Shown: positions 1-64,000, counted from the stretch's first letter. The stretch: DNA of 64,000 nucleotides from Candidatus Dormiibacterota bacterium (GCA_963708605.1 CAVPTG010000011.1:76639-140638), one strand, 5' to 3'. Numbers and translations: made by a program. Notes: generated from the letters alone by a model not told the origin.

Positions 1-762
1 GACATCACCTTCGTCGCCCTGGCGAGAACGCGATTCGGCGTGGGGGTGGCGCGAGGATCGGGAAGCGCGATCGTGGCTCGCATCCTCGACGTCGTCAGCC
101 TCTCGCTGATCGCGGTTGTCGCCTCCTTCTTCGCCGGAAGCCACGTCCACCCGGCGGTCATCCTGGCCGCCGCCCTGGCCTTCGGCGTCGGTCTCTTCGC
201 ACTCCTCTCGCTGATCATCCCCGGACCCCGGACGCTGGTCACGCGGCTTGCGGCGCGGATCCCCAAGCTTGCCGGGGTCGCCGCGCGTGCCGAGGCCGAG
301 CTCGAAGTGCTCAACAGCCGCGCGCGCTGGGCGAACCTGGTCGGCAGCACGATCTTCTGCCGGGTCGCCACGGTCATCCAGTACGCGGCGCTGATGAGCA
401 TGGTCGGGCTGCACCTGGGGTTCTGGCAGACGTGGTTCGTCCTGTCGATCCGGACCCTGCTCCTGACCATCCCCATCCAGGGCATCGCCGGTATCGGCAC
501 CGGTCAGGCGTGGTGGGCGGGAGCGCTCCTCCTCGAGGGCGTCAACGGCTCGCTTGCGGTCGCCGCCGGGTTGACACTGCAGGCGATCGACCTTGCCGTC
601 TCGCTGCCGGTGGCGGGCATCGGCAGCACCCTGCTGTTCCGCCGCAACCGGGATCGCACTGCCGAGGAGCCGGGCGACGTGGACGAGAGCGAGGAGAAGC
701 CGGGTCGCGACGTGATGGGAACGCCAACCCCGACGTCGCGCGAGCCCCTTCACGTCGCCTGA
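1..762 (+). CDS. integral membrane protein, C-terminal part (UPF0104 / LPG-synthase-TM, flippase-like by resemblance); 5' end outside window
   Basis: Frame 1 is open from the window edge (no stop upstream of the GTG at 40). Hydrophobic helices are [38 protein letters not shown] and LLLTIPIQGIAGIGTG, followed by an acidic/Pro-rich tail. Family assignment is resemblance only. Confidence 0.5.
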   Translation, partial: DITFVALARTRFGVGVARGSGSAIVARILDVVSLSLIAVVASFFAGSHVHPAVILAAALAFGVGLFALLSLIIPGPRTLVTRLAARIPKLAGVAARAEAELEVLNSRARWANLVGSTIFCRVATVIQYAALMSMVGLHLGFWQTWFVLSIRTLLLTIPIQGIAGIGTGQAWWAGALLLEGVNGSLAVAAGLTLQAIDLAVSLPVAGIGSTLLFRRNRDRTAEEPGDVDESEEKPGRDVMGTPTPTSREPLHVA

Positions 763-801
763 GACGGCTGCAGCAGCTCATCACCTGGAGGAGGCGCACC
801 C

Positions 802-2260
802 ATGCCCTTGATCGATCGCGACGGTGAGTACGACGTCGTCGTCATCGGTGCCGGGTCGACCGGCGAGAACGTTGCCGGCCGCGTCGTCAGAGGCGGGCTG
901 ACCTGCGCCGTGGTCGAGAACGAGCTGGTCGGCGGCGACTGCTCGTACTGGGCGTGCATGCCGAGCAAGGCGCTGCTCCGGAGTGGTCAGGCGCTTCGCG
1001 CCGCGCTTGCGGTCGACGGCGCCCGCCAGGCGGTGACCGGCGTCATCGACAGTGCCGCCGTGCTGCGCCGCCGTGACAGCTTCGCCTCCCACTGGAAGGA
1101 CGATTCGCAGGTGCGCTGGCTCGAGACCAACCACATCGATCTCGCCCGCGGGACGGGACGGCTGGCCGGGGAACGCCGGGTCATCGTGACCCCCACGGAG
1201 GGCGCCGAGTTCACCCTCGCCGCCCGCAGCGCCGTGGCGGTCTGCACCGGCAGCCGCGCGTCGATCCCGCCGATCCCGGGGATCGAGTCCGCCGGCGTCT
1301 GGACGAGCCGGGAAGCCACCAGTGCCCAGGCGGTCCCGCGCCGTCTGGTCATCATCGGCGGCGGGGTCGTGGCCTGCGAGATGGCCGACGCGTGGCGCAC
1401 CCTGGGCAGCGAGGAGGTCACGGTCATCGTGCGCGAGGGACGGATCCTCGCCAACACCGAGGATTTCGCCGGCGAGGCGGTGCTCGAACTCCTTCGCAGC
1501 ACGGGGCATCACGGTCCTCCTCGACACCGCTACGGAACGGGTCACCCGCGCCGCAAGCGGCGAGGTGTCCGTCGAGGTAACGGACGCCGGCGGTGGTAAT
1601 CGAAGGACGATCACCGGCGACCAGCTTCTGGTCGCGACGGGACGGGCACCGCGAACCGACGCGATCGGTCTCGACACCGTCGGGCTCCGCCCGGGCTCGT
1701 GGCTCACGGTCGACGACACCTGCCGGGTCGAGGGCGGCGGTGACTGGCTCTACGCGGCCGGCGACCTCAACCACCGGGCGCTGCTCACCCACATGGGCAA
1801 GTACCAGGCGCGCGCCTGCGGTGACGCCATCGTCGCCCGCGTCAAGGGCGACCTCACCGGCGATCCGTCGCCGTGGTCCCACTACGCGGCGACCGCCGAT
1901 CACGCGGCCATTCCCCAGGTCATCTTCACCGACCCGGAGGTCTCGGCCGTGGGTCTGACCCATGCCCAGGCGGTGAAGGCGGGCGTGAATGCCCGGGCCG
2001 TCGACTACGAGATCGGGGACGTCTCCGGGGCCGGATTGATCGCCGACGGCTACAAGGGCCAGGCGCGCATGGTCGTCGACGAGGATCGCAAGGTCCTCGT
2101 CGGCGTCACGTTCACGGGGCCGGGCGTCGGCGATCTCATCCACGCCGCCACGGTGGCGGTGGTCGGCGAGGTGCCCCTCGACCGGCTCTGGCACGCCGTG
2201 CCGTCGTATCCGACCGTGACCGAGATCTGGCTCCGGCTGCTCGAGACCTACGGCCTGTAG
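802..2260 (+). pseudogene. pyridine nucleotide-disulfide oxidoreductase (dihydrolipoyl dehydrogenase family), one frameshift
   Basis: ORFs in frames 1 and 2 make one protein. N-part has FAD fold DVVVIGAGSTGE, redox CxxxxC GGDCSYWACMPSK and NAD fold LVIIGGGVVACE. C-part has LLVATGRAPRTD and dimerisation domain HAVPSYPTVTEIW. The junction LRSTG|ITVLLDT sits at G-run 1503-1506. The span is 3n+1, so one extra base. Confidence 0.8.
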
Positions 2261-2261
2261 G

Positions 2262-3227
2262 TCAGTTGCCGATGTGGTTCGCGGGAACCGCGCCCATCCT
2301 GCCGGCCTGGTAGTCGGCAAGCGCCTGGGCGATCTCGGCATGAGTGTTCATCACGAACGGACCGTAGTGGGCCACGGGCTCGCGGATCGGACGGCCGCCG
2401 AGGATGAGCAGGTCGAGGTTCGGGTGACGGGTCTCCTGGTGCGTCCCCGCGGTCGCGGTGATCACGTCACCGGTACCGAGCGCGGCAAGCTGGCCTGACT
2501 CGATCGGACGCCGCTCCTCACCGACCGTCCCGCTGCCGGACAGCACGTAGATCAGCGCATTGAAGTCACTCGGCCAGGGCAGCACCAGGCGCGCTCCGGG
2601 ACTGACGGTCACGTGCGCGAGCGAGATCGGCGTGTACGTGACGCCCGGGCCGCGATGCCCGGCGACCTCACCGGCGATGACCCTCAGGAGTGCGCCGCCG
2701 TCGTACGAGGTGAGCAGCGCCACGTTTCCGGCGCGGATGTCCTGGTAGCGGGCGGGCACCCACTTCTGCGCGGCGGGGAGGTTCACCCACAGCTGGAAGC
2801 CATGGAAGAGACCGCCGCTCGCGATCAACTCCTCGGGCGGACGCTCGATGTGCAGGATGCCCGCGCCGGCGGTCATCCACTGCGTGTCACCGTTGGTGAT
2901 GAGCCCGCCGCCACCGTTGGAATCCTGGTGCTGAAAGGTGCCGTCGATCATGTACGTGACGGTCTCGAAGCCACGGTGCGGATGCCACGGCGTTCCCTTC
3001 GGCTCGCCGGGCGCGTACTCCACCTCGCCCATCTGGTCCATGTGGATGAACGGGTCGATCAGCGAGGGATCGGTGCCGGCAAATGCGCGGTGGACCGGGA
3101 ACCCTTCGCCCTCGAATCCGCGCGGTGCGGTGACCACGCTGATGACCGGACGGTAGGTCGACGCAGCGGGATCGGGTTGCGGGATGTGCGGCAGCGCGGT
3201 GATGTCGTCAACGGTCACAGCAGGCAT
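2262..3227 (-). CDS. pirin family protein
   Basis: 321 aa. Bicupin pirin motifs PHRGFETVTYMIDG, HQDSNGGGG and QWMTAGAGILHIE. Confidence 0.85.
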   Translation of the reverse strand: MPAVTVDDITALPHIPQPDPAASTYRPVISVVTAPRGFEGEGFPVHRAFAGTDPSLIDPFIHMDQMGEVEYAPGEPKGTPWHPHRGFETVTYMIDGTFQHQDSNGGGGLITNGDTQWMTAGAGILHIERPPEELIASGGLFHGFQLWVNLPAAQKWVPARYQDIRAGNVALLTSYDGGALLRVIAGEVAGHRGPGVTYTPISLAHVTVSPGARLVLPWPSDFNALIYVLSGSGTVGEERRPIESGQLAALGTGDVITATAGTHQETRHPNLDLLILGGRPIREPVAHYGPFVMNTHAEIAQALADYQAGRMGAVPANHIGN

Positions 3228-3239
3228 TTCGAGGTTTCC

Positions 3240-3698
3240 TTAGAGGGCGAGCGCCTTGACCGGCGCCATCACGTGTTCCAGGTCCCAGCTCACGCCGGGG
3301 ACGTCGATGTAGAGCTCGATCTCGTTGCCGTCGGGATCGGTGACGTAGAGGCTGTGGCTCACGGTGTGATCGCTCAGCCCGACCATCGGCACACCCGCTT
3401 CCTGGCAACGCCGCACGGCGTCGCGCAACTCGTCGTCGGAATCTCCGACCTTGAGGCCGAAGTGGTACAGCCCGACGTGCCGACCGCGCGGCAGGGGTTG
3501 CGCATCCTCGCCGACCTCGATCAGCAGCAGTTCGTGGTGAGTTCGGCCGCTGCTGAACAGCGCGACCGGGACTCGGCCGAGTGGACCGTTATCCGAGGAC
3601 TTGAGCTGCCTCCAGCCGAGCACGTCTCGATAAAAGGCGGCCGAGCGCTCGATGTTGTGTACGTACAGGACGAGATGTCCCAGCTCCTTGATCTCCAT
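3240..3698 (-). CDS. VOC family protein (glyoxalase/bleomycin-resistance/dioxygenase fold)
   Basis: 152 aa. LGHLVLYVHNIERSAAFYRDVLGW, HHELLLIE, GLYHFGLKV and HSLYVTDPDGNEIELY are typical paired VOC modules. Confidence 0.75.
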   Translation of the reverse strand: MEIKELGHLVLYVHNIERSAAFYRDVLGWRQLKSSDNGPLGRVPVALFSSGRTHHELLLIEVGEDAQPLPRGRHVGLYHFGLKVGDSDDELRDAVRRCQEAGVPMVGLSDHTVSHSLYVTDPDGNEIELYIDVPGVSWDLEHVMAPVKALAL

Positions 3699-3764
3699 GC
3701 GATGAAGCTTACCCGCAGGGCCTCAGGCGAAACCGGAGGCACCGTTCGGCGCGACTGCGCGAGG

Positions 3765-5222
3765 ATGGACGCCGTGCGCCAGGTGCATCTCACCTCCCAG
3801 CAGATCATCGCGATGATCTACGTGTCCGCGATGTTCATGACCATCCTGGACGCGACCATCGTGTACGTCGCGCTCCCCGCGATCGCCCGAAGCTTCGCGG
3901 TGAGTCCGGCGGCGACCGATGGCGTGGTGGTCGGATTCCTCGTGAGCCTTGCGGTATGGATTCCCGCGTCGGGATGGGTGGGAGACCGGTTCGGCACCAA
4001 GCGCACCTTCCTCGCGGCGATCGCGCTCTTCACCTTCGCCTCGGCGCTGTGCGGTCTTTCGCAATCGGTGCTGGAGTTGGTGCTGTTCCGCATCCTCCAG
4101 GGTGCGGGTGGCGGCATGCTCACCCCGGTCGGCATGGCGATGCTGTACCGCGCCTACCCGCCCGCCCAGCGCGCTCGCGTGGCGAGGCTTCTGGTCATCC
4201 CGACCGTCATGGCGCCGGCGCTGGGTCCGCTCGTCGGGGGCGCGCTGGTCGACAGCCTCTCGTGGCGCTGGGTCTTCTTCGTGAATGTCCCGATTGGCGT
4301 GGCAGCATTTGTCTTCAGCTCGCTCAAGCTCACCGAGCATCGCGAGCGGGCCGGGGAGCGTTTCGATTTCCCCGGATTCGCGCTCTCCGCGGGCGGATTC
4401 GGACTCTTCCTCTTCGCGCTCAGCGAGGCGGCAACTCTCGGTTGGTCGTCGCCGCTGATCATCGCCACCGCCATCGGCGGCGCCGCGCTCGTCTCGCTGC
4501 TGGTCTGGGTCGAACTGCATGCCGATGCCCCGATGATCGACTTCCGGCTACTGCGCTATCGGTTGTTCGGGGTGGCCAACCTGGCCTCGCTGTTTGCCGC
4601 GGGGGGCTTCCTCGGCCTGCTGTTCATCACCCCGATCTGGCTCCAGACCGGACGCGGGATGTCCGCGCTGGTCTCGGGGTCGAGCACTGCCCCCGAGGCG
4701 CTCGGTGTCCTGGTCTCGTCGCAGCTGGTGGGCCGCCTCTATCCGCGCATCGGTCCTCGCCGCCTGATCAGCGGCGGCCTCATCGGGGTGACCGGCGCAA
4801 CCTGCCTCCTCACCGTGGTCATGAACGGAAACCTCTGGCTGTTCCGTGGGGTGATGTTCGCCGTCGGCGCCGGCTGGGCATACGTGGTGATCTCGATGAA
4901 CGCCGGCGTCTTCGCACAGGTCTCCGGCCGCGACACGGGCCGTGCCTCGGCCATGTACAACGCGCAGCGTCAGCTGGCGTCGGCGATCGGCGTCGCCGCG
5001 CTGTCGACCATCATCGGCACCCAGGCGGCAACCTCGAGCCTCGCCGGCAATGTGCCGGTATTCCGCATCGCCATCTTCGCCGCCGCCGGCTTCACCTTCA
5101 CCGGAGCGCTGATAGCGCTGGCAATCCGCGACCGCGACGCCATGCCAACGATGCATCGACGCCAGGCATCCACCGCCGTTCCAGACATCCAACAGGTCCG
5201 CATCCCGATAGACGCGTCCTGA
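3765..5222 (+). CDS. MFS transporter, DHA2 (EmrB/QacA) family
   Basis: ATG 3765 is in frame with ORF 2613-5222, whose upstream part is antisense to the pirin/VOC genes. Motifs LDATIVYVALPAI, GWVGDRFGTKRTF, LFRILQGAGGGML and WRWVFFVNVPIG. Many TM helices. Confidence 0.85.
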   Translation: MDAVRQVHLTSQQIIAMIYVSAMFMTILDATIVYVALPAIARSFAVSPAATDGVVVGFLVSLAVWIPASGWVGDRFGTKRTFLAAIALFTFASALCGLSQSVLELVLFRILQGAGGGMLTPVGMAMLYRAYPPAQRARVARLLVIPTVMAPALGPLVGGALVDSLSWRWVFFVNVPIGVAAFVFSSLKLTEHRERAGERFDFPGFALSAGGFGLFLFALSEAATLGWSSPLIIATAIGGAALVSLLVWVELHADAPMIDFRLLRYRLFGVANLASLFAAGGFLGLLFITPIWLQTGRGMSALVSGSSTAPEALGVLVSSQLVGRLYPRIGPRRLISGGLIGVTGATCLLTVVMNGNLWLFRGVMFAVGAGWAYVVISMNAGVFAQVSGRDTGRASAMYNAQRQLASAIGVAALSTIIGTQAATSSLAGNVPVFRIAIFAAAGFTFTGALIALAIRDRDAMPTMHRRQASTAVPDIQQVRIPIDAS

Positions 5223-5292
5223 ATGGGAGAGGTTTGTCCTGAGCGGCGGTCAGGGCTCCGCTGTCCAGACCCGGTGAGGACTCACGTGCCCC

Positions 5293-5682
5293 TTAGTGGG
5301 AGCAGGATTTGGCTTCGCCGGCGGAGTCGGCCGTCTGGAACGAGTGCCCGCAGCCGCACGTCCGGACGGCGTTCGGGTTGTGGATCGTGAATCCGCCACC
5401 CATCAACTCATCGACGTAGTCGATCTCGGCGCCCTGGAGGTACTGCGAGGAGTACGCGTCCACGTACACCTTGATGCCTCCATCGACGTCCACGACCTGG
5501 TCGTCTTCCTTCGGCGGATTCTCATCCAGGCCCATGCCGTACGAGAAGCCGGAGCACCCACCGGACTGGATGAAGACCCGAAGTCCCAGTGCGCGATCGG
5601 CCGGCTGCTCGGCGATGAGGCCCTTGAGCTGCTCACGGGCGGTGTCGGAGATCGTGACGATGGACGGAGAGGTGATTGCCAT
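5293..5682 (-). CDS. erpA: iron-sulfur cluster insertion protein (HesB/IscA/ErpA family)
   Basis: LGLRVFIQSGGCSGFSYGM plus the C-terminal ligand motif CGCGHSF. Start taken at MAITSPS (alternative 5697). There is an extra C-tail ending KSCSH. Confidence 0.8.
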   Translation of the reverse strand: MAITSPSIVTISDTAREQLKGLIAEQPADRALGLRVFIQSGGCSGFSYGMGLDENPPKEDDQVVDVDGGIKVYVDAYSSQYLQGAEIDYVDELMGGGFTIHNPNAVRTCGCGHSFQTADSAGEAKSCSH

Positions 5683-5700
5683 GACGCTACCAATCATACG

Positions 5701-6591
5701 TCACACCCCCTTCGGGGAAACCTCACCACCGGCCCGAGACCCGTCCGCGACCGGTATTCGACGCGCGCGGCGTTCGCCGAGGAGCCCTCGCGCATGAGCG
5801 TCACCTCCGTGCAGGCGATTGGCCACCGCCCCGAGGAGGATGAACTCGGCCAGGAAGTACAGCCAGCTCGCAAGCAGGAAGACGAGCCCGAGGATCGCCC
5901 CATAGGTTGAGGATCCCTTGGCGAAGTGGGTGAACAGCGGCCACGCCAGGGTCAGGATCTCCATGGCGGTGCCCGCGATGAGCACCCCCCGCCAGAGATC
6001 ACGAACCGGGTAGGTGCGGTTGGGAACCAGTCGATAGATCGCGAGCATGAGAAGGCACCACACGACCAGTCCCACCAGGGGCTCGACGCCCCAGATCGAC
6101 CCGGGGAGCACGACCAGGGAGTTCGCCGCGACCGTCGCCACCAGGGCGATCACGAACAGGATCGTCATCACCAGGGCCATCGCCCGCTGGCGGAGGAAGT
6201 TGCGCTGGCCGACGCCGACGACCACGCCAAGCGAGAACTCCATCCCGGTGAACAGGCTGCTGCCACTCCAGAGCAGGCCGACGATGCCCACGATCCCGAG
6301 GGTGCCGCGGTTCGCCTGCACCTGGAGGAGCAGGGCCTTCAACTCGGCGTGTGCGTCACCGGGGAAGAACCCGACGATTGCGTTGGTCGCGCTCTGCGTC
6401 GCGCCGGGGGACCGAGTGGCATACCCGAGGATCGCCAGCAACCCGAGGATCAGCGGGAACATGCTGACAAAGGCCGTGAATGCCATTCCCGACGCATAGT
6501 TCCCGGCGTGGCTCGCGCCGAAGGCGGCGATCAGCCTGCCGGGGTAGGTGTGTCCAACCCAGGTGGCAACCGCCGAGATGCGCCGCTTCAC
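5701..6591 (-). CDS. YihY/BrkB family membrane protein
   Basis: GTG 6591 (VKRRISAV). Motifs GNYASGMAFTAFVSMFPLIL, GLLWSGSSLF and LASWLYFLAEFILLGA. About 6 TM helices. Confidence 0.75.
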   Translation of the reverse strand: MKRRISAVATWVGHTYPGRLIAAFGASHAGNYASGMAFTAFVSMFPLILGLLAILGYATRSPGATQSATNAIVGFFPGDAHAELKALLLQVQANRGTLGIVGIVGLLWSGSSLFTGMEFSLGVVVGVGQRNFLRQRAMALVMTILFVIALVATVAANSLVVLPGSIWGVEPLVGLVVWCLLMLAIYRLVPNRTYPVRDLWRGVLIAGTAMEILTLAWPLFTHFAKGSSTYGAILGLVFLLASWLYFLAEFILLGAVANRLHGGDAHARGLLGERRARRIPVADGSRAGGEVSPKGV

Positions 6592-6655
6592 GCCATCAGC
6601 CTGACATTCACGGCCCGTGTGCGGCGACGCATCGCCGAGGCCGGGTGGGAGCCGC

Positions 6656-8236
6656 CTAGTCCGTCGCCGTGCTCGTTGCCTCGGCGGCGTATCGAGGGAG
6701 ATGCACGTCGTCCGAACCGGCGAAACGCATCGATCCAGCGACGAGGTGGTGGCCCGCAACCTCGTCGATGAGCCGGAGCATCTCCTTGCAGAGTTGCCGG
6801 TAGCTCGGGTGCCCTTGCGGAGACGTGCGCAGCTCGATCATGTGCATCGCCTCGCGAGCGTTGAGCTTGATGAGGTATCGCATGCGATGACCGAGGGTGA
6901 CGAGGTACGCGGCCTGCTGCGGGAAGGCGTCGACGATCTCGCGGTACGCAGCCTCGGCCTCCCTCACGGCCACGTGCCATCGCTCCCCGAGCCCGGCGTC
7001 GACCACCGCGTCGGGCACCTCGTACCCGAGCGTCGGCGTCAATTCCTGCCACTGCAGCGTGAGCATGCGATGGCGCTGCAGATCGCGGAATGCGCCATAG
7101 TCGGAGATGACCTCGAAGGTGTAGTCGCAGTGCTCGAAACCGCGTCCCGGACGGTGGCGACGGTTGCCCCGATGCCCCACGGCGGCGGCGAACAGCTCGG
7201 CACGACCCACGTCCGAGAGCGGCCGCACAGCGGCGAGCAAGCGTTCCTCTGACGCATGCGAATAGGGAAACAGCGCAGCGGCGAGGATGCGGTCCTCGCC
7301 GTCGCCATCCCAATCGACCAATGTCACACCGGGCGGCCCCCATTCGTTCTCGGGGGACAGGACGCCGGCATCACCGGCGAGGGCGGCCGCGGTCTCGCGC
7401 AGGTAATCGACCCACGCGCCGCCGCGATCGGGGCGGTCGAGGCGGGTCAGGAACTCCGGGATCAGCCGCTGGAGCTCGGTATTGATGAGCTCCGCATAGG
7501 CTCGCGCTTCCGGCAACGGGTGGGCGCGGAGACGGAGGACCAGCTGCTCGTATGCCTGCGGTGAGGCGAACATGCCGACGTTGCTCACCGTCCCGGCCGG
7601 GAGCAGCCCGCGCATCAGGTCGAGCGCCAGCGCGCGGATGGCCCGCTTGCGGGCGTTCGCGTCCGGCTCCTGCGGCAGCGTCTCGTCGAGATGCTTCGTC
7701 AGCGGCTCGCGCAACTCCGAATAGGTGTCGAACAGCATGTCCATGGCGCGGAGGTAGGTGGCTCCGAGCGGCGACGCGACCACCTCGCGGTCACGGAGGT
7801 AGCGATAGTGACCGTCGCGGCGGTCGGTGTATGGGATGTAGCGCGTCGACTGTTCGAGGTAGGCGGCGAGCCGCCCCCATTCGATTGCCTTGGCAAGCGG
7901 CTGCGAGACCTGCTCGCAGGCGAGATGCACTCCCGCGAGCTGCGCCACCGAGTCGTCCCCGTACTCCGCGAGCACCCGGCCGAACAGATCCGAGGCACGC
8001 TCGCGCCCGGCATCACCGGTTGTCGCGCCGGCCCGGTCTGCGCCGGCGAGGAACTCGTCGACGAGCAGGCGGCGAAGGCTCTTCGAGCTGCGGCTGTAGC
8101 GCGCGAACAGGGCCGCAGCGGTCACCTGGGGCAGGTTGGTCAGGGCGAACACCGGCAGGTTGAGGTTGGTCACGTGCGGCGCGAGCAGCGCCTGCTCTTC
8201 GGCCGTGAAGGCTTCGACGTAGTAGTCGGCGTTCAT
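6656..8236 (-). CDS. double-length ThyX (Thy1)-family, FAD-dependent thymidylate synthase-like protein
   Basis: ATG 8236 (MNADYYVEAF), 526 aa. The C-terminal half carries a ThyX-type region DYGAFRDLQRHRMLT (RHRxxS with Thr for Ser) and NAREAMHMIELRTSPQGHPSYR. Confidence 0.55.
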   Translation of the reverse strand: MNADYYVEAFTAEEQALLAPHVTNLNLPVFALTNLPQVTAAALFARYSRSSKSLRRLLVDEFLAGADRAGATTGDAGRERASDLFGRVLAEYGDDSVAQLAGVHLACEQVSQPLAKAIEWGRLAAYLEQSTRYIPYTDRRDGHYRYLRDREVVASPLGATYLRAMDMLFDTYSELREPLTKHLDETLPQEPDANARKRAIRALALDLMRGLLPAGTVSNVGMFASPQAYEQLVLRLRAHPLPEARAYAELINTELQRLIPEFLTRLDRPDRGGAWVDYLRETAAALAGDAGVLSPENEWGPPGVTLVDWDGDGEDRILAAALFPYSHASEERLLAAVRPLSDVGRAELFAAAVGHRGNRRHRPGRGFEHCDYTFEVISDYGAFRDLQRHRMLTLQWQELTPTLGYEVPDAVVDAGLGERWHVAVREAEAAYREIVDAFPQQAAYLVTLGHRMRYLIKLNAREAMHMIELRTSPQGHPSYRQLCKEMLRLIDEVAGHHLVAGSMRFAGSDDVHLPRYAAEATSTATD

Positions 8237-8302
8237 CGCACGCAACTCTACGGACCGGCGAGGCTGGACCAGCGCCGGGGTGGGGTGTGGTGCGATCTCG
8301 TC

Positions 8303-8308
8303 TACAAT
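8303..8308 (+). promoter_or_regulatory. -10-like hexamer TACAAT, 9 nt before ATG 8318 (leaderless or near-leaderless mRNA candidate)
   Basis: TACAAT is read directly at 8303-8308. There is no Shine-Dalgarno-like purine run between it and the ATG. Confidence 0.3.
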
Positions 8309-8317
8309 CCGGGCCCA

Positions 8318-9628
8318 ATGGCCGGCGCCGCCGTCCCGACCCCGCGCTTCCTGGCCGACGTCTACGAGGCGGCGAGCGAGTGCAACAAGTGCTCGCTGTG
8401 TCAGGCCACGTGTCCCGCGTACGTCGTCAATCCCGTGGAATGGGAGACGGCTCGCGGACGCATCGCGCTGATCCGTGACGCCATGGAAGGTCGCCTCGAG
8501 CTGCGCGACATCGAGGACGGCCCGCTCTCGACCTGTCTCACCTGCGACAACTGCGTCGCGGCCTGCGCGCCACGGGTGCCGACCGGTCACATCGTGAGCC
8601 GCGCGCGCCAGGAGCTGCATGCGCAGGAGGGCTACCCGTGGGCCCAGTCCTTCGCGCTGCGCAGCATCCTGCCACGGCCGGGCGCGCTGCGCGCACTGCA
8701 CGGTTTCGCCCGCTTCACACGGCGCACGGGGCTGTACGGGCTCGCCCGCCGGACCGGCTTGCTGTCATGGCTCGGCACCCTCGGTGCGCTCGCCGAACAG
8801 GGCGGCCCGCCGCCCGACAGGACCGTGCACCAGATGCTCGGCGATCTTCCCGAGGCCGCGCAACCGGTGCGCGGCACGGTGGCGATGCTGGTGTGCTGCC
8901 TCTCGAATCTCACCGCGCCCGAGGCCACCGAGGCAACCATTCGAGTGCTCCTCGCGTCCGGCTACGCCGTGCATGTCCCGCAGCTGGGCTGCAGCGGCCT
9001 CCCCGCGCGCACCCTCGGTGATCGCGACGCCATGGTGGACATGGCGATCAAGAACACCGGGGTGTTGCATCATCTCGACGTCGATGCGTACATCGGCGAC
9101 ACCGCGTCCTGCACCGAGCACTACCGCGAGTACGGCGGCATCGCCGGCGACGATCGTCAGGTGGGCGATCGTGCGCGCGAGATCGCGCAACACACCGCGC
9201 TTGCCAGCGACTTTCTCGATCGCAACGGCGTGCGCGGGACCCTCGGTCCGCTGCGCTGGCGCGTGACCATCGACGAACCCTGCGCGCTGCCGATCGACGG
9301 CCCCGAGCGCGGCGCGATGCGGCGACTCCTCGAGCAGATCCCCCATCTCGAGTTGGTGCCGCTGCACGAGCGGGCGATGTGCTGCGGCGGGGCGGGCACG
9401 TACTTCGCCCGTCAACCCGAGCGCAGCGAGGCGATCCTGCAGCGCAAGTTCGAGAACATCCGCGCCAGTGGCGCGGAGATCGTGGTCACCGAGAACATCT
9501 CCTGCCTGCTCCAGCTTCGCGCCGGAGCGGCACGCTACGCGCCCAACGTGAAGGTCATGCACGTCATGGAGGTGATGCTCGCCTCGCTCCAGGGCGCCGA
9601 GCGCCGGCGCGCCGTGCTCGCGGGCTAG
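8318..9628 (+). CDS. (Fe-S)-binding oxidoreductase, GlcF/LutA/HdrD-like (2x[4Fe-4S] + CCG domains)
   Basis: 436 aa. Ferredoxin motifs CNKCSLCQATCP and CLTCDNCVAACAP. Cys-rich CCG-type regions MLVCCLSN and AMCCGGAGTYF. Confidence 0.75.
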   Translation: MAGAAVPTPRFLADVYEAASECNKCSLCQATCPAYVVNPVEWETARGRIALIRDAMEGRLELRDIEDGPLSTCLTCDNCVAACAPRVPTGHIVSRARQELHAQEGYPWAQSFALRSILPRPGALRALHGFARFTRRTGLYGLARRTGLLSWLGTLGALAEQGGPPPDRTVHQMLGDLPEAAQPVRGTVAMLVCCLSNLTAPEATEATIRVLLASGYAVHVPQLGCSGLPARTLGDRDAMVDMAIKNTGVLHHLDVDAYIGDTASCTEHYREYGGIAGDDRQVGDRAREIAQHTALASDFLDRNGVRGTLGPLRWRVTIDEPCALPIDGPERGAMRRLLEQIPHLELVPLHERAMCCGGAGTYFARQPERSEAILQRKFENIRASGAEIVVTENISCLLQLRAGAARYAPNVKVMHVMEVMLASLQGAERRRAVLAG

Positions 9629-9717
9629 AGGGATTCTCGGAACAAACTGTGGCTTCGGCTACCTCGCCGCGAGGGCGCTGCACCAATGGTGCCCGTTACC
9701 ACGCTCCGAGAGGATCG

Positions 9718-12341
9718 TCAGTGCCAGTCAATCGCGGACACGAGCACGGGACGGCGAAAACCCTTCAACTCGAGTGATCGGGGCGGGGAAAGAGCGTAGG
9801 ACCCACCGAGCTGCGCTCCGGTGTCGCTGCTGATGAGGACCTCGCCGCCCGACGCCTGTGCTGCGATGCGCGCAGCGAGATGTACGCCTCTTCCTCTGTA
9901 TGCTCCGCCGCTGCGCGTGACGCTCGTCTCGTGGAGCCCGATGCGCACAGCAGGTGAGAACCCATGACTGTGCCGATGTTCAACGAGCATGCGCTGAATA
10001 TCGATCGCGCAATCAGCAGCCGCGCGCGAATTGGGGAAGGCTACGAAGAAGCCATCGCCAGCGTTGTCGATCTCCTCGCCCTGATGTGTGACGAACATCC
10101 GACGAAGCATCCGATTGTGCCACTCGATCAGCTCGTGCCAGGCGTCATCGCCGACGGCACCGATCAGCGCGGTTGAGCCGACGACGTCCGTGAACATCAA
10201 CGTCCTGGTCGCCTGGCCTACCCGTCGGAGTCCCGTGGCAGGCAGCCTCTCAATCCCCACCAGCTCCTGCGCTTCTGCGGTCGCGTCGGCGAGGGTCAGC
10301 ATGAGTCCGCCTGCCCATGCGGCATCTGCTCGAGCCGGATCAAGATCACGCCGGGCCGCCTCGATCCATGTCCGGCGATAGGCGGCCTCCACGGCTGCCT
10401 CTCGATATCGAAGTCGATCAAAGGTCGCTCGGGCGGCGGCCATCAGCCGCAGCCCCTCCAGAGGCTCGCCGCGTTCGACAGCGAGAATACCGACGTATTC
10501 CACCAGGTACGACGTGGTGATCGGTGCGTCGCCAAAGTCGGACGCGTGTTTGAGACTTTCGCTGACGACGTCGAGGGCTTCCGTCCAGTGGCCGCTCGCC
10601 ATCAGTACGTCCGCAAGGCTTGCACGAAACATCCAGGTAGACCACGCGGCGTTGCGCTCCCGCGCGTGCGAGATGGCTTCTCGCCATAACTCGACGGAAT
10701 GCTCATGCTCACCTTCCAGGTGCGCGATGGTCGCTGAGATGAACAACGTCTGCATGATCCGGGTGTCATCACCAAGCTCACCGGCGAGATCAACGGCCTC
10801 CTGACCACGGATGCGCATCGCGTCGATGTCACCCTGGTGATATGCCAGCACGGCTTGGTCAAACATGACCATCGTCAGGTCCGACAGCCATGCGCCGGCG
10901 CTCGCGAGATCGCGGGCCTCCGTCAGATATCGTTCCGCGGCTTTGACATCACCCTTTTGCGCGGAGAGAACGCCGGCCATGTGCGCAGCTCGTGCACGCA
11001 ACCGGCCGGTTGTCCGCATTGAAGCCTTTGCCCATTGAACACCCTCGTCGTAGATGCTCCGAATGTATGCGTACCAGATCAGCGCCACCGCCAAGCGGCA
11101 GCCCTGTTCGTAGGAGTGCTCAAATGCCCACGACAGTGTTGAGCGAATGTTGGCAAGCTCTGCATCGAGCAGCTGAAGCCAAGGCAGATCCGGACCACCG
11201 AGTATCGATTCCTCCGCGGTCTCTGCGATGCCGAGGAGATACTGGAGTTGGCGCTCGAGTGGTTCAGTCGCCCCCTCGCCACGGGCCAGCAGCTTTTCCG
11301 CAGCGAACTGTCGTACCGGCTCGAGCAAGCGATACCGGGCCCTGTCGCCCAAGGTATCGGCGACGATGAGTGAGCGCGCCACCAAGTGACGCGATCATAT
11401 CGAGGGTGGATCCAGCCTCGGCCGAACCATCGGCCAGCACCGCGTCGGCGCTCTCCAACGTGAAGCCGCCGGCGAAAACGGAAAGTCGCTCAAACGCCAC
11501 CTGCGTGGGCGGGCTGAGCAGCTGATAACTCCACTCAACTGCCGCCCGCATGGTTTGGTGCCGCGATGGAGCTCCGTGCTCAGGGCTCCGGAGCAGGGAC
11601 AGTCCTTCGTCCAACCCTGAGACGACTTGTTGGAGCGACAGCACGGGTACCCAGGCCGCGGCAAGTTCCAACGCGAGCGGCAGGCCGTCAAGGCGCCGGC
11701 AGATGGCCGCGACGTGCATGTCCCGCGCAGGTGACGGGTCAGCGTTTTCGGCGACGAGCCGCGCGCGATCCATGAACAGCTCGACGGATTCGCTCTGTCC
11801 ATAGTCACCGGGGTTTGGTAGCGAGAGCGGGCCGAGTCGCCATACATGTTCTCCCTGCACACCCAAGGCCTCTCGACTCGTGGCGAGGATAGCGAGGTCA
11901 GGACACTTGGCGAGCAGCGCCTGCGCCGCGCTTGCTGCAGCGGTGAGCACGTGTTCGCAGTTGTCGAGGATGAGGAGCTGGCGACCTCTGGAAAGTGACT
12001 GCGCAGACGAACTCGAGGCGACTGACTCCGGGATGCTTCAGCGCATGGACAGCATCGGCGATGGTGGCGGCGGCGCGAGCAGGATCATCGATTCTTGCGA
12101 ACTCCGCAAGCCAGATCCCGTCGGGGAACGCGCTCGTCAGCGCGCGGGCCAGCTCGACGGCAAGCCGTGTTTTGCCGGAACCACCTGCGCCAACGATACT
12201 GACGAGGTGGTTTGCGCCCACGAGGCCTCGCAGCTGATCGAACTCTTGACGACGTCCCACGAACCTCGAGAGGGGCGCACGAATGCCCGGAGGCGTGACA
12301 AGCGTTACCCCCATGTCGGTCGCACCATGATACGGGATCAT
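9718..12341 (-). pseudogene. STAND (NB-ARC-like) ATPase - TPR - C-terminal class III adenylate/guanylate cyclase, two frameshifts
   Basis: Three ORFs in three frames. (a) Walker A VSIVGAGGSGKTRLA. (b) LLILDNCEHVL and DGLPLALELAA (NB-ARC-type). (c) TPR-like repeats followed by cyclase LMFTDVVGSTAL, GDGFFVAFP and GVHLAARIAA. Junctions lie at about 11378-11386 (MIASL|VARSLIV) and between about 11985 and 12040. The span is 3n+2. Confidence 0.75.
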
Positions 12342-12414
12342 CGCCGCATTGTCCGGCGGCATTCCGCCTCGAGGTTGACAACACCAACCGATCTGCCATG
12401 TCAGGATCGGTGCA

Positions 12415-13164
12415 CTAGCCGAGAGCCGACAGCGCCTCGTCGACATCCATGGCGATGCAGGTGAAGGACGGCACGTCGCGCACCGTATGCGTGGACGCCT
12501 CGCTGGCACGCATCTCGTGCACGAGGTCGAGAAAGTCCGCCACCGAGTCGCTCTCGAACGCCACCACGAAGTCCTGGTCGTCGAGACCGAACGAGTAGGT
12601 GGTGTTGATCTTCACGCCCGGGTACTCGTGGCCCATGGCGATGTGCTCGCTCATCTGCCGCTGCCGTTCCTCGGCACTGAGCCGGTACCACGCGCGCGTC
12701 TTGACGAAGGGATACACGAACAGGTAGCGACGGCCGGTGGGAGCGATGACCAGCCGGTTGCTCCTCCCCTCCTGGTTCTCGTGGCGATGCTTCTCGACGT
12801 ACATGCTCTGCTTGGTCATCGAGAAATAGCTGTAGGGCTGCTCGAGGTACGCGGCCAGGCGGGTGCGGTTGAGGCGGGCTGAGAACTCGTGGAGGTCGTC
12901 GACGTGCTCGCTCACCAGCCAGAGCATGAAGTCGGCATCGCCACGAGTCCCGACCGTGCTGTACGAGCGGATGAGCACGCCATCGCGATCACCGATCTCG
13001 CGTACCAGCGCGGCAACCTCCTCGCGATCGGCGGCGCGCTCGGTCGCGGGACGCAGGCGCCACTCGGGCTTGACGCGGTAGAAGGCGAACCGGATGTGCT
13101 GGCGCGCGGTGGGGACCGGTGCCGTGGCGTCTCGGACGGTCAGCGGCGCGGTCACCTCAGACAT
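12415..13164 (-). CDS. hemQ: chlorite dismutase family protein / coproheme decarboxylase
   Basis: 249 aa. FAFYRVKPEWR, DADFMLWL, YLFVYPFVKTRAWY and GVKINTTYSFGLDDQDFVVAFE. Confidence 0.8.
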   Translation of the reverse strand: MSEVTAPLTVRDATAPVPTARQHIRFAFYRVKPEWRLRPATERAADREEVAALVREIGDRDGVLIRSYSTVGTRGDADFMLWLVSEHVDDLHEFSARLNRTRLAAYLEQPYSYFSMTKQSMYVEKHRHENQEGRSNRLVIAPTGRRYLFVYPFVKTRAWYRLSAEERQRQMSEHIAMGHEYPGVKINTTYSFGLDDQDFVVAFESDSVADFLDLVHEMRASEASTHTVRDVPSFTCIAMDVDEALSALG

Positions 13165-13191
13165 GGCCTGGCCATCGTACCTGAGGCCCCA

Positions 13192-13740
13192 TCACGTCCC
13201 GCCGTGCAGCGCCTCGGCAAGAGCGCGCTTGCGCAGCAGCCGCTGCTCGCGGCGGACGCGAGCCTCGGCCTGGCGCCGGCGCTCCTCCTCGGTGACCGCG
13301 ATGACCTTGGCGACCTCGGCCGGCCTGCCCTCGCGGTCGAGGCCGACGTACACGAGGTGCGCGCTGGCCACATGGAGCCTGTCGCCCGACGGGATTCGCT
13401 CGACGTCGACCCGAACGCTGATCTCCATCGAGGTGTGATGCGCGTCATTGACCCGCGCATGAACGGTGAGCAGGTCACCGATGTAGACGGGTGCGAGAAA
13501 GCTCATCTCGTCCATGGTCGCGGTCACCACGCGTCGCCGCGCGTGCTTGACGGCGGCAATCCCCGCCGCGGTGTCGACCAGCCGCATGATCGTGCCGCCG
13601 TGCACGTATCCCGAGTTGTTGGCGTGCTCAATCTCCATCGACACCGACAGCAGCGTCTCCGAATCGGAGGTCGGACGCGGAGTGAGATCCACGTTGCTGT
13701 ACAGGTCGTTGCGATCCTCGCGCGAGCGGATGAAGTCCAT
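13192..13740 (-). CDS. acyl-CoA thioesterase (hotdog fold)
   Basis: ATG 13740 (MDFIRSRED). Core motifs NNSGYVHGGTIMRLVDTAAGIAA and MDEMSFLAPVYIGDLL. The start overlaps the upstream stop by 1 nt (TGATG). Confidence 0.75.
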   Translation of the reverse strand: MDFIRSREDRNDLYSNVDLTPRPTSDSETLLSVSMEIEHANNSGYVHGGTIMRLVDTAAGIAAVKHARRRVVTATMDEMSFLAPVYIGDLLTVHARVNDAHHTSMEISVRVDVERIPSGDRLHVASAHLVYVGLDREGRPAEVAKVIAVTEEERRRQAEARVRREQRLLRKRALAEALHGGT

Positions 13741-14933
13741 CAGCCGAGGACGTCCAGGCTTGCGCGCACCAGCGTCTCGACTCCGACCGGCAGGGCCGCC
13801 TCGTCGATATCGAAATAGGCGCTGTGGTGTGGGGGCACCGGGCCCCGCTCCGGATGACCGGCGCCGACCAGGAAATAGCATCCCGGCGCGCGCTCCAGGA
13901 AGCAGGCGATGTCGTCGCCGACGGTGATCGGCACCGCGATGTCCACGTGGTCCTCACCGACGGTGGCTGCGGCTGCACGATGCACCAGGTCAGCGGTCGC
14001 GGCGTCGGACACGACCGGTGGGCAGCCGCTGCCCCGCGAGAAATGCGCCTGGGCACCATACCCACTTGCCACCGCGGTCGCGATCTCCGCGATGCGGCGC
14101 AGCAGACGGTCGCGCTCGCTCGGATCGATCGCGCGCGTGGTGCCGAGCAACGCTGCGGAATCGGCGATGACGTTGAAAGCGGTCCCCGCGGTCACGCGGC
14201 CGATCGTGATCACGGCCGGTGAGAACGGCGACGTCTCCCGGCTGATGATCGACTGGATGGCCAGGATCACCTGCGCGGTGACCACCACGGGGTCGATCGC
14301 GGTGTGCGGCATGCCGCCGTGCCCGCCCCGGCCCTGGATCGTGACCGAGAAGCTGTCGGCGCTCCCGAAGATGACGCCAGACTTGACAGCAACTCGCCCG
14401 GTCTCGAGTGGTGCCCAGAGGTGAATGCCGAGGACACGATCGACGCCCTCGGCCGCGCCGTCGGCGATCATCGGCATCGCGCCCGAGGCGGTTTCCTCGG
14501 CGGGCTGGAAGCAGAGGCGCACGCGGCCCGACCAGCTGTCGCGCAGGGCAACCAGCGCGGTCGCCGCCCCGAGGGTCATGGCAACGTGACCGTCGTGTCC
14601 GCAGGCGTGCATCACGCCATCGACGCCGGACGTGACCACGCGGTCCTCGCCACGCTCGGTGATGGGCAGCGCATCCATGTCGGCGCGCAGCATCAGCGTC
14701 GGTCCGGGTTTGCCGCTGTCGAGGTCGGCGATCACCCCGGTCCCGCCCACCGCGGTGCGAACCGTGAAGCCGAGGTCGGCGCTGCGCTGCGCGACCATGA
14801 CGGCGGTATCACGTTCCTCGAGTGACAGCTCCGGGTGCCGGTGCAGCGCCCGCCTGGTCTCGGTGACCTCCTCACGGGTCCTGTCGACCTCGGCTCGAAT
14901 GCGGGCGTCGCCGTCGGCCGCGACGCCGCTCAC
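13740..14933 (-). CDS. M20 family amidohydrolase (M20D, N-acyl-amino-acid amidohydrolase type)
   Basis: 397 aa. HRHPELS, MHACGHDGH, QPAEE and GGHGGMPH. GTG start in a GTGA overlap. Confidence 0.85.
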   Translation of the reverse strand: MSGVAADGDARIRAEVDRTREEVTETRRALHRHPELSLEERDTAVMVAQRSADLGFTVRTAVGGTGVIADLDSGKPGPTLMLRADMDALPITERGEDRVVTSGVDGVMHACGHDGHVAMTLGAATALVALRDSWSGRVRLCFQPAEETASGAMPMIADGAAEGVDRVLGIHLWAPLETGRVAVKSGVIFGSADSFSVTIQGRGGHGGMPHTAIDPVVVTAQVILAIQSIISRETSPFSPAVITIGRVTAGTAFNVIADSAALLGTTRAIDPSERDRLLRRIAEIATAVASGYGAQAHFSRGSGCPPVVSDAATADLVHRAAAATVGEDHVDIAVPITVGDDIACFLERAPGCYFLVGAGHPERGPVPPHHSAYFDIDEAALPVGVETLVRASLDVLG

Positions 14934-15340
14934 GACGAGCCGGTGGCGCCGGCACCACTGCGCCGCAGCGCGACCGCCTGGATGGAGCCGTTGTTGACCA
15001 CCCGTGTCGCGCCCGAAGCGCGTGCCCGCCGGCGGAGGTCCAGGTCACCATGGTGCGAGAACCCAACGATCTCGAGGCCCGGGCGCTCCGCGCGAAGGTG
15101 CTCGATCAGCGCGAGGCGAGGCTCGATCGCGGTGTTGAGGTCGACGAACACCAGGTCGACGTCGGGAACCGCGTCCCCGGCAACCTGAACGGAGCTGCCC
15201 CCGGCTCGGCGCATCGTGGTGCTCAGCTGGCTCGCGAACATGAGGTCGTCACTGACCAGCGCGACCGTGACCGTACCCGGTGAGCCCATGCCGCCCATCA
15301 TAGGTGCGGGGGCAGTGCGCCCTCGGGCAGACTGCGCCAC
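14930..15340 (-). CDS. CheY-receiver-like single-domain protein (start uncertain)
   Basis: Beta-alpha pattern VALVSDD ... DLVFVDLN ... EIVGFSHH ... ASGATRVV resembles a receiver domain. There is no Lys anywhere in the ORF. Possible later starts in MMGGMGS. Confidence 0.4.
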   Translation of the reverse strand: MAQSARGRTAPAPMMGGMGSPGTVTVALVSDDLMFASQLSTTMRRAGGSSVQVAGDAVPDVDLVFVDLNTAIEPRLALIEHLRAERPGLEIVGFSHHGDLDLRRRARASGATRVVNNGSIQAVALRRSGAGATGSS

Positions 15341-15391
15341 GCGGCCGGACGCCGCGACGCCAGACCAAACGCCGCCGCAGAGGAGTGCCGC

Positions 15392-16240
15392 ATGGAGATC
15401 GGGAGCGTGGGAATCGTCGGTGCCGGGCTCATGGGCTCAGGGATCGCCGAGGTGTGCGCCCGCAATGGGATCCGGACCCTGGTCACCGAGGCCGGACCCG
15501 AGCAGCTGGCCGCCGGTCAGCGCCGGGTGAGCGCGTCGCTCGAGCGCGGACGCATGACCGGGAAGCTGAGCGACGACGACGTCGAGCGCATCAACGGGCT
15601 CCTCACCTTCACACCGCGACTCGAGGACTTCGAGGAGTGCGACTTCTGCGTCGAGGCGATCGTCGAGCAGCTGCCCGCCAAGGTCTCGCTGTTCGGGCGG
15701 CTCGACCACATCGTCGCCGAGGATGCGATCCTCGCGACCAACACCTCGGCGCTGCCGATCATCGAGATCGCGCGCGCAACCCGGCGGCCCGATCGCGTCA
15801 TCGGCACGCACTTCTTCAACCCGGCGCCGGTCATGAAGTTGATCGAGGTGGTCCGGAGCATCGCCACCAGCGACGAGACCCTGGAGGACACGCGCGCGCT
15901 GGGCGAGCGGCTCGGCAAGCGAATCATCGTTGCGCAGGATCGCGGCGGCTTCATCGTCAACCTGCTGCTGATTCCATTCCTCACCCACGCCATCCGGCTC
16001 TATGAATCGGGGTTCGCAACCCGCGATGACATCGATGAAGGGATGCGCCTCGGCTGCGGCCATCCCATGGGGCCGCTGCAGCTGCTCGACTACATCGGCC
16101 TCGACACCGCGATGTTCGTGTGCGAGTTGCTCTACGAGGAGTATGCGAACAGCGACTTCGCGCCTCCCCCACTGCTCCGCCGCATGGTCTCCGCCGGGTA
16201 CCTCGGGAAGAAGAGCGGGCGCGGGTTCTACGAGTACTGA
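15392..16240 (+). CDS. 3-hydroxybutyryl-CoA / 3-hydroxyacyl-CoA dehydrogenase
   Basis: 282 aa. VGIVGAGLMGSGIAEV, ATNTSALPI, HFFNPAPVMKLIEV and GHPMGPLQLLDYIGLD. SD-like AGAGGAG at 15379-15385. Confidence 0.9.
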   Translation: MEIGSVGIVGAGLMGSGIAEVCARNGIRTLVTEAGPEQLAAGQRRVSASLERGRMTGKLSDDDVERINGLLTFTPRLEDFEECDFCVEAIVEQLPAKVSLFGRLDHIVAEDAILATNTSALPIIEIARATRRPDRVIGTHFFNPAPVMKLIEVVRSIATSDETLEDTRALGERLGKRIIVAQDRGGFIVNLLLIPFLTHAIRLYESGFATRDDIDEGMRLGCGHPMGPLQLLDYIGLDTAMFVCELLYEEYANSDFAPPPLLRRMVSAGYLGKKSGRGFYEY

Positions 16241-16267
16241 GCGCAGGATTGCCTCGGGCCGGCGCGG

Positions 16268-16702
16268 TCAGTTGGGCCGGTCGGCCGGCACCGGCGCGGG
16301 GGTCTGACGCTCCTCGACGTTGAGGTTGACCACGCCGATACGGTTGCCGCCGGTCCAGAACTCGGTGGTGTACACACCGGGCTCGCCGAACATCGGCTGC
16401 AGGATGGTGACGGTCGAGATGCTGATCTCCTGCCCCGGCACGAGCCTCGCGCCCGCGGCCTGGAACTGCAGCGTCACCGGCGGGAGAACCAGCTTGCCCT
16501 GCGAGTCGGTCAGGCGAAGCTCGACCTGGTGTGCCTGCCCGACGTCGGCGGCGCTGAACCGGAACCCGGCGACCACCGCGAAGGCCGCCCGGCCGGGAAG
16601 CGATGCCATCGAGAGCGCGCTGAACCCCCCGCCGAGCACGTACAGCTTCCCGTCCGGCGGGACCACCGCGCTGTCGGCGAAGAAGGCGAAGCTCAAATCC
16701 AT
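16268..16702 (-). CDS. hypothetical protein (about 144 aa, beta-rich)
   Basis: ATG 16702 (MDLSFAFFADSAVVPPDGKLYVLGGG). Protein-like composition, whereas the upstream part of ORF 16268-17134 is Arg/Gly-rich. No family recognised with confidence. Confidence 0.55.
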   Translation of the reverse strand: MDLSFAFFADSAVVPPDGKLYVLGGGFSALSMASLPGRAAFAVVAGFRFSAADVGQAHQVELRLTDSQGKLVLPPVTLQFQAAGARLVPGQEISISTVTILQPMFGEPGVYTTEFWTGGNRIGVVNLNVEERQTPAPVPADRPN

Positions 16703-16765
16703 CGGGTAACTTTCGCACGCAGGCCCTGGGCGGAGCCGAGCCCGGGTGGGCGACCATTGAACGTG

Positions 16766-17101
16766 ATGAGCGACCCGGCCCCGCGCAACCTGCACGTGTT
16801 CGTATGCACGACGGTCGGACGTCATCACTGCGGCGGCCAGGGATCCGAGCACGTCCTCCAGCGGTTGCGCGACGAGGTCGAGCGCCTCGAGCTCACCTGG
16901 GTGCGCACCACGAGGATGGGCTGCAATCAGCAGCACCACCAGGGGCCGATCCTCATCGTGTATCCCGACGGGGTCTGGTATGGCCACCTGCAGGTCGCCG
17001 ACGTCGACGAGATCATCGCCGAGCATCTCATCGGCGGCCGTCCGGTCGAGCGCCTGCGCATCGTTCCCGACGGTCCGTGGTCCGCGACCTCGCTGACCTG
17101 A
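16766..17101 (+). CDS. thioredoxin-like [2Fe-2S] ferredoxin domain protein
   Basis: ATG 16766, 111 aa. HVFVCTTVGRHHCGGQG ... MGCNQQHHQGPILIVYPDGVWYG ... VDEIIAEHL matches the TRX-like ferredoxin layout. Confidence 0.6.
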   Translation: MSDPAPRNLHVFVCTTVGRHHCGGQGSEHVLQRLRDEVERLELTWVRTTRMGCNQQHHQGPILIVYPDGVWYGHLQVADVDEIIAEHLIGGRPVERLRIVPDGPWSATSLT

Positions 17102-17160
17102 GACGGTGCGGGAGTGTAGGGTGAATGCCAGCAATTCACTGACACTGGAGGCGAATCGGC

Positions 17161-17421
17161 ATGGGCTATCTCCGAGGATTCATGCACGGGGCTGCGGTGG
17201 GAACGGTCGTCGGCCTCTGCGTCGCGCCGCAGACCGGCGACAAGACGCGTGCGCAACTTCGCGTGCTGACCGCGGCTGCGCGCGAGGGCGCGATGACCAC
17301 CGGGCGGGCGCTCAGCAGGGCAAAGCCGATGGCCAGCGGAGCCGCGCACCTGGTGGCCACGGCGCGCCATCGCGGCGAGCACGCCACCAACGGCACCGCC
17401 GCGAAAGGCGCGGCAGTCTAG
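17161..17421 (+). CDS. YtxH domain-containing protein
   Basis: 86 aa. N-terminal GFMHGAAVGTVVGLCVAPQTGDKTRAQL is YtxH-like. Confidence 0.6.
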   Translation: MGYLRGFMHGAAVGTVVGLCVAPQTGDKTRAQLRVLTAAAREGAMTTGRALSRAKPMASGAAHLVATARHRGEHATNGTAAKGAAV

Positions 17422-17434
17422 GGACGCTCTCGGT

Positions 17435-17857
17435 TCAGCCGCCGGTGGCGGCCGGCTCGGGCACCGGGCCGCCGAGCCCGCAGAGCACCCCGAGGGCGCC
17501 GGTGATGAGGTCGAAGATGTTCATCACCTGCGTGAAATGGATGCCCGCGACGCTTCGGGTCGCCGCCGCATTGTCCGGGTTGACGAACCCGATCAGCGCG
17601 AGGAGCAGGAGCACGACACCGACGGTCAGAACGATCTCCTCGCCGATCCGCCCCGGCGCTCTGAAGCCCGCATAGGCGAGGACGACGCCGATCACCACGT
17701 CGAGGAGGTCGCGGACGTAGGTCAGATGGAGCATCATCGGCCCGACATTGCCCTGGGGCTGATGGTGGACCAGGGTTCCCGCGTCCCCGGTGAGCAGGCC
17801 GCCGATACCGACGGCGAGGAAGACGACCGCCCCGAATTGCGCGTACAGACGTGCCAT
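17435..17857 (-). CDS. small integral membrane protein (4 predicted TM)
   Basis: ATG 17857 (MARLYAQFGAVVFLAVGIGG), 140 aa, four hydrophobic segments. Family uncertain. Confidence 0.55.
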   Translation of the reverse strand: MARLYAQFGAVVFLAVGIGGLLTGDAGTLVHHQPQGNVGPMMLHLTYVRDLLDVVIGVVLAYAGFRAPGRIGEEIVLTVGVVLLLLALIGFVNPDNAAATRSVAGIHFTQVMNIFDLITGALGVLCGLGGPVPEPAATGG

Positions 17858-17862
17858 CGAGG

Positions 17863-18648
17863 TCAGACGGTAGCGGATCCGGCGGGCAGCCAGCGAGCGG
17901 CGACCATGGTCACATTGTCGGTGCCTCCGGCGGCGATTGCCGCATCGCAGGCGCGCGTGAGGGCCATGCCGAGCGGATCCGGTGCGGCCACGATCGCACC
18001 CAGCGTCGGGTCTGACAGCGGCTCCCAGAGTTCGTCGGAGCAGAGGAGCAGGATCGCGCCCGGGTTGGCCTCGACCTCGAACACGTCCGCTTCGACCGGG
18101 TCGCCCATCACCGCGCGTTCGATGAGGTTGCGCTTCTGGTGGTGGCGGGCCTCCTCGGCGCCGAGGATCCCGAGCCGCACCTGACCCGCTGCCCAGGAAT
18201 GATCGTCGGTGATCTGGGTCACCTGCGACCCTTTGATCAGGTAGGCGCGGCTGTCGCCCACATTGGCCACAGTGGCGTGGGTGCCCTGGACGATCGCCAG
18301 GACAAGGGTCGTCCCCGGGTTGCCGCCGATCGACCGGCGGGCGACGGCGACCGCATCGTTGGCCGCCGCCACCGCCCGGCGCAGCGTCGATGCCGCGTCG
18401 GCGGACGGCTCGGCGGCCGAGAGGACCGCCATCGCACCCGTCACCGCGGCTTCGGCGGACTCGAGGCCGCCCCGGTGGCCCCCCATGCCGTCGGCGAGGG
18501 CGAGGACCGCGGTCCTGCCGCCCGGTCCGATCAGCGCATCCCACACGTCCTGGTTCTGGGTGCGCACCGGCCCGCGATCGGTGATGCCGGCGATCTCCAG
18601 CGCCTCACCCTCGCGGGCGATCGACCGCGTGGTGCGGTCGTCGCTCAC
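17863..18648 (-). CDS. PP2C-family Ser/Thr protein phosphatase
   Basis: 261 aa. RTQNQD, LADGMGGHRGG, VANVGDSRAYL and GGTDNVTMV. Confidence 0.85.
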   Translation of the reverse strand: MSDDRTTRSIAREGEALEIAGITDRGPVRTQNQDVWDALIGPGGRTAVLALADGMGGHRGGLESAEAAVTGAMAVLSAAEPSADAASTLRRAVAAANDAVAVARRSIGGNPGTTLVLAIVQGTHATVANVGDSRAYLIKGSQVTQITDDHSWAAGQVRLGILGAEEARHHQKRNLIERAVMGDPVEADVFEVEANPGAILLLCSDELWEPLSDPTLGAIVAAPDPLGMALTRACDAAIAAGGTDNVTMVAARWLPAGSATV

Positions 18649-19359
18649 CCGCCGGCCCCGGCCTCGGCAGCCGCGGGATGGCCGAGCACGCGCTGCACGA
18701 CCTCATCGGCGGCGGCGACAGGGTCCAGGCACTGGATGGTCTGCATGCCGAGGTCAGCCGCCGCCTCGACGTTGCAGAGCAGGTCGTCGATGAAGAGGCA
18801 GCGATCGGGGGCCACGCCCAGGCGGCTGCAGGTCAGCTGGTAGATCGCCGGGTCGGGCTTGCGCATCCCCACCTTCGACGAGTTCGACCACCACGTCGAA
18901 CAGCTCATCGACGGGAAAGAGCTTGGTGAAGATCGCCTCGCCCTCGCTCGAGATGTTGGTGAGCAGGGCGGTCCGGTAGCCGGCATCGCGGACCTGGCGG
19001 ACGGCGTCGATCATGGCGCCGCACGCGACCATGCCCCTGCCAAAGATCACCTGCTGCGCTTCGCGCGGGTCCACGGGATCATTTCCGTCGGCGACGTAGC
19101 GCGCGATCATCCTGTCGAAGAACTCGTCGTCGGAGATCTTGCCCATCTCGAGCAGGTGCAGATCGTGGACGCCGGTGGTGAGGTGGTAGTGGTCGCGGAA
19201 CTCGCCGAGGAAGAACGCGATGACCGAGAACCACTCCGGCGGGACGTCGGTCCGGTGGTGAAAGAGGGGCTCGGTCATGACCCCGCCGAGATCGAAGACC
19301 ACCGCATCGAACTCGCGACTGGTGGGGGCCGTATCGGTGGTCGGCTGCGGTTGCGTCAT
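18645..19359 (-). pseudogene. HAD-superfamily hydrolase, one frameshift
   Basis: N-part has motif I VVFDLGGVM and TALLTNIS. C-part has SSKVGMRKPDPAIY and LFIDDLLCNVEAA. The junction DVVVE|SSKVG lies within 18876-18887. The span is 3n+1. Confidence 0.7.
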
Positions 19360-19397
19360 CGCCTCCATTGTGCCTAACCGTGCCAACATCCCCGGTC

Positions 19398-20336
19398 ATG
19401 CTGGTTCTGAGCAAGCACGACGTGGAGGGCCTGCTCTCCGCGCCGGCCATGCTCGAAGCGCTGGAGGCGGGCTTCCGCGCGTACTCCACAGGGCAGGCAT
19501 CCGTGCCTCCCCGCACCGCGGCGCGGGCGCCGGCAGGGCTGCTCGGCGCCATGCCCGGCTGGGTGGCGGAGCGCGGATTCGCGCTCAAGGCGGTGAGCGT
19601 CTTCCCGGGCAACGGCGACCGTGGACTGCCGACCCACCAGGGCGTGATCACGCTCTTCGACGAGCAGGATGGCGCGCTGCTGAGCGTCATGGACGGCGAG
19701 CACATCACCGCGATGCGGACCGGCGGCGGCGCCGCGGTTTCGACCCGCATCCTGGCCCGCCCCGACGCGAAGACGCTGACCATCCTCGGCGCGGGCGTCC
19801 AGGGCCACTCCCACCTCGCCACCGTGCCCCTGACACGCGAGTTCACGGCCATTCGCATCGCCTCGCGCGACCGCGACCGCGCGGCGGCGCTGGCAGCAAC
19901 CGACCCACGCTGCGTGGTGATCCCGAGCTTCGAGGAGGCGATCCACGGCGCCGACGTGGTGTGCTGCTGCACCGACGCCGGCGAGCCGATCACGCGCTAC
20001 GAGTGGTTCGACCCCGGAACCCACGTGACCTCGGTGGGAGGGACCTTCGGCCCCGAGCTGGACGCCGAGACGATTCACCGCGGGAGGGTTTTCGTCGAGT
20101 GGAAGGGGGCCGCCCAGAATCCGCCGCCCGCGGGGGCCCACGAGCTCCAGGGAATCGACCCGGCCGCCATCACCGAGGTCGGCGAGGTGATCGCCGGGTT
20201 GAAACCCGGGCGGGAGAGCTCACAGGAGATCACCGTCTACAAGTCGACGGGCAGCGGTTTCGAGGATGCGGTGGTGGCGCAGATCGTCTACCGGGCCGCC
20301 GTCGCCGCCCGGGTCGGCACGGAGGTCGAACTGTGA
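19398..20336 (+). CDS. ornithine cyclodeaminase / mu-crystallin family protein
   Basis: ATG 19398 (MLVLSKHDV). ITAMRTGGGAAVSTRILA, LTILGAGVQGHSH and ITVYKSTGSGFEDA. Confidence 0.8.
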   Translation: MLVLSKHDVEGLLSAPAMLEALEAGFRAYSTGQASVPPRTAARAPAGLLGAMPGWVAERGFALKAVSVFPGNGDRGLPTHQGVITLFDEQDGALLSVMDGEHITAMRTGGGAAVSTRILARPDAKTLTILGAGVQGHSHLATVPLTREFTAIRIASRDRDRAAALAATDPRCVVIPSFEEAIHGADVVCCCTDAGEPITRYEWFDPGTHVTSVGGTFGPELDAETIHRGRVFVEWKGAAQNPPPAGAHELQGIDPAAITEVGEVIAGLKPGRESSQEITVYKSTGSGFEDAVVAQIVYRAAVAARVGTEVEL

Positions 20337-21262
20337 CCGCCATCGCGGGCGTCGACGCAGCGGCGGTGCACGACGTGTCACGGCTGCTTGCGCCGCATAT
20401 CCGCCACACCCCGCTGATCCCGACGCCGGCGGGCGGGTACCTGAAGCTCGAATCACAGCAGCCGACCGGGAGCTTCAAGGTTCGCGGCTTCTTCGCAGCC
20501 GCTCATCTGGTGGAGCGCGAACGCATGGCGCGCGGGCTCCTCACGGTCAGCGCCGGCAACGCCGCGCTGGCCTGCGCCTACGTCGCGAAATCGCTCCGCG
20601 TGCCCTGTCGCGTGGTGATGTTCGACAGCGCGCCGGTGCTCAAGGTTGATGGCGTCCGCGCCCTCGGCGCGAGGGCGGTGCTGATGCCGCGCGAGCGCCT
20701 GCTCGAATGGATCGCATCGCGCGCGTGGGAACAGGACCCCGAGTTGTTCATCCATCCGTTCGCGAACGAGACGGTGATCACCGGCCACTCGTCGATCGTT
20801 CCCGAGATCCTCGCCGACCTTCCCGATGTCGAGCGCGTGCTCGTACCGGTTGGCGGTGGCGGCTTGATCTGCGGTATCGCGCTGGGGTTCGCCGCGCTGA
20901 AGCCTGACGTGCGGGTGATCGGCGTGCAATCCGACGGATATCCGTTGTGGCAGCAGGCCTTTGCGGTCAACGGACCACCCGGTCTCACGCCCCGGACGAT
21001 CGCCGACGGCACCTCCGCGCCCTTCGACCCGGTGATGTTCGAACGCCTGAGGTCACTCGTGAGCGAGTGGGCTCTCGTCCCCGAGACGACACTGCGAAAG
21101 ACGGTGGCACGCCTCGCCACCGAGGTGAAGGTCGTCGCCGAGGGAGCGGGCGCGCTCGCCTACGCCGCGATGCTCGACGCACAACCAACGTCGCGCACGG
21201 TGGCCATCCTCAGCGGCGGGAACATCGACCCCTCGCTCCTGGCGGAGTTGCTCACGGAGTAG
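20333..21262 (+). CDS. PLP-dependent threonine/serine dehydratase family protein
   Basis: GTG 20333 in a GTGA overlap. PLP-Lys motif QQPTGSFKVRGF, then SAGNAALACAY and VPVGGGGLICG. Confidence 0.8.
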   Translation: MTAIAGVDAAAVHDVSRLLAPHIRHTPLIPTPAGGYLKLESQQPTGSFKVRGFFAAAHLVERERMARGLLTVSAGNAALACAYVAKSLRVPCRVVMFDSAPVLKVDGVRALGARAVLMPRERLLEWIASRAWEQDPELFIHPFANETVITGHSSIVPEILADLPDVERVLVPVGGGGLICGIALGFAALKPDVRVIGVQSDGYPLWQQAFAVNGPPGLTPRTIADGTSAPFDPVMFERLRSLVSEWALVPETTLRKTVARLATEVKVVAEGAGALAYAAMLDAQPTSRTVAILSGGNIDPSLLAELLTE

Positions 21263-21348
21263 CCCCGGCCTCGTTGAAACTCGGAGGCCGCGCGGCGGCA
21301 CGCGACCGCGTACCCCCGGGACTCACGCCGAGTGCGGAACGGACGCGG

Positions 21349-21666
21349 TCAGCTCCCGCCGGAGCTGGCGACCGGGCCGCCGCCGGATCCGGCCTGCGGC
21401 GCCTGCGCGGGGACGAAGAAGCTCGGCTGCTGAGTCACCGGTTGCTGGTTGACGGGTTGCTGCGGGATCTGCCCGGTGGCGGGATCGGCCACGGCGGGCG
21501 GGCTGGCCGGCGCCTTCGCGTGACCCGGGGCAGTGGTCGCCGCGACGACCGAGAGCACCACGGTGCATCCGGCCGCGGCGATGCCGGCATAGAGCGTGAT
21601 CCGTCGCCGCAACAGCAGGCTCAGGTCTCTGCGGAGGCGCGCGGAATCGAGTTCGCCAGGGGCCAT
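21349..21666 (-). CDS. hypothetical single-pass membrane protein, Pro/Gln-rich ectodomain
   Basis: ATG 21666 (MAPGELDSARL). One TM helix (ITLYAGIAAAGCTVVLSVVAA), then PQQPVNQQPVTQQP low complexity. Start uncertain. Confidence 0.4.
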   Translation of the reverse strand: MAPGELDSARLRRDLSLLLRRRITLYAGIAAAGCTVVLSVVAATTAPGHAKAPASPPAVADPATGQIPQQPVNQQPVTQQPSFFVPAQAPQAGSGGGPVASSGGS

Positions 21667-21833
21667 CGCACCCAGCGTAGCCGGGAAAACTTGCGGGATC
21701 GTGACCGTCCGGCGACGCGTTCGGACGGCCTCCGGCATGAAATGCCATGCTTGCGGCCCCCACGGGAAGGGTCGATGGCGGTGCCGGACTGGGCGTTCGG
21801 TGTCCGCCCAGCGCCGCGAGAGTTGCAGGGGAG

Positions 21834-23131
21834 ATGGGTGAGGGGGTTCGCGACGACCCGACCACCGGCCGCATGGTGTGGACGGTGATTCGGCGCGTCC
21901 GCCGCGCCGCCCTCGCCACTGGCGCGGTGATCGCGGTTGCAGCGAGCATGAGTGCCGTCGCCGTCCGGAGTGTCGCCGACGTTCAGCCGGGGCCGTCGAG
22001 CCAGGGGACGGGCGCTCTGACCCACGGCAAGCTGGTGGCGGGTGCGGGAGGCACCTACCTTCCCATCATCCCGGCGGGGATCACGCCGGGCGGCTCCGAC
22101 CCCCGGAATCCACTCACCGTCCCGCCACCGGGCGTCAATCCGCAGGGCATGAGCTGTCCGGTGGTGCGCCGCGTCCACGGCCCCGGCGGCGGGATCGTCC
22201 TGGTGCTCTCCATCCTCCCGACCTTCACGAAGAACGGAGCGGGCGGCTACGACGGCACCGATTCTCGATTCGGCTATGCGGTCGCCGGCGCGATTCCACC
22301 GGGCGGGAACCCTGCGGATACCGCCATCGGAAGCCCCGCCACGGCGGCCAACGTCGGTGGTCACGTGGTCGCGGTCACGGCATTCCTCCGCACGCGGGGC
22401 ACGTGGGTGGACGCGCAGCCGGTCGCACCCTATGGGGGAGCTGCCAGGGCGCCACCTTCGTCTTCAGCTCTCCATACCTGGCCGGTGACGCACCCGCTCC
22501 GGAGCCGCCGGTCAGCGTGCTCTCCACGCCGCCTTTCCCGATCGGCGCGAACCTCGAAACCGCGCTGACCCGCAACTGGACGGTGGGCACCGTCGACATG
22601 ATCCCTGGCTCCTCGACCACGTCGCGGACCTGGGTCCATGTCCCCACCTGCGTATGGATGGCGTCGACGGTGCCCACCGCGGCTGAACCCTCTCATGCGC
22701 TCACCTCCACGGTGGTGGGCGGGTACACGCTCTTCCTCCTCTACGACGTCACCGTGACTCCCGGGACCGTCGCATGGAACTGGGGCGACGGCACCTCCTC
22801 GGTCGCATCGGGTCCGGTCGAGCGCGGGCCCGCACGCCTGCCGGCATACGACCCATCGACGCAACGCTGGACCGACCCGTGCGCGGTGAGCCATAACTAC
22901 ACGGCCGTCTCGACCGGCGCGACCATCACGGCGACCGAGACCTTCACGGTCACGATCACGGTCAGCTGGAGCGACGGTGTCGCGATCCACACCGAGCCGG
23001 TGGCATGCGACGCAACGACGGGTGGCGCCTGCCGCCTGACGATCGGCCCGCGTGACGGTTGGCAGAGCGGTCCGCATCCCGTCGACCAGATCGAACCGGT
23101 GCCCTTTCAACCGGCCTCACCCGCGCCGTAA
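21834..23131 (+). pseudogene. secreted/anchored protein with PKD-like domain, one frameshift
   Basis: N-terminal anchor RRAALATGAVIAVAASMSAVA. C-part has WNWGDGTSS ... SHNYTA ... TFTVTITVSW (PKD-like). The junction APYGG|SCQGATF sits at G5 run 22434-22438. The span is 3n+2, read as one missing G. Alternative start 21873. Confidence 0.55.
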
Positions 23132-23144
23132 CCGGTCCTCAGAA

Positions 23145-24680
23145 TCAGCGGCTGCGCAGCGACCTGCCGGTCATCTCGGCCGGCACGGGGAGGCCCATCG
23201 CATCCAGGACGGTCGGCGCGATGTCGCGCAGACCGCCGCCCTCGCGCAGCGGCGCGTCGCCGGCGCCGCAGAGGATCACGGGCACGGGGCTGGTGGTATG
23301 CGCCGTGAGCACCGACCCGTCGCGGCGGTCGATCTTGTATTCGGCGTTGCCATGGTCGGCGGTGATCAGCAGGCCGCCGTGCGCAGTGTCGACCGCCGTC
23401 GCAATACGTCCCAGGCACGCGTCCACGAACTCGACCGCGCGCACCGTCGCCTCGAAAACGCCGGTGTGTCCGACCATGTCGGCGTTGGCATAGTTGGCGA
23501 TGATCAGCGCGTCGTCGCCCCGCTCCAGTCGAGCGATCACCGCGTCGGTGACGCCGGCGGCGCTCATCTCCGGGACGGTGTCGTAGGTCGCGACCCGTTG
23601 GGACGGAACCAGCAGGCGGTCCTCGCCCAGAAACGGTGTCTCCCGTCCACCATTGATGAAGTAGGTGACGTGCGCATATTTCTCGGTCTCGGCGACGTGG
23701 AACTGGCGCAGCCCGGCGGCGCTGACCTCCTCGGCCAGCGTGTGCAGCACGTCCTCGCGTGGGAATGCCACCCGCGCATCGAGGTCCCGCTCGTATTCCG
23801 TGAACGTGACCAGCTCGACGTCGCGCAGCACCCTCGATCGCGGGAAGCCGTCGAAGTCCACGTCCACCAGCGCGTGCGACAGCTCGCGGGCGCGATCCGG
23901 GCGGAAGTTGAAGAAGATGATCGAGTCGCCGTCCTCGATGCGGACGCGCCTGCCGTCGTGCACGATCGACACCGGGGGGATGAATTCGTCGGTGACGTCC
24001 ACCGCGTACTGCGCTTCGATGTATGCGACCGCGTCGGGTGCGACGTTGTCCCCGTCGCCCGCGATGGTCTCGTAGGCGCGCTGGATGCGATCCCAGCGCC
24101 GGTCTCGGTCCATGGCGAAATACCGTCCGGAGACCGATGCGATCGCACCCACCCCCACGGCATCGAGCGCGTCGATGAAGCTGCGGACGAACCCGGACGC
24201 GCTCGCCGGCGGCTCGTCGCGCCCGTCGAGAAACGCGTGAAACCACACCGAGCTGAGGCCGCGGCGACGGGCGAGCTCGGCCAGTGCGACCGCATGATCC
24301 TGATGGCTGTGCACGCCGCCGGGCGAGATCAATCCGAGGCAGTGCAGCGTGGCGCCGCGGTCGCGGGCACGATCCACCGCTTCGCAGAACACGGTGTTCT
24401 CGTAGAAGCTGCCGTTCTCGATGGCGAGGTTGATCGAGACCAGCGGCTGATAGATGAGGCGTCCTGCGCCGATGGTGAGATGGCCCACCTCCGAGTTGCC
24501 CTGCTGGCCGCGTGGAACGCCCACCGCCTCACCGCTGGCGTCGACCGTCGTATGCGGCCAGCGCTGCTCCAGCGTGTCGAGCACCGGGGTGCGCGCGGCT
24601 GCGATCGCGTTCCCGTACGGGTCCGGGTTGCATCCCCATCCGTCCAGGACCACCAGCACGAAGGGCCGTGTCCCGCTCAT
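23145..24680 (-). CDS. gpmI: 2,3-bisphosphoglycerate-independent phosphoglycerate mutase
   Basis: 511 aa. VLVVLDGWG, GNSEVGHLTIGAGR and ITADHGNAE. Confidence 0.95.
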   Translation of the reverse strand: MSGTRPFVLVVLDGWGCNPDPYGNAIAAARTPVLDTLEQRWPHTTVDASGEAVGVPRGQQGNSEVGHLTIGAGRLIYQPLVSINLAIENGSFYENTVFCEAVDRARDRGATLHCLGLISPGGVHSHQDHAVALAELARRRGLSSVWFHAFLDGRDEPPASASGFVRSFIDALDAVGVGAIASVSGRYFAMDRDRRWDRIQRAYETIAGDGDNVAPDAVAYIEAQYAVDVTDEFIPPVSIVHDGRRVRIEDGDSIIFFNFRPDRARELSHALVDVDFDGFPRSRVLRDVELVTFTEYERDLDARVAFPREDVLHTLAEEVSAAGLRQFHVAETEKYAHVTYFINGGRETPFLGEDRLLVPSQRVATYDTVPEMSAAGVTDAVIARLERGDDALIIANYANADMVGHTGVFEATVRAVEFVDACLGRIATAVDTAHGGLLITADHGNAEYKIDRRDGSVLTAHTTSPVPVILCGAGDAPLREGGGLRDIAPTVLDAMGLPVPAEMTGRSLRSR

Positions 24681-24686
24681 CCCGCG

Positions 24687-25487
24687 CTACGCGGTCGCAC
24701 GGGGTCCGGCGTGCGCCTCGGACGCGGCGACGACGATGACGCCGAATTCCTCGGCGCGCAGGCTCACACCACCGACCAGCGCGCCGTCGATGTCCGGCTC
24801 CGCAAACAGCGACGCCGCGTTGGCGGCGGTGACGCTGCCGCCGTAGAGCACGCGCGGGGCACCGTCGAGGTACCTGGCTCGCACGTGCCGCTTGATGTGC
24901 GCGACCACCTCCTGCGCCTGCTCCGGCGTCGCGGTGCGGCCGGTGCCGATCGCCCAGACCGGCTCATAGGCGATCACCCAGTCATCGACGGACGGTGGAC
25001 CTTCGACCTCGGCGAAGACGGCATCGAGCTGGCGCTCGACCACGTCGAAGGTGCTGCCGGCGTCGCGCTCATCGCTGGTCTCCCCCACCGCCACGATCAC
25101 CTGAAGCCCGTGCGCGAGCGAGGCGACGAACTTCTTCCCGACCTCGTCGTCGCGCTCGCCGAAGAGGTGTCGTCGCTCGGAGTGACCGACGAGCGTGAGG
25201 TCGCACCAGCCTGCGAGCATCGCCGGTGAGATCTCGCCGGTGAAAGCGCCGGCATCCTTGTAGTACACGTCCTGCGCGCCGAGTCGGACGCCCGTGCCGT
25301 CCAGCACCGCGCGAACCGCCCACAGGTGGGTGAATGGGGGCAGCACAGCCACGTCGACGCCGGTCGTCCCCGCGACGGCGGCGCACACCGCCTGCGCGAG
25401 GGCAATGCCCTCGTCGACGGTCGTGTTCATCTTCCAGTTCCCGGCGACCATCGGCCGCGACGCCGGGCCGCTCCGGGACGGGATCAA
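24687..25487 (-). CDS. tpiA: triose-phosphate isomerase
   Basis: SRPMVAGNWKMN, GHSERR, IAYEPVWAIGTG and YGGSV. The internal ATG (25451) would remove the conserved R-x-P before AGNWKMN. I therefore prefer TTG 25487, which forms a TTGA overlap with the pgk stop. Confidence 0.9.
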   Translation of the reverse strand: MIPSRSGPASRPMVAGNWKMNTTVDEGIALAQAVCAAVAGTTGVDVAVLPPFTHLWAVRAVLDGTGVRLGAQDVYYKDAGAFTGEISPAMLAGWCDLTLVGHSERRHLFGERDDEVGKKFVASLAHGLQVIVAVGETSDERDAGSTFDVVERQLDAVFAEVEGPPSVDDWVIAYEPVWAIGTGRTATPEQAQEVVAHIKRHVRARYLDGAPRVLYGGSVTAANAASLFAEPDIDGALVGGVSLRAEEFGVIVVAASEAHAGPRATA

Positions 25488-26686
25488 CGCCGCGCCACCT
25501 CGCGATCGCGCAGCGCCGCGACGCCGGGCAGCGTCCTCCCCTCGAGGAACTCGATGGTCGCGCCGCCGCCCGTGCTGATAAAGCCGATCTTGTCGGCAAC
25601 ACCTGCGTCCTGGACGGCGGCCGCGAGGTCGCCCCCGCCGATCACGGTGGTGGCCTTGGATGCCGCGACCGCGCGAGCGACGTCGCGCGTCCCGGTCGCG
25701 AACGCGGGAATCTCGTAGATGCCCAGCGGGCCGTTCCAGATGATCGTCCCGGCTGAGGCGCAGTCGGCGGCGATGCTCGCGACCGTGTCGGGTCCGGCGT
25801 CGACCACCATCCACCCGTCGGGGATCGCCTTCCAGGCGGCAATCTGGGTCGGGGCATCGGCCGCAACCCGCTCGACGACGACGCCGTCGACGGGAAGGCG
25901 CAGATCGGCGCGCCGTCCCGGAGCCGAGTCGAGGAGGCGCCGCGCGGTGGGCACCTCATCCTCCTCGACGAGCGACGTTCCCGTGCTCTCGCCGAGGGCG
26001 CGATAGAACGTGCATGCCATCGCACCGCCCACCCAGAGCACGTCGACGCGGTCGAGGAGATGGTCGAGCACCCCGACCTTGGTCGAGATCTTCGACCCCC
26101 CGACAATCGCCACGACCGGCGTGCGCGGGTTGTCCATCACGCCTCCGAGCATCTCCAGCTCGCGTGCCATCAGCTTGCCGGCAACCGCCGGAAGCAGGTG
26201 CGCAACGCCCTCGGTCGATGCGTGCGCGCGGTGGGCTGTGCCGAACGCGTCGTTGACGTACACCTCCCCGAAGGCGGCGAGCCGCCTCGCGAACGCGGGA
26301 TCGTTGGCCTCCTCGCCGGGATCGAAGCGGACGTTCTCGAGCATGCCCACGTCGCCGTCATGCAGCGAATCGACCATGCTCTGGGCGCTGTCGCCAACCA
26401 CGTCGGAGGCGAGGCGCACGTCCGCACCGAGCAGGCTGCTCAGTCGGGCCGCGATGGGTCCCAGCCGCGCGCTGTCGTCGATCCTGCCTTTGGGGCGGCC
26501 AAGGTGAGCCACCACGATCACCCGGGCGCTTCGAGCCCGGAGCGCCTCGATGGTGGGGATCGCCTCGCGGATCCTGCGATCATCAGTGATCGCGCCATCG
26601 CGCATCGGGACGTTGAGATCCTCGCGCAGCAGGACTCGCTTCCCGTGCACGTCGATGTCATCGATGGTCGCCTTGGACAGCGCCAT
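25484..26686 (-). CDS. pgk: phosphoglycerate kinase
   Basis: ATG 26686 (MALSKATIDD), 400 aa. RVLLREDLNVP, VVAHLGRPKG, YVNDAFGTAHR and GGGDLAAAV. Confidence 0.95.
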   Translation of the reverse strand: MALSKATIDDIDVHGKRVLLREDLNVPMRDGAITDDRRIREAIPTIEALRARSARVIVVAHLGRPKGRIDDSARLGPIAARLSSLLGADVRLASDVVGDSAQSMVDSLHDGDVGMLENVRFDPGEEANDPAFARRLAAFGEVYVNDAFGTAHRAHASTEGVAHLLPAVAGKLMARELEMLGGVMDNPRTPVVAIVGGSKISTKVGVLDHLLDRVDVLWVGGAMACTFYRALGESTGTSLVEEDEVPTARRLLDSAPGRRADLRLPVDGVVVERVAADAPTQIAAWKAIPDGWMVVDAGPDTVASIAADCASAGTIIWNGPLGIYEIPAFATGTRDVARAVAASKATTVIGGGDLAAAVQDAGVADKIGFISTGGGATIEFLEGRTLPGVAALRDREVARR

Positions 26687-26694
26687 CCTGTCTC

Positions 26695-27729
<1,035 letters not shown>

Positions 27730-28644
27730 TCAGCGCCTGCGGACACGTACTTCCACCCTATCACCGCCCTCACCCGCCGCGGCGACCAGGCGATGCAGCC
27801 GCCCGGCCATCGCGGGCCTGCTGCAGCCGGCCAGCTCCGCCAGATGCGCCAGGTCGTCGTCGGGGTGGAGGGACCGGAGCTCAGCGGCCTCGCGGAGCGC
27901 GGGCGGCAGCGCCTCCCAGCGGACTGCATCGGCCTCGAGCGCGGCGATCGACTCCAGCTGGCGCACCCCCGCCGCTGCCGTCCTGCGCAGGTTGGCGGTC
28001 TCGGCGTTGAGACGGCGGTTCACGCCGTTGCGAACTTCGCGGATCACCCGCCCTGCCTCGAAGGTCAAGCGCCCCGCCTGTGCGCCGATGGAGCTCAGAG
28101 CGTCGCCCACCGCGGGACCGGAGCGCACCGTGACCACCCACCGCCCCCGCCGCCGTCGGGTTCGCGCGCTGACCCCGAGGCTCACAAGATCAGCGACCAG
28201 GCGGCGCGCGCCGGATTCGTCCGCGCAGCCGATCTCGAGGTACGGCTCACCATCGGGACGCACCAGACGGCCGGCGCCGAGGAACGCGCCCCGGAGGCGG
28301 GTCCTCCGGCAGCAGGTTTTCTCTGAGGACGGCTGCAGCGTCGCGGCATCGATGCCAACCACCACGTAGTGGGTGCGTCTCGCGGCCACGACACGTGAGA
28401 CATGGGCCGGGATCCCGTCGGCATGGAGCGCCTGCATCGCTGCGCGCACCGCGACCGGCCGTGTGGTCGCGATCGCACCCGGAACCGCAGTCACCAGCGC
28501 AAGACCCTCGACGAGCGAGCGCCGGCAGCACGGTAGCAGTGGTGTGTACGGCGCCAGTTCAGCGACGACCCGCTGCGTGAAGGAAAGCGCCGCGTCCGCT
28601 CCTGACCTCGGATGCGCCCGGCGTGCTCGTGTATGGGGGGTCAC
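27730..28644 (-). CDS. whiA: DNA-binding sporulation/cell-division regulator WhiA
   Basis: SFTQRVVAEL N-terminus, LAGLIDADG-like middle and a C-terminal HTH (LAHLAELAGCSRPAMAGRLHRL). I prefer GTG 28644, which gives a GTGA overlap with the upstream stop. Alternative GTG 28671. Confidence 0.85.
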   Translation of the reverse strand: MTPHTRARRAHPRSGADAALSFTQRVVAELAPYTPLLPCCRRSLVEGLALVTAVPGAIATTRPVAVRAAMQALHADGIPAHVSRVVAARRTHYVVVGIDAATLQPSSEKTCCRRTRLRGAFLGAGRLVRPDGEPYLEIGCADESGARRLVADLVSLGVSARTRRRRGRWVVTVRSGPAVGDALSSIGAQAGRLTFEAGRVIREVRNGVNRRLNAETANLRRTAAAGVRQLESIAALEADAVRWEALPPALREAAELRSLHPDDDLAHLAELAGCSRPAMAGRLHRLVAAAGEGGDRVEVRVRRR

Positions 28645-31600
28645 GTCCTGGCGCTGGATGGAGCGCTCCACGCGGATTCGACACGTCGCGCGTATGCGAC
28701 CCCTGCGGGTGCTCGTTTGCTCTCGTAGAATGCCGTGGCGCGCCTGGACTGCTCGAGTGCGCCGGTGACGCTTCCCGACAGAAACAACACCTCGCCCAGC
28801 GCGAGCGCGGCCTCGGCCTTCTCGAATGGCGCCTGCGTCGACGCTGCGAGTTGCGCGGCGCGTTCCGCGAGGTTGAACGCCTCAGCGAAGTCGCCACTGC
28901 GTGCGAGGACCTTCGCGCGAACTTCGAGGCCGAGCAGCTGGGTGAAGATGTCATCGGCACCTCCCAGCTCCAAGCCTCGCAGCGCCCGCTGGTCGGCCTC
29001 GTCGTAGCGGCCGAGCGCGTACAGCGCTTCACCGAGCTGGCACTCCTGTGTCGAGAGCCACGAACGCTCTCCCAGTTGCTCGAGCTCTTCCACGCCCTGC
29101 CTGGCGACATGCTCAGCAGCCTCGAGGTCCCCTGCCAGCGTCTCGATCTGCCATGCGGACTGCATCGTGATGGCGGCGTAGACGGTCATTCCCCGTTCGC
29201 GGAACTGAGCAAGGGCATCGGCGAAGAGCGATCGTGCCTCGGCGAACTCTCCTTCGAAAGCAAGACAGTAGGCCATCCAGACCGGGAGAAACGGTTGGAA
29301 CCCGCGGTTCTCCTGCTGGTCACGCTCGAGCCACGCCAGCGCTTCGTCGATCGGCATCGATCCGTTGGTCACGGCCGCCGCCGCGAACGCTCGAGAGCTG
29401 TTGGCCATCCAGGGTTCTTCCGCTTCGAGTGCGTGTTCCCTGGCACGCGTGATCGCCACCAGCGCGGCGTCGAACCGGCATCGATAATGGTGGATGAACC
29501 CAGCGGCGATCTCGAGCGCCGCCAGGGCGCTGTGGTCGTGGCTGCGTTCGATCTCGGGCCGGGCGCGCTCGACCAGTGTGATCAGCGCATCCTCGTATGC
29601 CACGGGATCGACGTTGCCTCGCCACATCGTCCCCATCAATTGCGCCTGCAGCGCCCGAATCGGCAGACCGGCAGACGTGTACCGCGCCGCTGCCCTGTCC
29701 GCACGTTCGATTGCCTCGTTCAGGCGGCCGGCCTCCACCACTGCTTGCATGAGCACCTCCTCGAGTTCGAGCTCGATGTGCCCATCGGGAAGCAGGCGTT
29801 CCGCCCGCTCCATGAGGTTGATGGTCGCCGGAGGGTCACCGCGGTCGAGGGCGCGCCTGCCGGCCGCCAGGAGCCTCGCGGCGCCCGCCGTCGCGATGGC
29901 GCGAGCGGTCTCATCCACCGGTCCGAGCTCGGCGCGATATCGGTACGCCTGCTCCAGGTGGTAGCCGGCAATCTCGTCGAGTTCCTCGAGGTCACTGCCG
30001 TGATGGATGAGCCAATCCGCGAACCGCGCATGCAACTCGGCGCGCTCGGACTTGGGCAGTGAGTCGTATGCGGCGTCCCGGATGAGCAGATGCCGGAACG
30101 TGAACGCGTCCTCACCGGCGAAGACAGGACGGTCAGGACGCAGCAGGTCCTTGCGCACCAGCGTCATGAGCCGCCCCGCAACGTCGCGCTCGTCGGGCGC
30201 CATCTGCTCGACCGCGCCGCGATGGAACGATTGCCCCTCGATCGAACCGCGCTCGAGCACGCCACGCTCCTCGGGCTTGAGCTGGTCGAACCGCGCGGCC
30301 AGCAGTGCCTTGATGTTCGGCGGAACGATCACATCGTGATTGCCGGATTCCCGCACCATCGCGACGATCTCCTCGACGAACAGCGGGTTTCCGGCAGCTG
30401 TGGCCCGAACCCGGTCGCGAAGCTCTTTGGAGATTGCTCCGTCCGCCGAAAGCAGCTCGTCGAGCAGTGCCTCGGTATCGGCGGCATTGAGCGGCTCGAG
30501 CAGCACCGTGGTTGCATTGAGCTTGCCCCCGCCCCATCCCGGCCGCCTTTCAAGGAGCTCGGGACGGCCCAGGCACAGCAGGAGGATGGGAGCGTCGCGG
30601 CTGAAGTCGCCGATGTGTTCGATGAGGTCGAAGAGGGTCGGCTCACCCCAGTGCACATCGTCGAAGATCACCGCCAGCGGCTTCTCCTCCGCGGCGGCCT
30701 CGAGCAGCTTCCGCACCGCCCAGGCGATCTCGGTTGACGACGTGGTCACCGTGGCGTCGCCGAGGATTGTCCTGAGTGGCGCGGCCACCGCGCCGTCACG
30801 CTCCATGAGCGCTGCTGCACCGGCACCGGCGGGCGTGGCGAGCAGCTGCTTCATCATCGTGATCACGGGCCAGTACGTGATGCCCTCTCCGTATGACAGG
30901 CACCGCCCGCGGAGCTGGATCGCATCGATGCCGGCCAGGAACTCGGCAGTGAGCCGCGTCTTTCCGACCCCTGCAGCGCCGAGGATGGTGAACATGCTGC
31001 ACGACCGCCCGTCGACGACATTCGCAAAGGCGTCGTTGAGCATGCGCAGCTGGGTGCCCCGCCCCACCATCGGTGCCCCGATGCCATTGTGGGTGTCGCG
31101 CTTCCCACTTCCCAGTGCCACCAGTCGGTATGCCGACAACGGCAGGCTCTTCCCCTTGAGCTCGAGGGGCGCGAGCGGTTCGACGTTCACGTCGTCACGG
31201 ACCAGTCGCCACGTCTCGGGACCGATGACGATCTCGCCGGGCGCAGCGGCCTGCTCGAGACGCGCCGCCACGTTGACCGCATCACCGGTGGCGAGTTGCT
31301 CCTCGGTCCCCGTGACCACCTGACCTGTGTTCACGCCGGTACGCACCATGACCGTGGTCCCGTAGTCGCGCTCCAGCTCGCTGTTCAACACAGCGAGGGC
31401 ATCACGCAGTCCCACCGCCGCACGAACCGCTCGCAGCGCGTCGTCCTCGTGCAGCACAGGCACACCGAACACGGCCATCACGGCGTCACCGATGAACTTC
31501 TCCACCGTCCCACCATGCTGTTCGATGACCTTGCGCGCGGCGTCGAAATAGCGATGCATCACCTGACGCAGGCTTTCCGGATCCAACCGCTCGCCCATCG

Positions 31601-31748
31601 CCGTCGAGCCGGTGACGTCGCAGAAGAGCACCGTGACGGTCTTGCGCTGTGCCCTCGGAGCCGGCGCGGTGGTCAGCGGCGAGCCGCAGCCGTTGCAGAA
31701 TCCCGCGTCGGCGGCATTCTCCCTTCCACAGTTGGCGCACGTGCTCAC
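28641..31748 (-). CDS. zinc-ribbon / class III adenylate-guanylate cyclase / STAND (AAA_16-type) ATPase / TPR protein
   Basis: 1035 aa. CANCGRENAADAGFCNGCG; cyclase motifs VLFCDVTGSTAM, FIGDAVMAVFG and GDAVNVAARLE; P-loop ILGAAGVGKTRL. The last ~550 aa are helical TPR-like repeats. GTG start in a GTGA overlap. Confidence 0.85.
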   Translation of the reverse strand: MSTCANCGRENAADAGFCNGCGSPLTTAPAPRAQRKTVTVLFCDVTGSTAMGERLDPESLRQVMHRYFDAARKVIEQHGGTVEKFIGDAVMAVFGVPVLHEDDALRAVRAAVGLRDALAVLNSELERDYGTTVMVRTGVNTGQVVTGTEEQLATGDAVNVAARLEQAAAPGEIVIGPETWRLVRDDVNVEPLAPLELKGKSLPLSAYRLVALGSGKRDTHNGIGAPMVGRGTQLRMLNDAFANVVDGRSCSMFTILGAAGVGKTRLTAEFLAGIDAIQLRGRCLSYGEGITYWPVITMMKQLLATPAGAGAAALMERDGAVAAPLRTILGDATVTTSSTEIAWAVRKLLEAAAEEKPLAVIFDDVHWGEPTLFDLIEHIGDFSRDAPILLLCLGRPELLERRPGWGGGKLNATTVLLEPLNAADTEALLDELLSADGAISKELRDRVRATAAGNPLFVEEIVAMVRESGNHDVIVPPNIKALLAARFDQLKPEERGVLERGSIEGQSFHRGAVEQMAPDERDVAGRLMTLVRKDLLRPDRPVFAGEDAFTFRHLLIRDAAYDSLPKSERAELHARFADWLIHHGSDLEELDEIAGYHLEQAYRYRAELGPVDETARAIATAGAARLLAAGRRALDRGDPPATINLMERAERLLPDGHIELELEEVLMQAVVEAGRLNEAIERADRAAARYTSAGLPIRALQAQLMGTMWRGNVDPVAYEDALITLVERARPEIERSHDHSALAALEIAAGFIHHYRCRFDAALVAITRAREHALEAEEPWMANSSRAFAAAAVTNGSMPIDEALAWLERDQQENRGFQPFLPVWMAYCLAFEGEFAEARSLFADALAQFRERGMTVYAAITMQSAWQIETLAGDLEAAEHVARQGVEELEQLGERSWLSTQECQLGEALYALGRYDEADQRALRGLELGGADDIFTQLLGLEVRAKVLARSGDFAEAFNLAERAAQLAASTQAPFEKAEAALALGEVLFLSGSVTGALEQSRRATAFYESKRAPAGVAYARRVESAWSAPSSART

Positions 31749-32155
31749 AGCCGTGGATCGTGCACGTCGACGTCGCGATGGGTCACGGAAACCGTGAGAC
31801 CGTCACCGCGCAGCCGTTCTGCGAGTGCCTCGACAATCACCACGGATCGATGCCTCCCACCGGTGCAGCCCACCGCGAGGCTCAGCCCATCCTTGCCTCG
31901 TTCCGCGTTGCGTTGCGCGGACCACGATACCAGCGCGTGCGTCCGATCGATGAGCTCGCGCGCCACCTCATCCCCGAGGACGTAATCGCGCACCGCATCG
32001 TCGAGCCCGGTGAACGAGCGCAGCTCGGGGACCCAGAACGGGTTGCGCACCATGCGAGCGTCCACGACCCATCCGGCTTCGGCCGGAAGACCGAACTTGA
32101 AACCGAACGACGTCATCGTCATCGCGATGTCCGATGCCTGTCCCTCCGCGCTCAC
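31745..32155 (-). CDS. rapZ: RapZ (YvcJ) C-terminal domain only; no N-terminal P-loop domain
   Basis: 136 aa. SFGFKFGLPAEAGWVVDARMVRNPFWVPELR and LAVGCTGGRHRSVVIVE match the C-terminal half of RapZ. The GTG start overlaps the uvrC stop (GTGA), leaving no room for the Walker-A domain. Confidence 0.7.
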   Translation of the reverse strand: MSAEGQASDIAMTMTSFGFKFGLPAEAGWVVDARMVRNPFWVPELRSFTGLDDAVRDYVLGDEVARELIDRTHALVSWSAQRNAERGKDGLSLAVGCTGGRHRSVVIVEALAERLRGDGLTVSVTHRDVDVHDPRL

Positions 32156-34170
32156 AGCAGCTCCTTCACCCGCAACGCCACGGGTCGCGGGACCACGGTG
32201 GTGAGCTGCTCGAGCGGCGCGTCGCGGATGGCATCGATGCTGCCGAAGTGACGGAGCAGCGCCCGTCGACGCACCGGACCGAGGCCGGGCACCACGTCGA
32301 GCTTCGATCGCAGCGCCGCACGCGCGCGGCGGCCGCGGTGGTGGGTGATCGCAAATCGATGGGCCTCGTCGCGCACTCGCTGCACCAGGAACAACGTCGG
32401 GCTGTCCCGCTCGATGATGATCGGGCGCGCGCGACCTGGCTTGTACAGCTCCTCGTTGCGCTTGGCGAGCCCGAACACGGGAACCCTGGTCAACCCCGCC
32501 TCGCGCAGCGCTTTGACCGCTGCGCTCAACTGCCCCTTGCCGCCGTCGATCAGGATGAGGTCGGGCAGGACCGAGAAGCTCAGGTCGGCATCGTCACCAC
32601 CGCGCGGCGTCCGTCGCGGCCGCTCGTTGGTCCCGTTGGCTCCCGCCGGGTCGAGCACCGGGATGTCCAGGTCTGGCCCATCCTCACGCGGGCCGAGGCG
32701 CCGGAAGCGGCGGCGCAGCGTCTCCTCGATGGATGCGAAGTCGTTGGAACCCTCGACGGTTTTGATCCCGAAATGACGGTAGGCGGCGGGCGCCGGACGT
32801 CCGTCCTCGAAGACCACCATCGAGCCCACCGAGTTCGTGCCCATGGTGTTGCTGATGTCGTAGCACTCGATCCGCCGCGGCGGTGCTCCGAGCTGCAGAC
32901 GCGTTGCGAGGTCATCGAGCAGCGCCTCGGTCTTGGCGGCGTCGTAATCATCGACGATGCGCTGCTGACGCAGCGCCACAAGCGCTGTCTCCGCCGCCTG
33001 CGCGATCAGACGCCGGGCGTCGCCGCGTTTTGGGACGTGCACCTCGACCGGACCGCCGCGCTGCTCAGCGAGGAACTCCTCGAACACCACGCGATCCTCG
33101 ATGTCGTCGGACACGAGGAGACGGCGCGGAATCGAGGTGACATTGGCGTAGTACTGCGGAAGAAAGGCCCCGAGGCATGCGGCGGCATCGAGCCCGGCGA
33201 CGCCCTCGAGCTCGTGCGTTTCCATCGCCATCACGCGACCCTGGCGGATGCTCAGCACCGCGGCCATGGCACGCCCCGCCTCGACCGCGACCGCGATGCA
33301 GTCCTCGTCGGACCGCGCGCCGCGCAACACCGTCTGGCGTTCGCTGATGCGCTCGATGGCGCGCAGCCGGTCGCGAAAACGCGCTGCCAGCTCGTAATCG
33401 CGATTGTCCGCGGCCGCATCCATCTGGTCGCGCAGCTCGTCGTGCAGGGTGTCCGACCTGCCCTCCATGAACTCCTGGACCTGCTCGAGGATCTCCGCGT
33501 ATTCCGGGCCGTCGATCTTCCCTTCGCAGGGTCCCGAGCACCGTTTGATGTGGTAATCGAGACAGACGTGTCCGCGACGGAAGATCTCGTCGCTGCAGGT
33601 GCGGAACGGGAAGATGGTCCGCAGCGATCGGACGGTGGTTCGCAACGACTGCGCACTGGTGTACGGCCCGAAGTAGCGGGCGCCGTCGCGGATCACCTTG
33701 CGCGTGTAGTACGGCCGGGGGAACTCCGTCGCGCCCTCGGCGCTCTTGCCTCGGGGTTTGCGGACCTCCTCACGGGCCGTGCCCGGAGCCACCGCATCGT
33801 GCACGCCGGGGCGCGGGATCTTGAGGTAGAGATAGCTCTTGTCGTCCTTGAGGCGCACGTTGAAGCGCGGGCGGTGCTGCTTGATGAGCGTGTTCTCGAG
33901 GACCAACGCCTCATGCTCGCTCTGACACGCGATGACCTCGAAGTCGAAAACGCTCGAGATCAACTGATGGGTGCGTGGCTGGAGCGCGTCGATACCCGAG
34001 AACCAGGAGCGCAAACGGTTGCGCACGTTCGAAGCCTTGCCCACGTAGATGACCCGCGCGTCTACACCGCGCATGACGTACACGCCGGGGCCGTCCGGCG
34101 AGGCGCGCAGACGTGCCCGGAGCTGCGCCTTGTCATCAAGGAGGCGCTCTGGTCGCCGCGGGGCCGCCAT
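32152..34170 (-). CDS. uvrC: excinuclease ABC subunit C
   Basis: ATG 34170 (MAAPRRPERLL), 672 aa. GIY-YIG motif PGVYVMRG...IYVGKA, then HRPRFNV, and a C-terminal HhH (LLRHFGSIDAIRDA). Confidence 0.95.
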   Translation of the reverse strand: MAAPRRPERLLDDKAQLRARLRASPDGPGVYVMRGVDARVIYVGKASNVRNRLRSWFSGIDALQPRTHQLISSVFDFEVIACQSEHEALVLENTLIKQHRPRFNVRLKDDKSYLYLKIPRPGVHDAVAPGTAREEVRKPRGKSAEGATEFPRPYYTRKVIRDGARYFGPYTSAQSLRTTVRSLRTIFPFRTCSDEIFRRGHVCLDYHIKRCSGPCEGKIDGPEYAEILEQVQEFMEGRSDTLHDELRDQMDAAADNRDYELAARFRDRLRAIERISERQTVLRGARSDEDCIAVAVEAGRAMAAVLSIRQGRVMAMETHELEGVAGLDAAACLGAFLPQYYANVTSIPRRLLVSDDIEDRVVFEEFLAEQRGGPVEVHVPKRGDARRLIAQAAETALVALRQQRIVDDYDAAKTEALLDDLATRLQLGAPPRRIECYDISNTMGTNSVGSMVVFEDGRPAPAAYRHFGIKTVEGSNDFASIEETLRRRFRRLGPREDGPDLDIPVLDPAGANGTNERPRRTPRGGDDADLSFSVLPDLILIDGGKGQLSAAVKALREAGLTRVPVFGLAKRNEELYKPGRARPIIIERDSPTLFLVQRVRDEAHRFAITHHRGRRARAALRSKLDVVPGLGPVRRRALLRHFGSIDAIRDAPLEQLTTVVPRPVALRVKELL

Positions 34171-34196
34171 CGTGGTCACAACTGCAGTATCGCTGC

Positions 34197-36236
<2,040 letters not shown>

Positions 36237-38460
36237 TCACGGGTCCGCGATCGGCCAGAGCGTCGCGTCGGCGACCGCGAAGATCTTGACGCCGTGGTCG
36301 TCGAATTTGATGACCAGCTCCTCACCGCCTCTGGTCATCGTGCTCTTGAGCACCGTGCCCTCACCGTAACGCTGATGACCGATGCGCATGCCCTCGGTGA
36401 ACCGCTGCGGGGCAAGCTCCACGGGGTTCGGCCGCGTCGCGTAGCCGACGATGGCGCGGCGGACCGTTCCGGACGCACGGATATCCCCCAGCGAGGGCGC
36501 GCCCGGACGCAGCTGGACCTCGAGCATCTCCGCTGGGATCTCGCCGAGGAAGCGCGACGCCTCGGCCAGCTGCGGCGTCCCGTAGGTGTGACGCCGGAAT
36601 GCATGCAGGAGATAGAGACGGCGGCGGGCGCGGGTGATCCCGACATAGGTCAGGCGGCGCTCCTCGTCGATACCCGCGTCGCCCTCCTCGAGCGCGCGCG
36701 AGTGCGGCAGGAGCCCCTCCTCCATGCCGGCGACGAACACCACGCCGAATTCGAGACCCTTGACCTGGTGCAGGGTGATCAGCGTGACTCCCTGCACCTC
36801 GTCGCGCATGCTGTCGACGTCGCTGACCAGCGCGACGTTCTCGAGGAACTGCACCAGCCCATCGGGCGGCGGCACATCCGAGTATTCGCCGGCGAGCCCG
36901 GCCAGCTCGAGGACGTTCGCCCAGCGCTCCACGCCTTCCTGCGTCCCGTCCTGGAGCATCTCGCGGTACCCGGTCTCGTCGAGGACTCGTTCGAGGAGCA
37001 CTGGCAACGGGACCCGCTGCGCGTCTGAGCTCAGCCGTTCCATGAGGGTCGCAAAGCTCCGCAGCGCCGTCATCGCCGCGGGTCCGAGGGCCTGGTCGCC
37101 CTCGTCGAGGCGCTGGGCCGCTTCGAGCGGCGCCAGTCCCTTCTTGCGCGCGAGCTTCTCCAGCTCGGTGACGCTGCGATCGCCGATCTTGCGGCGCGGG
37201 GTGTTGACGACTCGCGCGAACGAGACCGCGTCGCGCGGGTTGACGCAGAGGCGCAGATAGGCGAGGACGTCCTTGACCTCTTTGCGGTCGTAGAAACGGA
37301 GACCGCCGACCAGCTGATATGGGATACCGCGCCGGAGGAAGACCTCTTCAAAGGCACGCGACTGGGCGTTGGTTCGATAGAGCACCGCGCATTCGGCGAG
37401 CGTCACTCCCTCGCGACCGATGAGATTCTCGATCTCCGAGCCGACCGCGAGCGCCTCCTCGCGCTCGTCGTACACGGAGATGAGACGAACCGGTTCACCG
37501 ATGCTCTGCTCGGTCCACAACCTCTTCTCCGCGCGCTGACTGTTGTTGCGGATCACCGCGTGGGCGATGTCGAGAATCGGTTGTGTGGAGCGGTAATTCT
37601 GCTCGAGCACGACCTTGCGCGCATCGGGAAAGTCGTGTTCGAACGACAGGATGTTGCGCACGTCCGCGCCCCTGAAGCCGTACACGGCCTGATCATCATC
37701 TCCGACCACGGTGACGTTGCGGTGTTTCGCGCCGAGGATCTTCACCAGCTCGTACTGGGCCTTGTTGGTGTCCTGGTACTCGTCGACAAACAGATGCAGG
37801 AAGCGATCCTGGTAGTACTCGCGCACCGAGTTCGGCTTCACGGAACAGCGTCACCGCGCGCAGCAGCAGGTCGTCGAAATCCAGCGCCGCGGCCGCATCG
37901 AGCTCGCGCTCGTACGCCCAGTAGATGCGCGAGATCTGCTCGTCCATGGTGTTCGGTGTCACCCGGGCCTGGAAATCGCGCGCGTCGAGCAGCTCGTTCT
38001 TGGCAGCGCTGATCGCATGCGCCGCACGGCTCGGGGTGAGGCGTTTCTCGTCGATGCCCTCGGCGCGGATCGCGTTGCGGATGGCCGACAGGCGGTCCGC
38101 CTCGTCGTAGATGGTGTAGCCGGAGGGAATGCCGATCGCCTCACCCTCGCGACGCAGCAGGCGCGCACCCAGCGAGTGGAACGTGCCGAGCCACATGCCG
38201 CGGATGCTGTCCCCGATCAGCTGCTCCACGCGAGCACGCATCTCGCGGGCCGCCTTGTTGGTGAAGGTGACGGCGCAGATCTCGTCGGGGCGCACGCGCC
38301 GTGTCGCGATCACGTACGCGATCCGGTGCGTGAGCACGCGGGTCTTGCCGCTGCCGGCGCCGGCAAAGATGAGCAGCGGTCCATCGGGGGCCTCGACGGC
38401 CTCACGCTGGGGCGGATTCAGCCCCTCCAGCAGGGCCGTCGCCCCGATCGTCGCGCTCAG
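36237..38460 (-). pseudogene. pcrA: ATP-dependent DNA helicase PcrA/UvrD, one frameshift; non-canonical (CTG?) start
   Basis: Walker A LLIFAGAGSGKTRVLTHR is encoded at about 38340-38395, upstream of the first ATG/GTG/TTG in that frame. Also TFTNKAAREM, FVDEYQDTN and VVGDDDQAVYGFRGA. The frames join at about 37838-37846 (TLFR|KPNSVREYY). The span is 3n+1. Confidence 0.85.
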
Positions 38461-39332
38461 GCGTGCGCCCCGGTCGCGGGCGCCGGACTCCCCGTCGATG
38501 CGCGGTACGCATCGGGCCGGCGATCGGCGTGCAGATGGTTGCGCGGGGTGCGCCGTCTCGCCTGTTCGACGGAATCGAGGTCGACGTCGGCGATGAGCAA
38601 CTCCTCCTGATCCTTGCTCGCCGGGCCGGACACCGGCCAGCCATCGGCTCCGACGATGATCGACGCCCCGATGAACGTGACCCCCCGCTCGACGCCGATG
38701 CGATCCGCGCAGGCCATGACCACGCCGTTCTGAGCGGCCGTCGCCATCGCCACATAGTCGCCCTGGCAGTACCCGCGGTCGTCCCAGACCGTGCGCTTGA
38801 AGGACGCCACCCAGTTGGTCGGCACCGCGATGATCTCGGCGCCGGCGAGCGCCAGCGCCCGAGCGGGCTCCGGGAACCAGAGGTCGAAGCAGATGATCAT
38901 GCCGACCCGCCCGAACGGGAGGTCGACGATCGGCAGGTCATCGCCAGGCTGGAACCAGGTCTGCTCGTCGTAGTACAGGTGCAGCTTGCGATACGTCGCC
39001 ATGCGGCCCGACGCGCCGATCAGGACCGAGCTGTTGTGCCTGCAGTCACCGTCGCGCTCGCTGATGCCGGCGACGATGTGACATCCGTGCATGGCGCAGA
39101 CCTCGCGAAGCGCCCGGACGGTCGGCCCGTCGTCGGGGTCCTCGGCGGCGCGCTGCGCTTCGGCCTCGTCGCCGAACACGTAGCCACTCGACGCCAGCTC
39201 GGGAAGCACGATGAGGTTCGCACCCTGCTCGGCCGCCGCGGTCGCCCACAGCACCGCCTGTGAGCGGTTGTGCTCGAGCTCGCCGACGTGCGGCTCGTAC
39301 TGGGCGACGGCGATGCGGACGGGACGGCTCAT
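38457..39332 (-). CDS. carbon-nitrogen hydrolase (nitrilase superfamily) protein
   Basis: ATG 39332 (MSRPVRIAVAQ). Glu-Lys-Cys triad context LPELASSGY, YRKLHLY and MIICFDLWFPE. Confidence 0.8.
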   Translation of the reverse strand: MSRPVRIAVAQYEPHVGELEHNRSQAVLWATAAAEQGANLIVLPELASSGYVFGDEAEAQRAAEDPDDGPTVRALREVCAMHGCHIVAGISERDGDCRHNSSVLIGASGRMATYRKLHLYYDEQTWFQPGDDLPIVDLPFGRVGMIICFDLWFPEPARALALAGAEIIAVPTNWVASFKRTVWDDRGYCQGDYVAMATAAQNGVVMACADRIGVERGVTFIGASIIVGADGWPVSGPASKDQEELLIADVDLDSVEQARRRTPRNHLHADRRPDAYRASTGSPAPATGAHA

Positions 39333-39336
39333 ACGC

Positions 39337-40467
39337 TCACGGTAGCGCAGCAGGAGTGACACCAGGATGACGCGGGATCCCCTCCGAGATACCGCACAGG
39401 ATCTCGTGCGGCAGGGTGCCGGTCAGCTCACCGACCTCGTCCGCGCCGATGCGAACGCCGGCGTGTTCGCCGATGAACATTGCGGTGTCTCCCGGGGCGA
39501 TGCCCTCCACCTCCGTGACGTCGACGCCGACCTGATCCATGCTCACGATCCCGACGATCGGACAGCGACGCCCGCGGATCGCCATGTGCCCGCGGTTCGA
39601 CAGCGCGCGCGGCACACCCTGCCCGTAGCCGAGGGTTGCGGTGGCAATGAGACGCGCGGTCTCGGCACGCCACGTACGTCCATAGCCGACGCTCTCGCCG
39701 CGTGCGACCCGGCGCACCTGGGCGACGCGGCAGAAGACGCTCATCGCCGGCCGGAGTGACGCGGGGCCGGGCACCGGCGGGTAGCCGTAGAAGGCGATGC
39801 CGGCGCGCACCAGATCGTGGTGCATCGCCGGATGCGCCAGGATCGCGGCACTGCCGGAGGTGTGGAGCAGCGCACCCGGCGCGACCGCTCGAAGTGCCTC
39901 GACGGCCTCGAGAAAGCGGGCGTGCTGGGTCACCGTGAAGCCCACGTCCTCGGCCGCGTCGGCGAAGTGGGTGAAGATGCCCGCCACGTCGACGCGATCC
40001 CCCGCGTCGCGCACCGCGTCCGCCAGCGATTCCACCGCTTCTGGAAGCACGCCGAGCCGGTGCAGCCCGGTGTCGATCTTGAGGTGCACCCTGGGTCTCC
40101 GACCGCCCGCGGCCGCCAGCACCGCATGCAGCCCGCCGGCATCGAGCACGCTGACGTCGACGCCGGCTGCAATCAGGTCATCGAGCGCTGCGGGCGGGCT
40201 CCAGCCCACCACGAGCACGCGCGTGTCGAAGCCCGCCGCTCGCAGGCTGAGCGCCTCCTGCGGCGTGTACACGCCGAGCCACGTCGCGCCGCCCTCGAGC
40301 GCGGCCCGGGCGGCGATGGTGATGCCGTGCCCGTAGCCGTTCGACTTCACCATGATCATCACCGACGCCGGCCGCACCAGCGTGGCCATCACCTCGGCGT
40401 TCCGCATCAGCGCAGCGACGTCGATCTCCACCCAGCGGAGCTCGCCGTCCCGGGCTCCCGTGGTCAC
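39337..40467 (-). CDS. alr: alanine racemase
   Basis: 376 aa. PLP-Lys motif VKSNGYGHG, then HLKIDTGLHRLG and VSMDQ. GTG start in a GTGA overlap. Confidence 0.9.
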   Translation of the reverse strand: MTTGARDGELRWVEIDVAALMRNAEVMATLVRPASVMIMVKSNGYGHGITIAARAALEGGATWLGVYTPQEALSLRAAGFDTRVLVVGWSPPAALDDLIAAGVDVSVLDAGGLHAVLAAAGGRRPRVHLKIDTGLHRLGVLPEAVESLADAVRDAGDRVDVAGIFTHFADAAEDVGFTVTQHARFLEAVEALRAVAPGALLHTSGSAAILAHPAMHHDLVRAGIAFYGYPPVPGPASLRPAMSVFCRVAQVRRVARGESVGYGRTWRAETARLIATATLGYGQGVPRALSNRGHMAIRGRRCPIVGIVSMDQVGVDVTEVEGIAPGDTAMFIGEHAGVRIGADEVGELTGTLPHEILCGISEGIPRHPGVTPAALP

Positions 40468-43137
40468 GCCCCGACCGGCACCCGCTCCGGCGCCGGGGTG
40501 GCGACACCGGCCAGGGCGACCCGCCGGACCAGCCCGAAGGGCGTCTGCTCGTCCGACTGCCCGAGCGGGTTATCCGCAATCATGGCCAGAACCGCCTCGG
40601 CGTCGACACCGACCGACGCGAAGACCTCGGCGGCCATGTCGTTCGCGTCGATGATCGCGACCCCGACACGACGGCCGGTTCGCCGGCGCACGTCAGCGGC
40701 AATTCGCAACGCGGCGCCCGACGGGTCCACCGGTGACTTGGTCGCCCATGTGTCGTACGGCGGCAGGTTGAGCGACGACGGCCCGTCGATCGCGTTGACC
40801 CCGTGACCGGCGACGCGGTAAAAGACGCCGCGCATCCCGAGCGGCTTGGTCGCCGCTGCGGCGGCGGCCGCAAGCAGGATGCGTCCCGCGCCGGCTTCGT
40901 CGATGGCCAGTTGCATGGTCGTCGGATGCGCGAGCCCGATACCGGTCGGCTCGTGGCTCACGTAGCGCGAGAGCACGCGAGCGGTGCGTGACACGGCAAT
41001 GTCGTCGATGGGATACGAGCGTCCCTGGCTGATGGCGAGTGCCTTCTCACTGACCAGCAGCACGTCGCCGTCCTCCACCTCGATGCCGTCGCCTCGCAGG
41101 CGGTCGAGACCCCCGCCGATCGCTTCGAGGAGATCGTCGCCGGGCTTGATGAGCGTCGAGCGCAGCGGGAAGCGCGCCCAGATCCGTCCCCGGTCCTCGA
41201 GGAACAGGTGACGGCCCCAGTTCAGGCGCGCGCCGTTGACGAGCGCCTCGCCGTTGGCCACCTTTGCCGCGGTGGCGAGGTCGCCGCGGCGGACGAAGCC
41301 GCCCTCGTAGCTGTGCTCGTCGAGCGCGCGGGTCTTGCCGTCGATGTAGATGCGCAGCCAGACCTCCGCGTTGACTGCGCGCCAGAAGAACATCGACTCC
41401 TCGACCTCGCCGGCGCACGCCCGGCGGAAGTTCTCAGCCACCGCGGCCGCCTTCCAGTAGGGGCGGGCGCGAAACGACGGTGACCGCATCAGGCTCTGCA
41501 GCACCGCGCGCTGTCGCCGGTACCAGCGGAACTCGGGCGTGGTGAAGCCGATCTTCTTGCGCCGCGCCTCGACCTTGCGGGGCAGGACGCCGTGCAACGC
41601 CTGACGGACGATCGCCCGCGTCCATCCGTTGTGGATGATGGCCTCGCGCGGGAGCGTGAGGACGTACTCGACCAGCTCCTGGTCCAGGTAGGGCAACCGT
41701 GCCTCGAGCGAATGCGCCATCGAGGCGCGGTCCTCGTAGCGCAGCAGCGGCGGCAGGCTGTAGGTGCGGAAGTCCTGGAGGAGGCGGCGCTTGAGGTCGT
41801 CGGCGACACGGTCGTCATCGGGTGCCCTGCGTCCGCGCGTGAACGAAGGCGAGAGCATGCCGGCGACATCGACTCGCTGACCACGTTCGCGCAACCGCCG
41901 GCGCACCAGTGGGCTCACGATGTCGCGGAGCAACCACGCCTCGCGCGCGAACTCCGCATAGCGTCGCTCGCGCAGGAGCTGGCGCAGCAGCACGTACGGG
42001 TAGTGGTCGTACCCCGCGAGCAGCTCGTCGCCGGCCTGCCCGTCGAGCGTGACCGTGACCTGGCGCCGCGCGAGGCGCATCACCATCCACATGGCGAACG
42101 GCGCCGACGACACCATCGGCTCCTCCATGTGCCACACCCACGCCTCCAGCTCACGGATGAAATCCTGGTCGGTGGGCTGCACCTGGCTGTTGTCGGCGCC
42201 GGTCACCTTGAGCACGCTGTCGATGTAGGTGCTCTCGTCGATGCGGTCACCGGGGAACACCGCCGAGAACGTCTTGAGGCGGTCACCAAGCGATTCGGTG
42301 TCGGGCACGTGATCGCGCAGCTGCTGCGCCATCACCGTGCAGATCGACGACGAGTTCGAGACCGCCACTCAGGCAGATGCCCACCGGGACGTCGGCGACG
42401 AGGCGGCGCTGGACCGCGCGCTCGAACACGGCGCGAAAGGTCTCGGGGCTCGCGTCACCGTCCTCGGAGAGCCGCGGCGTCCAGTACACGCTTTCCGAGA
42501 TCGTGCTTCCCTCGATGACCGCGAACGCGGCGGCGGGCACCTGGCGGATCCCCCGGAAGAACGTCCCGTCGTTGTGATCGAACAGGCCGAAACGCAGGTA
42601 TTCGTACATCTGCTGCTCGTCGACCTCGCGCGGGAACGTGTCGTCCTGCAGGATCGCCTTGATCTCGGACGCGAACACCACGCGACCACGGTGACGCGCG
42701 TAGAAGAGCGGCTTGATGCCGAAGTGGTCGCGCGCCAGCACCAGTCGCGGCGTGGCGGTGCGCTCGTCGAGAATCGCGAGCCCCCACATGCCATTGAAGC
42801 GGCGGAAGCAGTCGGTCCCCCATTCCGCGTAGGCGTGCAGCACCACCTCCGTGTCGCAGGTGGTGTGGAAGGTGTGGCCGTTGCCCTCGAGCTCGGCGCG
42901 CAGCTCGCGAAAGTTGTAGACCTCGCCGTTGTAGACGATCTGCAATCGCCCCTCGTCCATCGACATCGGCTGCGCGCCGTGCTCGAGGTCGATGATGCTG
43001 AGCCTGCGGAATCCGAGCGACGCGGTGGCGTCCTCGAAGTGGCCGTCGTCGTCCGGACCGCGATGCCGGAGCGACACGGTCATCGCCTCGAGCAATGCCC
43101 TGTCGGGCGGACCCCAGAAGCCTGCGATACCGCACAC
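40464..43137 (-). pseudogene. asparagine synthase (glutamine-hydrolysing)-type amidotransferase fused to a CofE/F420-0:gamma-glutamyl-ligase-like C-terminal domain; one frameshift
   Basis: GTG-Cys start (MCGIAGF, Ntn nucleophile). PP-loop VGICLSGGL|DSSSI is broken at 42348-42359. The Asn-synthase body runs to about EVWLRIYIDG. A further ~290 aa follow, with LIKPGDDL, EDGDVLLVSEKALAISQGR, VNAIDGP, VGVAIIDAND and PLGQSDEQTP, all CofE-like. The span is 3n+1. Confidence 0.7.
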
Positions 43138-43343
43138 GTCAGCGGGCCGCCGGCGTCAATGGTCGTCGGTGCATGACCATGGCAACGGTACGACACACGC
43201 CGCTTCCGCGGCGTCTCCATGGAGTCGTTGATCCGAGCGCGCGAGTCCCCTTTTTCTCAAGCAGGCGCGTTCTCCAAGCAGGCTCGTGTCAGTGACGTCA
43301 CGTCAGATGGGACCATCGAGAACGGCGACAAGTAGCCCCTGCC

Positions 43344-43376
43344 CCTGTCCGGCGGGACAGGCGCTTTCAGCGCCTG
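43344..43376 (-). terminator. two overlapping GC-rich hairpins just after the groEL stop (no U-tract)
   Basis: CAGGCGC-TTTCA-GCGCCTG (43358-43376) and CCTGTCC-GGCG-GGACAGG (43344-43361), 9 nt downstream of the TAG at 43386-43388. Confidence 0.35.
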
Positions 43377-43385
43377 TGCCCGACC

Positions 43386-45044
43386 CTAGAAGTCCATGTC
43401 GTCGTCGTCCATGCCCATCCCGCCACCGCCGCCGTGGGAGTGGCCGCCTCCCGCGGCGACGCCTTCCTCGGGCTCCGGCGCATCGGCGATCAGCGCGTCG
43501 GTGCTGAGCACGATGGTGGCGATCGATGTCGCATGGACCAGCGCTGAAACGACAACCTTGGTGGGGTCGATGACGCCGCGCTTGATGAGATCCCCATAGG
43601 TCTCGGTGACGGCGTCGAACCCGTGGTCGCCCTTGGCCTCGGCGACCTCGTTGACCACGACCTGGCCTTCGAGGCCGGCGTTCTCGGCGATGATCCGGAG
43701 TGGCTCGCGGAGCGCCCGGGCGACGATGTCGGCACCGACTCGCGCGGTGCCATCGAGCTTGAGCGCCTGGACTGCGGGGATGGCCCGCAGCAACGCGACC
43801 CCACCACCGACGACCACGCCTTCCTCGATCGCCGCGCGGGTGGCCGCAAGGGCGTCCTCGACGCGGGACTTGCGCTCCTTCATCTCAACCTCGGTGGCAG
43901 CGCCCACCTTGATCACCGCAACGCCGCCGGTGAGGCGGGCGAGCCGCTCCTGGAGCTTCTCGCGATCCCAGTCGGACGTCGTCTCCTCCATCTGCTGGCG
44001 GATCTCAGCGGTACGGGCCTCGATGGCGGCCTTCGAGCCGCCGCCGCGAACGATCGTGGTGTCGTCCTTGGTGACCGTGACCCGCCCGGCGACGCCGAGC
44101 TGGTCGTCGCGGACCGCATCGAGGCGCAGGCCCGTCTTCTCGCTGATGACGGTCGCCCCGGTGAGCACCGCGATGTCCTGGAGGATGGCCTCCCGGCGCT
44201 CGCCGAACGCGGGCGCCTTGACCGCCATCGAGCTGAAGGTGCCCCGCGCCCGGTTGACCACCAGGGTGGCCAGCGCCTCGGCCTGGACATCCTCGGCGAT
44301 GATGAGCAGGGGACGGCCCGCGCGCATCACCAGCTCGAGGCTGGGCAGGAGATCGCTGACCGACGAGATCTTGGCATCCGTGACCAGAACTCGCGCGTCG
44401 TTGAGCACCGACTCCATGTTCTGCAGATCGGTGACCAGGTGCGCGGAGATGTACCCGCGGTCGAACTGCATGCCCTCGACGACCTCGACCTCGGTCTCGA
44501 TGCCGGTGCCGTCCTCGATGGAGACAACTCCTTCCTTGCCGACCTTGTCGAAGGCGTCCGCGATCATCGCGCCGATGACGTCGTCACCGGAGCTGATCGT
44601 GGCCACGCGGAGGATGTCGTCACCGCCCTTGACCGGGTGCGAGCGTGCGCGGATCGACTCCGTCGCCGCGTCGCACGCGGCCATCATGCCGCGGCGCAGG
44701 TCGTTGGGCGGAGCGCCCGCGGCGAGGTTCCGCAGGCCCTCGTCGAGCATCGCCCGGGCCAGCACCGTGGCGGTCGTGGTGCCGTCGCCCGCGATGTCGT
44801 TGGTCTTGATCGCGACTTCCTTGAGCAGCTGCGCGCCCATGTTCTCGAAGTGATCCTCGAGCTCGACCTCACGCGCGATCGTCACCCCGTCATTGCTGAT
44901 CAGGGGTGGGCCGAACTTCTTGTCGAGAACGACCGTGCGACCACGTGGTCCGAGTGTCACCGCGACGGTGTCGGCGACGACCGCCGCGCCGCGCGCGAGC
45001 GCAGCGCGCGCGGGCGCCTCGAAGCGAAGCTGCTTTGCTGCCAT
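43386..45044 (-). CDS. groEL: chaperonin GroEL
   Basis: 552 aa. [23 protein letters not shown], and a Gly/Met tail with HSH ([21 protein letters not shown]). Confidence 0.97.
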
Positions 45045-45050
45045 CGCCGC

Positions 45051-45362
45051 CTACTTCTTGCCGTTCTTCTCGACGACGGCCAGGATGTCCTTCTCGCCGA
45101 GGATCAGGTACTCGACATCGTCGATCTTGACCTCGCTGCCGGCGTACTTCGCATACATCACGCGGTCGCCAACCTTCACGTCGAGGGGGACACGCACGCC
45201 TGTCTGCTCGTTGTAACGGCCGTTGCCGGCCGCCTCGATGATGCCCTCCTGGGGCTTCTCCTTGGCGGTGTCGGGCAGCAGGATTCCGCTCTTGGTCATC
45301 TCATCACGCTCGACCGGTTTGACAACGACGCGATCGGCGAGGGGGCGCAACTTGAGGGACAT
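45051..45362 (-). CDS. groES: co-chaperonin GroES
   Basis: 103 aa. [23 protein letters not shown] and [12 protein letters not shown]. Confidence 0.95.
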
Positions 45363-45378
45363 GGAACCTCCTGGATTC

Positions 45379-45405
45379 TTAGCACTCTTGGTGGGTGACT
45401 GCTAA
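45379..45405 (-). promoter_or_regulatory. CIRCE (HrcA operator) proximal copy
   Basis: In gene orientation TTAGCAGTC-N9-GAGTGCTAA, against consensus TTAGCACTC-N9-GAGTGCTAA (1 mismatch). It lies 17 nt upstream of the groES ATG. Confidence 0.8.
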
Positions 45406-45428
45406 CACTCTACCTAACTGAGTGCCAA
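45402..45428 (-). promoter_or_regulatory. CIRCE-like distal copy, overlapping the proximal one by 4 nt
   Basis: In gene orientation TTGGCACTC-N9-GAGTGTTAG (3 mismatches to consensus). It shares the TTAG/CTAA arm end with the proximal element. Confidence 0.55.
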
Positions 45429-45461
45429 GCTTGCAAGCTCGCGCCCCCACGTCGGGACTTG

Positions 45462-46313
45462 TCAGACCGCGGCGGCCGGGGCCGAGGGCGGGCCGGTGAC
45501 GCGAGGTCTCGACGGCCGGAGGAAGAGCGTGAGCCCGACGGCCAGGAAGGCCAGCCAGAGAACCGCCTGGAGGACGGTGGGCGAAGCGCTGTAGCCGATC
45601 AGCCCGTGGAGCACGTCGCCGATTCCCTGGTCGTCGGGCAGAGCGCCGCTCATGTTCCAGAGGGTCGCCGAGGCGCCCGGCAGCACGTGCAGCTCCTGGA
45701 GGTTCTGCACGCCGTCGGCGAGGAGCCCGGCCGCGACCACCATGAGCAGGCTCCCGACGATGGCGAAGAAACGCTTGAGGTTGAGGCGCAGGCCGACCCG
45801 GAACATCGCGAAGCTGACCGCCAGCGCGATCGCGAGGCCGATGACCGCGCCGATCACCACCAGCGCCGGCGAGCTCTGGTAGGTGATCGCGAGCAGGAAG
45901 ATCACGGTCTCGACCGCCTCGCGCCCGACGGTCACGAAGGCGACCAATCCCAGAGCGATCCCGGAGCCACCGGTGACAGCCCCCGAGATCTTGGCGCGCA
46001 GATCCCGCCCCATGTTGCGGCTGTGGCGCCGCATCCAGAAGGTCATGTACGTGAGCACCGCGACCGCGATCCCGAAGACGCCGGTCTCGAACCACAGCTG
46101 CGACGTCGATCCGATGAACGCGTCGCGGCTGACGATCCAGAGGACGATGCCGATCGCCATTGCCAGGACGATGGCCGCGCCCGCGCCGACGAACACGTAG
46201 CGGAAGAGATCGCGCCGTCCCGCCGAGGCCAGGTACGTGAGCAGGATCGAGCAGATGAGGGTCCCCTCGATCCCCTCCCTGGCAAAGATCAGCAGACTCC
46301 CGACCACGGACAC
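45462..46313 (-). CDS. FTR1-family high-affinity iron permease (EfeU-like)
   Basis: 283 aa, 7 TM. Two REXXE motifs (REGIE, REAVE). GTG start. Confidence 0.8.
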   Translation of the reverse strand: MSVVGSLLIFAREGIEGTLICSILLTYLASAGRRDLFRYVFVGAGAAIVLAMAIGIVLWIVSRDAFIGSTSQLWFETGVFGIAVAVLTYMTFWMRRHSRNMGRDLRAKISGAVTGGSGIALGLVAFVTVGREAVETVIFLLAITYQSSPALVVIGAVIGLAIALAVSFAMFRVGLRLNLKRFFAIVGSLLMVVAAGLLADGVQNLQELHVLPGASATLWNMSGALPDDQGIGDVLHGLIGYSASPTVLQAVLWLAFLAVGLTLFLRPSRPRVTGPPSAPAAAV

Positions 46314-46362
46314 AGCCCTCTTGGACAGAAAGAAACGAAACGTATGGCGCCGCGAGCGGCGG

Positions 46363-46381
46363 TTAGATTAGCCTAACCTAA
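46363..46381. promoter_or_regulatory. DtxR/IdeR iron box
   Basis: TTAGATTAGCCTAACCTAA against the DtxR consensus TTAGGTTAGCCTAACCTAA (1 mismatch). It lies 50 nt upstream of the FTR1 start and overlaps the ideR stop codon (46378-46380). Confidence 0.8.
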
Positions 46382-47070
46382 CGGTCCGCAGGCGACTCCA
46401 CCCACACGGCTGACGCCGTGTTCCGATCGATCTGGAACTCGCCGGTGCCGCCTTGCAGCAGCCACCCGGCCGCAGACCTGGCGACCACGCCGACGTCGAT
46501 CCCGGGGACGAGGCCGCGCTGGTCGAGGATGTGGAGCAGTTGGGGTGCCTCGTGCTCGGCGACCTCGGAGATCCGGGCCACCCGCGCGTGCTCGCCGTCG
46601 GCGAGGTCGACGAGGCGCACCAGGCGGCGGCCCTCCGGCGGGGTCCGGCCCGGGATCACGTTGCCGTGCGGGCAGGTGCTCGGCCGGCCGAGTTGGTCGT
46701 CGAGCCGGTCGAGGACGACGTCGGACATGCCGTGGGTGAGCTGAGCGGCCTCGAGATCGGCGGTCGCCCAGTCGAGCCCGAGCACGTCGGTCATCCAGCG
46801 CTCGACGATGCGATGGCGCCGGACGATGGTGGCAGCGGCACGGCCACCTTCGTCGGTGAGCTCGACCGAACGGTCCTCCGCGATGCGGATGAGGCCGTCA
46901 CGGGCCAGCCGCTGGAGCGAGACGGTCACCGTCGGCGCACTCACCCCGAGCCACTCGGCCAGGCGGCCGGGACGCGGCACCTCGCCCTCGTGCTCGATGT
47001 AGTAGATCGCCTCGAGATACCGCTCGGTGGTCTCCGACCGCTGGAGGGAGGGGTCGCCGGCGCCGCTCAT
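46378..47070 (-). CDS. ideR: iron-dependent transcriptional repressor, DtxR/IdeR family
   Basis: ATG 47070 (MSGAGDPSL), 230 aa. TERYLEAIYYIEHEG, VSAPTVTVSLQRLARDGL, metal-site HRIVERW...CPHG, and a C-terminal SH3-like domain. Confidence 0.85.
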   Translation of the reverse strand: MSGAGDPSLQRSETTERYLEAIYYIEHEGEVPRPGRLAEWLGVSAPTVTVSLQRLARDGLIRIAEDRSVELTDEGGRAAATIVRRHRIVERWMTDVLGLDWATADLEAAQLTHGMSDVVLDRLDDQLGRPSTCPHGNVIPGRTPPEGRRLVRLVDLADGEHARVARISEVAEHEAPQLLHILDQRGLVPGIDVGVVARSAAGWLLQGGTGEFQIDRNTASAVWVESPADR

Positions 47071-47081
47071 GCGAATGGAAT

Positions 47082-48098
47082 CTACGCGCACTCCGCAAGG
47101 GAAGGGTCGACGTCGAACCCCGGGGCGTCCGGCCCGTGGACCTGGAGCCGCTGCCAGCCCGCCGCGGCGATCATCGCCGCATTGTCGGTGCAGAGGTCGA
47201 AGGGCGGGATCACCACACGGAGCCCGCTGAAGCGCGCCCCGACCGCCTCGCGCAGCGCCCGGTTGGCCGCGACGCCCCCCACCACCGCCACGGTGGTCGT
47301 CGCGGTGCGATCCGCCGCCACCGCCAGGCCGGCCACCAGCTGGTCGACCGCAGCCACCTGAAAGCTCGCCGCGAGGTCGGCGACCACCTGCGGGTCGGCC
47401 GGGACACCGTTCTCGTCGAGAGCCGCGGGGCCGAGATCCCGGACCATGTAGCGCACGGCCGTCTTGAGGCCGCTGAACGAGAAGGCGCCCTCGAGCCGGG
47501 TGCGGGGCAGCGGGAATCGCGCCGGATCGCCGGATGGCGCGACCCGCTGGATCGCCGGGCCGCCCGGATACTCGAGGCCCAGCAGGCGCGCGACCTTGTC
47601 GAAGGCCTCGCCGGCTGCATCGTCGCGCGTCGCCGCCAGCCGCTCGGCGACACCGTGCTCGCGGAGCACGACACATTCGGTATGGCCGCCGCTCACCAGC
47701 AATGCCAGGTATGGAGGCTCCAGGTCGTGGTCGGCAAGCCACGCGCTGTACACGTGCCCGGCGAGGTGGGAGACGCCGACGATCGGGAGGTTGCGGGCGA
47801 TCGCCGCGCCGGTCGCGTACATGGTGCCGACGATCAGGCAGCCCGCCAGGCCCGGCCCGCGCGTGACCGCGATGGCATCGATGGCGTCCCAGCCTCCGGG
47901 CACGGGGGCGAGCGCGGCATCGACCACGGTGGCGAGCCCCTCCAGATGGGCCCGAGCGGCCAGCTCGGGAACGACACCGCCGTGGACGGCATGGAGGGCG
48001 ATCTGCGACGACACCACCGACGAACGGATCTCGCGGTCGTCGGCGAGCACCGCCGCCGCGGTCTCGTCGCAGGAGGTCTCGATGGCGAGGAGGTTCAG
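47082..48098 (-). CDS. tsaD: tRNA N6-adenosine threonylcarbamoyltransferase TsaD (apparent CTG start)
   Basis: (L)NLLAIETSCDETAAAV, VVPELAARAH, TRGPGLAGCL and VVGGVAAN; 338 aa. The conserved N-terminus begins exactly at CTG 48096-48098, which forms a CTGA overlap with the rimI stop. I found no ATG/GTG/TTG in frame in the ~30 codons upstream that I read. Confidence 0.85.
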   Translation of the reverse strand: MNLLAIETSCDETAAAVLADDREIRSSVVSSQIALHAVHGGVVPELAARAHLEGLATVVDAALAPVPGGWDAIDAIAVTRGPGLAGCLIVGTMYATGAAIARNLPIVGVSHLAGHVYSAWLADHDLEPPYLALLVSGGHTECVVLREHGVAERLAATRDDAAGEAFDKVARLLGLEYPGGPAIQRVAPSGDPARFPLPRTRLEGAFSFSGLKTAVRYMVRDLGPAALDENGVPADPQVVADLAASFQVAAVDQLVAGLAVAADRTATTTVAVVGGVAANRALREAVGARFSGLRVVIPPFDLCTDNAAMIAAAGWQRLQVHGPDAPGFDVDPSLAECA

Positions 48099-48616
48099 GC
48101 CGGCGGGTACTCCATCGAGGGGCCGCCCCCGACCCCGGCCACGTCGAGGCCGTTGAGGATCGCCATGAAGCTGCGCTTGAACTCCGGGGCGTGGATGCTG
48201 TCGCTCCACATGATCACCGCGTCCTCGCCGTTGTCGGTGTAGTACCCACGACGGCGGCCGATCGCCTTGAAGCCAAAGCGCTCGTAGAGGCGGATCGCAT
48301 GGTCGTTGGTGTCGCGCACCTCGAGCGTGATCCAGCGCGCTCCGAGCGCATAGGCTCGCTGCACCAGCGACGCGAACAGCACCGTGCCGTAGCCCTTCGA
48401 GTGGTCGCCGGCGCGGACGCCGATGGTGGTCACGTGGGCTTCGAGCGCGACCCGCCACAGGCCCGCATAGCCGACGATCTGGCCGTCCTGACGCAGCACG
48501 ATGTACGACGCCTGCCGGTTCTGCGACAGCTCGCTGGCGTACGCATTCTTCGGCCACGGGGACGCGAAGACCTGGCGCTCGATTGCCTGTACGGCGGCGA
48601 TGTCCTCGTAGCGCAT
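48095..48616 (-). CDS. rimI: ribosomal-protein-alanine N-acetyltransferase
   Basis: GNAT core IVGYAGLWRVALEAHVTTIGVRAGDHSKGYG, then LEVRDTNDHAIRLYERFGF. Start at MRYEDI (alternatives 48649, 48667). Confidence 0.8.
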   Translation of the reverse strand: MRYEDIAAVQAIERQVFASPWPKNAYASELSQNRQASYIVLRQDGQIVGYAGLWRVALEAHVTTIGVRAGDHSKGYGTVLFASLVQRAYALGARWITLEVRDTNDHAIRLYERFGFKAIGRRRGYYTDNGEDAVIMWSDSIHAPEFKRSFMAILNGLDVAGVGGGPSMEYPPA

Positions 48617-48794
48617 CGGCTCGACTGAGAGGCGAGGAACGACCTGCATGAACACCCTGAAAATCATTGATCGGGACTGGCATCTTCATGATAACCGCGC
48701 CATTGGGTGACGGCAGCCGCGCGTGACAGATGTCATGCAAGGTTCCTGACCCGCCTCACTATCGGTGACACGCGGCGCGCCTCAGGCTGGGCGC

Positions 48795-49748
<954 letters not shown>

Positions 49749-49762
49749 TTGGAGACCACCTG

Positions 49763-50503
49763 ATGCTCAACTACCTCGCCCTCGAAATCCGGCGCTCACT
49801 CCGCGATCGCCGCTACCTGCTGCTCGTCGCCGGGTGGCCGGTGGCCGCATATCTCCTCTTCTCCACGGTGTTCGGATCGGCCGCCGACCGGACGGAGGGA
49901 CTTGCGCCGACGGTCGCGATCATGGTGGCGATGGCCACCTTCGGCGCCATGGGGGGAGTCCTCATGGCCTCGGGTCCGCGCCTCGCCATGGACCGCCAGC
50001 TCGGCTGGCTGCGCCAGCTGCGGCTGACCCCGCTCTCGCCGGCTCGCATCCTCGCGGCGCGGCTCATGGCGGCGATGGCGCTCAGCCTTCCCGCGATCGT
50101 CCTCACCTTCATCGCCGCGGTGCTCGTCAAGGGCGTCAGCCTGCCGCTGTGGGAGTGGCCGCTGCTGGTGCTGCTGATCGGCGCCGGGTGCCTGCCGTTC
50201 GCCGCGATCGGCATCGTCGTGGGCTCGATCGCCGATGGCGACGGCGCACAGGGCCTCACCATGGTGCTGTACCTCGTGCTCGCGGCGCTCGGCGGCCTGT
50301 GGATGCCCGTCCAGATCCTGCCCTCGCCGCTGCAGACGGTCGCCAGGACGCTTCCCTCGTACCACCTTGCGCAGCTCGGCTGGCACATCGCGCGAGGTGT
50401 CGCTCCCGCGTTCGGTGACGCCCTGGTGCTGCTCGCCTGGTTCGCGGGCGCGGCCCTGCTGGCGGTGGCCGTGTCCCGCCGGTTGACGCTGCGCACCGCC
50501 TGA
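49763..50503 (+). CDS. ABC-2 type transporter permease
   Basis: 246 aa, 6 TM helices. SD-like GGAGA at 49751-49755. Confidence 0.8.
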   Translation: MLNYLALEIRRSLRDRRYLLLVAGWPVAAYLLFSTVFGSAADRTEGLAPTVAIMVAMATFGAMGGVLMASGPRLAMDRQLGWLRQLRLTPLSPARILAARLMAAMALSLPAIVLTFIAAVLVKGVSLPLWEWPLLVLLIGAGCLPFAAIGIVVGSIADGDGAQGLTMVLYLVLAALGGLWMPVQILPSPLQTVARTLPSYHLAQLGWHIARGVAPAFGDALVLLAWFAGAALLAVAVSRRLTLRTA

Positions 50504-50524
50504 AGGTGGCATAGCATCGAGACG

Positions 50525-51679
50525 ATGGCCCCGGAGCAGGAGATGACCAGGCGGGTCGGCGCACCCAGCAGCATGATGTGGCCGATTCCGACGTTCGCGC
50601 GACTCGGCTGGGGCGCGATCTGGCTCGTCTTCCTCGGCTACCCGATCGCCGACATCATCGGCACCGGATACTCCCCCACCAAGGCGGTCATCGCATGGAT
50701 CTGCCTGGTCGGTTTCGCCGCCACGTATCTGTTCGCCATGTGGGTCTGCCTCACGCTGGTCCCGCGCGTCGCGACCGGCGTGTGGCTCCTGCCGCTCGCC
50801 GCACTGTTCGTGGAGGGCATCACCCTCGCGCTGGTGTTCCGGGGGCAGTGGAGCGGAGTCCTCGTGTACTGCGGCGTCTGTGCCGGGTGGACGCTTCGCT
50901 GGCGCTTTCTCGCCCCCGTCCTGCTCGCCCTCGGCGCCTTCATGGTCGTGTCGGGTGTGCTCCTCGGCTATTCATGGGCCGACCTCGGATTCATCACCTT
51001 CCTCACGGTCGCGCTCGGTTTCACCATGCTGGCCTTCCGCGGGCTGATCGCGACGGTCATCGAGCTCCGCAGCGCACGCGCCGAGGTGGCGCGTCTGGCG
51101 ATCGCCGACGAGCGCCTGCGCATCTCCCGTGATGTTCATGACATCCTTGGCCACAGCCTGTCGGTGATCGCGCTCAAGGCGCAGGTGGCCCGCCGCCTGA
51201 TGACCACCGACCCGCAGGCGGCCGCCGATGCGATGGGTGACGTCGAATCGGTTGCGCGCGAATCACTGGCGGAGGTGCGCGGGATGGTCACCGCATACCG
51301 GCAGCGTTCGCTCGCCGACGAGCTGCAGGGCGCACGCGACGTGCTCGATGCCGCCGGCATCGCGTTCGAGGTGACCCGCGACAGCGCCGTGCCGCCGGCG
51401 CCGGTCGACAGCCTGCTCGCCTGGACGGTGCGCGAGGGCGTGACCAATGTCCTGCGCCACAGCCGCGCCCATCACTGCGAGATCTCGCTCTCCGCGAGCA
51501 ACGGCGGATTCACGGTCGCCATCGTCGATGACGGCGTCGGCGGCGTCGCCAGCGCGGGAGGCAGCGGGTTGCACGGTCTGCGCGAGCGAGTCGGTGCCGC
51601 CGGCGGCCGCGTCGATGCCGGTCCCGGCGATCGGGGCGGCTTCCGCCTCCAGGCCTACGTTCCCCGGGCGGCGGCGTGA
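50525..51679 (+). CDS. sensor histidine kinase, HisKA_3 (DesK/LiaS-type), multi-TM intramembrane sensor
   Basis: 5-6 N-terminal TM helices. H-box ERLRISRDVHDILGHSL. ATPase motifs REGVTNVLRHS and GGSGLHGLRERV. Confidence 0.85.
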   Translation: MAPEQEMTRRVGAPSSMMWPIPTFARLGWGAIWLVFLGYPIADIIGTGYSPTKAVIAWICLVGFAATYLFAMWVCLTLVPRVATGVWLLPLAALFVEGITLALVFRGQWSGVLVYCGVCAGWTLRWRFLAPVLLALGAFMVVSGVLLGYSWADLGFITFLTVALGFTMLAFRGLIATVIELRSARAEVARLAIADERLRISRDVHDILGHSLSVIALKAQVARRLMTTDPQAAADAMGDVESVARESLAEVRGMVTAYRQRSLADELQGARDVLDAAGIAFEVTRDSAVPPAPVDSLLAWTVREGVTNVLRHSRAHHCEISLSASNGGFTVAIVDDGVGGVASAGGSGLHGLRERVGAAGGRVDAGPGDRGGFRLQAYVPRAAA

Positions 51680-52281
51680 TCCGGGTCCTGCTCGCCGAGG
51701 ATCAGGGGATGGTTCGCGGCGCGCTCGCCACCCTGCTCGCGCTCGAGGCCGACATCGAGGTGGTTGCCCAGTGCTCGCGTGGCGATGAGGTCGTCGCTGC
51801 AGCTCTGGCCGCGCGCCCCGACGTTGCGCTGCTGGATATCGAGATGCCCGGGCTCGACGGCCTCAAGGCGGCGTCACTCCTCCATCAGGCGCTACCGGAC
51901 TGCACGATCATCATCCTCACCACGTTCGGCCGGCCCGGATACCTGCGCCGCGCCATGGAAGCGGGAGCGACCGGGTTCGTCGTCAAGGACGGCCCGGCGG
52001 ATCAGCTCGCGGTGTCCATCCGGCGCGCCGTGGCGGGCGAGCGGGTCATCGATACCGCGCTTGCCGCCGCCGCCCTGAGTGACGGCTCCAACCCGCTCAC
52101 CCCCCGCGAGCGCGACATCCTCCACGCGGCATCCGGCGGCGCCACCATCGCGACCATCGCGACCTCGATGTTCCTGTCGCAGGGGACGGTGCGCAACTAC
52201 CTGTCATCGGCGATCCAGAAGACCGGCGCGCGCAACCGTCTCGAGGCCGTGCGCACCGCCGAGCAGCACGGCTGGCTGTAG
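51676..52281 (+). CDS. response regulator, NarL/LuxR family
   Basis: [22 protein letters not shown], and a C-terminal HTH (LSQGTVRNYLSSAIQKTG). GTGA overlap with the kinase stop. Confidence 0.9.
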   Translation: MIRVLLAEDQGMVRGALATLLALEADIEVVAQCSRGDEVVAAALAARPDVALLDIEMPGLDGLKAASLLHQALPDCTIIILTTFGRPGYLRRAMEAGATGFVVKDGPADQLAVSIRRAVAGERVIDTALAAAALSDGSNPLTPRERDILHAASGGATIATIATSMFLSQGTVRNYLSSAIQKTGARNRLEAVRTAEQHGWL

Positions 52282-52290
52282 CCGGCCTGG

Positions 52291-52852
52291 TCAGTCGACG
52301 TAGCGGGCGGTCAAGCCTGCGCGGTCCAGCGCCGGACGTGACAGCGCCAGGGGAACCGACCGCGCCAGCGCGCGCGCCGGGTCGACAGGAACGGCCCCAA
52401 CCACGCCGAGGCTATCGCTGGTGAGGACTCGTGCCCCCGCAGGGTCGAACCCGGCCGCCAGGATCCGTGACGGTTGTGCGGCATCCTCCCGGCGGGCTGC
52501 GTAGAGCGCCCCTCGGCCCGCGTCGGTCGCGACCCAGTCCCCATCAACTGCGTCGGGCTCGCCGCATGCGAGCACCTCGAGCGAGCCGACGCCGTGGAGT
52601 GGCACGTCGCGCGCCTGAGCGATCCCGAGTGCGGCCGCCATACCGGCTCGAACGCCGGTGTACGTCCCCGGCCCGGTCACGACCACCACCGCCGTGTCGA
52701 CGCGGGCCAGCATCCGCCCCAGCACTCGGGGGAGCGACGCCGCTACCGGCTCATCGCGGATCACCTCGGCATCGAGCAGCTCACCAGCCGTCGACGCCAC
52801 CAGACAGACGACCCGCGACCGCGACGACGGTGTCGATGGCGAGGACGCTCAC
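52291..52852 (-). pseudogene. tsaB: tRNA threonylcarbamoyladenosine biosynthesis protein TsaB, one frameshift
   Basis: The N-terminus VSVLAIDTVVAVAG starts at GTG 52852, in a GTGA overlap with the tsaE stop, and is in a different frame from the body (VVVVTGPGTYTGVRAGMAAALGIA). The frames join within about 52784-52812. The span is 3n+1. Confidence 0.75.
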
Positions 52853-53325
52853 CGCGATCCCTGGTCCGTCCACGCGCCGGCCAGCCGCAGCGGCGCACCG
52901 GGCGGCGGGCTGATCACCCGCGACCCGTCGTCATCGATGTCGATGCTGATGCTCGCGGATGCGTCCCGCTCGCGATCGGCATGCTCACCCCACTCGACGA
53001 CGACCACGCCGCCGGACTCGAGCATGTCGTCGATATCGAGCAGCCGGATGTCCGCGCCGGGGCCGAGCCGGTACAGGTCGAGGTGGTGGAGCACCTTGGG
53101 GTCGGCGCGATACACGTGGTGCAGCACGAACGTCGGGGATCGCACCAGGGCCGGGTCGATGCCCATGCCCGCCGCGATCCCGCGCACCAGGACTGTCTTG
53201 CCGGCACCGAGCTGCCCGCTCAGGAGGATGAGGTCGCCGGGCTGCACGCGGGTGCCGATGCGCTCGCCCAGCGCGAGCGTCTCCGCCTCGGTCGAGCAGC
53301 GCACCGCAGGCGCGAGGTCGGTCAC
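52849..53325 (-). CDS. tsaE: tRNA threonylcarbamoyladenosine biosynthesis ATPase TsaE
   Basis: 158 aa. ILLSGQLGAGKTVLVRG, SPTFVLHHVY and HLDLYRL. Confidence 0.9.
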   Translation of the reverse strand: MTDLAPAVRCSTEAETLALGERIGTRVQPGDLILLSGQLGAGKTVLVRGIAAGMGIDPALVRSPTFVLHHVYRADPKVLHHLDLYRLGPGADIRLLDIDDMLESGGVVVVEWGEHADRERDASASISIDIDDDGSRVISPPPGAPLRLAGAWTDQGSR

Positions 53326-54362
53326 GCGAAGTGCCTCGACGTGGTGCGCGGGGGTGGCACCGACGCGCCTCCCTCGCGGTCGAGGACGGTCACGCCTGCT
53401 CCCTCACAGAGGCGCCCGACCACCGTGAGCGGCGCAAGCCTCGAGGGCCAGGTGTCGAGCAGTGACGCCAGCGCCTCCGGGGGCAGGGCCGCAACCAGCT
53501 CGAAGTCCTCGCCGCCGCCGACCGCAAGGTCGGGCCACGACGAGCCGAAGTCGGAGACCAGGGCCGGTTCCACCGGGAGCCGGTCGAGCCAGATCTCCGC
53601 GCCGCACCCGGACACGTCGGTGATCCGCTCCAGCTCGATGAGCAGCCCGTCGCTGATGTCGCCGCCGCAGCGCACCCCGGACGAGGTCAGCGCAAGTCCC
53701 TCGGCGATGCGTGCCGCCGGCGAGAGCTGGGCGTCCACCCAGCCCTGCTCCTGTTCGGACGGCTCGCCGCCTTCCAGCAGGAGGCGCAGACCCGCGGCCG
53801 CTCTTCCGAGCGTTCCGGTGACCACCACGACGTCCCCGGGGTGTCCGGTGTCGCGGCGGAGCGCCGTCCCGGGCATCAGCGTCCCGCCGACCACGACATC
53901 GATGACCAGCGGCCCGTCGATGTCGCTGACGTCGCCTCCGGCAACCGCGCACCCGGCCGCCGTCGCCGCGGCGCACAGCCCGCGCTGGATCTCGAGGACG
54001 TCCTCGAAGCTCGTGGTCGAAGGCGCGCACAACGTGGCCGAGCACCACACCGGGGTGGCACCCATCCCGGCGAGGTCGGACAGGGCGACGGTCAATGCGC
54101 GGGCTCCGAGCCGGCGAGGAGTGATCCACCAGCGGCGGAAATCAATCCCCTCGACCAGGGCATCCTGGCTCAGCGCAAGGTCCCGCCCCGGCGCGGGCGA
54201 CCAGACCGCCGCATCGTCACCCGAGCCGATCGCCAGCGTCGCCGGCGAGGCCCGAGCGATCTCGGTGAGCGCGCGCAGCAGGGCCCGCTCACCGACGTCC
54301 GCCAGGGTCGGGCCTCCCTCGTCGAAGGCTCGTTCGCGTGTCCGATGTTGATCCAACGTCAC
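53322..54362 (-). CDS. thiL: thiamine-monophosphate kinase
   Basis: 346 aa. IGSGDDAAV, ALTVALSDLAGMGA, GGDVS and GGGEDFELV. Confidence 0.85.
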   Translation of the reverse strand: MTLDQHRTRERAFDEGGPTLADVGERALLRALTEIARASPATLAIGSGDDAAVWSPAPGRDLALSQDALVEGIDFRRWWITPRRLGARALTVALSDLAGMGATPVWCSATLCAPSTTSFEDVLEIQRGLCAAATAAGCAVAGGDVSDIDGPLVIDVVVGGTLMPGTALRRDTGHPGDVVVVTGTLGRAAAGLRLLLEGGEPSEQEQGWVDAQLSPAARIAEGLALTSSGVRCGGDISDGLLIELERITDVSGCGAEIWLDRLPVEPALVSDFGSSWPDLAVGGGEDFELVAALPPEALASLLDTWPSRLAPLTVVGRLCEGAGVTVLDREGGASVPPPRTTSRHFA

Positions 54363-54516
54363 ACGACCGCAATATACGTGGCGTGCCCGCAGGGTACCGT
54401 GGCCCGCGATGTCCGGCTTGCGTTCGGACCCCTCGTGTCGCTATGGTGCCGCGGGGGACGCACCGACCGATGCCTGATTTGGGCACCAGCGGCAGACAAC
54501 ACGGAGGACGCCTATT

Positions 54517-55602
54517 TTGACGTGGAGCCGGAAGGTGGCCCTGACAGTGGCAGGCGTCATCACCCTTCTGGCCACCGGAATCGGAGCCATCCCAGACACT
54601 CAGGCAAACGGCGCGCATGCGCCGAGCTCCGCGATCGCAGCGCTGCAGGCGCGGCGCGCGCAACTCATCGCAGAGCTCGCCGCGATGCAACCGAGCCTCA
54701 CTGCTGCAGGTGGGTCCGTCAATTCGGCGGAATCGTTGTTCAACGCCCAGCAGACACGGGTGTTGAACGAACGCAATCAGCTCGTCAAGCTGAACGCGAT
54801 GTTGCTGTCGCTGAGCAGCCAGCTCAACAGCAACAACGCCACCGCCATGCAGGACAAGGCGCAGCTCGCCGGCATCACGCGCGCCACCTACGAAACCAGC
54901 GGCAACAACCAGGTGCTCACCGCGGTGCTCAGCGCCGGCTCCTTCAATCAGGCGATCGACGACCTGAAGGCGGCGAACCAGGTGTCACAGCAGGTTCTCA
55001 ACCTCGTCGAGCGCCTCGCCGCGGCCAACCACGCGATCGTCGCCGAGCAGAATTCGATCCGAGGTGACGCGGTGTCGGCGCAGCAACTCGAGGCACAGCT
55101 GGCCGCGCAGAGCGATCAATTCCTCACGGTGCTCGAGAACCGCAACACCGTGTTCGCGGGCCTCAAGGGACCGGCGCGTCAGATCGCGAGCGAGATCGCC
55201 AACATCGACAACCAGATCGCCGCGCTCGAGGCCGGCCCGCGCGTCGGAACGGGGAGCTGCGGCAACCACTTCGCGTACGGCTTCTGCACGTACTACGTCG
55301 CGACTCGCCGCTGCGTCCCATGGCTCGGCAACGCGAGCAGCTGGTACATCGCGGCGGCACAGATGGGATACAAGGAAGGCCGGGTGCCGATCGCCGGTGC
55401 GATCGTCGTCTTCTGGCCGGGTGTCGACGGCGTCAGCTCCGAAGGCCACGTCGCCTATGTGGAGGCGGTGGGACCCGCCGCAGGGATCCCTTCGGGGTCC
55501 TTCAAGCTCTCCGAGATGAACTACGCGGGCTGGAACCGGGTCGACTACCGGGTGATCAGCAACACGGCCGGCGATATCGAGGGTTTCATCTACGGGCAGT
55601 AG
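54517..55602 (+). CDS. secreted coiled-coil + CHAP-domain peptidoglycan hydrolase (PcsB-like architecture)
   Basis: TTG start with SD GGAGGA at 54503-54508. Signal/anchor VALTVAGVITLLATG. About 220 aa of Q/A/L-rich coiled coil. CHAP domain with GFCTYYV (Cys) and GHVAYVE (His). Confidence 0.8.
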   Translation: MTWSRKVALTVAGVITLLATGIGAIPDTQANGAHAPSSAIAALQARRAQLIAELAAMQPSLTAAGGSVNSAESLFNAQQTRVLNERNQLVKLNAMLLSLSSQLNSNNATAMQDKAQLAGITRATYETSGNNQVLTAVLSAGSFNQAIDDLKAANQVSQQVLNLVERLAAANHAIVAEQNSIRGDAVSAQQLEAQLAAQSDQFLTVLENRNTVFAGLKGPARQIASEIANIDNQIAALEAGPRVGTGSCGNHFAYGFCTYYVATRRCVPWLGNASSWYIAAAQMGYKEGRVPIAGAIVVFWPGVDGVSSEGHVAYVEAVGPAAGIPSGSFKLSEMNYAGWNRVDYRVISNTAGDIEGFIYGQ

Positions 55603-56830
55603 CCGCCTCGAGCGCCTGCCTGAGGCGTTCCTGGGCCCCCGGTAGGGCTTCGATCAGGTCGGACGCGAGTGCCCCCGCGCGCCCCCGGCGGGCCTGGACC
55701 ACGAGACCGGCCTCCGCATGGATGGTCACGCCGGCGATGGCCGCGTCGTGCGCCGGCAGCCCCTGAGCGAGCAGCGAGCCGATCAAGCCGGCCAGCACGT
55801 CCCCCGTCCCACCGGTGGCAAGCGCGACGATGTGGTGGCGATCGATGTGTGTGGGCTGACCAGAGGCGGCAACCACCGTCTCAGCCCCCTTGAGCACCAC
55901 CACCACGCCGTACCGGTTCGCATACCCCTCGGCGATCCCGAGGCGATCCGCCTGCACGGCCTTGGTATCCGTCCCGGCGAGCCGGGCCATCTCCGCGGGG
56001 TGTGGCGTGATGATGACGCTCTCCTCGCAACGCCTCCAGTCAAATCCCGACGCAGCGACGATGTTCAATGCGTCGGCGTCGACGACGGTGCGGCACGGCA
56101 ACCCGACGAGGAGGTCGAGGAGCGCGTTGACCGTCTCAGGTTCGCGACCGAGCCCTGGCCCGATCACCATCGCGTCAGCCCCCTTCAGGTGTTGGCGGAT
56201 GATGGGAAGCGCATCCGGATGCAGTACTCCCGTGCCCGCGTCCGGCAGCGGCGTCGGCATCACCTCGAGACACCCGACCGCAACGATCGGATGGATGGCC
56301 TCGGGCACGCAGACCTCGACGAGGCCGGCGCCGCCGCGCGCAGCTCCCATCGCCGCCAGCCGAGGAGCACCGGTGAAGTGCTTCGATCCGGCGATGACCA
56401 CGACCCGCCCGAAGGTGCCCTTGTTCGCGTCGTCCGGCCGCTCTGCGAGCACGAGCCCTTCCGGAGCTTCCGGGAGCGAGTGCCGCCGACCGCCCACACG
56501 GTTCACCGCCACCGCGATGGCAAGACCGCCATCGTGGGTGAGCGACAGCGCGATATCGGTCGGCTCGCCGCGAACGTGCACCTGGGGTGGACCACCGCGG
56601 CGGCGGACCACCTCGATGTCCCTGTACGCCGGCATGCGTTCGCCCATCGAGCCGTAGACCTTCTTGACCGCCTCCTTGGCGGCCCACCTGCTGGCCCATC
56701 GCTCGGGCTTGGCGGCGGCGTACCGCTGCTCACCGTCGGTGTAGATGCGCTGCGCAAACCGAGGATGACGCGCCAGCGCGGCCGCGATGCGATCCACCAC
56801 GGTCACATCGACCCCGACCACCATCGTCAT
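55586..56830 (-). CDS. holo-ACP synthase (AcpS) fused to ADP-dependent NAD(P)H-hydrate dehydratase (YjeF_C) domain
   Basis: Residues 1-110 carry GVDVTVVDRI ... WAAKEAVKKV ... SLTHDGGLAIA (AcpS). The remainder carries NKGTFGRVVVIAGS, GAPRLAAMGAARGGAGLV and ATGGTGDVLAG (NnrD/YjeF_C). Confidence 0.8.
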   Translation of the reverse strand: MTMVVGVDVTVVDRIAAALARHPRFAQRIYTDGEQRYAAAKPERWASRWAAKEAVKKVYGSMGERMPAYRDIEVVRRRGGPPQVHVRGEPTDIALSLTHDGGLAIAVAVNRVGGRRHSLPEAPEGLVLAERPDDANKGTFGRVVVIAGSKHFTGAPRLAAMGAARGGAGLVEVCVPEAIHPIVAVGCLEVMPTPLPDAGTGVLHPDALPIIRQHLKGADAMVIGPGLGREPETVNALLDLLVGLPCRTVVDADALNIVAASGFDWRRCEESVIITPHPAEMARLAGTDTKAVQADRLGIAEGYANRYGVVVVLKGAETVVAASGQPTHIDRHHIVALATGGTGDVLAGLIGSLLAQGLPAHDAAIAGVTIHAEAGLVVQARRGRAGALASDLIEALPGAQERLRQALEAATARR

Positions 56831-56837
56831 CCGACGA

Positions 56838-58670
56838 CTATTCCACAGTCACCGACTTGGCGAGGTTGCGCGGCTGGTCGACGTCGCAGCCGCGCTGCAC
56901 CGCAACGTGGTACGCGAACAGCTGCAGGGGCACGACGTTGATCAGCGGCGAGAGCACCTCCGAGCACCCGGGCACCGGGACCGGCGTGGCGAACCCGGCA
57001 TCGAACGGATCCTCGCCCTCGGTCACGAGCGCGATCACCGGCGCGTCGCGAGAATGCACCTCCTGCACGTTGCTCACCATCTTGGGCAGCGTCGCCGACC
57101 GGGTCGCGATGGCGATCACCGGAACGTCGGGCTCGAGCAGCGCGATCGGACCGTGCTTCAGCTCGCCCGCCGCATACCCCTCGGCGTGCACGTAGGAGAT
57201 CTCCTTGAGCTTGAGCGCCCCTTCCATCGCGATCGGGAAGTTGATGCCCCTGCCGATGTACAGCGCGCTCTGCGCGTGCGCGAAACGCTGACCGAGCTCG
57301 ACCAGCATCGGTTCCAGCTCGAGCGCGCGGTTGAGCAGGGTGGGCAGCTCCTGCAGCTCCGCGACCAGGCGCTGATGCTCGGCCACGTCGAGCGTGCCGC
57401 GCGCGTCACCGAGACGGAGCGCGAGCAGCATGCCGCACACCATCTGGGTCATGAAGGTCTTGGTGCCGGCAACCGAGATCTCCGGTCCGGCCTGCATGTA
57501 GAGCGCGCCGTCCGCCTCGAGCGGCAACGCGCTGCCGACGACATTCGTGATTGCAATCACCTTCGCGCCGGCCGCGTGCGCCTGACGCACGGCGGCAAGC
57601 GTGTCCGCGGTCTCACCCGACTGCGACACCGCGATCACCAGTGAATGCTCGTCGACGAGCGCCTCGCCGTAGCGGAATTCGCTCGCCGCCTCGACCTTGC
57701 AGCGAATCTTGGCGAGATGCTCGATCGCGTACCCGGCAACCATCGCTGCGTACCACGCCGATCCGCACGCGACCAGCACGACCTCGTGCACCTTCGCAAG
57801 CTGGTCGTCATCCATCCCCAGCTCCGGCAGCACGACCATGCCGAGGTCATCGACGCGGCCGCGCAGCGCGTTGCGCACCGCCTCGGGCTGCTCGTGGATC
57901 TCCTTGAGCAGAAAGTGCGGAAAGCCGTTCTTCTGCGCCTGTTCGGCCTCCCAGTCGACGGTCACGATCCGCGCCTCGACAGCGGTGCCATCGAGCTGGT
58001 GCACCGTGATCCCGTCGGGCGTCGCGGTGACGATCTCACCCTCACCGAGCAATGCGATCCGCTTGGTGTACGGGATCAGCGCGGTGATGTCACTGCTGAC
58101 GAACACCTCGCCGCGCCCGAGCCCCACCACCAGCGGCGCGTTCATCCGCGCACCGACGACGCGGTCCGGTTGATCGGCGGAGATGACCACCAGCGCGCAC
58201 GCTCCCTGCATGCGATTCAACGCGCTGCGCACCGCAGCCGCAAGGTCGCCGTGGAAGGCATCCTCGATGAGATGAGGCACGACCTCGGTGTCCGTCTCGC
58301 TGAGAAATTCGTGTCCTCGCGCCATCAGCTCGGCGCGCAGCTCGCGGTAGTTCTCGACGATGCCGTTGTGGATCACGTGAATGCGGCCGGTGCAATCCTG
58401 GTGCGGATGAGCGTTCTCGAGCGAGGGACGCCCGTGTGTCGCCCAGCGAGTGTGCCCGATGCCGACGGTGCCCGCCGGGGTCCCCTCGGCCTCGACCTGC
58501 CGGGCGAGGTCAGTGACCTTGTTGGTGTTCTTCACCGTCGCGACATCGCCTTCCGGGTCGATGATGGCGATCCCGGCCGAGTCGTAGCCCCGATACTCGA
58601 GACGCCTCAGGCTGTCGAGCAGGATCGGTGCCGCGGGGCGCGGGCCGGTGTAGCCGATGATGCCGCACAT
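56838..58670 (-). CDS. glmS: glutamine--fructose-6-phosphate aminotransferase
   Basis: 610 aa. MCGIIGY, two SIS domains, C-terminal NLAKSVTVE. Confidence 0.97.
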   Translation of the reverse strand: MCGIIGYTGPRPAAPILLDSLRRLEYRGYDSAGIAIIDPEGDVATVKNTNKVTDLARQVEAEGTPAGTVGIGHTRWATHGRPSLENAHPHQDCTGRIHVIHNGIVENYRELRAELMARGHEFLSETDTEVVPHLIEDAFHGDLAAAVRSALNRMQGACALVVISADQPDRVVGARMNAPLVVGLGRGEVFVSSDITALIPYTKRIALLGEGEIVTATPDGITVHQLDGTAVEARIVTVDWEAEQAQKNGFPHFLLKEIHEQPEAVRNALRGRVDDLGMVVLPELGMDDDQLAKVHEVVLVACGSAWYAAMVAGYAIEHLAKIRCKVEAASEFRYGEALVDEHSLVIAVSQSGETADTLAAVRQAHAAGAKVIAITNVVGSALPLEADGALYMQAGPEISVAGTKTFMTQMVCGMLLALRLGDARGTLDVAEHQRLVAELQELPTLLNRALELEPMLVELGQRFAHAQSALYIGRGINFPIAMEGALKLKEISYVHAEGYAAGELKHGPIALLEPDVPVIAIATRSATLPKMVSNVQEVHSRDAPVIALVTEGEDPFDAGFATPVPVPGCSEVLSPLINVVPLQLFAYHVAVQRGCDVDQPRNLAKSVTVE

Positions 58671-58704
58671 AGGACCTCTCTGGAACGGACGTGGCGGGAA
58701 CGGG

Positions 58705-59700
58705 TTACGTGGGTGCCGGGGACGGGCTCGGCGTGGGCGTCGGTGCCGGCGTCGGTGTCGGTGGGGGCGTCGGGAGTGCGCCCATCTCGATCATGACCGT
58801 CACCTTGGTGACCGAGAGGCTCACGCCGGCCGGGGCGACGAGGTTCACGCTCTGCGTGTACTCGCCGATGATGCCGCCGATCGGGATCGCGACCGTGTTG
58901 ATGCTCAAGAACGAGTTGAGCAGATCCTGCGGTGCGGTTGCGATGACCGTCTGCGGGGTGACCACGACCGCCAGCAGGCGATACCCGGTGGGCGGATTTC
59001 CGACGAGCTTCTCCGTCACCGCGACGGTTTTGCTCGTGACGTACGCCGTGATTGAGATGGTGACGTTGACCTGGGCGGGGCTGGAGGCGAGGTCGTTGAT
59101 CCGATGGTTGTCGGCGTCATACACGTAGACGGGAACCTGCGCCGCAAAGTTGACCTTCTGGTTGCTCAGGTTGACCGCGACCTCCGCCTTGATGCCGGCA
59201 AGCTCATGTTCCGGCCCGCGGACCGCCACGACAGACGGGGACGACCGGTAGGTGCCGTACTCGTAGCCGACCGGCGGCGTGTTGGTGATGTTGATCAGGA
59301 CGGGCACGGAGACCGACCCAAACTTGTCCACGTCGACCTGCAGGGACGTCGGTGGACCGATCAGCTCGATCTGCGGATCGGTGTTGATGATCGACATCGG
59401 GATGGAATAGGTGCCAACTCGGTTCACGGCCGCCCAGTCCACGTTGGCGATGAGCACGGCGGGATTCAACGCATCAAGGGTGTTCTGCGAACCGCCCACA
59501 CGCACCTGCGCGTTGTTCACCGGGTGCACGAGCACATACCCGGCGGGAAGGCTTATGGAGCTCTGCTGGATGGGAACCGATATCAGGCGGGTCTCCGGCG
59601 GATTGCCCGCGTACACCACGCCGACCCAGGTCACGAACGCGATGAAGAAGCACAGGACCTTGAGCTTCCAGTTCCGCCGGACGAACCCCGGGAGCCTCAC
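58705..59700 (-). CDS. cdaR: YbbR-domain protein, CdaA regulator CdaR
   Basis: N-terminal TM (KVLCFFIAFVTWVGVVYA), repeated YbbR-like beta modules, and a Pro/Thr tail. GTGA overlap with the cdaA stop. Confidence 0.75.
   Translation of the reverse strand: MRLPGFVRRNWKLKVLCFFIAFVTWVGVVYAGNPPETRLISVPIQQSSISLPAGYVLVHPVNNAQVRVGGSQNTLDALNPAVLIANVDWAAVNRVGTYSIPMSIINTDPQIELIGPPTSLQVDVDKFGSVSVPVLINITNTPPVGYEYGTYRSSPSVVAVRGPEHELAGIKAEVAVNLSNQKVNFAAQVPVYVYDADNHRINDLASSPAQVNVTISITAYVTSKTVAVTEKLVGNPPTGYRLLAVVVTPQTVIATAPQDLLNSFLSINTVAIPIGGIIGEYTQSVNLVAPAGVSLSVTKVTVMIEMGALPTPPPTPTPAPTPTPSPSPAPT
58708..58773 (-). repeat. low-complexity coding repeat (PTPPPTPTPAPTPTPSPSPAPT linker/tail of CdaR)
   Basis: Reiterated GGNGTN/GGNGNC units are visible on the plus strand. 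They are in frame and end at the stop codon. Confidence 0.6.
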
Positions 59701-60566
59701 GGGTGGGACCGTCGCCTCAGGGTTCGCAGCGTGCCCACTCGTTGCAGCGGACGGAGCATCGCCGCCCGTCCGGACCCGCCCTCGGTCGCAAGCAGGGTGA
59801 CCAGCATCTCGTGGAGCTTCGCCTGGTCGAGACCCCGGTAGATCTTGCCATCGTGCGCGATGCTGATCAGGCCCGTCTCCTCGCTGACGATGAGCACCAC
59901 CGCATCGCTCTGCATGGTGAGGCCGAGCGCCGCGCGGTGCCGCGTGCCCATCCGGCCCACCCCGGGCAGCGTCTCCGCCAGCGGGAGCACGCAGCCGGCC
60001 GCGATGATCCGGCTCTCCCGGATGATCACCGCCCCGTCGTGCAGCGGCGAGCCGGGGATGAAGATGGTGGCGAGCATCTCGGCGGTGACGTCGCCGTTGA
60101 CGTGAACGCCGGTGGCGGCCAGGTTCTCGAGCCCGGTCTCGCGCTCGAAGACGATCAGCGCGCCCACCTTGTGCTCGGAGAGCGATGCGGCCGCGCGCAG
60201 CACCTCGTCAACAGTGCGGGCATAGGCGAGCTCGGGCTGACGGCCGAGCACGGCGCGGACGGTCCCCAGCCGGCCGACCTGGTCGAGCGCGCGGCGCAGC
60301 TCCGGCTGGAACAGGACGATCGCGGCGATGACGATCGCCTGGGTCCCGTTGTTGAAGATGAACTCGAGCAGGCGAAGGTGCAGCAGCTGCGCCGCCCAGC
60401 CGACCGCGAAGATCACGCCGAGACCGAGGAGCAACTGGACCGCCTGTGTGCCTCGGATCAGCTTCAGGAGCTGATAGAGGAGGAAGGCGACCACGAGGAC
60501 GTCGAGTCCGTCGCGCCAGCTCAGGCTCTGCAGGAAGAAGTGGAGGTTGCGCAGCAGGTCGCTCAC
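59697..60566 (-). CDS. cdaA: diadenylate cyclase CdaA (DisA_N/DAC domain)
   Basis: 289 aa, 3 N-terminal TM helices. GALIVFE, PLHDGAVII and GTRHRAALG. Confidence 0.9.
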   Translation of the reverse strand: MSDLLRNLHFFLQSLSWRDGLDVLVVAFLLYQLLKLIRGTQAVQLLLGLGVIFAVGWAAQLLHLRLLEFIFNNGTQAIVIAAIVLFQPELRRALDQVGRLGTVRAVLGRQPELAYARTVDEVLRAAASLSEHKVGALIVFERETGLENLAATGVHVNGDVTAEMLATIFIPGSPLHDGAVIIRESRIIAAGCVLPLAETLPGVGRMGTRHRAALGLTMQSDAVVLIVSEETGLISIAHDGKIYRGLDQAKLHEMLVTLLATEGGSGRAAMLRPLQRVGTLRTLRRRSHP

Positions 60567-61510
60567 GCCGCTGCCTCGTGGCCGTCGCCCGCATAGATCA
60601 GGGCCAGCAGCGCCTGCTGCACCCAGAGGCGGTTCTCCGCCTGGTCGAACACCACCGAGTGCGGCCCGTCGATGACCGCGTCGGTGATCTCCTCACCACG
60701 GTGGGCGGGAAGGCAGTGCATGACCCGGACCCGCGGGGGCGCCAGCCCAACCAGGCTGTCGTTCACCTGGAGGTACGCGAAATCCTCGCGCCGGCGCTGC
60801 TGTTCGGTTTCCTGGCCCATGCTGGTCCAAACGTCGGTGTAGATGATTTCGGTATCGCGCAGTGCCGCAGCGGCCTCGTGAGTGATCTCGAAACCGATGC
60901 CCGGACCGCGGAGCCGCGCCGCCCGCTCGACGACGGCCGCGGCGGGCTCGTAGCCCGGCGGGCAGATCACCCGCAGGTGCACCCCGAGCAACGCCGCGGC
61001 GTAGATCCAGGACGTGCAGACGTTGTTCCCGTCCCCGATGTACGCGACCGTCGCGCCGGCGAGCCGCCCCGTGACCGAGCGCACCGTCATGCAATCGGCG
61101 AGCACCTGGCACGGATGCTCCGCATCGGTGAGCGCGTTGATCACCGGGGACGACGCGGCGCCGGCGATGGTCACGAGATCCCGGTGCGAGACCAGGCGGG
61201 CCACGATCCCATCCGCGTAGCGGTCGAGGATCCGGCTGATGTCGGCGGCCGACTCGCGCTCACCGAGCTGGACCTCGGGGTTGAACAGCGCGATCGGGTG
61301 ACCACCCAGACGGTGGATCGCCACCTCGAAGGACACCCGGGTGCGGTTGCTCGGCCGCTGGAAGATGAGCGCGAGCGACCGGCCCGCGAGCGGGCTGCCG
61401 AGATCGCGCCCCGCTTTGACCGCGTCGGCAAGGTCGAGCACGGCGATGATCTCGTCGGTGGTGAGGTCCGCGATGCTCAGCAGATCACGGCCGGCGAGGG
61501 AATGACCCAT
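60563..61510 (-). CDS. argF: ornithine carbamoyltransferase
   Basis: ATG 61510, 315 aa. FQRPSNRTRVSFE (STRTR variant), HPCQ, DVWTSMGQE and HCLPAHRGEE. Confidence 0.85.
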   Translation of the reverse strand: MGHSLAGRDLLSIADLTTDEIIAVLDLADAVKAGRDLGSPLAGRSLALIFQRPSNRTRVSFEVAIHRLGGHPIALFNPEVQLGERESAADISRILDRYADGIVARLVSHRDLVTIAGAASSPVINALTDAEHPCQVLADCMTVRSVTGRLAGATVAYIGDGNNVCTSWIYAAALLGVHLRVICPPGYEPAAAVVERAARLRGPGIGFEITHEAAAALRDTEIIYTDVWTSMGQETEQQRRREDFAYLQVNDSLVGLAPPRVRVMHCLPAHRGEEITDAVIDGPHSVVFDQAENRLWVQQALLALIYAGDGHEAAA

Positions 61511-61596
61511 CGGCCCATATGGTTGCACCGCGGCGTCGATCGCGCGTCCCGTATGCAATCCCGCGCACAGAAGGTCACACGCTATACCGTTCGGCC

Positions 61597-62601
61597 GTGG
61601 ACATCGCGGTGGTCGTGAACGGCGGAATGGCCGAAACGCTGCAGTCGACTCCCCTGCTGCGGACGCTGCGCGCGGGCTACCCGACCGCACGGATCGTCCT
61701 GGTCTGCCCCACCACCGCGGTCGACCTGGCCGACGGCATCCCGCCCGTCGACGCGGTCGTGCCCCTCGCCGGCCTTCGAGGCAAGCGGACCGGCGGCCTG
61801 CATCTCTGGGCGACGCTGCGGAGCCTCCGCCTCGATTCCGTGTTCCTCTGCACCTCCGGGTCCGCTCCCGCAACCGCCGCGTACTTCGCGGGCATCCCCG
61901 AGCGGAGCGGGGTCGGCGGCGGCATCGGGCTCCTCCTCACCGGCCGGGTGAAGCCGCGGCGATCCGAGAACCAGGCCGAGACGTGGCTTCGTCTCGCCGA
62001 GGTCGCCGGCGTCCACCAGCAGCTGCACACCCCCGTCTATGAACCTGGGCCCGAGGCACGGCGCCGGGCTGTCGACGTGCTGCATGGCAGCGGACTCGGC
62101 GACGGCCGTCTCCTCGTGGCGATCGCCCCGGGGGCCGGCTATGCCGAGAACCCCGGCGCGGCCGCGTCGGAAACGGTCTGGGACCCGGAGCGGTGGGCCC
62201 ATCTCGCCAACCTGCTCGCACAGCGCCACGGCGCCGGGATCCTGCTGGTCGGATCGGCGCACGACCGGCTGGCAGCCGAGCACATGAAGGTCGACCTGCG
62301 CGCGGCGGCGACCGACCTGGTCGGCGAGATCGACCTGGCCACGCTTGCGGGGGTGATCGCCCGGTGCGACCTCCTCGTGGGAAGCGACACGCCGCTGCTC
62401 CAGCTCGCGGCCGCGATGGACACGCCCACCGTCGGGCTGTTCGGTCCCACCGACGGCGCTCGTGGCGGGGCGTATGGCCCGGCGCACCGCGTGGTCCAGG
62501 CCATCGCACCACCCCGCTATGAAGATGGGGTCATGAGCCTCGCGACCATGGACCAGATCCGCGTGGAGGACGTGCTCGCCGGGATCGAAACGACGATCTG
62601 A
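61597..62601 (+). CDS. glycosyltransferase family 9 (heptosyltransferase-like)
   Basis: GTG 61597 (VDIAVVVNGGM). An ATG at 61519 would start 8 nt from the divergent argF start. GMAETLQSTPLLRTLR, WDPERWAHLA and LLVGSDTPLLQLAAAMDTPTVGLFGPT. Confidence 0.7.
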   Translation: MDIAVVVNGGMAETLQSTPLLRTLRAGYPTARIVLVCPTTAVDLADGIPPVDAVVPLAGLRGKRTGGLHLWATLRSLRLDSVFLCTSGSAPATAAYFAGIPERSGVGGGIGLLLTGRVKPRRSENQAETWLRLAEVAGVHQQLHTPVYEPGPEARRRAVDVLHGSGLGDGRLLVAIAPGAGYAENPGAAASETVWDPERWAHLANLLAQRHGAGILLVGSAHDRLAAEHMKVDLRAAATDLVGEIDLATLAGVIARCDLLVGSDTPLLQLAAAMDTPTVGLFGPTDGARGGAYGPAHRVVQAIAPPRYEDGVMSLATMDQIRVEDVLAGIETTI

Positions 62602-62603
62602 GT

Positions 62604-63602
62604 TCAGCGGATATACATCAGCGCGCGCTTGAGGACATCGAGGTTGTCGAGCGCGTACCCGGTCCCGCGAACGGCACACAGCTGCGGCTGACTCTCGCGG
62701 TGGACCTCGATCCCGGTGGCGGTGGCGATGGCGTCGTCCAAACCTTCGAGCTGCGCGCCGCCGCCGCAGAGCAGGATCCCCTCGCGCGTGATGTCACCCA
62801 TCAATCGCTCGGGCGTGTCGGCGATCACCGCGTCGATTGCGGCAATGATGGGGCGCACGTGCGCGTCGAGGCACGCGTTCAACTCGGTCGATGTGATCGT
62901 CAGGCTCGCCTGCCCACGCTCACCCTCTCCCATGACGTCGAGTCGCCGCTCCTCGTGAGGGCCGACCCGCGCGAGCGATGCGATCAACTCCTCGATGGTC
63001 GCGGCATCGAGGGTCACGCCGTGCTGCCGGCGGATGTGCTCGTCGACGCGCGCGTGGAGGCGCACGCCGCCATGACCCGCGAGGCAGCGGCCACTGACCG
63101 TGCCCTCGAGCGCCAGGGCTGCGATGTCGGTCTTGCCGGCGCCGACATCGACAATCAGGTGGCCATTGGGTCCGCTGAGGCGGACGCCCGCACCCATCGC
63201 CGCGGCCAATGGTGCATCCAACAGATAGGCGGTCCGCGCGCCGGCCAGTGCGGCGGCCTCGAGCAGTGACCTCCGCTGCGCTCCAGGCAACGACGACATC
63301 ACCGCGATCACCACGTCGGGCTTGAAGATGCGCTGCCGGCCCGCGGCCCGGATCATCGCGTGGTTGACGAGCCAGCGCGCCGACGCGGGGTCGGCGATCT
63401 CACCGCCGGCGATCGGGCGCCGCAGCTGAAATTCAGGATCCTCGGCGGCGGTCTCGAAAGCCGCATCGCCGAACACCGCCTGCTGCATGCCGCCGTCGCG
63501 GATCGCCACCGCAGTCGGTTCGGTCGCGATCATGCCCTCACCCTTGACGATGATCCTCGTCGTCGTCGTGCCGAGGTCGATGCCGACCTTCTTGCCCAGC
63601 AC
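62604..63602 (-). CDS. mreB: MreB-like actin-family rod-shape protein
   Basis: 332 aa. VGIDLGTTTT, LIVDVGAGKTDIA and ILLCGGGAQLEGLD. Confidence 0.8.
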   Translation of the reverse strand: MLGKKVGIDLGTTTTRIIVKGEGMIATEPTAVAIRDGGMQQAVFGDAAFETAAEDPEFQLRRPIAGGEIADPASARWLVNHAMIRAAGRQRIFKPDVVIAVMSSLPGAQRRSLLEAAALAGARTAYLLDAPLAAAMGAGVRLSGPNGHLIVDVGAGKTDIAALALEGTVSGRCLAGHGGVRLHARVDEHIRRQHGVTLDAATIEELIASLARVGPHEERRLDVMGEGERGQASLTITSTELNACLDAHVRPIIAAIDAVIADTPERLMGDITREGILLCGGGAQLEGLDDAIATATGIEVHRESQPQLCAVRGTGYALDNLDVLKRALMYIR

Positions 63603-63616
63603 TGCTTCCGAGTCCG

Positions 63617-64000
63617 TCAGTCGCCGACCACGCCGGTGAGGTCGCGCACCTCGGTCCCGGGCTCGTCGGTGACGACGCGTTCGATGTCGGCGCCGAGCCC
63701 GGCGAGCTTGGTCTCGAGGTCGTCGTAGCCGCGCTCGAGGTGAAACACGCGGTCGAGCTCGGTCGTGCCCTCGGCACAGAGCCCGGCGATCACCAGTGCC
63801 GCGCCGCTGCGGATGTCGGGGATGCTCATCCTCGTCCCATGGAGTCGCGCCGGTCCGTTGATCACCGCGCTGCGTCCGTCGATGGCGATGTGCGCACCCA
63901 TCTGCTGGAGGAACTCGACGTGGCGAAACCTGTTCTCGTACAACGCTTCGCTGATCACGCTCGGCCCGCTCGCCTGGGTCATCAGCGCGCAGAACTGCGG
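63617..64000 (-). CDS. murA: UDP-N-acetylglucosamine 1-carboxyvinyltransferase, C-terminal part (5' end outside window)
   Basis: EALYENRFRHVEFLQQMGAHI and HLERGYDDLETKLAGLGADIERV. The frame stays open to the window edge. Confidence 0.85.
   Translation of the reverse strand, partial: PQFCALMTQASGPSVISEALYENRFRHVEFLQQMGAHIAIDGRSAVINGPARLHGTRMSIPDIRSGAALVIAGLCAEGTTELDRVFHLERGYDDLETKLAGLGADIERVVTDEPGTEVRDLTGVVGD

Follow-up and report, generated by a model that had tools for sequence, protein, structure and literature searches.

Gene order and junctions of the locus

The DNA analyzed here (the window) is a 64-kb sequence from Candidatus Dormibacterota, a group of uncultured soil bacteria, and all coordinates are counted from its first letter. 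The minus strand carries, in order, ligA, uvrC, rapZ_C, a cyclase-STAND gene, whiA, gap, pgk and tpiA, and domain annotation of the window genes bears out the row from uvrC to tpiA set out in the original prediction. The uvrC gene (32152..34170, minus strand) encodes 672 aa from an ATG at 34170, a form that agrees with the gene calls of relatives, and matches the NCBIfam UvrC model NF001824 with E=1e-161. It is followed by rapZ_C (31745..32155, minus strand), which encodes a 136-aa stand-alone RapZ C-terminal PFK-like phosphosugar-pocket domain (PF22740), and by the cyclase-STAND gene (28641..31748, minus strand), which encodes a 1035-aa zinc ribbon/class III cyclase/STAND NTPase/TPR protein. 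Two candidate GTG starts are present for whiA (27730..28644, minus strand; TIGR00647 E=1e-38, with LAGLIDADG_WhiA and HTH_WhiA domains); the longest open reading frame would begin at 28671, and the start at 28644 was adopted, which yields 304 aa, in line with the 302–304 aa called in relatives. Pfam matches identify gap (26695..27711, minus strand) and, downstream of it, pgk, tpiA and iPGM (23145-26752). Apparent frameshifts are seen elsewhere in the window, in uvrD and an asnB-like gene.

Three 4-nt GTGA stop/start overlaps, at 32152-32155, 31745-31748 and 28641-28644, can be read directly from the sequence. At the first, the rapZ_C GTG start overlaps the uvrC TGA stop, leaving no coding room upstream for a Walker A domain, and the Shine-Dalgarno sequence AAGGAG (32161..32166, minus strand) lies within the last codons of uvrC, 5 nt 5' of this GTG. 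The junction AAGGA(G/A)CTNCTGTGA is common to relatives with trimmed and with full-length rapZ. The other two overlaps embed the cyclase-STAND gene translationally between rapZ_C and whiA, as had been predicted, the whiA GTG at 28644 overlapping its TGA stop. A near-identical arrangement is found on an independent 156-kb JGI contig, where the cyclase is 95% identical and RapZ_C falls in the same 90% cluster, and the same layout with these junctions recurs on many further contigs. Because it was assembled independently, the arrangement is not a misassembly.

The cyclase-STAND protein and its distribution

Domain searches of the 1035-aa protein recover each of the four parts predicted for it. 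The N-terminal CxxC...CxxC zinc ribbon (aa 4-25; 31674..31739, minus strand) matches Zn_Ribbon_1 with E=1e-4, under the Pfam cutoff, and its cysteines C4, C7, C18 and C21 are invariant across 44 homologues. The class III nucleotidyl cyclase domain (aa 34-201; 31146..31649, minus strand; Guanylate_cyc PF00211, E=2.7e-21) has a short dimerization arm and aligns to CyaB (3R5G) with E=3e-28. In this alignment the metal-binding aspartates D44 and D88, the transition-state residues N159 and R163 and the phosphate-binding R136 are all in register, and all are invariant in the 44 homologues. The canonical purine-specifying pairs of such cyclases are Lys with Asp/Thr for ATP and Glu with Cys/Ser for GTP. 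Here K84 is kept, likewise without variation in the family, and L152 occupies the position of the Asp/Thr, and therefore the product may be cAMP, cGMP or another cyclic nucleotide (cNMP). The cyclase-STAND proteins probably make cyclic nucleotides.

The cyclase is followed by a STAND NTPase core (AAA_16, PF13191, E=9e-19; aa 227-389; 30582..31070, minus strand) with Walker A GAAGVGKT from aa 257 and Walker B AVIFDD from aa 359, and by an all-helical TPR sensor region (~aa 601-1030; 28659..29948, minus strand). The latter scores 31.8 with TPR_12, above the cutoff of 30.1, and 33.1 with TPR_MalT, below the cutoff of 45. An AF2 model of the protein has a mean pLDDT of 80, with helical repeats above 90 and active-site loops of low confidence, and the STAND-TPR protein 6MFV is its top match over several domains in the PDB (E=4e-10); Avs3 (8DGC) matches too. 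A C-terminal LuxR/GerE HTH was sought, and no HTH family was found in a Pfam scan at E up to 0.01. The TOMM kinase/cyclase fusion model TIGR03903 was considered and rejected, as it scored 187.7 bits against a cutoff of 705.75 and matched the cyclase and ATPase part alone.

A synteny survey of relatives placed the cyclase-STAND gene in 13 of ~33 loci with trimmed RapZ versus none of 8 with full-length RapZ, an association with a Fisher exact p of ~0.03–0.04, uncorrected for phylogeny. Among the trimmed loci, the gene is absent from ~20, single in 6 and doubled in 4, and its number is undefined in 3 short contigs. The closest relative of the window, locus L093 (uvrC 98% identical in amino acids, backbone ~91% in nucleotides), is without it, and nucleotide identity between the two is lower just beside the indel. 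That this closest relative does without the cassette suggests that the block can function in its absence. The original prediction of a rewired block needs correcting in that the cyclase, with 0, 1 or 2 copies in related loci and none in L093, is not a fixed part of it. The slot cyclases form one clade whose nearest outside paralogue is 65% identical and lies in an unrelated context, and on sequence evidence they can be traced to a single insertion with duplication thereafter. Subsequent loss, recombinational exchange, or both, would account for the patchy pattern. A RapZ_C residue signature tracking the presence of the cyclase was looked for, and none was found.

One hypothesis is that the cassette consists of accessory genes of an NLR-like kind, possibly with an anti-phage or conflict role, that occupy a permissive recombination hot spot without any functional relation to RapZ_C or WhiA, their position being incidental. 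The difference between the window and L093 against their ~91% identical backbone, the tandem duplication and copy-number changes, the resemblance of the AF2 model to Avs3, the match of the cyclase domain to Pycsar PycC models and the very large paralogue family (>8000 matches) are all consistent with this. So is the conservation of the effector relative to the sensor: no part of the protein diverges more than the TPR region, with 54% mean pairwise identity versus 82% for the cyclase domain. Values of dN/dS are 0.07–0.08 for the cyclase domain, 0.28–0.30 for the TPR region and 0.17–0.18 for the whole protein. However, the TPR value is not above 1, no gene for a cNMP-responsive effector adjoins the cassette, PADLOC returned generic cyclase-domain matches and no Avs or STAND model, and the neighbors are housekeeping genes and not a defense island. 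Moreover, the slot cyclases are monophyletic and have been held at one site across lineages ~30% apart in protein sequence, and of 9 loci that carry the cyclase, at least 8 retain the 4-nt stop/start overlap with rapZ_C. We regard the accessory explanation as somewhat unlikely, although it is the strongest of the alternatives.

The original prediction also had the cyclase filling the slot of yvcK, and this part does not stand. There is indeed no yvcK at this position: no Pfam match to YvcK (PF01933) was found in the 136-aa or the 1035-aa protein, and a tblastn search of the 64-kb window in which two YvcK and three RapZ N-domain sequences served as queries returned nothing (best E=0.04), so that neither a yvcK nor a full-length rapZ turned up there. 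However, none of the related Dormibacterota loci sampled has yvcK between its rapZ and whiA genes, and rapZ is directly followed by whiA in the full-length Dormibacterota loci L010, L011, L116, L120, L123, L125 and L127. The same adjacency is seen in L009, a MAG labelled as Chloroflexia, and in several loci from Actinomycetota and Oscillospiraceae. Because the slot was already without yvcK in relatives with full-length RapZ, the cyclase did not replace it.

The trimmed RapZ and its origin

The prediction that RapZ is reduced to its C-terminal domain is confirmed by a strong profile match of the 136-aa protein to PF22740 (E=1.1e-39, residues 12-129); the N-terminal P-loop domain PF03668, with its Walker A motif, is absent from the same Pfam scan. 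The NCBIfam RapZ model NF003828 is matched at positions 155-278 of 278 only, with 137.7 bits against a cutoff of 244. RapZ_C aligns residue-for-residue and end to end with the crystal structure of the E. coli RapZ C-terminal domain (CTD), 5O5S (E=5e-23), and its best 120 homologues are all 125–144 aa long and contain PF22740 only. For both RapZ_C and the cyclase-STAND protein, the most similar sequences come from named Dormibacterota MAGs. With functional residues of E. coli RapZ taken from PMC5737377, the pocket residues T248, G249, H252 and R253 and the dimer residue D182 are kept, H190 is replaced by Phe, and L120, V131, H132 and D133 stand in place of the RNA-binding residues K270, K281, R282 and K283. 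The consensus C-terminus is the acidic VDVPDPRL, and the basic tail with which E. coli RapZ binds RNA is missing. The E. coli CTD alone dimerizes, binds RNA and binds GlcN6P with a KD of 10 nM (PMC5737377, PMC7073468). By comparison, RapZ_C would be a dimeric small-molecule module that binds a phosphosugar or amino sugar.

Trimmed RapZ is a trait of a whole clade within Dormibacterota and not of one genome, and sister lineages still carry full-length RapZ at the same uvrC junction. The full-length loci L116 and L120 and the trimmed lineages have the junction AAGGAGCTNCTGTGA in common, after which the Walker A domain follows in L116 and L120, and ~10 variable codons and then SFGFK follow in the trimmed lineages. 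Alignment across this junction demonstrates an in-frame internal deletion that took out ~130–140 codons of the RapZ P-loop N-domain and, on the same sequence comparison, spared both the AAGGAG ribosome-binding site and the ancestral GTG start, which overlaps the stop codon of uvrC. On the neighbor-joining trees of rapZC and whiA, L116/L120 form the sister group of the trimmed clade, whereas the uvrC tree nests L116/L120 within the trimmed clade. Because the uvrC tree conflicts and these trees are without support values, one trimming event in the main Dormibacterota clade is likely and not more than that. The N-domain was independently lost at least two further times, in L122 and, among Oscillospiraceae, in the MAGs L035 and L042.

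A second explanation is that nothing has really been lost, and that an N-domain encoded elsewhere in the genome works in trans with RapZ_C. The separated E. coli N- and C-terminal domains do each fold and homodimerize (PMC7073468), which would permit such a split. However, no RapZ N-domain was found within the 64-kb window or ~45 related loci, and a search of limited sensitivity, which took its N-domain query from the nearest relative with full-length RapZ and missed the query's own protein, retrieved only full-length 265–273-aa Dormibacterota RapZ proteins and 'partial' fragments at contig ends, with at most 59% identity. A split RapZ is accordingly very improbable. A third explanation, that the 136-aa frame is a remnant in decay or an error of assembly or annotation, is effectively refuted: although the frameshifts in uvrD and the asnB-like gene indicate that this record is not free of assembly errors, the same length class is shared by more than 120 protein clusters drawn from NCBI, ENA, JGI and Logan assemblies, the start codon and Shine-Dalgarno sequence of rapZ_C are conserved, conservation among homologues is at least 98% for the motifs SFGFK, NPFW, GCTGGRHRS and HRD..DPR, and the gene is under purifying selection (dN/dS 0.17–0.20).

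A working model and comparison with known systems

The interpretation we favor, with moderate confidence, is that one Dormibacterota clade carries a uvrC-rapZ-whiA-gap-pgk-tpiA row in which RapZ has been trimmed by deletion to RapZ_C and into which a variable cyclase-STAND cassette of 0–2 copies has entered, yvcK never having been displaced. Co-expression of the cassette with its neighbors is likely, because of its stop/start overlap with rapZ_C and its place directly before whiA. A functional link of the cyclase-STAND protein to RapZ_C or WhiA, as drawn in the original prediction, is possible only, as suggested by gene position and the start/stop overlaps. Going by class III cyclases and STAND-TPR proteins in general, the TPR sensor would keep the NTPase core closed and ADP-bound until ligand binding allowed ATP-dependent multimerization, which would in turn let the cyclase domains at the N-terminus pair as the obligate dimer in which the active sites are formed, so that cAMP or another cNMP could be made. 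A more speculative and unlikely extension is a two-part sensor, in which a RapZ_C dimer would bind an envelope precursor (GlcN6P or a related phosphosugar) and present its state to the STAND TPR sensor, leading to ATP-driven multimerization and cNMP synthesis. Such a sensor fits the occurrence of the slot cyclases only beside trimmed RapZ and the overlap in at least 8 of 9 loci. If it were true, amino-sugar or cell-wall precursor status would be coupled to a second messenger acting with WhiA on growth and division, and the C-domain would have become available to a new partner through the loss of the N-domain from RapZ.

Of known proteins, RapZ_C is closest to the RapZ/YvcJ family (E. coli RapZ; B. 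subtilis and E. faecalis YvcJ), and within it to the isolated RapZ-CTD construct 5O5S. It has the PFK-like C-domain, the GCTGGxHRS pocket and the dimer-interface Asp, and its gene lies between uvrC and whiA like Gram-positive rapZ. Unlike RapZ/YvcJ, it is without the P-loop N-domain and the basic tail, falls below the NCBIfam equivalog cutoff, and is encoded in an operon without the YvcK/GlmR partner gene that is present beside rapZ/whiA in many Gram-positive bacteria. In YvcJ the Walker A Lys of the N-domain is needed for UDP-GlcNAc binding (PMC10986989), and in E. coli RapZ both domains are required for the interactions with RNase E and QseE/F (PMC5737377, PMC7073468). With the N-domain gone, RapZ_C would have lost the NTP/UDP-GlcNAc-binding and partner-recruiting functions.

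The 1035-aa protein resembles YvcK/GlmR/CuvA (PF01933) only in its place between rapZ and whiA, with no sequence or domain similarity. The mycobacterial proteins Rv0386, Rv1358 and Rv2488c are cyclase-ATPase-TPR-LuxR HTH proteins, and the 1035-aa protein has in common with this type a class III cyclase at the N-terminus, whose dimerization arm is short and one of whose substrate-specifying residues is non-canonical, and after it a STAND-type ATPase and helical repeats. It differs in having no detected LuxR/GerE HTH, an extra N-terminal zinc ribbon, the specifying Lys kept (K84) and a gene within the rapZ-whiA operon. Its cyclase domain matches Pycsar PycC models in PADLOC (E=2e-20), although, unlike in Pycsar, no cNMP-activated effector adjoins it and the neighbors are rapZ_C and whiA. 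In how effector, STAND core and repeat sensor are arranged the protein resembles Avs3, and its variable copy number is a further likeness to Pycsar and Avs, whereas the absence of a PADLOC STAND match, the housekeeping context and the purifying selection are differences. With MalT-clade STAND-TPR NTPases (P. horikoshii PH0952/6MFV, MalT, AfsR) the protein shares an AAA_16 core with both Walker motifs, a helical arm region and a TPR sensor at the C-terminus, and the inducer-driven, ATP-dependent multimerization of that class (PMC6468293) would be expected here too; its effector is an N-terminal zinc ribbon and class III cyclase in contrast to the DNA-binding domain of the MalT clade. The trimmed RapZ and its cassette are a real, lineage-wide variant of known parts and not a new kind of system.

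Gene order between uvrC and whiA

The region, with a G+C content of about 67–70%, carries a row of reverse-strand genes that Pfam and NCBIfam identify as uvrD/pcrA (36237–38421, −; frameshifted), ligA (34197–36230, −), uvrC (32152–34170, −), a 136-aa ORF matching PF22740 (31745–32155, −), a 1035-aa cyclase-STAND ORF (28641–31748, −) and whiA (27730–28644, −), with gap, pgk, tpiA and iPGM (all −) next in the row. The 136-aa ORF, here called rapZ_C, has a ribosome-binding site (AAGGAG) inside uvrC, 5 nt upstream of its start. Three GTGA stop/start overlaps were read from the sequence exactly as the original prediction gave them. [quoted passage not shown] The zinc ribbon, class III cyclase, AAA_16 STAND NTPase and TPR repeats claimed for the 1035-aa protein were all found, and tblastn with YvcK proteins returned no match in the 64-kb window, in keeping with the reported absence of yvcK from this position. 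RapZ N-domain and YvcK queries from other loci likewise found nothing by tblastn across the whole window. The gene row, the overlaps and these negative searches thus confirm the observation, and the genes, domains, overlaps and absences had been described accurately. Promoter and terminator scans of 23000–39500 gave nothing above shuffled expectation and were uninformative on operon boundaries. Rfam matched no RNA family in the window, neither a glmS ribozyme nor a GlmY/GlmZ-like RNA. The glmS gene itself encodes GlcN6P synthase, which is under RapZ control in E. coli and GlmR control in Bacillus; it is situated some 25 kb away from rapZ_C (56838–58670, −; GATase and two SIS domains) and is adjoined by a fusion of ACPS (holo-ACP synthase) and NAD(P)H-hydrate dehydratase (Carb_kinase) (55586–56830, −).

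The prediction went further, placing the cyclase-STAND protein in a YvcK slot of a rewired uvrC-rapZ-yvcK-whiA block. Its position between the shortened rapZ and whiA stands, but the slot is also empty in relatives with full-length RapZ: none of roughly 45 Dormibacterota-related loci, with trimmed or full-length RapZ alike, has yvcK between rapZ and whiA, and none has it within the flanking sequence retrieved (10 kb or less per side, depending on the contig). Some Oscillospiraceae loci, and loci of Naasia, Agrococcus and Gaiellales, likewise have rapZ next to whiA without yvcK. Judged from these gene orders, the slot was already vacant when the cyclase came in, and the framing was overstated on two counts, in speaking of a rewired block and in putting the cyclase into the YvcK slot of a control locus.

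Other differences were seen along the same row. The uvrD/pcrA gene of the window is split by a frameshift near 37831 (tblastn with the intact 727-aa protein of the related locus L002 places aa 1–197 in frame −2 and aa 197–726 in frame −3). The break marks a true pseudogene or is an indel introduced in sequencing or assembly. The copies of some relatives (L004, L088) contain an intein, which the window copy lacks. The long-read MAG L087 has one 2066-aa gene call (1379–7579) covering uvrD, ligA and uvrC, which almost certainly reflects an error of assembly or annotation. A gene combining glutamine amidotransferase, asparagine synthase and F420-0:gamma-glutamyl ligase-like domains (window 40464–43137, −) is one 890-aa ORF in L002 and L003 and is split into two overlapping ORFs in L001 and in the window (284 and 634 aa); the fusion of asparagine synthase and F420 ligase domains is itself unusual. 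In L010, a divergently oriented two-component system (7223–9336), made up of a histidine kinase and a response regulator of the OmpR type, lies between uvrC and full-length rapZ, and in L011 the uvrC-rapZ gap is equal in size; for this reason, the uvrC-rapZ junction is a further variable site in Dormibacterota.

Reduction of RapZ to its C-terminal domain

Is rapZ_C a decayed remnant or a gene in its own right? Without exception, the 120 top homologues of RapZ_C are 125–144 aa long and match PF22740 only, and the named sources among them are Candidatus Dormibacterota MAGs. The motifs SFGFK, NPFW.PELR, GCTGGRHRS and HRD..DPR are at least 98% conserved across the homologues, the N-terminal ~10 residues are variable, and pairwise dN/dS of rapZ_C is 0.17–0.20. 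On this motif conservation and these dN/dS values, rapZ_C is a functional gene family rather than a product of local decay. A RapZ_C scan of genome contigs, in which the universal GCTGGRH motif dominates, yielded at least five related loci and supplied full-length RapZ and YvcK comparators. Full-length RapZ (roughly 270–295 aa, with Walker A) is present in more distant relatives, namely the Dormibacterota loci L010, L011, L116, L120, L123, L125 and L127, and in L009, a MAG labelled Chloroflexia. The uvrC junction at the start of rapZ, AAGGAGCTNCTGTGA, is common to the full-length genes of L116 and L120 and to the trimmed genes; the trimmed form is accordingly the product of an in-frame deletion inside the gene. 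This deletion of the N-domain spared the rapZ start codon, its ribosome-binding site and its coupling to uvrC. Neighbour-joining trees of RapZ_C and WhiA place L116/L120 as sister to the trimmed clade; the relation is less clear in the uvrC tree.

The same loss is seen elsewhere. L122 falls among the full-length lineages in the trees, yet carries its own, tighter N-domain deletion. Two Oscillospiraceae MAG loci show the order murB-rapZ_C-whiA, with neither N-domain nor yvcK: the C-domain-only genes, at about 9990–10360 in L035 (MKLYLTSFGRKYG...) and about 6360–6725 in L042 (MRIEITSFGRNYG...), stand directly after murB and before whiA, and their N-domain loss is independent of the Dormibacterota event. 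Taken together, these cases indicate that the RapZ N-domain has been lost at least three times. That the N-domain is instead encoded apart from RapZ_C, as a split gene, we regard as highly improbable: a low-sensitivity search with the L120 N-domain yielded only full-length Dormibacterota RapZ and contig-end fragments, weak evidence against a stand-alone N-domain. On the sequence comparisons, in-frame trimming of RapZ to an autonomous C-domain, recurrent and extending over a whole clade, is a solid finding.

What could the remaining domain do? The alignment of RapZ_C with the crystal structure of the E. coli RapZ C-terminal domain (5O5S, E = 5e-23) runs over the full length. PMC5737377 names five pocket residues. 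Four of them (T248, G249, H252 and R253, E. coli numbering) are conserved; in place of the fifth, H190, RapZ_C has Phe, and the other RapZ sequences of Gram-positive type compared have Phe or Tyr there. The dimer residue D182 is conserved, and the four basic sRNA-binding residues of E. coli RapZ are replaced by L, V, H and D. In E. coli, the isolated C-terminal domain dimerises and binds RNA and cannot direct RNase E (PMC5737377); it also binds GlcN6P on its own with a KD of 10 nM, and the N-terminal domain is auto-inhibitory (PMC7073468). In Firmicutes YvcJ, UDP-GlcNAc binding depends on the N-domain Walker A Lys (PMC10986989). We infer for RapZ_C the role of a phosphosugar-binding module that works as a dimer and has lost the N-domain functions; it is unlikely to bind RNA in the E. 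coli manner.

The cyclase-STAND cassette and its history

The 1035-aa protein consists of a zinc ribbon (aa 4–25), a class III cyclase domain (aa 34–201), an AAA_16 STAND NTPase (aa 227–389) and TPR repeats after the NTPase. Its cyclase domain aligned with CyaB (3R5G, E = 3e-28) and has the metal-binding residues D44 and D88, the specifying K84, and R136, N159 and R163, all invariant in 44 homologues; Leu occupies the second specifying position. Compared with CyaB, the dimerisation arm is ~6 residues shorter, a class IIIc-like trait. The NTPase retains both Walker motifs, A (GAAGVGKT) and B (AVIFDD), intact. In the AF2 model, whose mean pLDDT is 80, everything C-terminal of about residue 560 folds into all-helical repeats of high confidence. 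The family counts >8000 matches, which makes it very large, and mean pairwise identity among paralogues is 82% for zinc ribbon and cyclase, 71% for the NTPase, 76% for the middle region and 54% for the TPR region. Because dN/dS is 0.07–0.08 in the cyclase domain and 0.28–0.30 in the TPR region at similar dS, conservation of the effector domain reflects purifying selection and not recent gene conversion. A second, unrelated class III cyclase gene in the window (9718–11385, −; 555 aa) has the reverse layout, with N-terminal TPR repeats and a C-terminal cyclase; the two cyclase domains, here and in the 1035-aa protein, share 25% identity.

We surveyed the cassette, meaning the zero to two such genes between rapZ_C and whiA, through homologue contexts, genome loci and a metagenome scan with WhiA. 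Exact look-ups of the 1035-aa protein and of P0001 returned no gene record, probably because the called start residue differs, and cluster membership was used instead. Among loci with trimmed RapZ, about 20 distinct ones, including L093, have no cyclase; six have one copy (the window, L007, L088, L100, L108 and L118); L004/L099, L087, L092 and L112 have two; and three short contigs have a cyclase in unknown number. All eight loci with full-length RapZ are cyclase-free, and the association of trimming with the cyclase gave a Fisher p of about 0.03–0.04 without phylogenetic correction. The idea that tandem cyclases complement each other's degenerate active sites, as in a C1/C2-type heterodimer, was rejected, as every catalytic residue is kept in both copies.

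All slot cyclases fall into a single clade. The closest paralogue outside the slot, P0176 (65% identity), comes from an unrelated context, and both main branches of the trimmed clade include cyclase-bearing loci in the tree. The occurrence of a single clade in both branches makes one insertion, followed by duplication and repeated loss, the simplest history. Alternatively, recombination may have spread the cassette among lineages. The closest relative of the window is the cyclase-free L093 (uvrC 98% aa identity), and nucleotide identity between the two drops from ~91% in the backbone to 80% in rapZ_C and 76–83% in whiA, on the two sides of the indel, which gives recombination some support. RapZ_C likeness follows cyclase presence more closely than backbone relatedness: window RapZ_C is 78% identical to that of L093, although uvrC is 98% identical, and 84–86% identical to those of the cyclase-bearing L004, L100 and L118 (uvrC 91–95%). 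This pattern suggests exchange of the rapZ_C-cassette-whiA segment between lineages. No remnant of a deleted cyclase was detectable in the cyclase-free loci, where rapZ_C-whiA spacers are only about 3–90 nt, so gain and loss cannot be read from scars. The 4-nt stop/start overlap with rapZ_C is kept in at least 8 of 9 cyclase-bearing loci, and the cyclase-whiA junction is variable, with 4 nt of overlap at one extreme and a gap of ~34 nt at the other, or ~200 nt in L087, whose second copy looks damaged and frameshifted (978 aa, with a 3' fragment apart from it). Overall, a solid reading of these gene arrangements is that the cassette is long-resident but dispensable, and translationally coupled to rapZ_C.

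Comparison with known RapZ and STAND systems

We found no published description of RapZ trimming or of the cyclase-STAND cassette. Every part belongs to known families, and current understanding is not overturned. To our knowledge, the role of RapZ/YvcJ beyond Enterobacteria and the split of labour between its two domains are still unclear, and trimming offers a natural experiment on domain roles. Across a whole clade and at least two independent lineages, in an operon without YvcK, the N-domain was dropped and the C-domain kept under purifying selection, which shows that the C-domain is a selectable unit by itself and makes RapZ_C a clean system in which to ask what this domain binds and how it acts. 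A functional partnership of RapZ_C with the cyclase-STAND protein, suggested by position, coupling and the weak association, is improbable. A test for RapZ_C residues that co-vary with cyclase presence picked out only K88 and G90, both confined to one subclade, and this was rejected as a sign of co-evolution.

Class III cyclases are obligate dimers, and those linked to STAND modules are common in Actinomycetota, M. tuberculosis included; as far as we know, they are barely characterised. The family described here, very large in Dormibacterota, combines a conserved effector with a diversifying sensor, and the one sub-lineage stably embedded in a core operon, and coupled to it, is a tractable entry to how STAND switches drive class III cyclases. 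For STAND-TPR proteins, a model of inducer-released, ATP-dependent multimerisation exists (PMC6468293). By analogy, an inducer would free the protein for ATP-dependent multimerisation, and this in turn, by analogy with obligate-dimer cyclases, would assemble active cyclase dimers. PADLOC was rejected as evidence for a defence system; the likeness to PycC of Pycsar consists of generic cyclase-domain matches. The best multi-domain PDB match to the AF2 model is the STAND-TPR protein 6MFV, and Avs3 ranks third.
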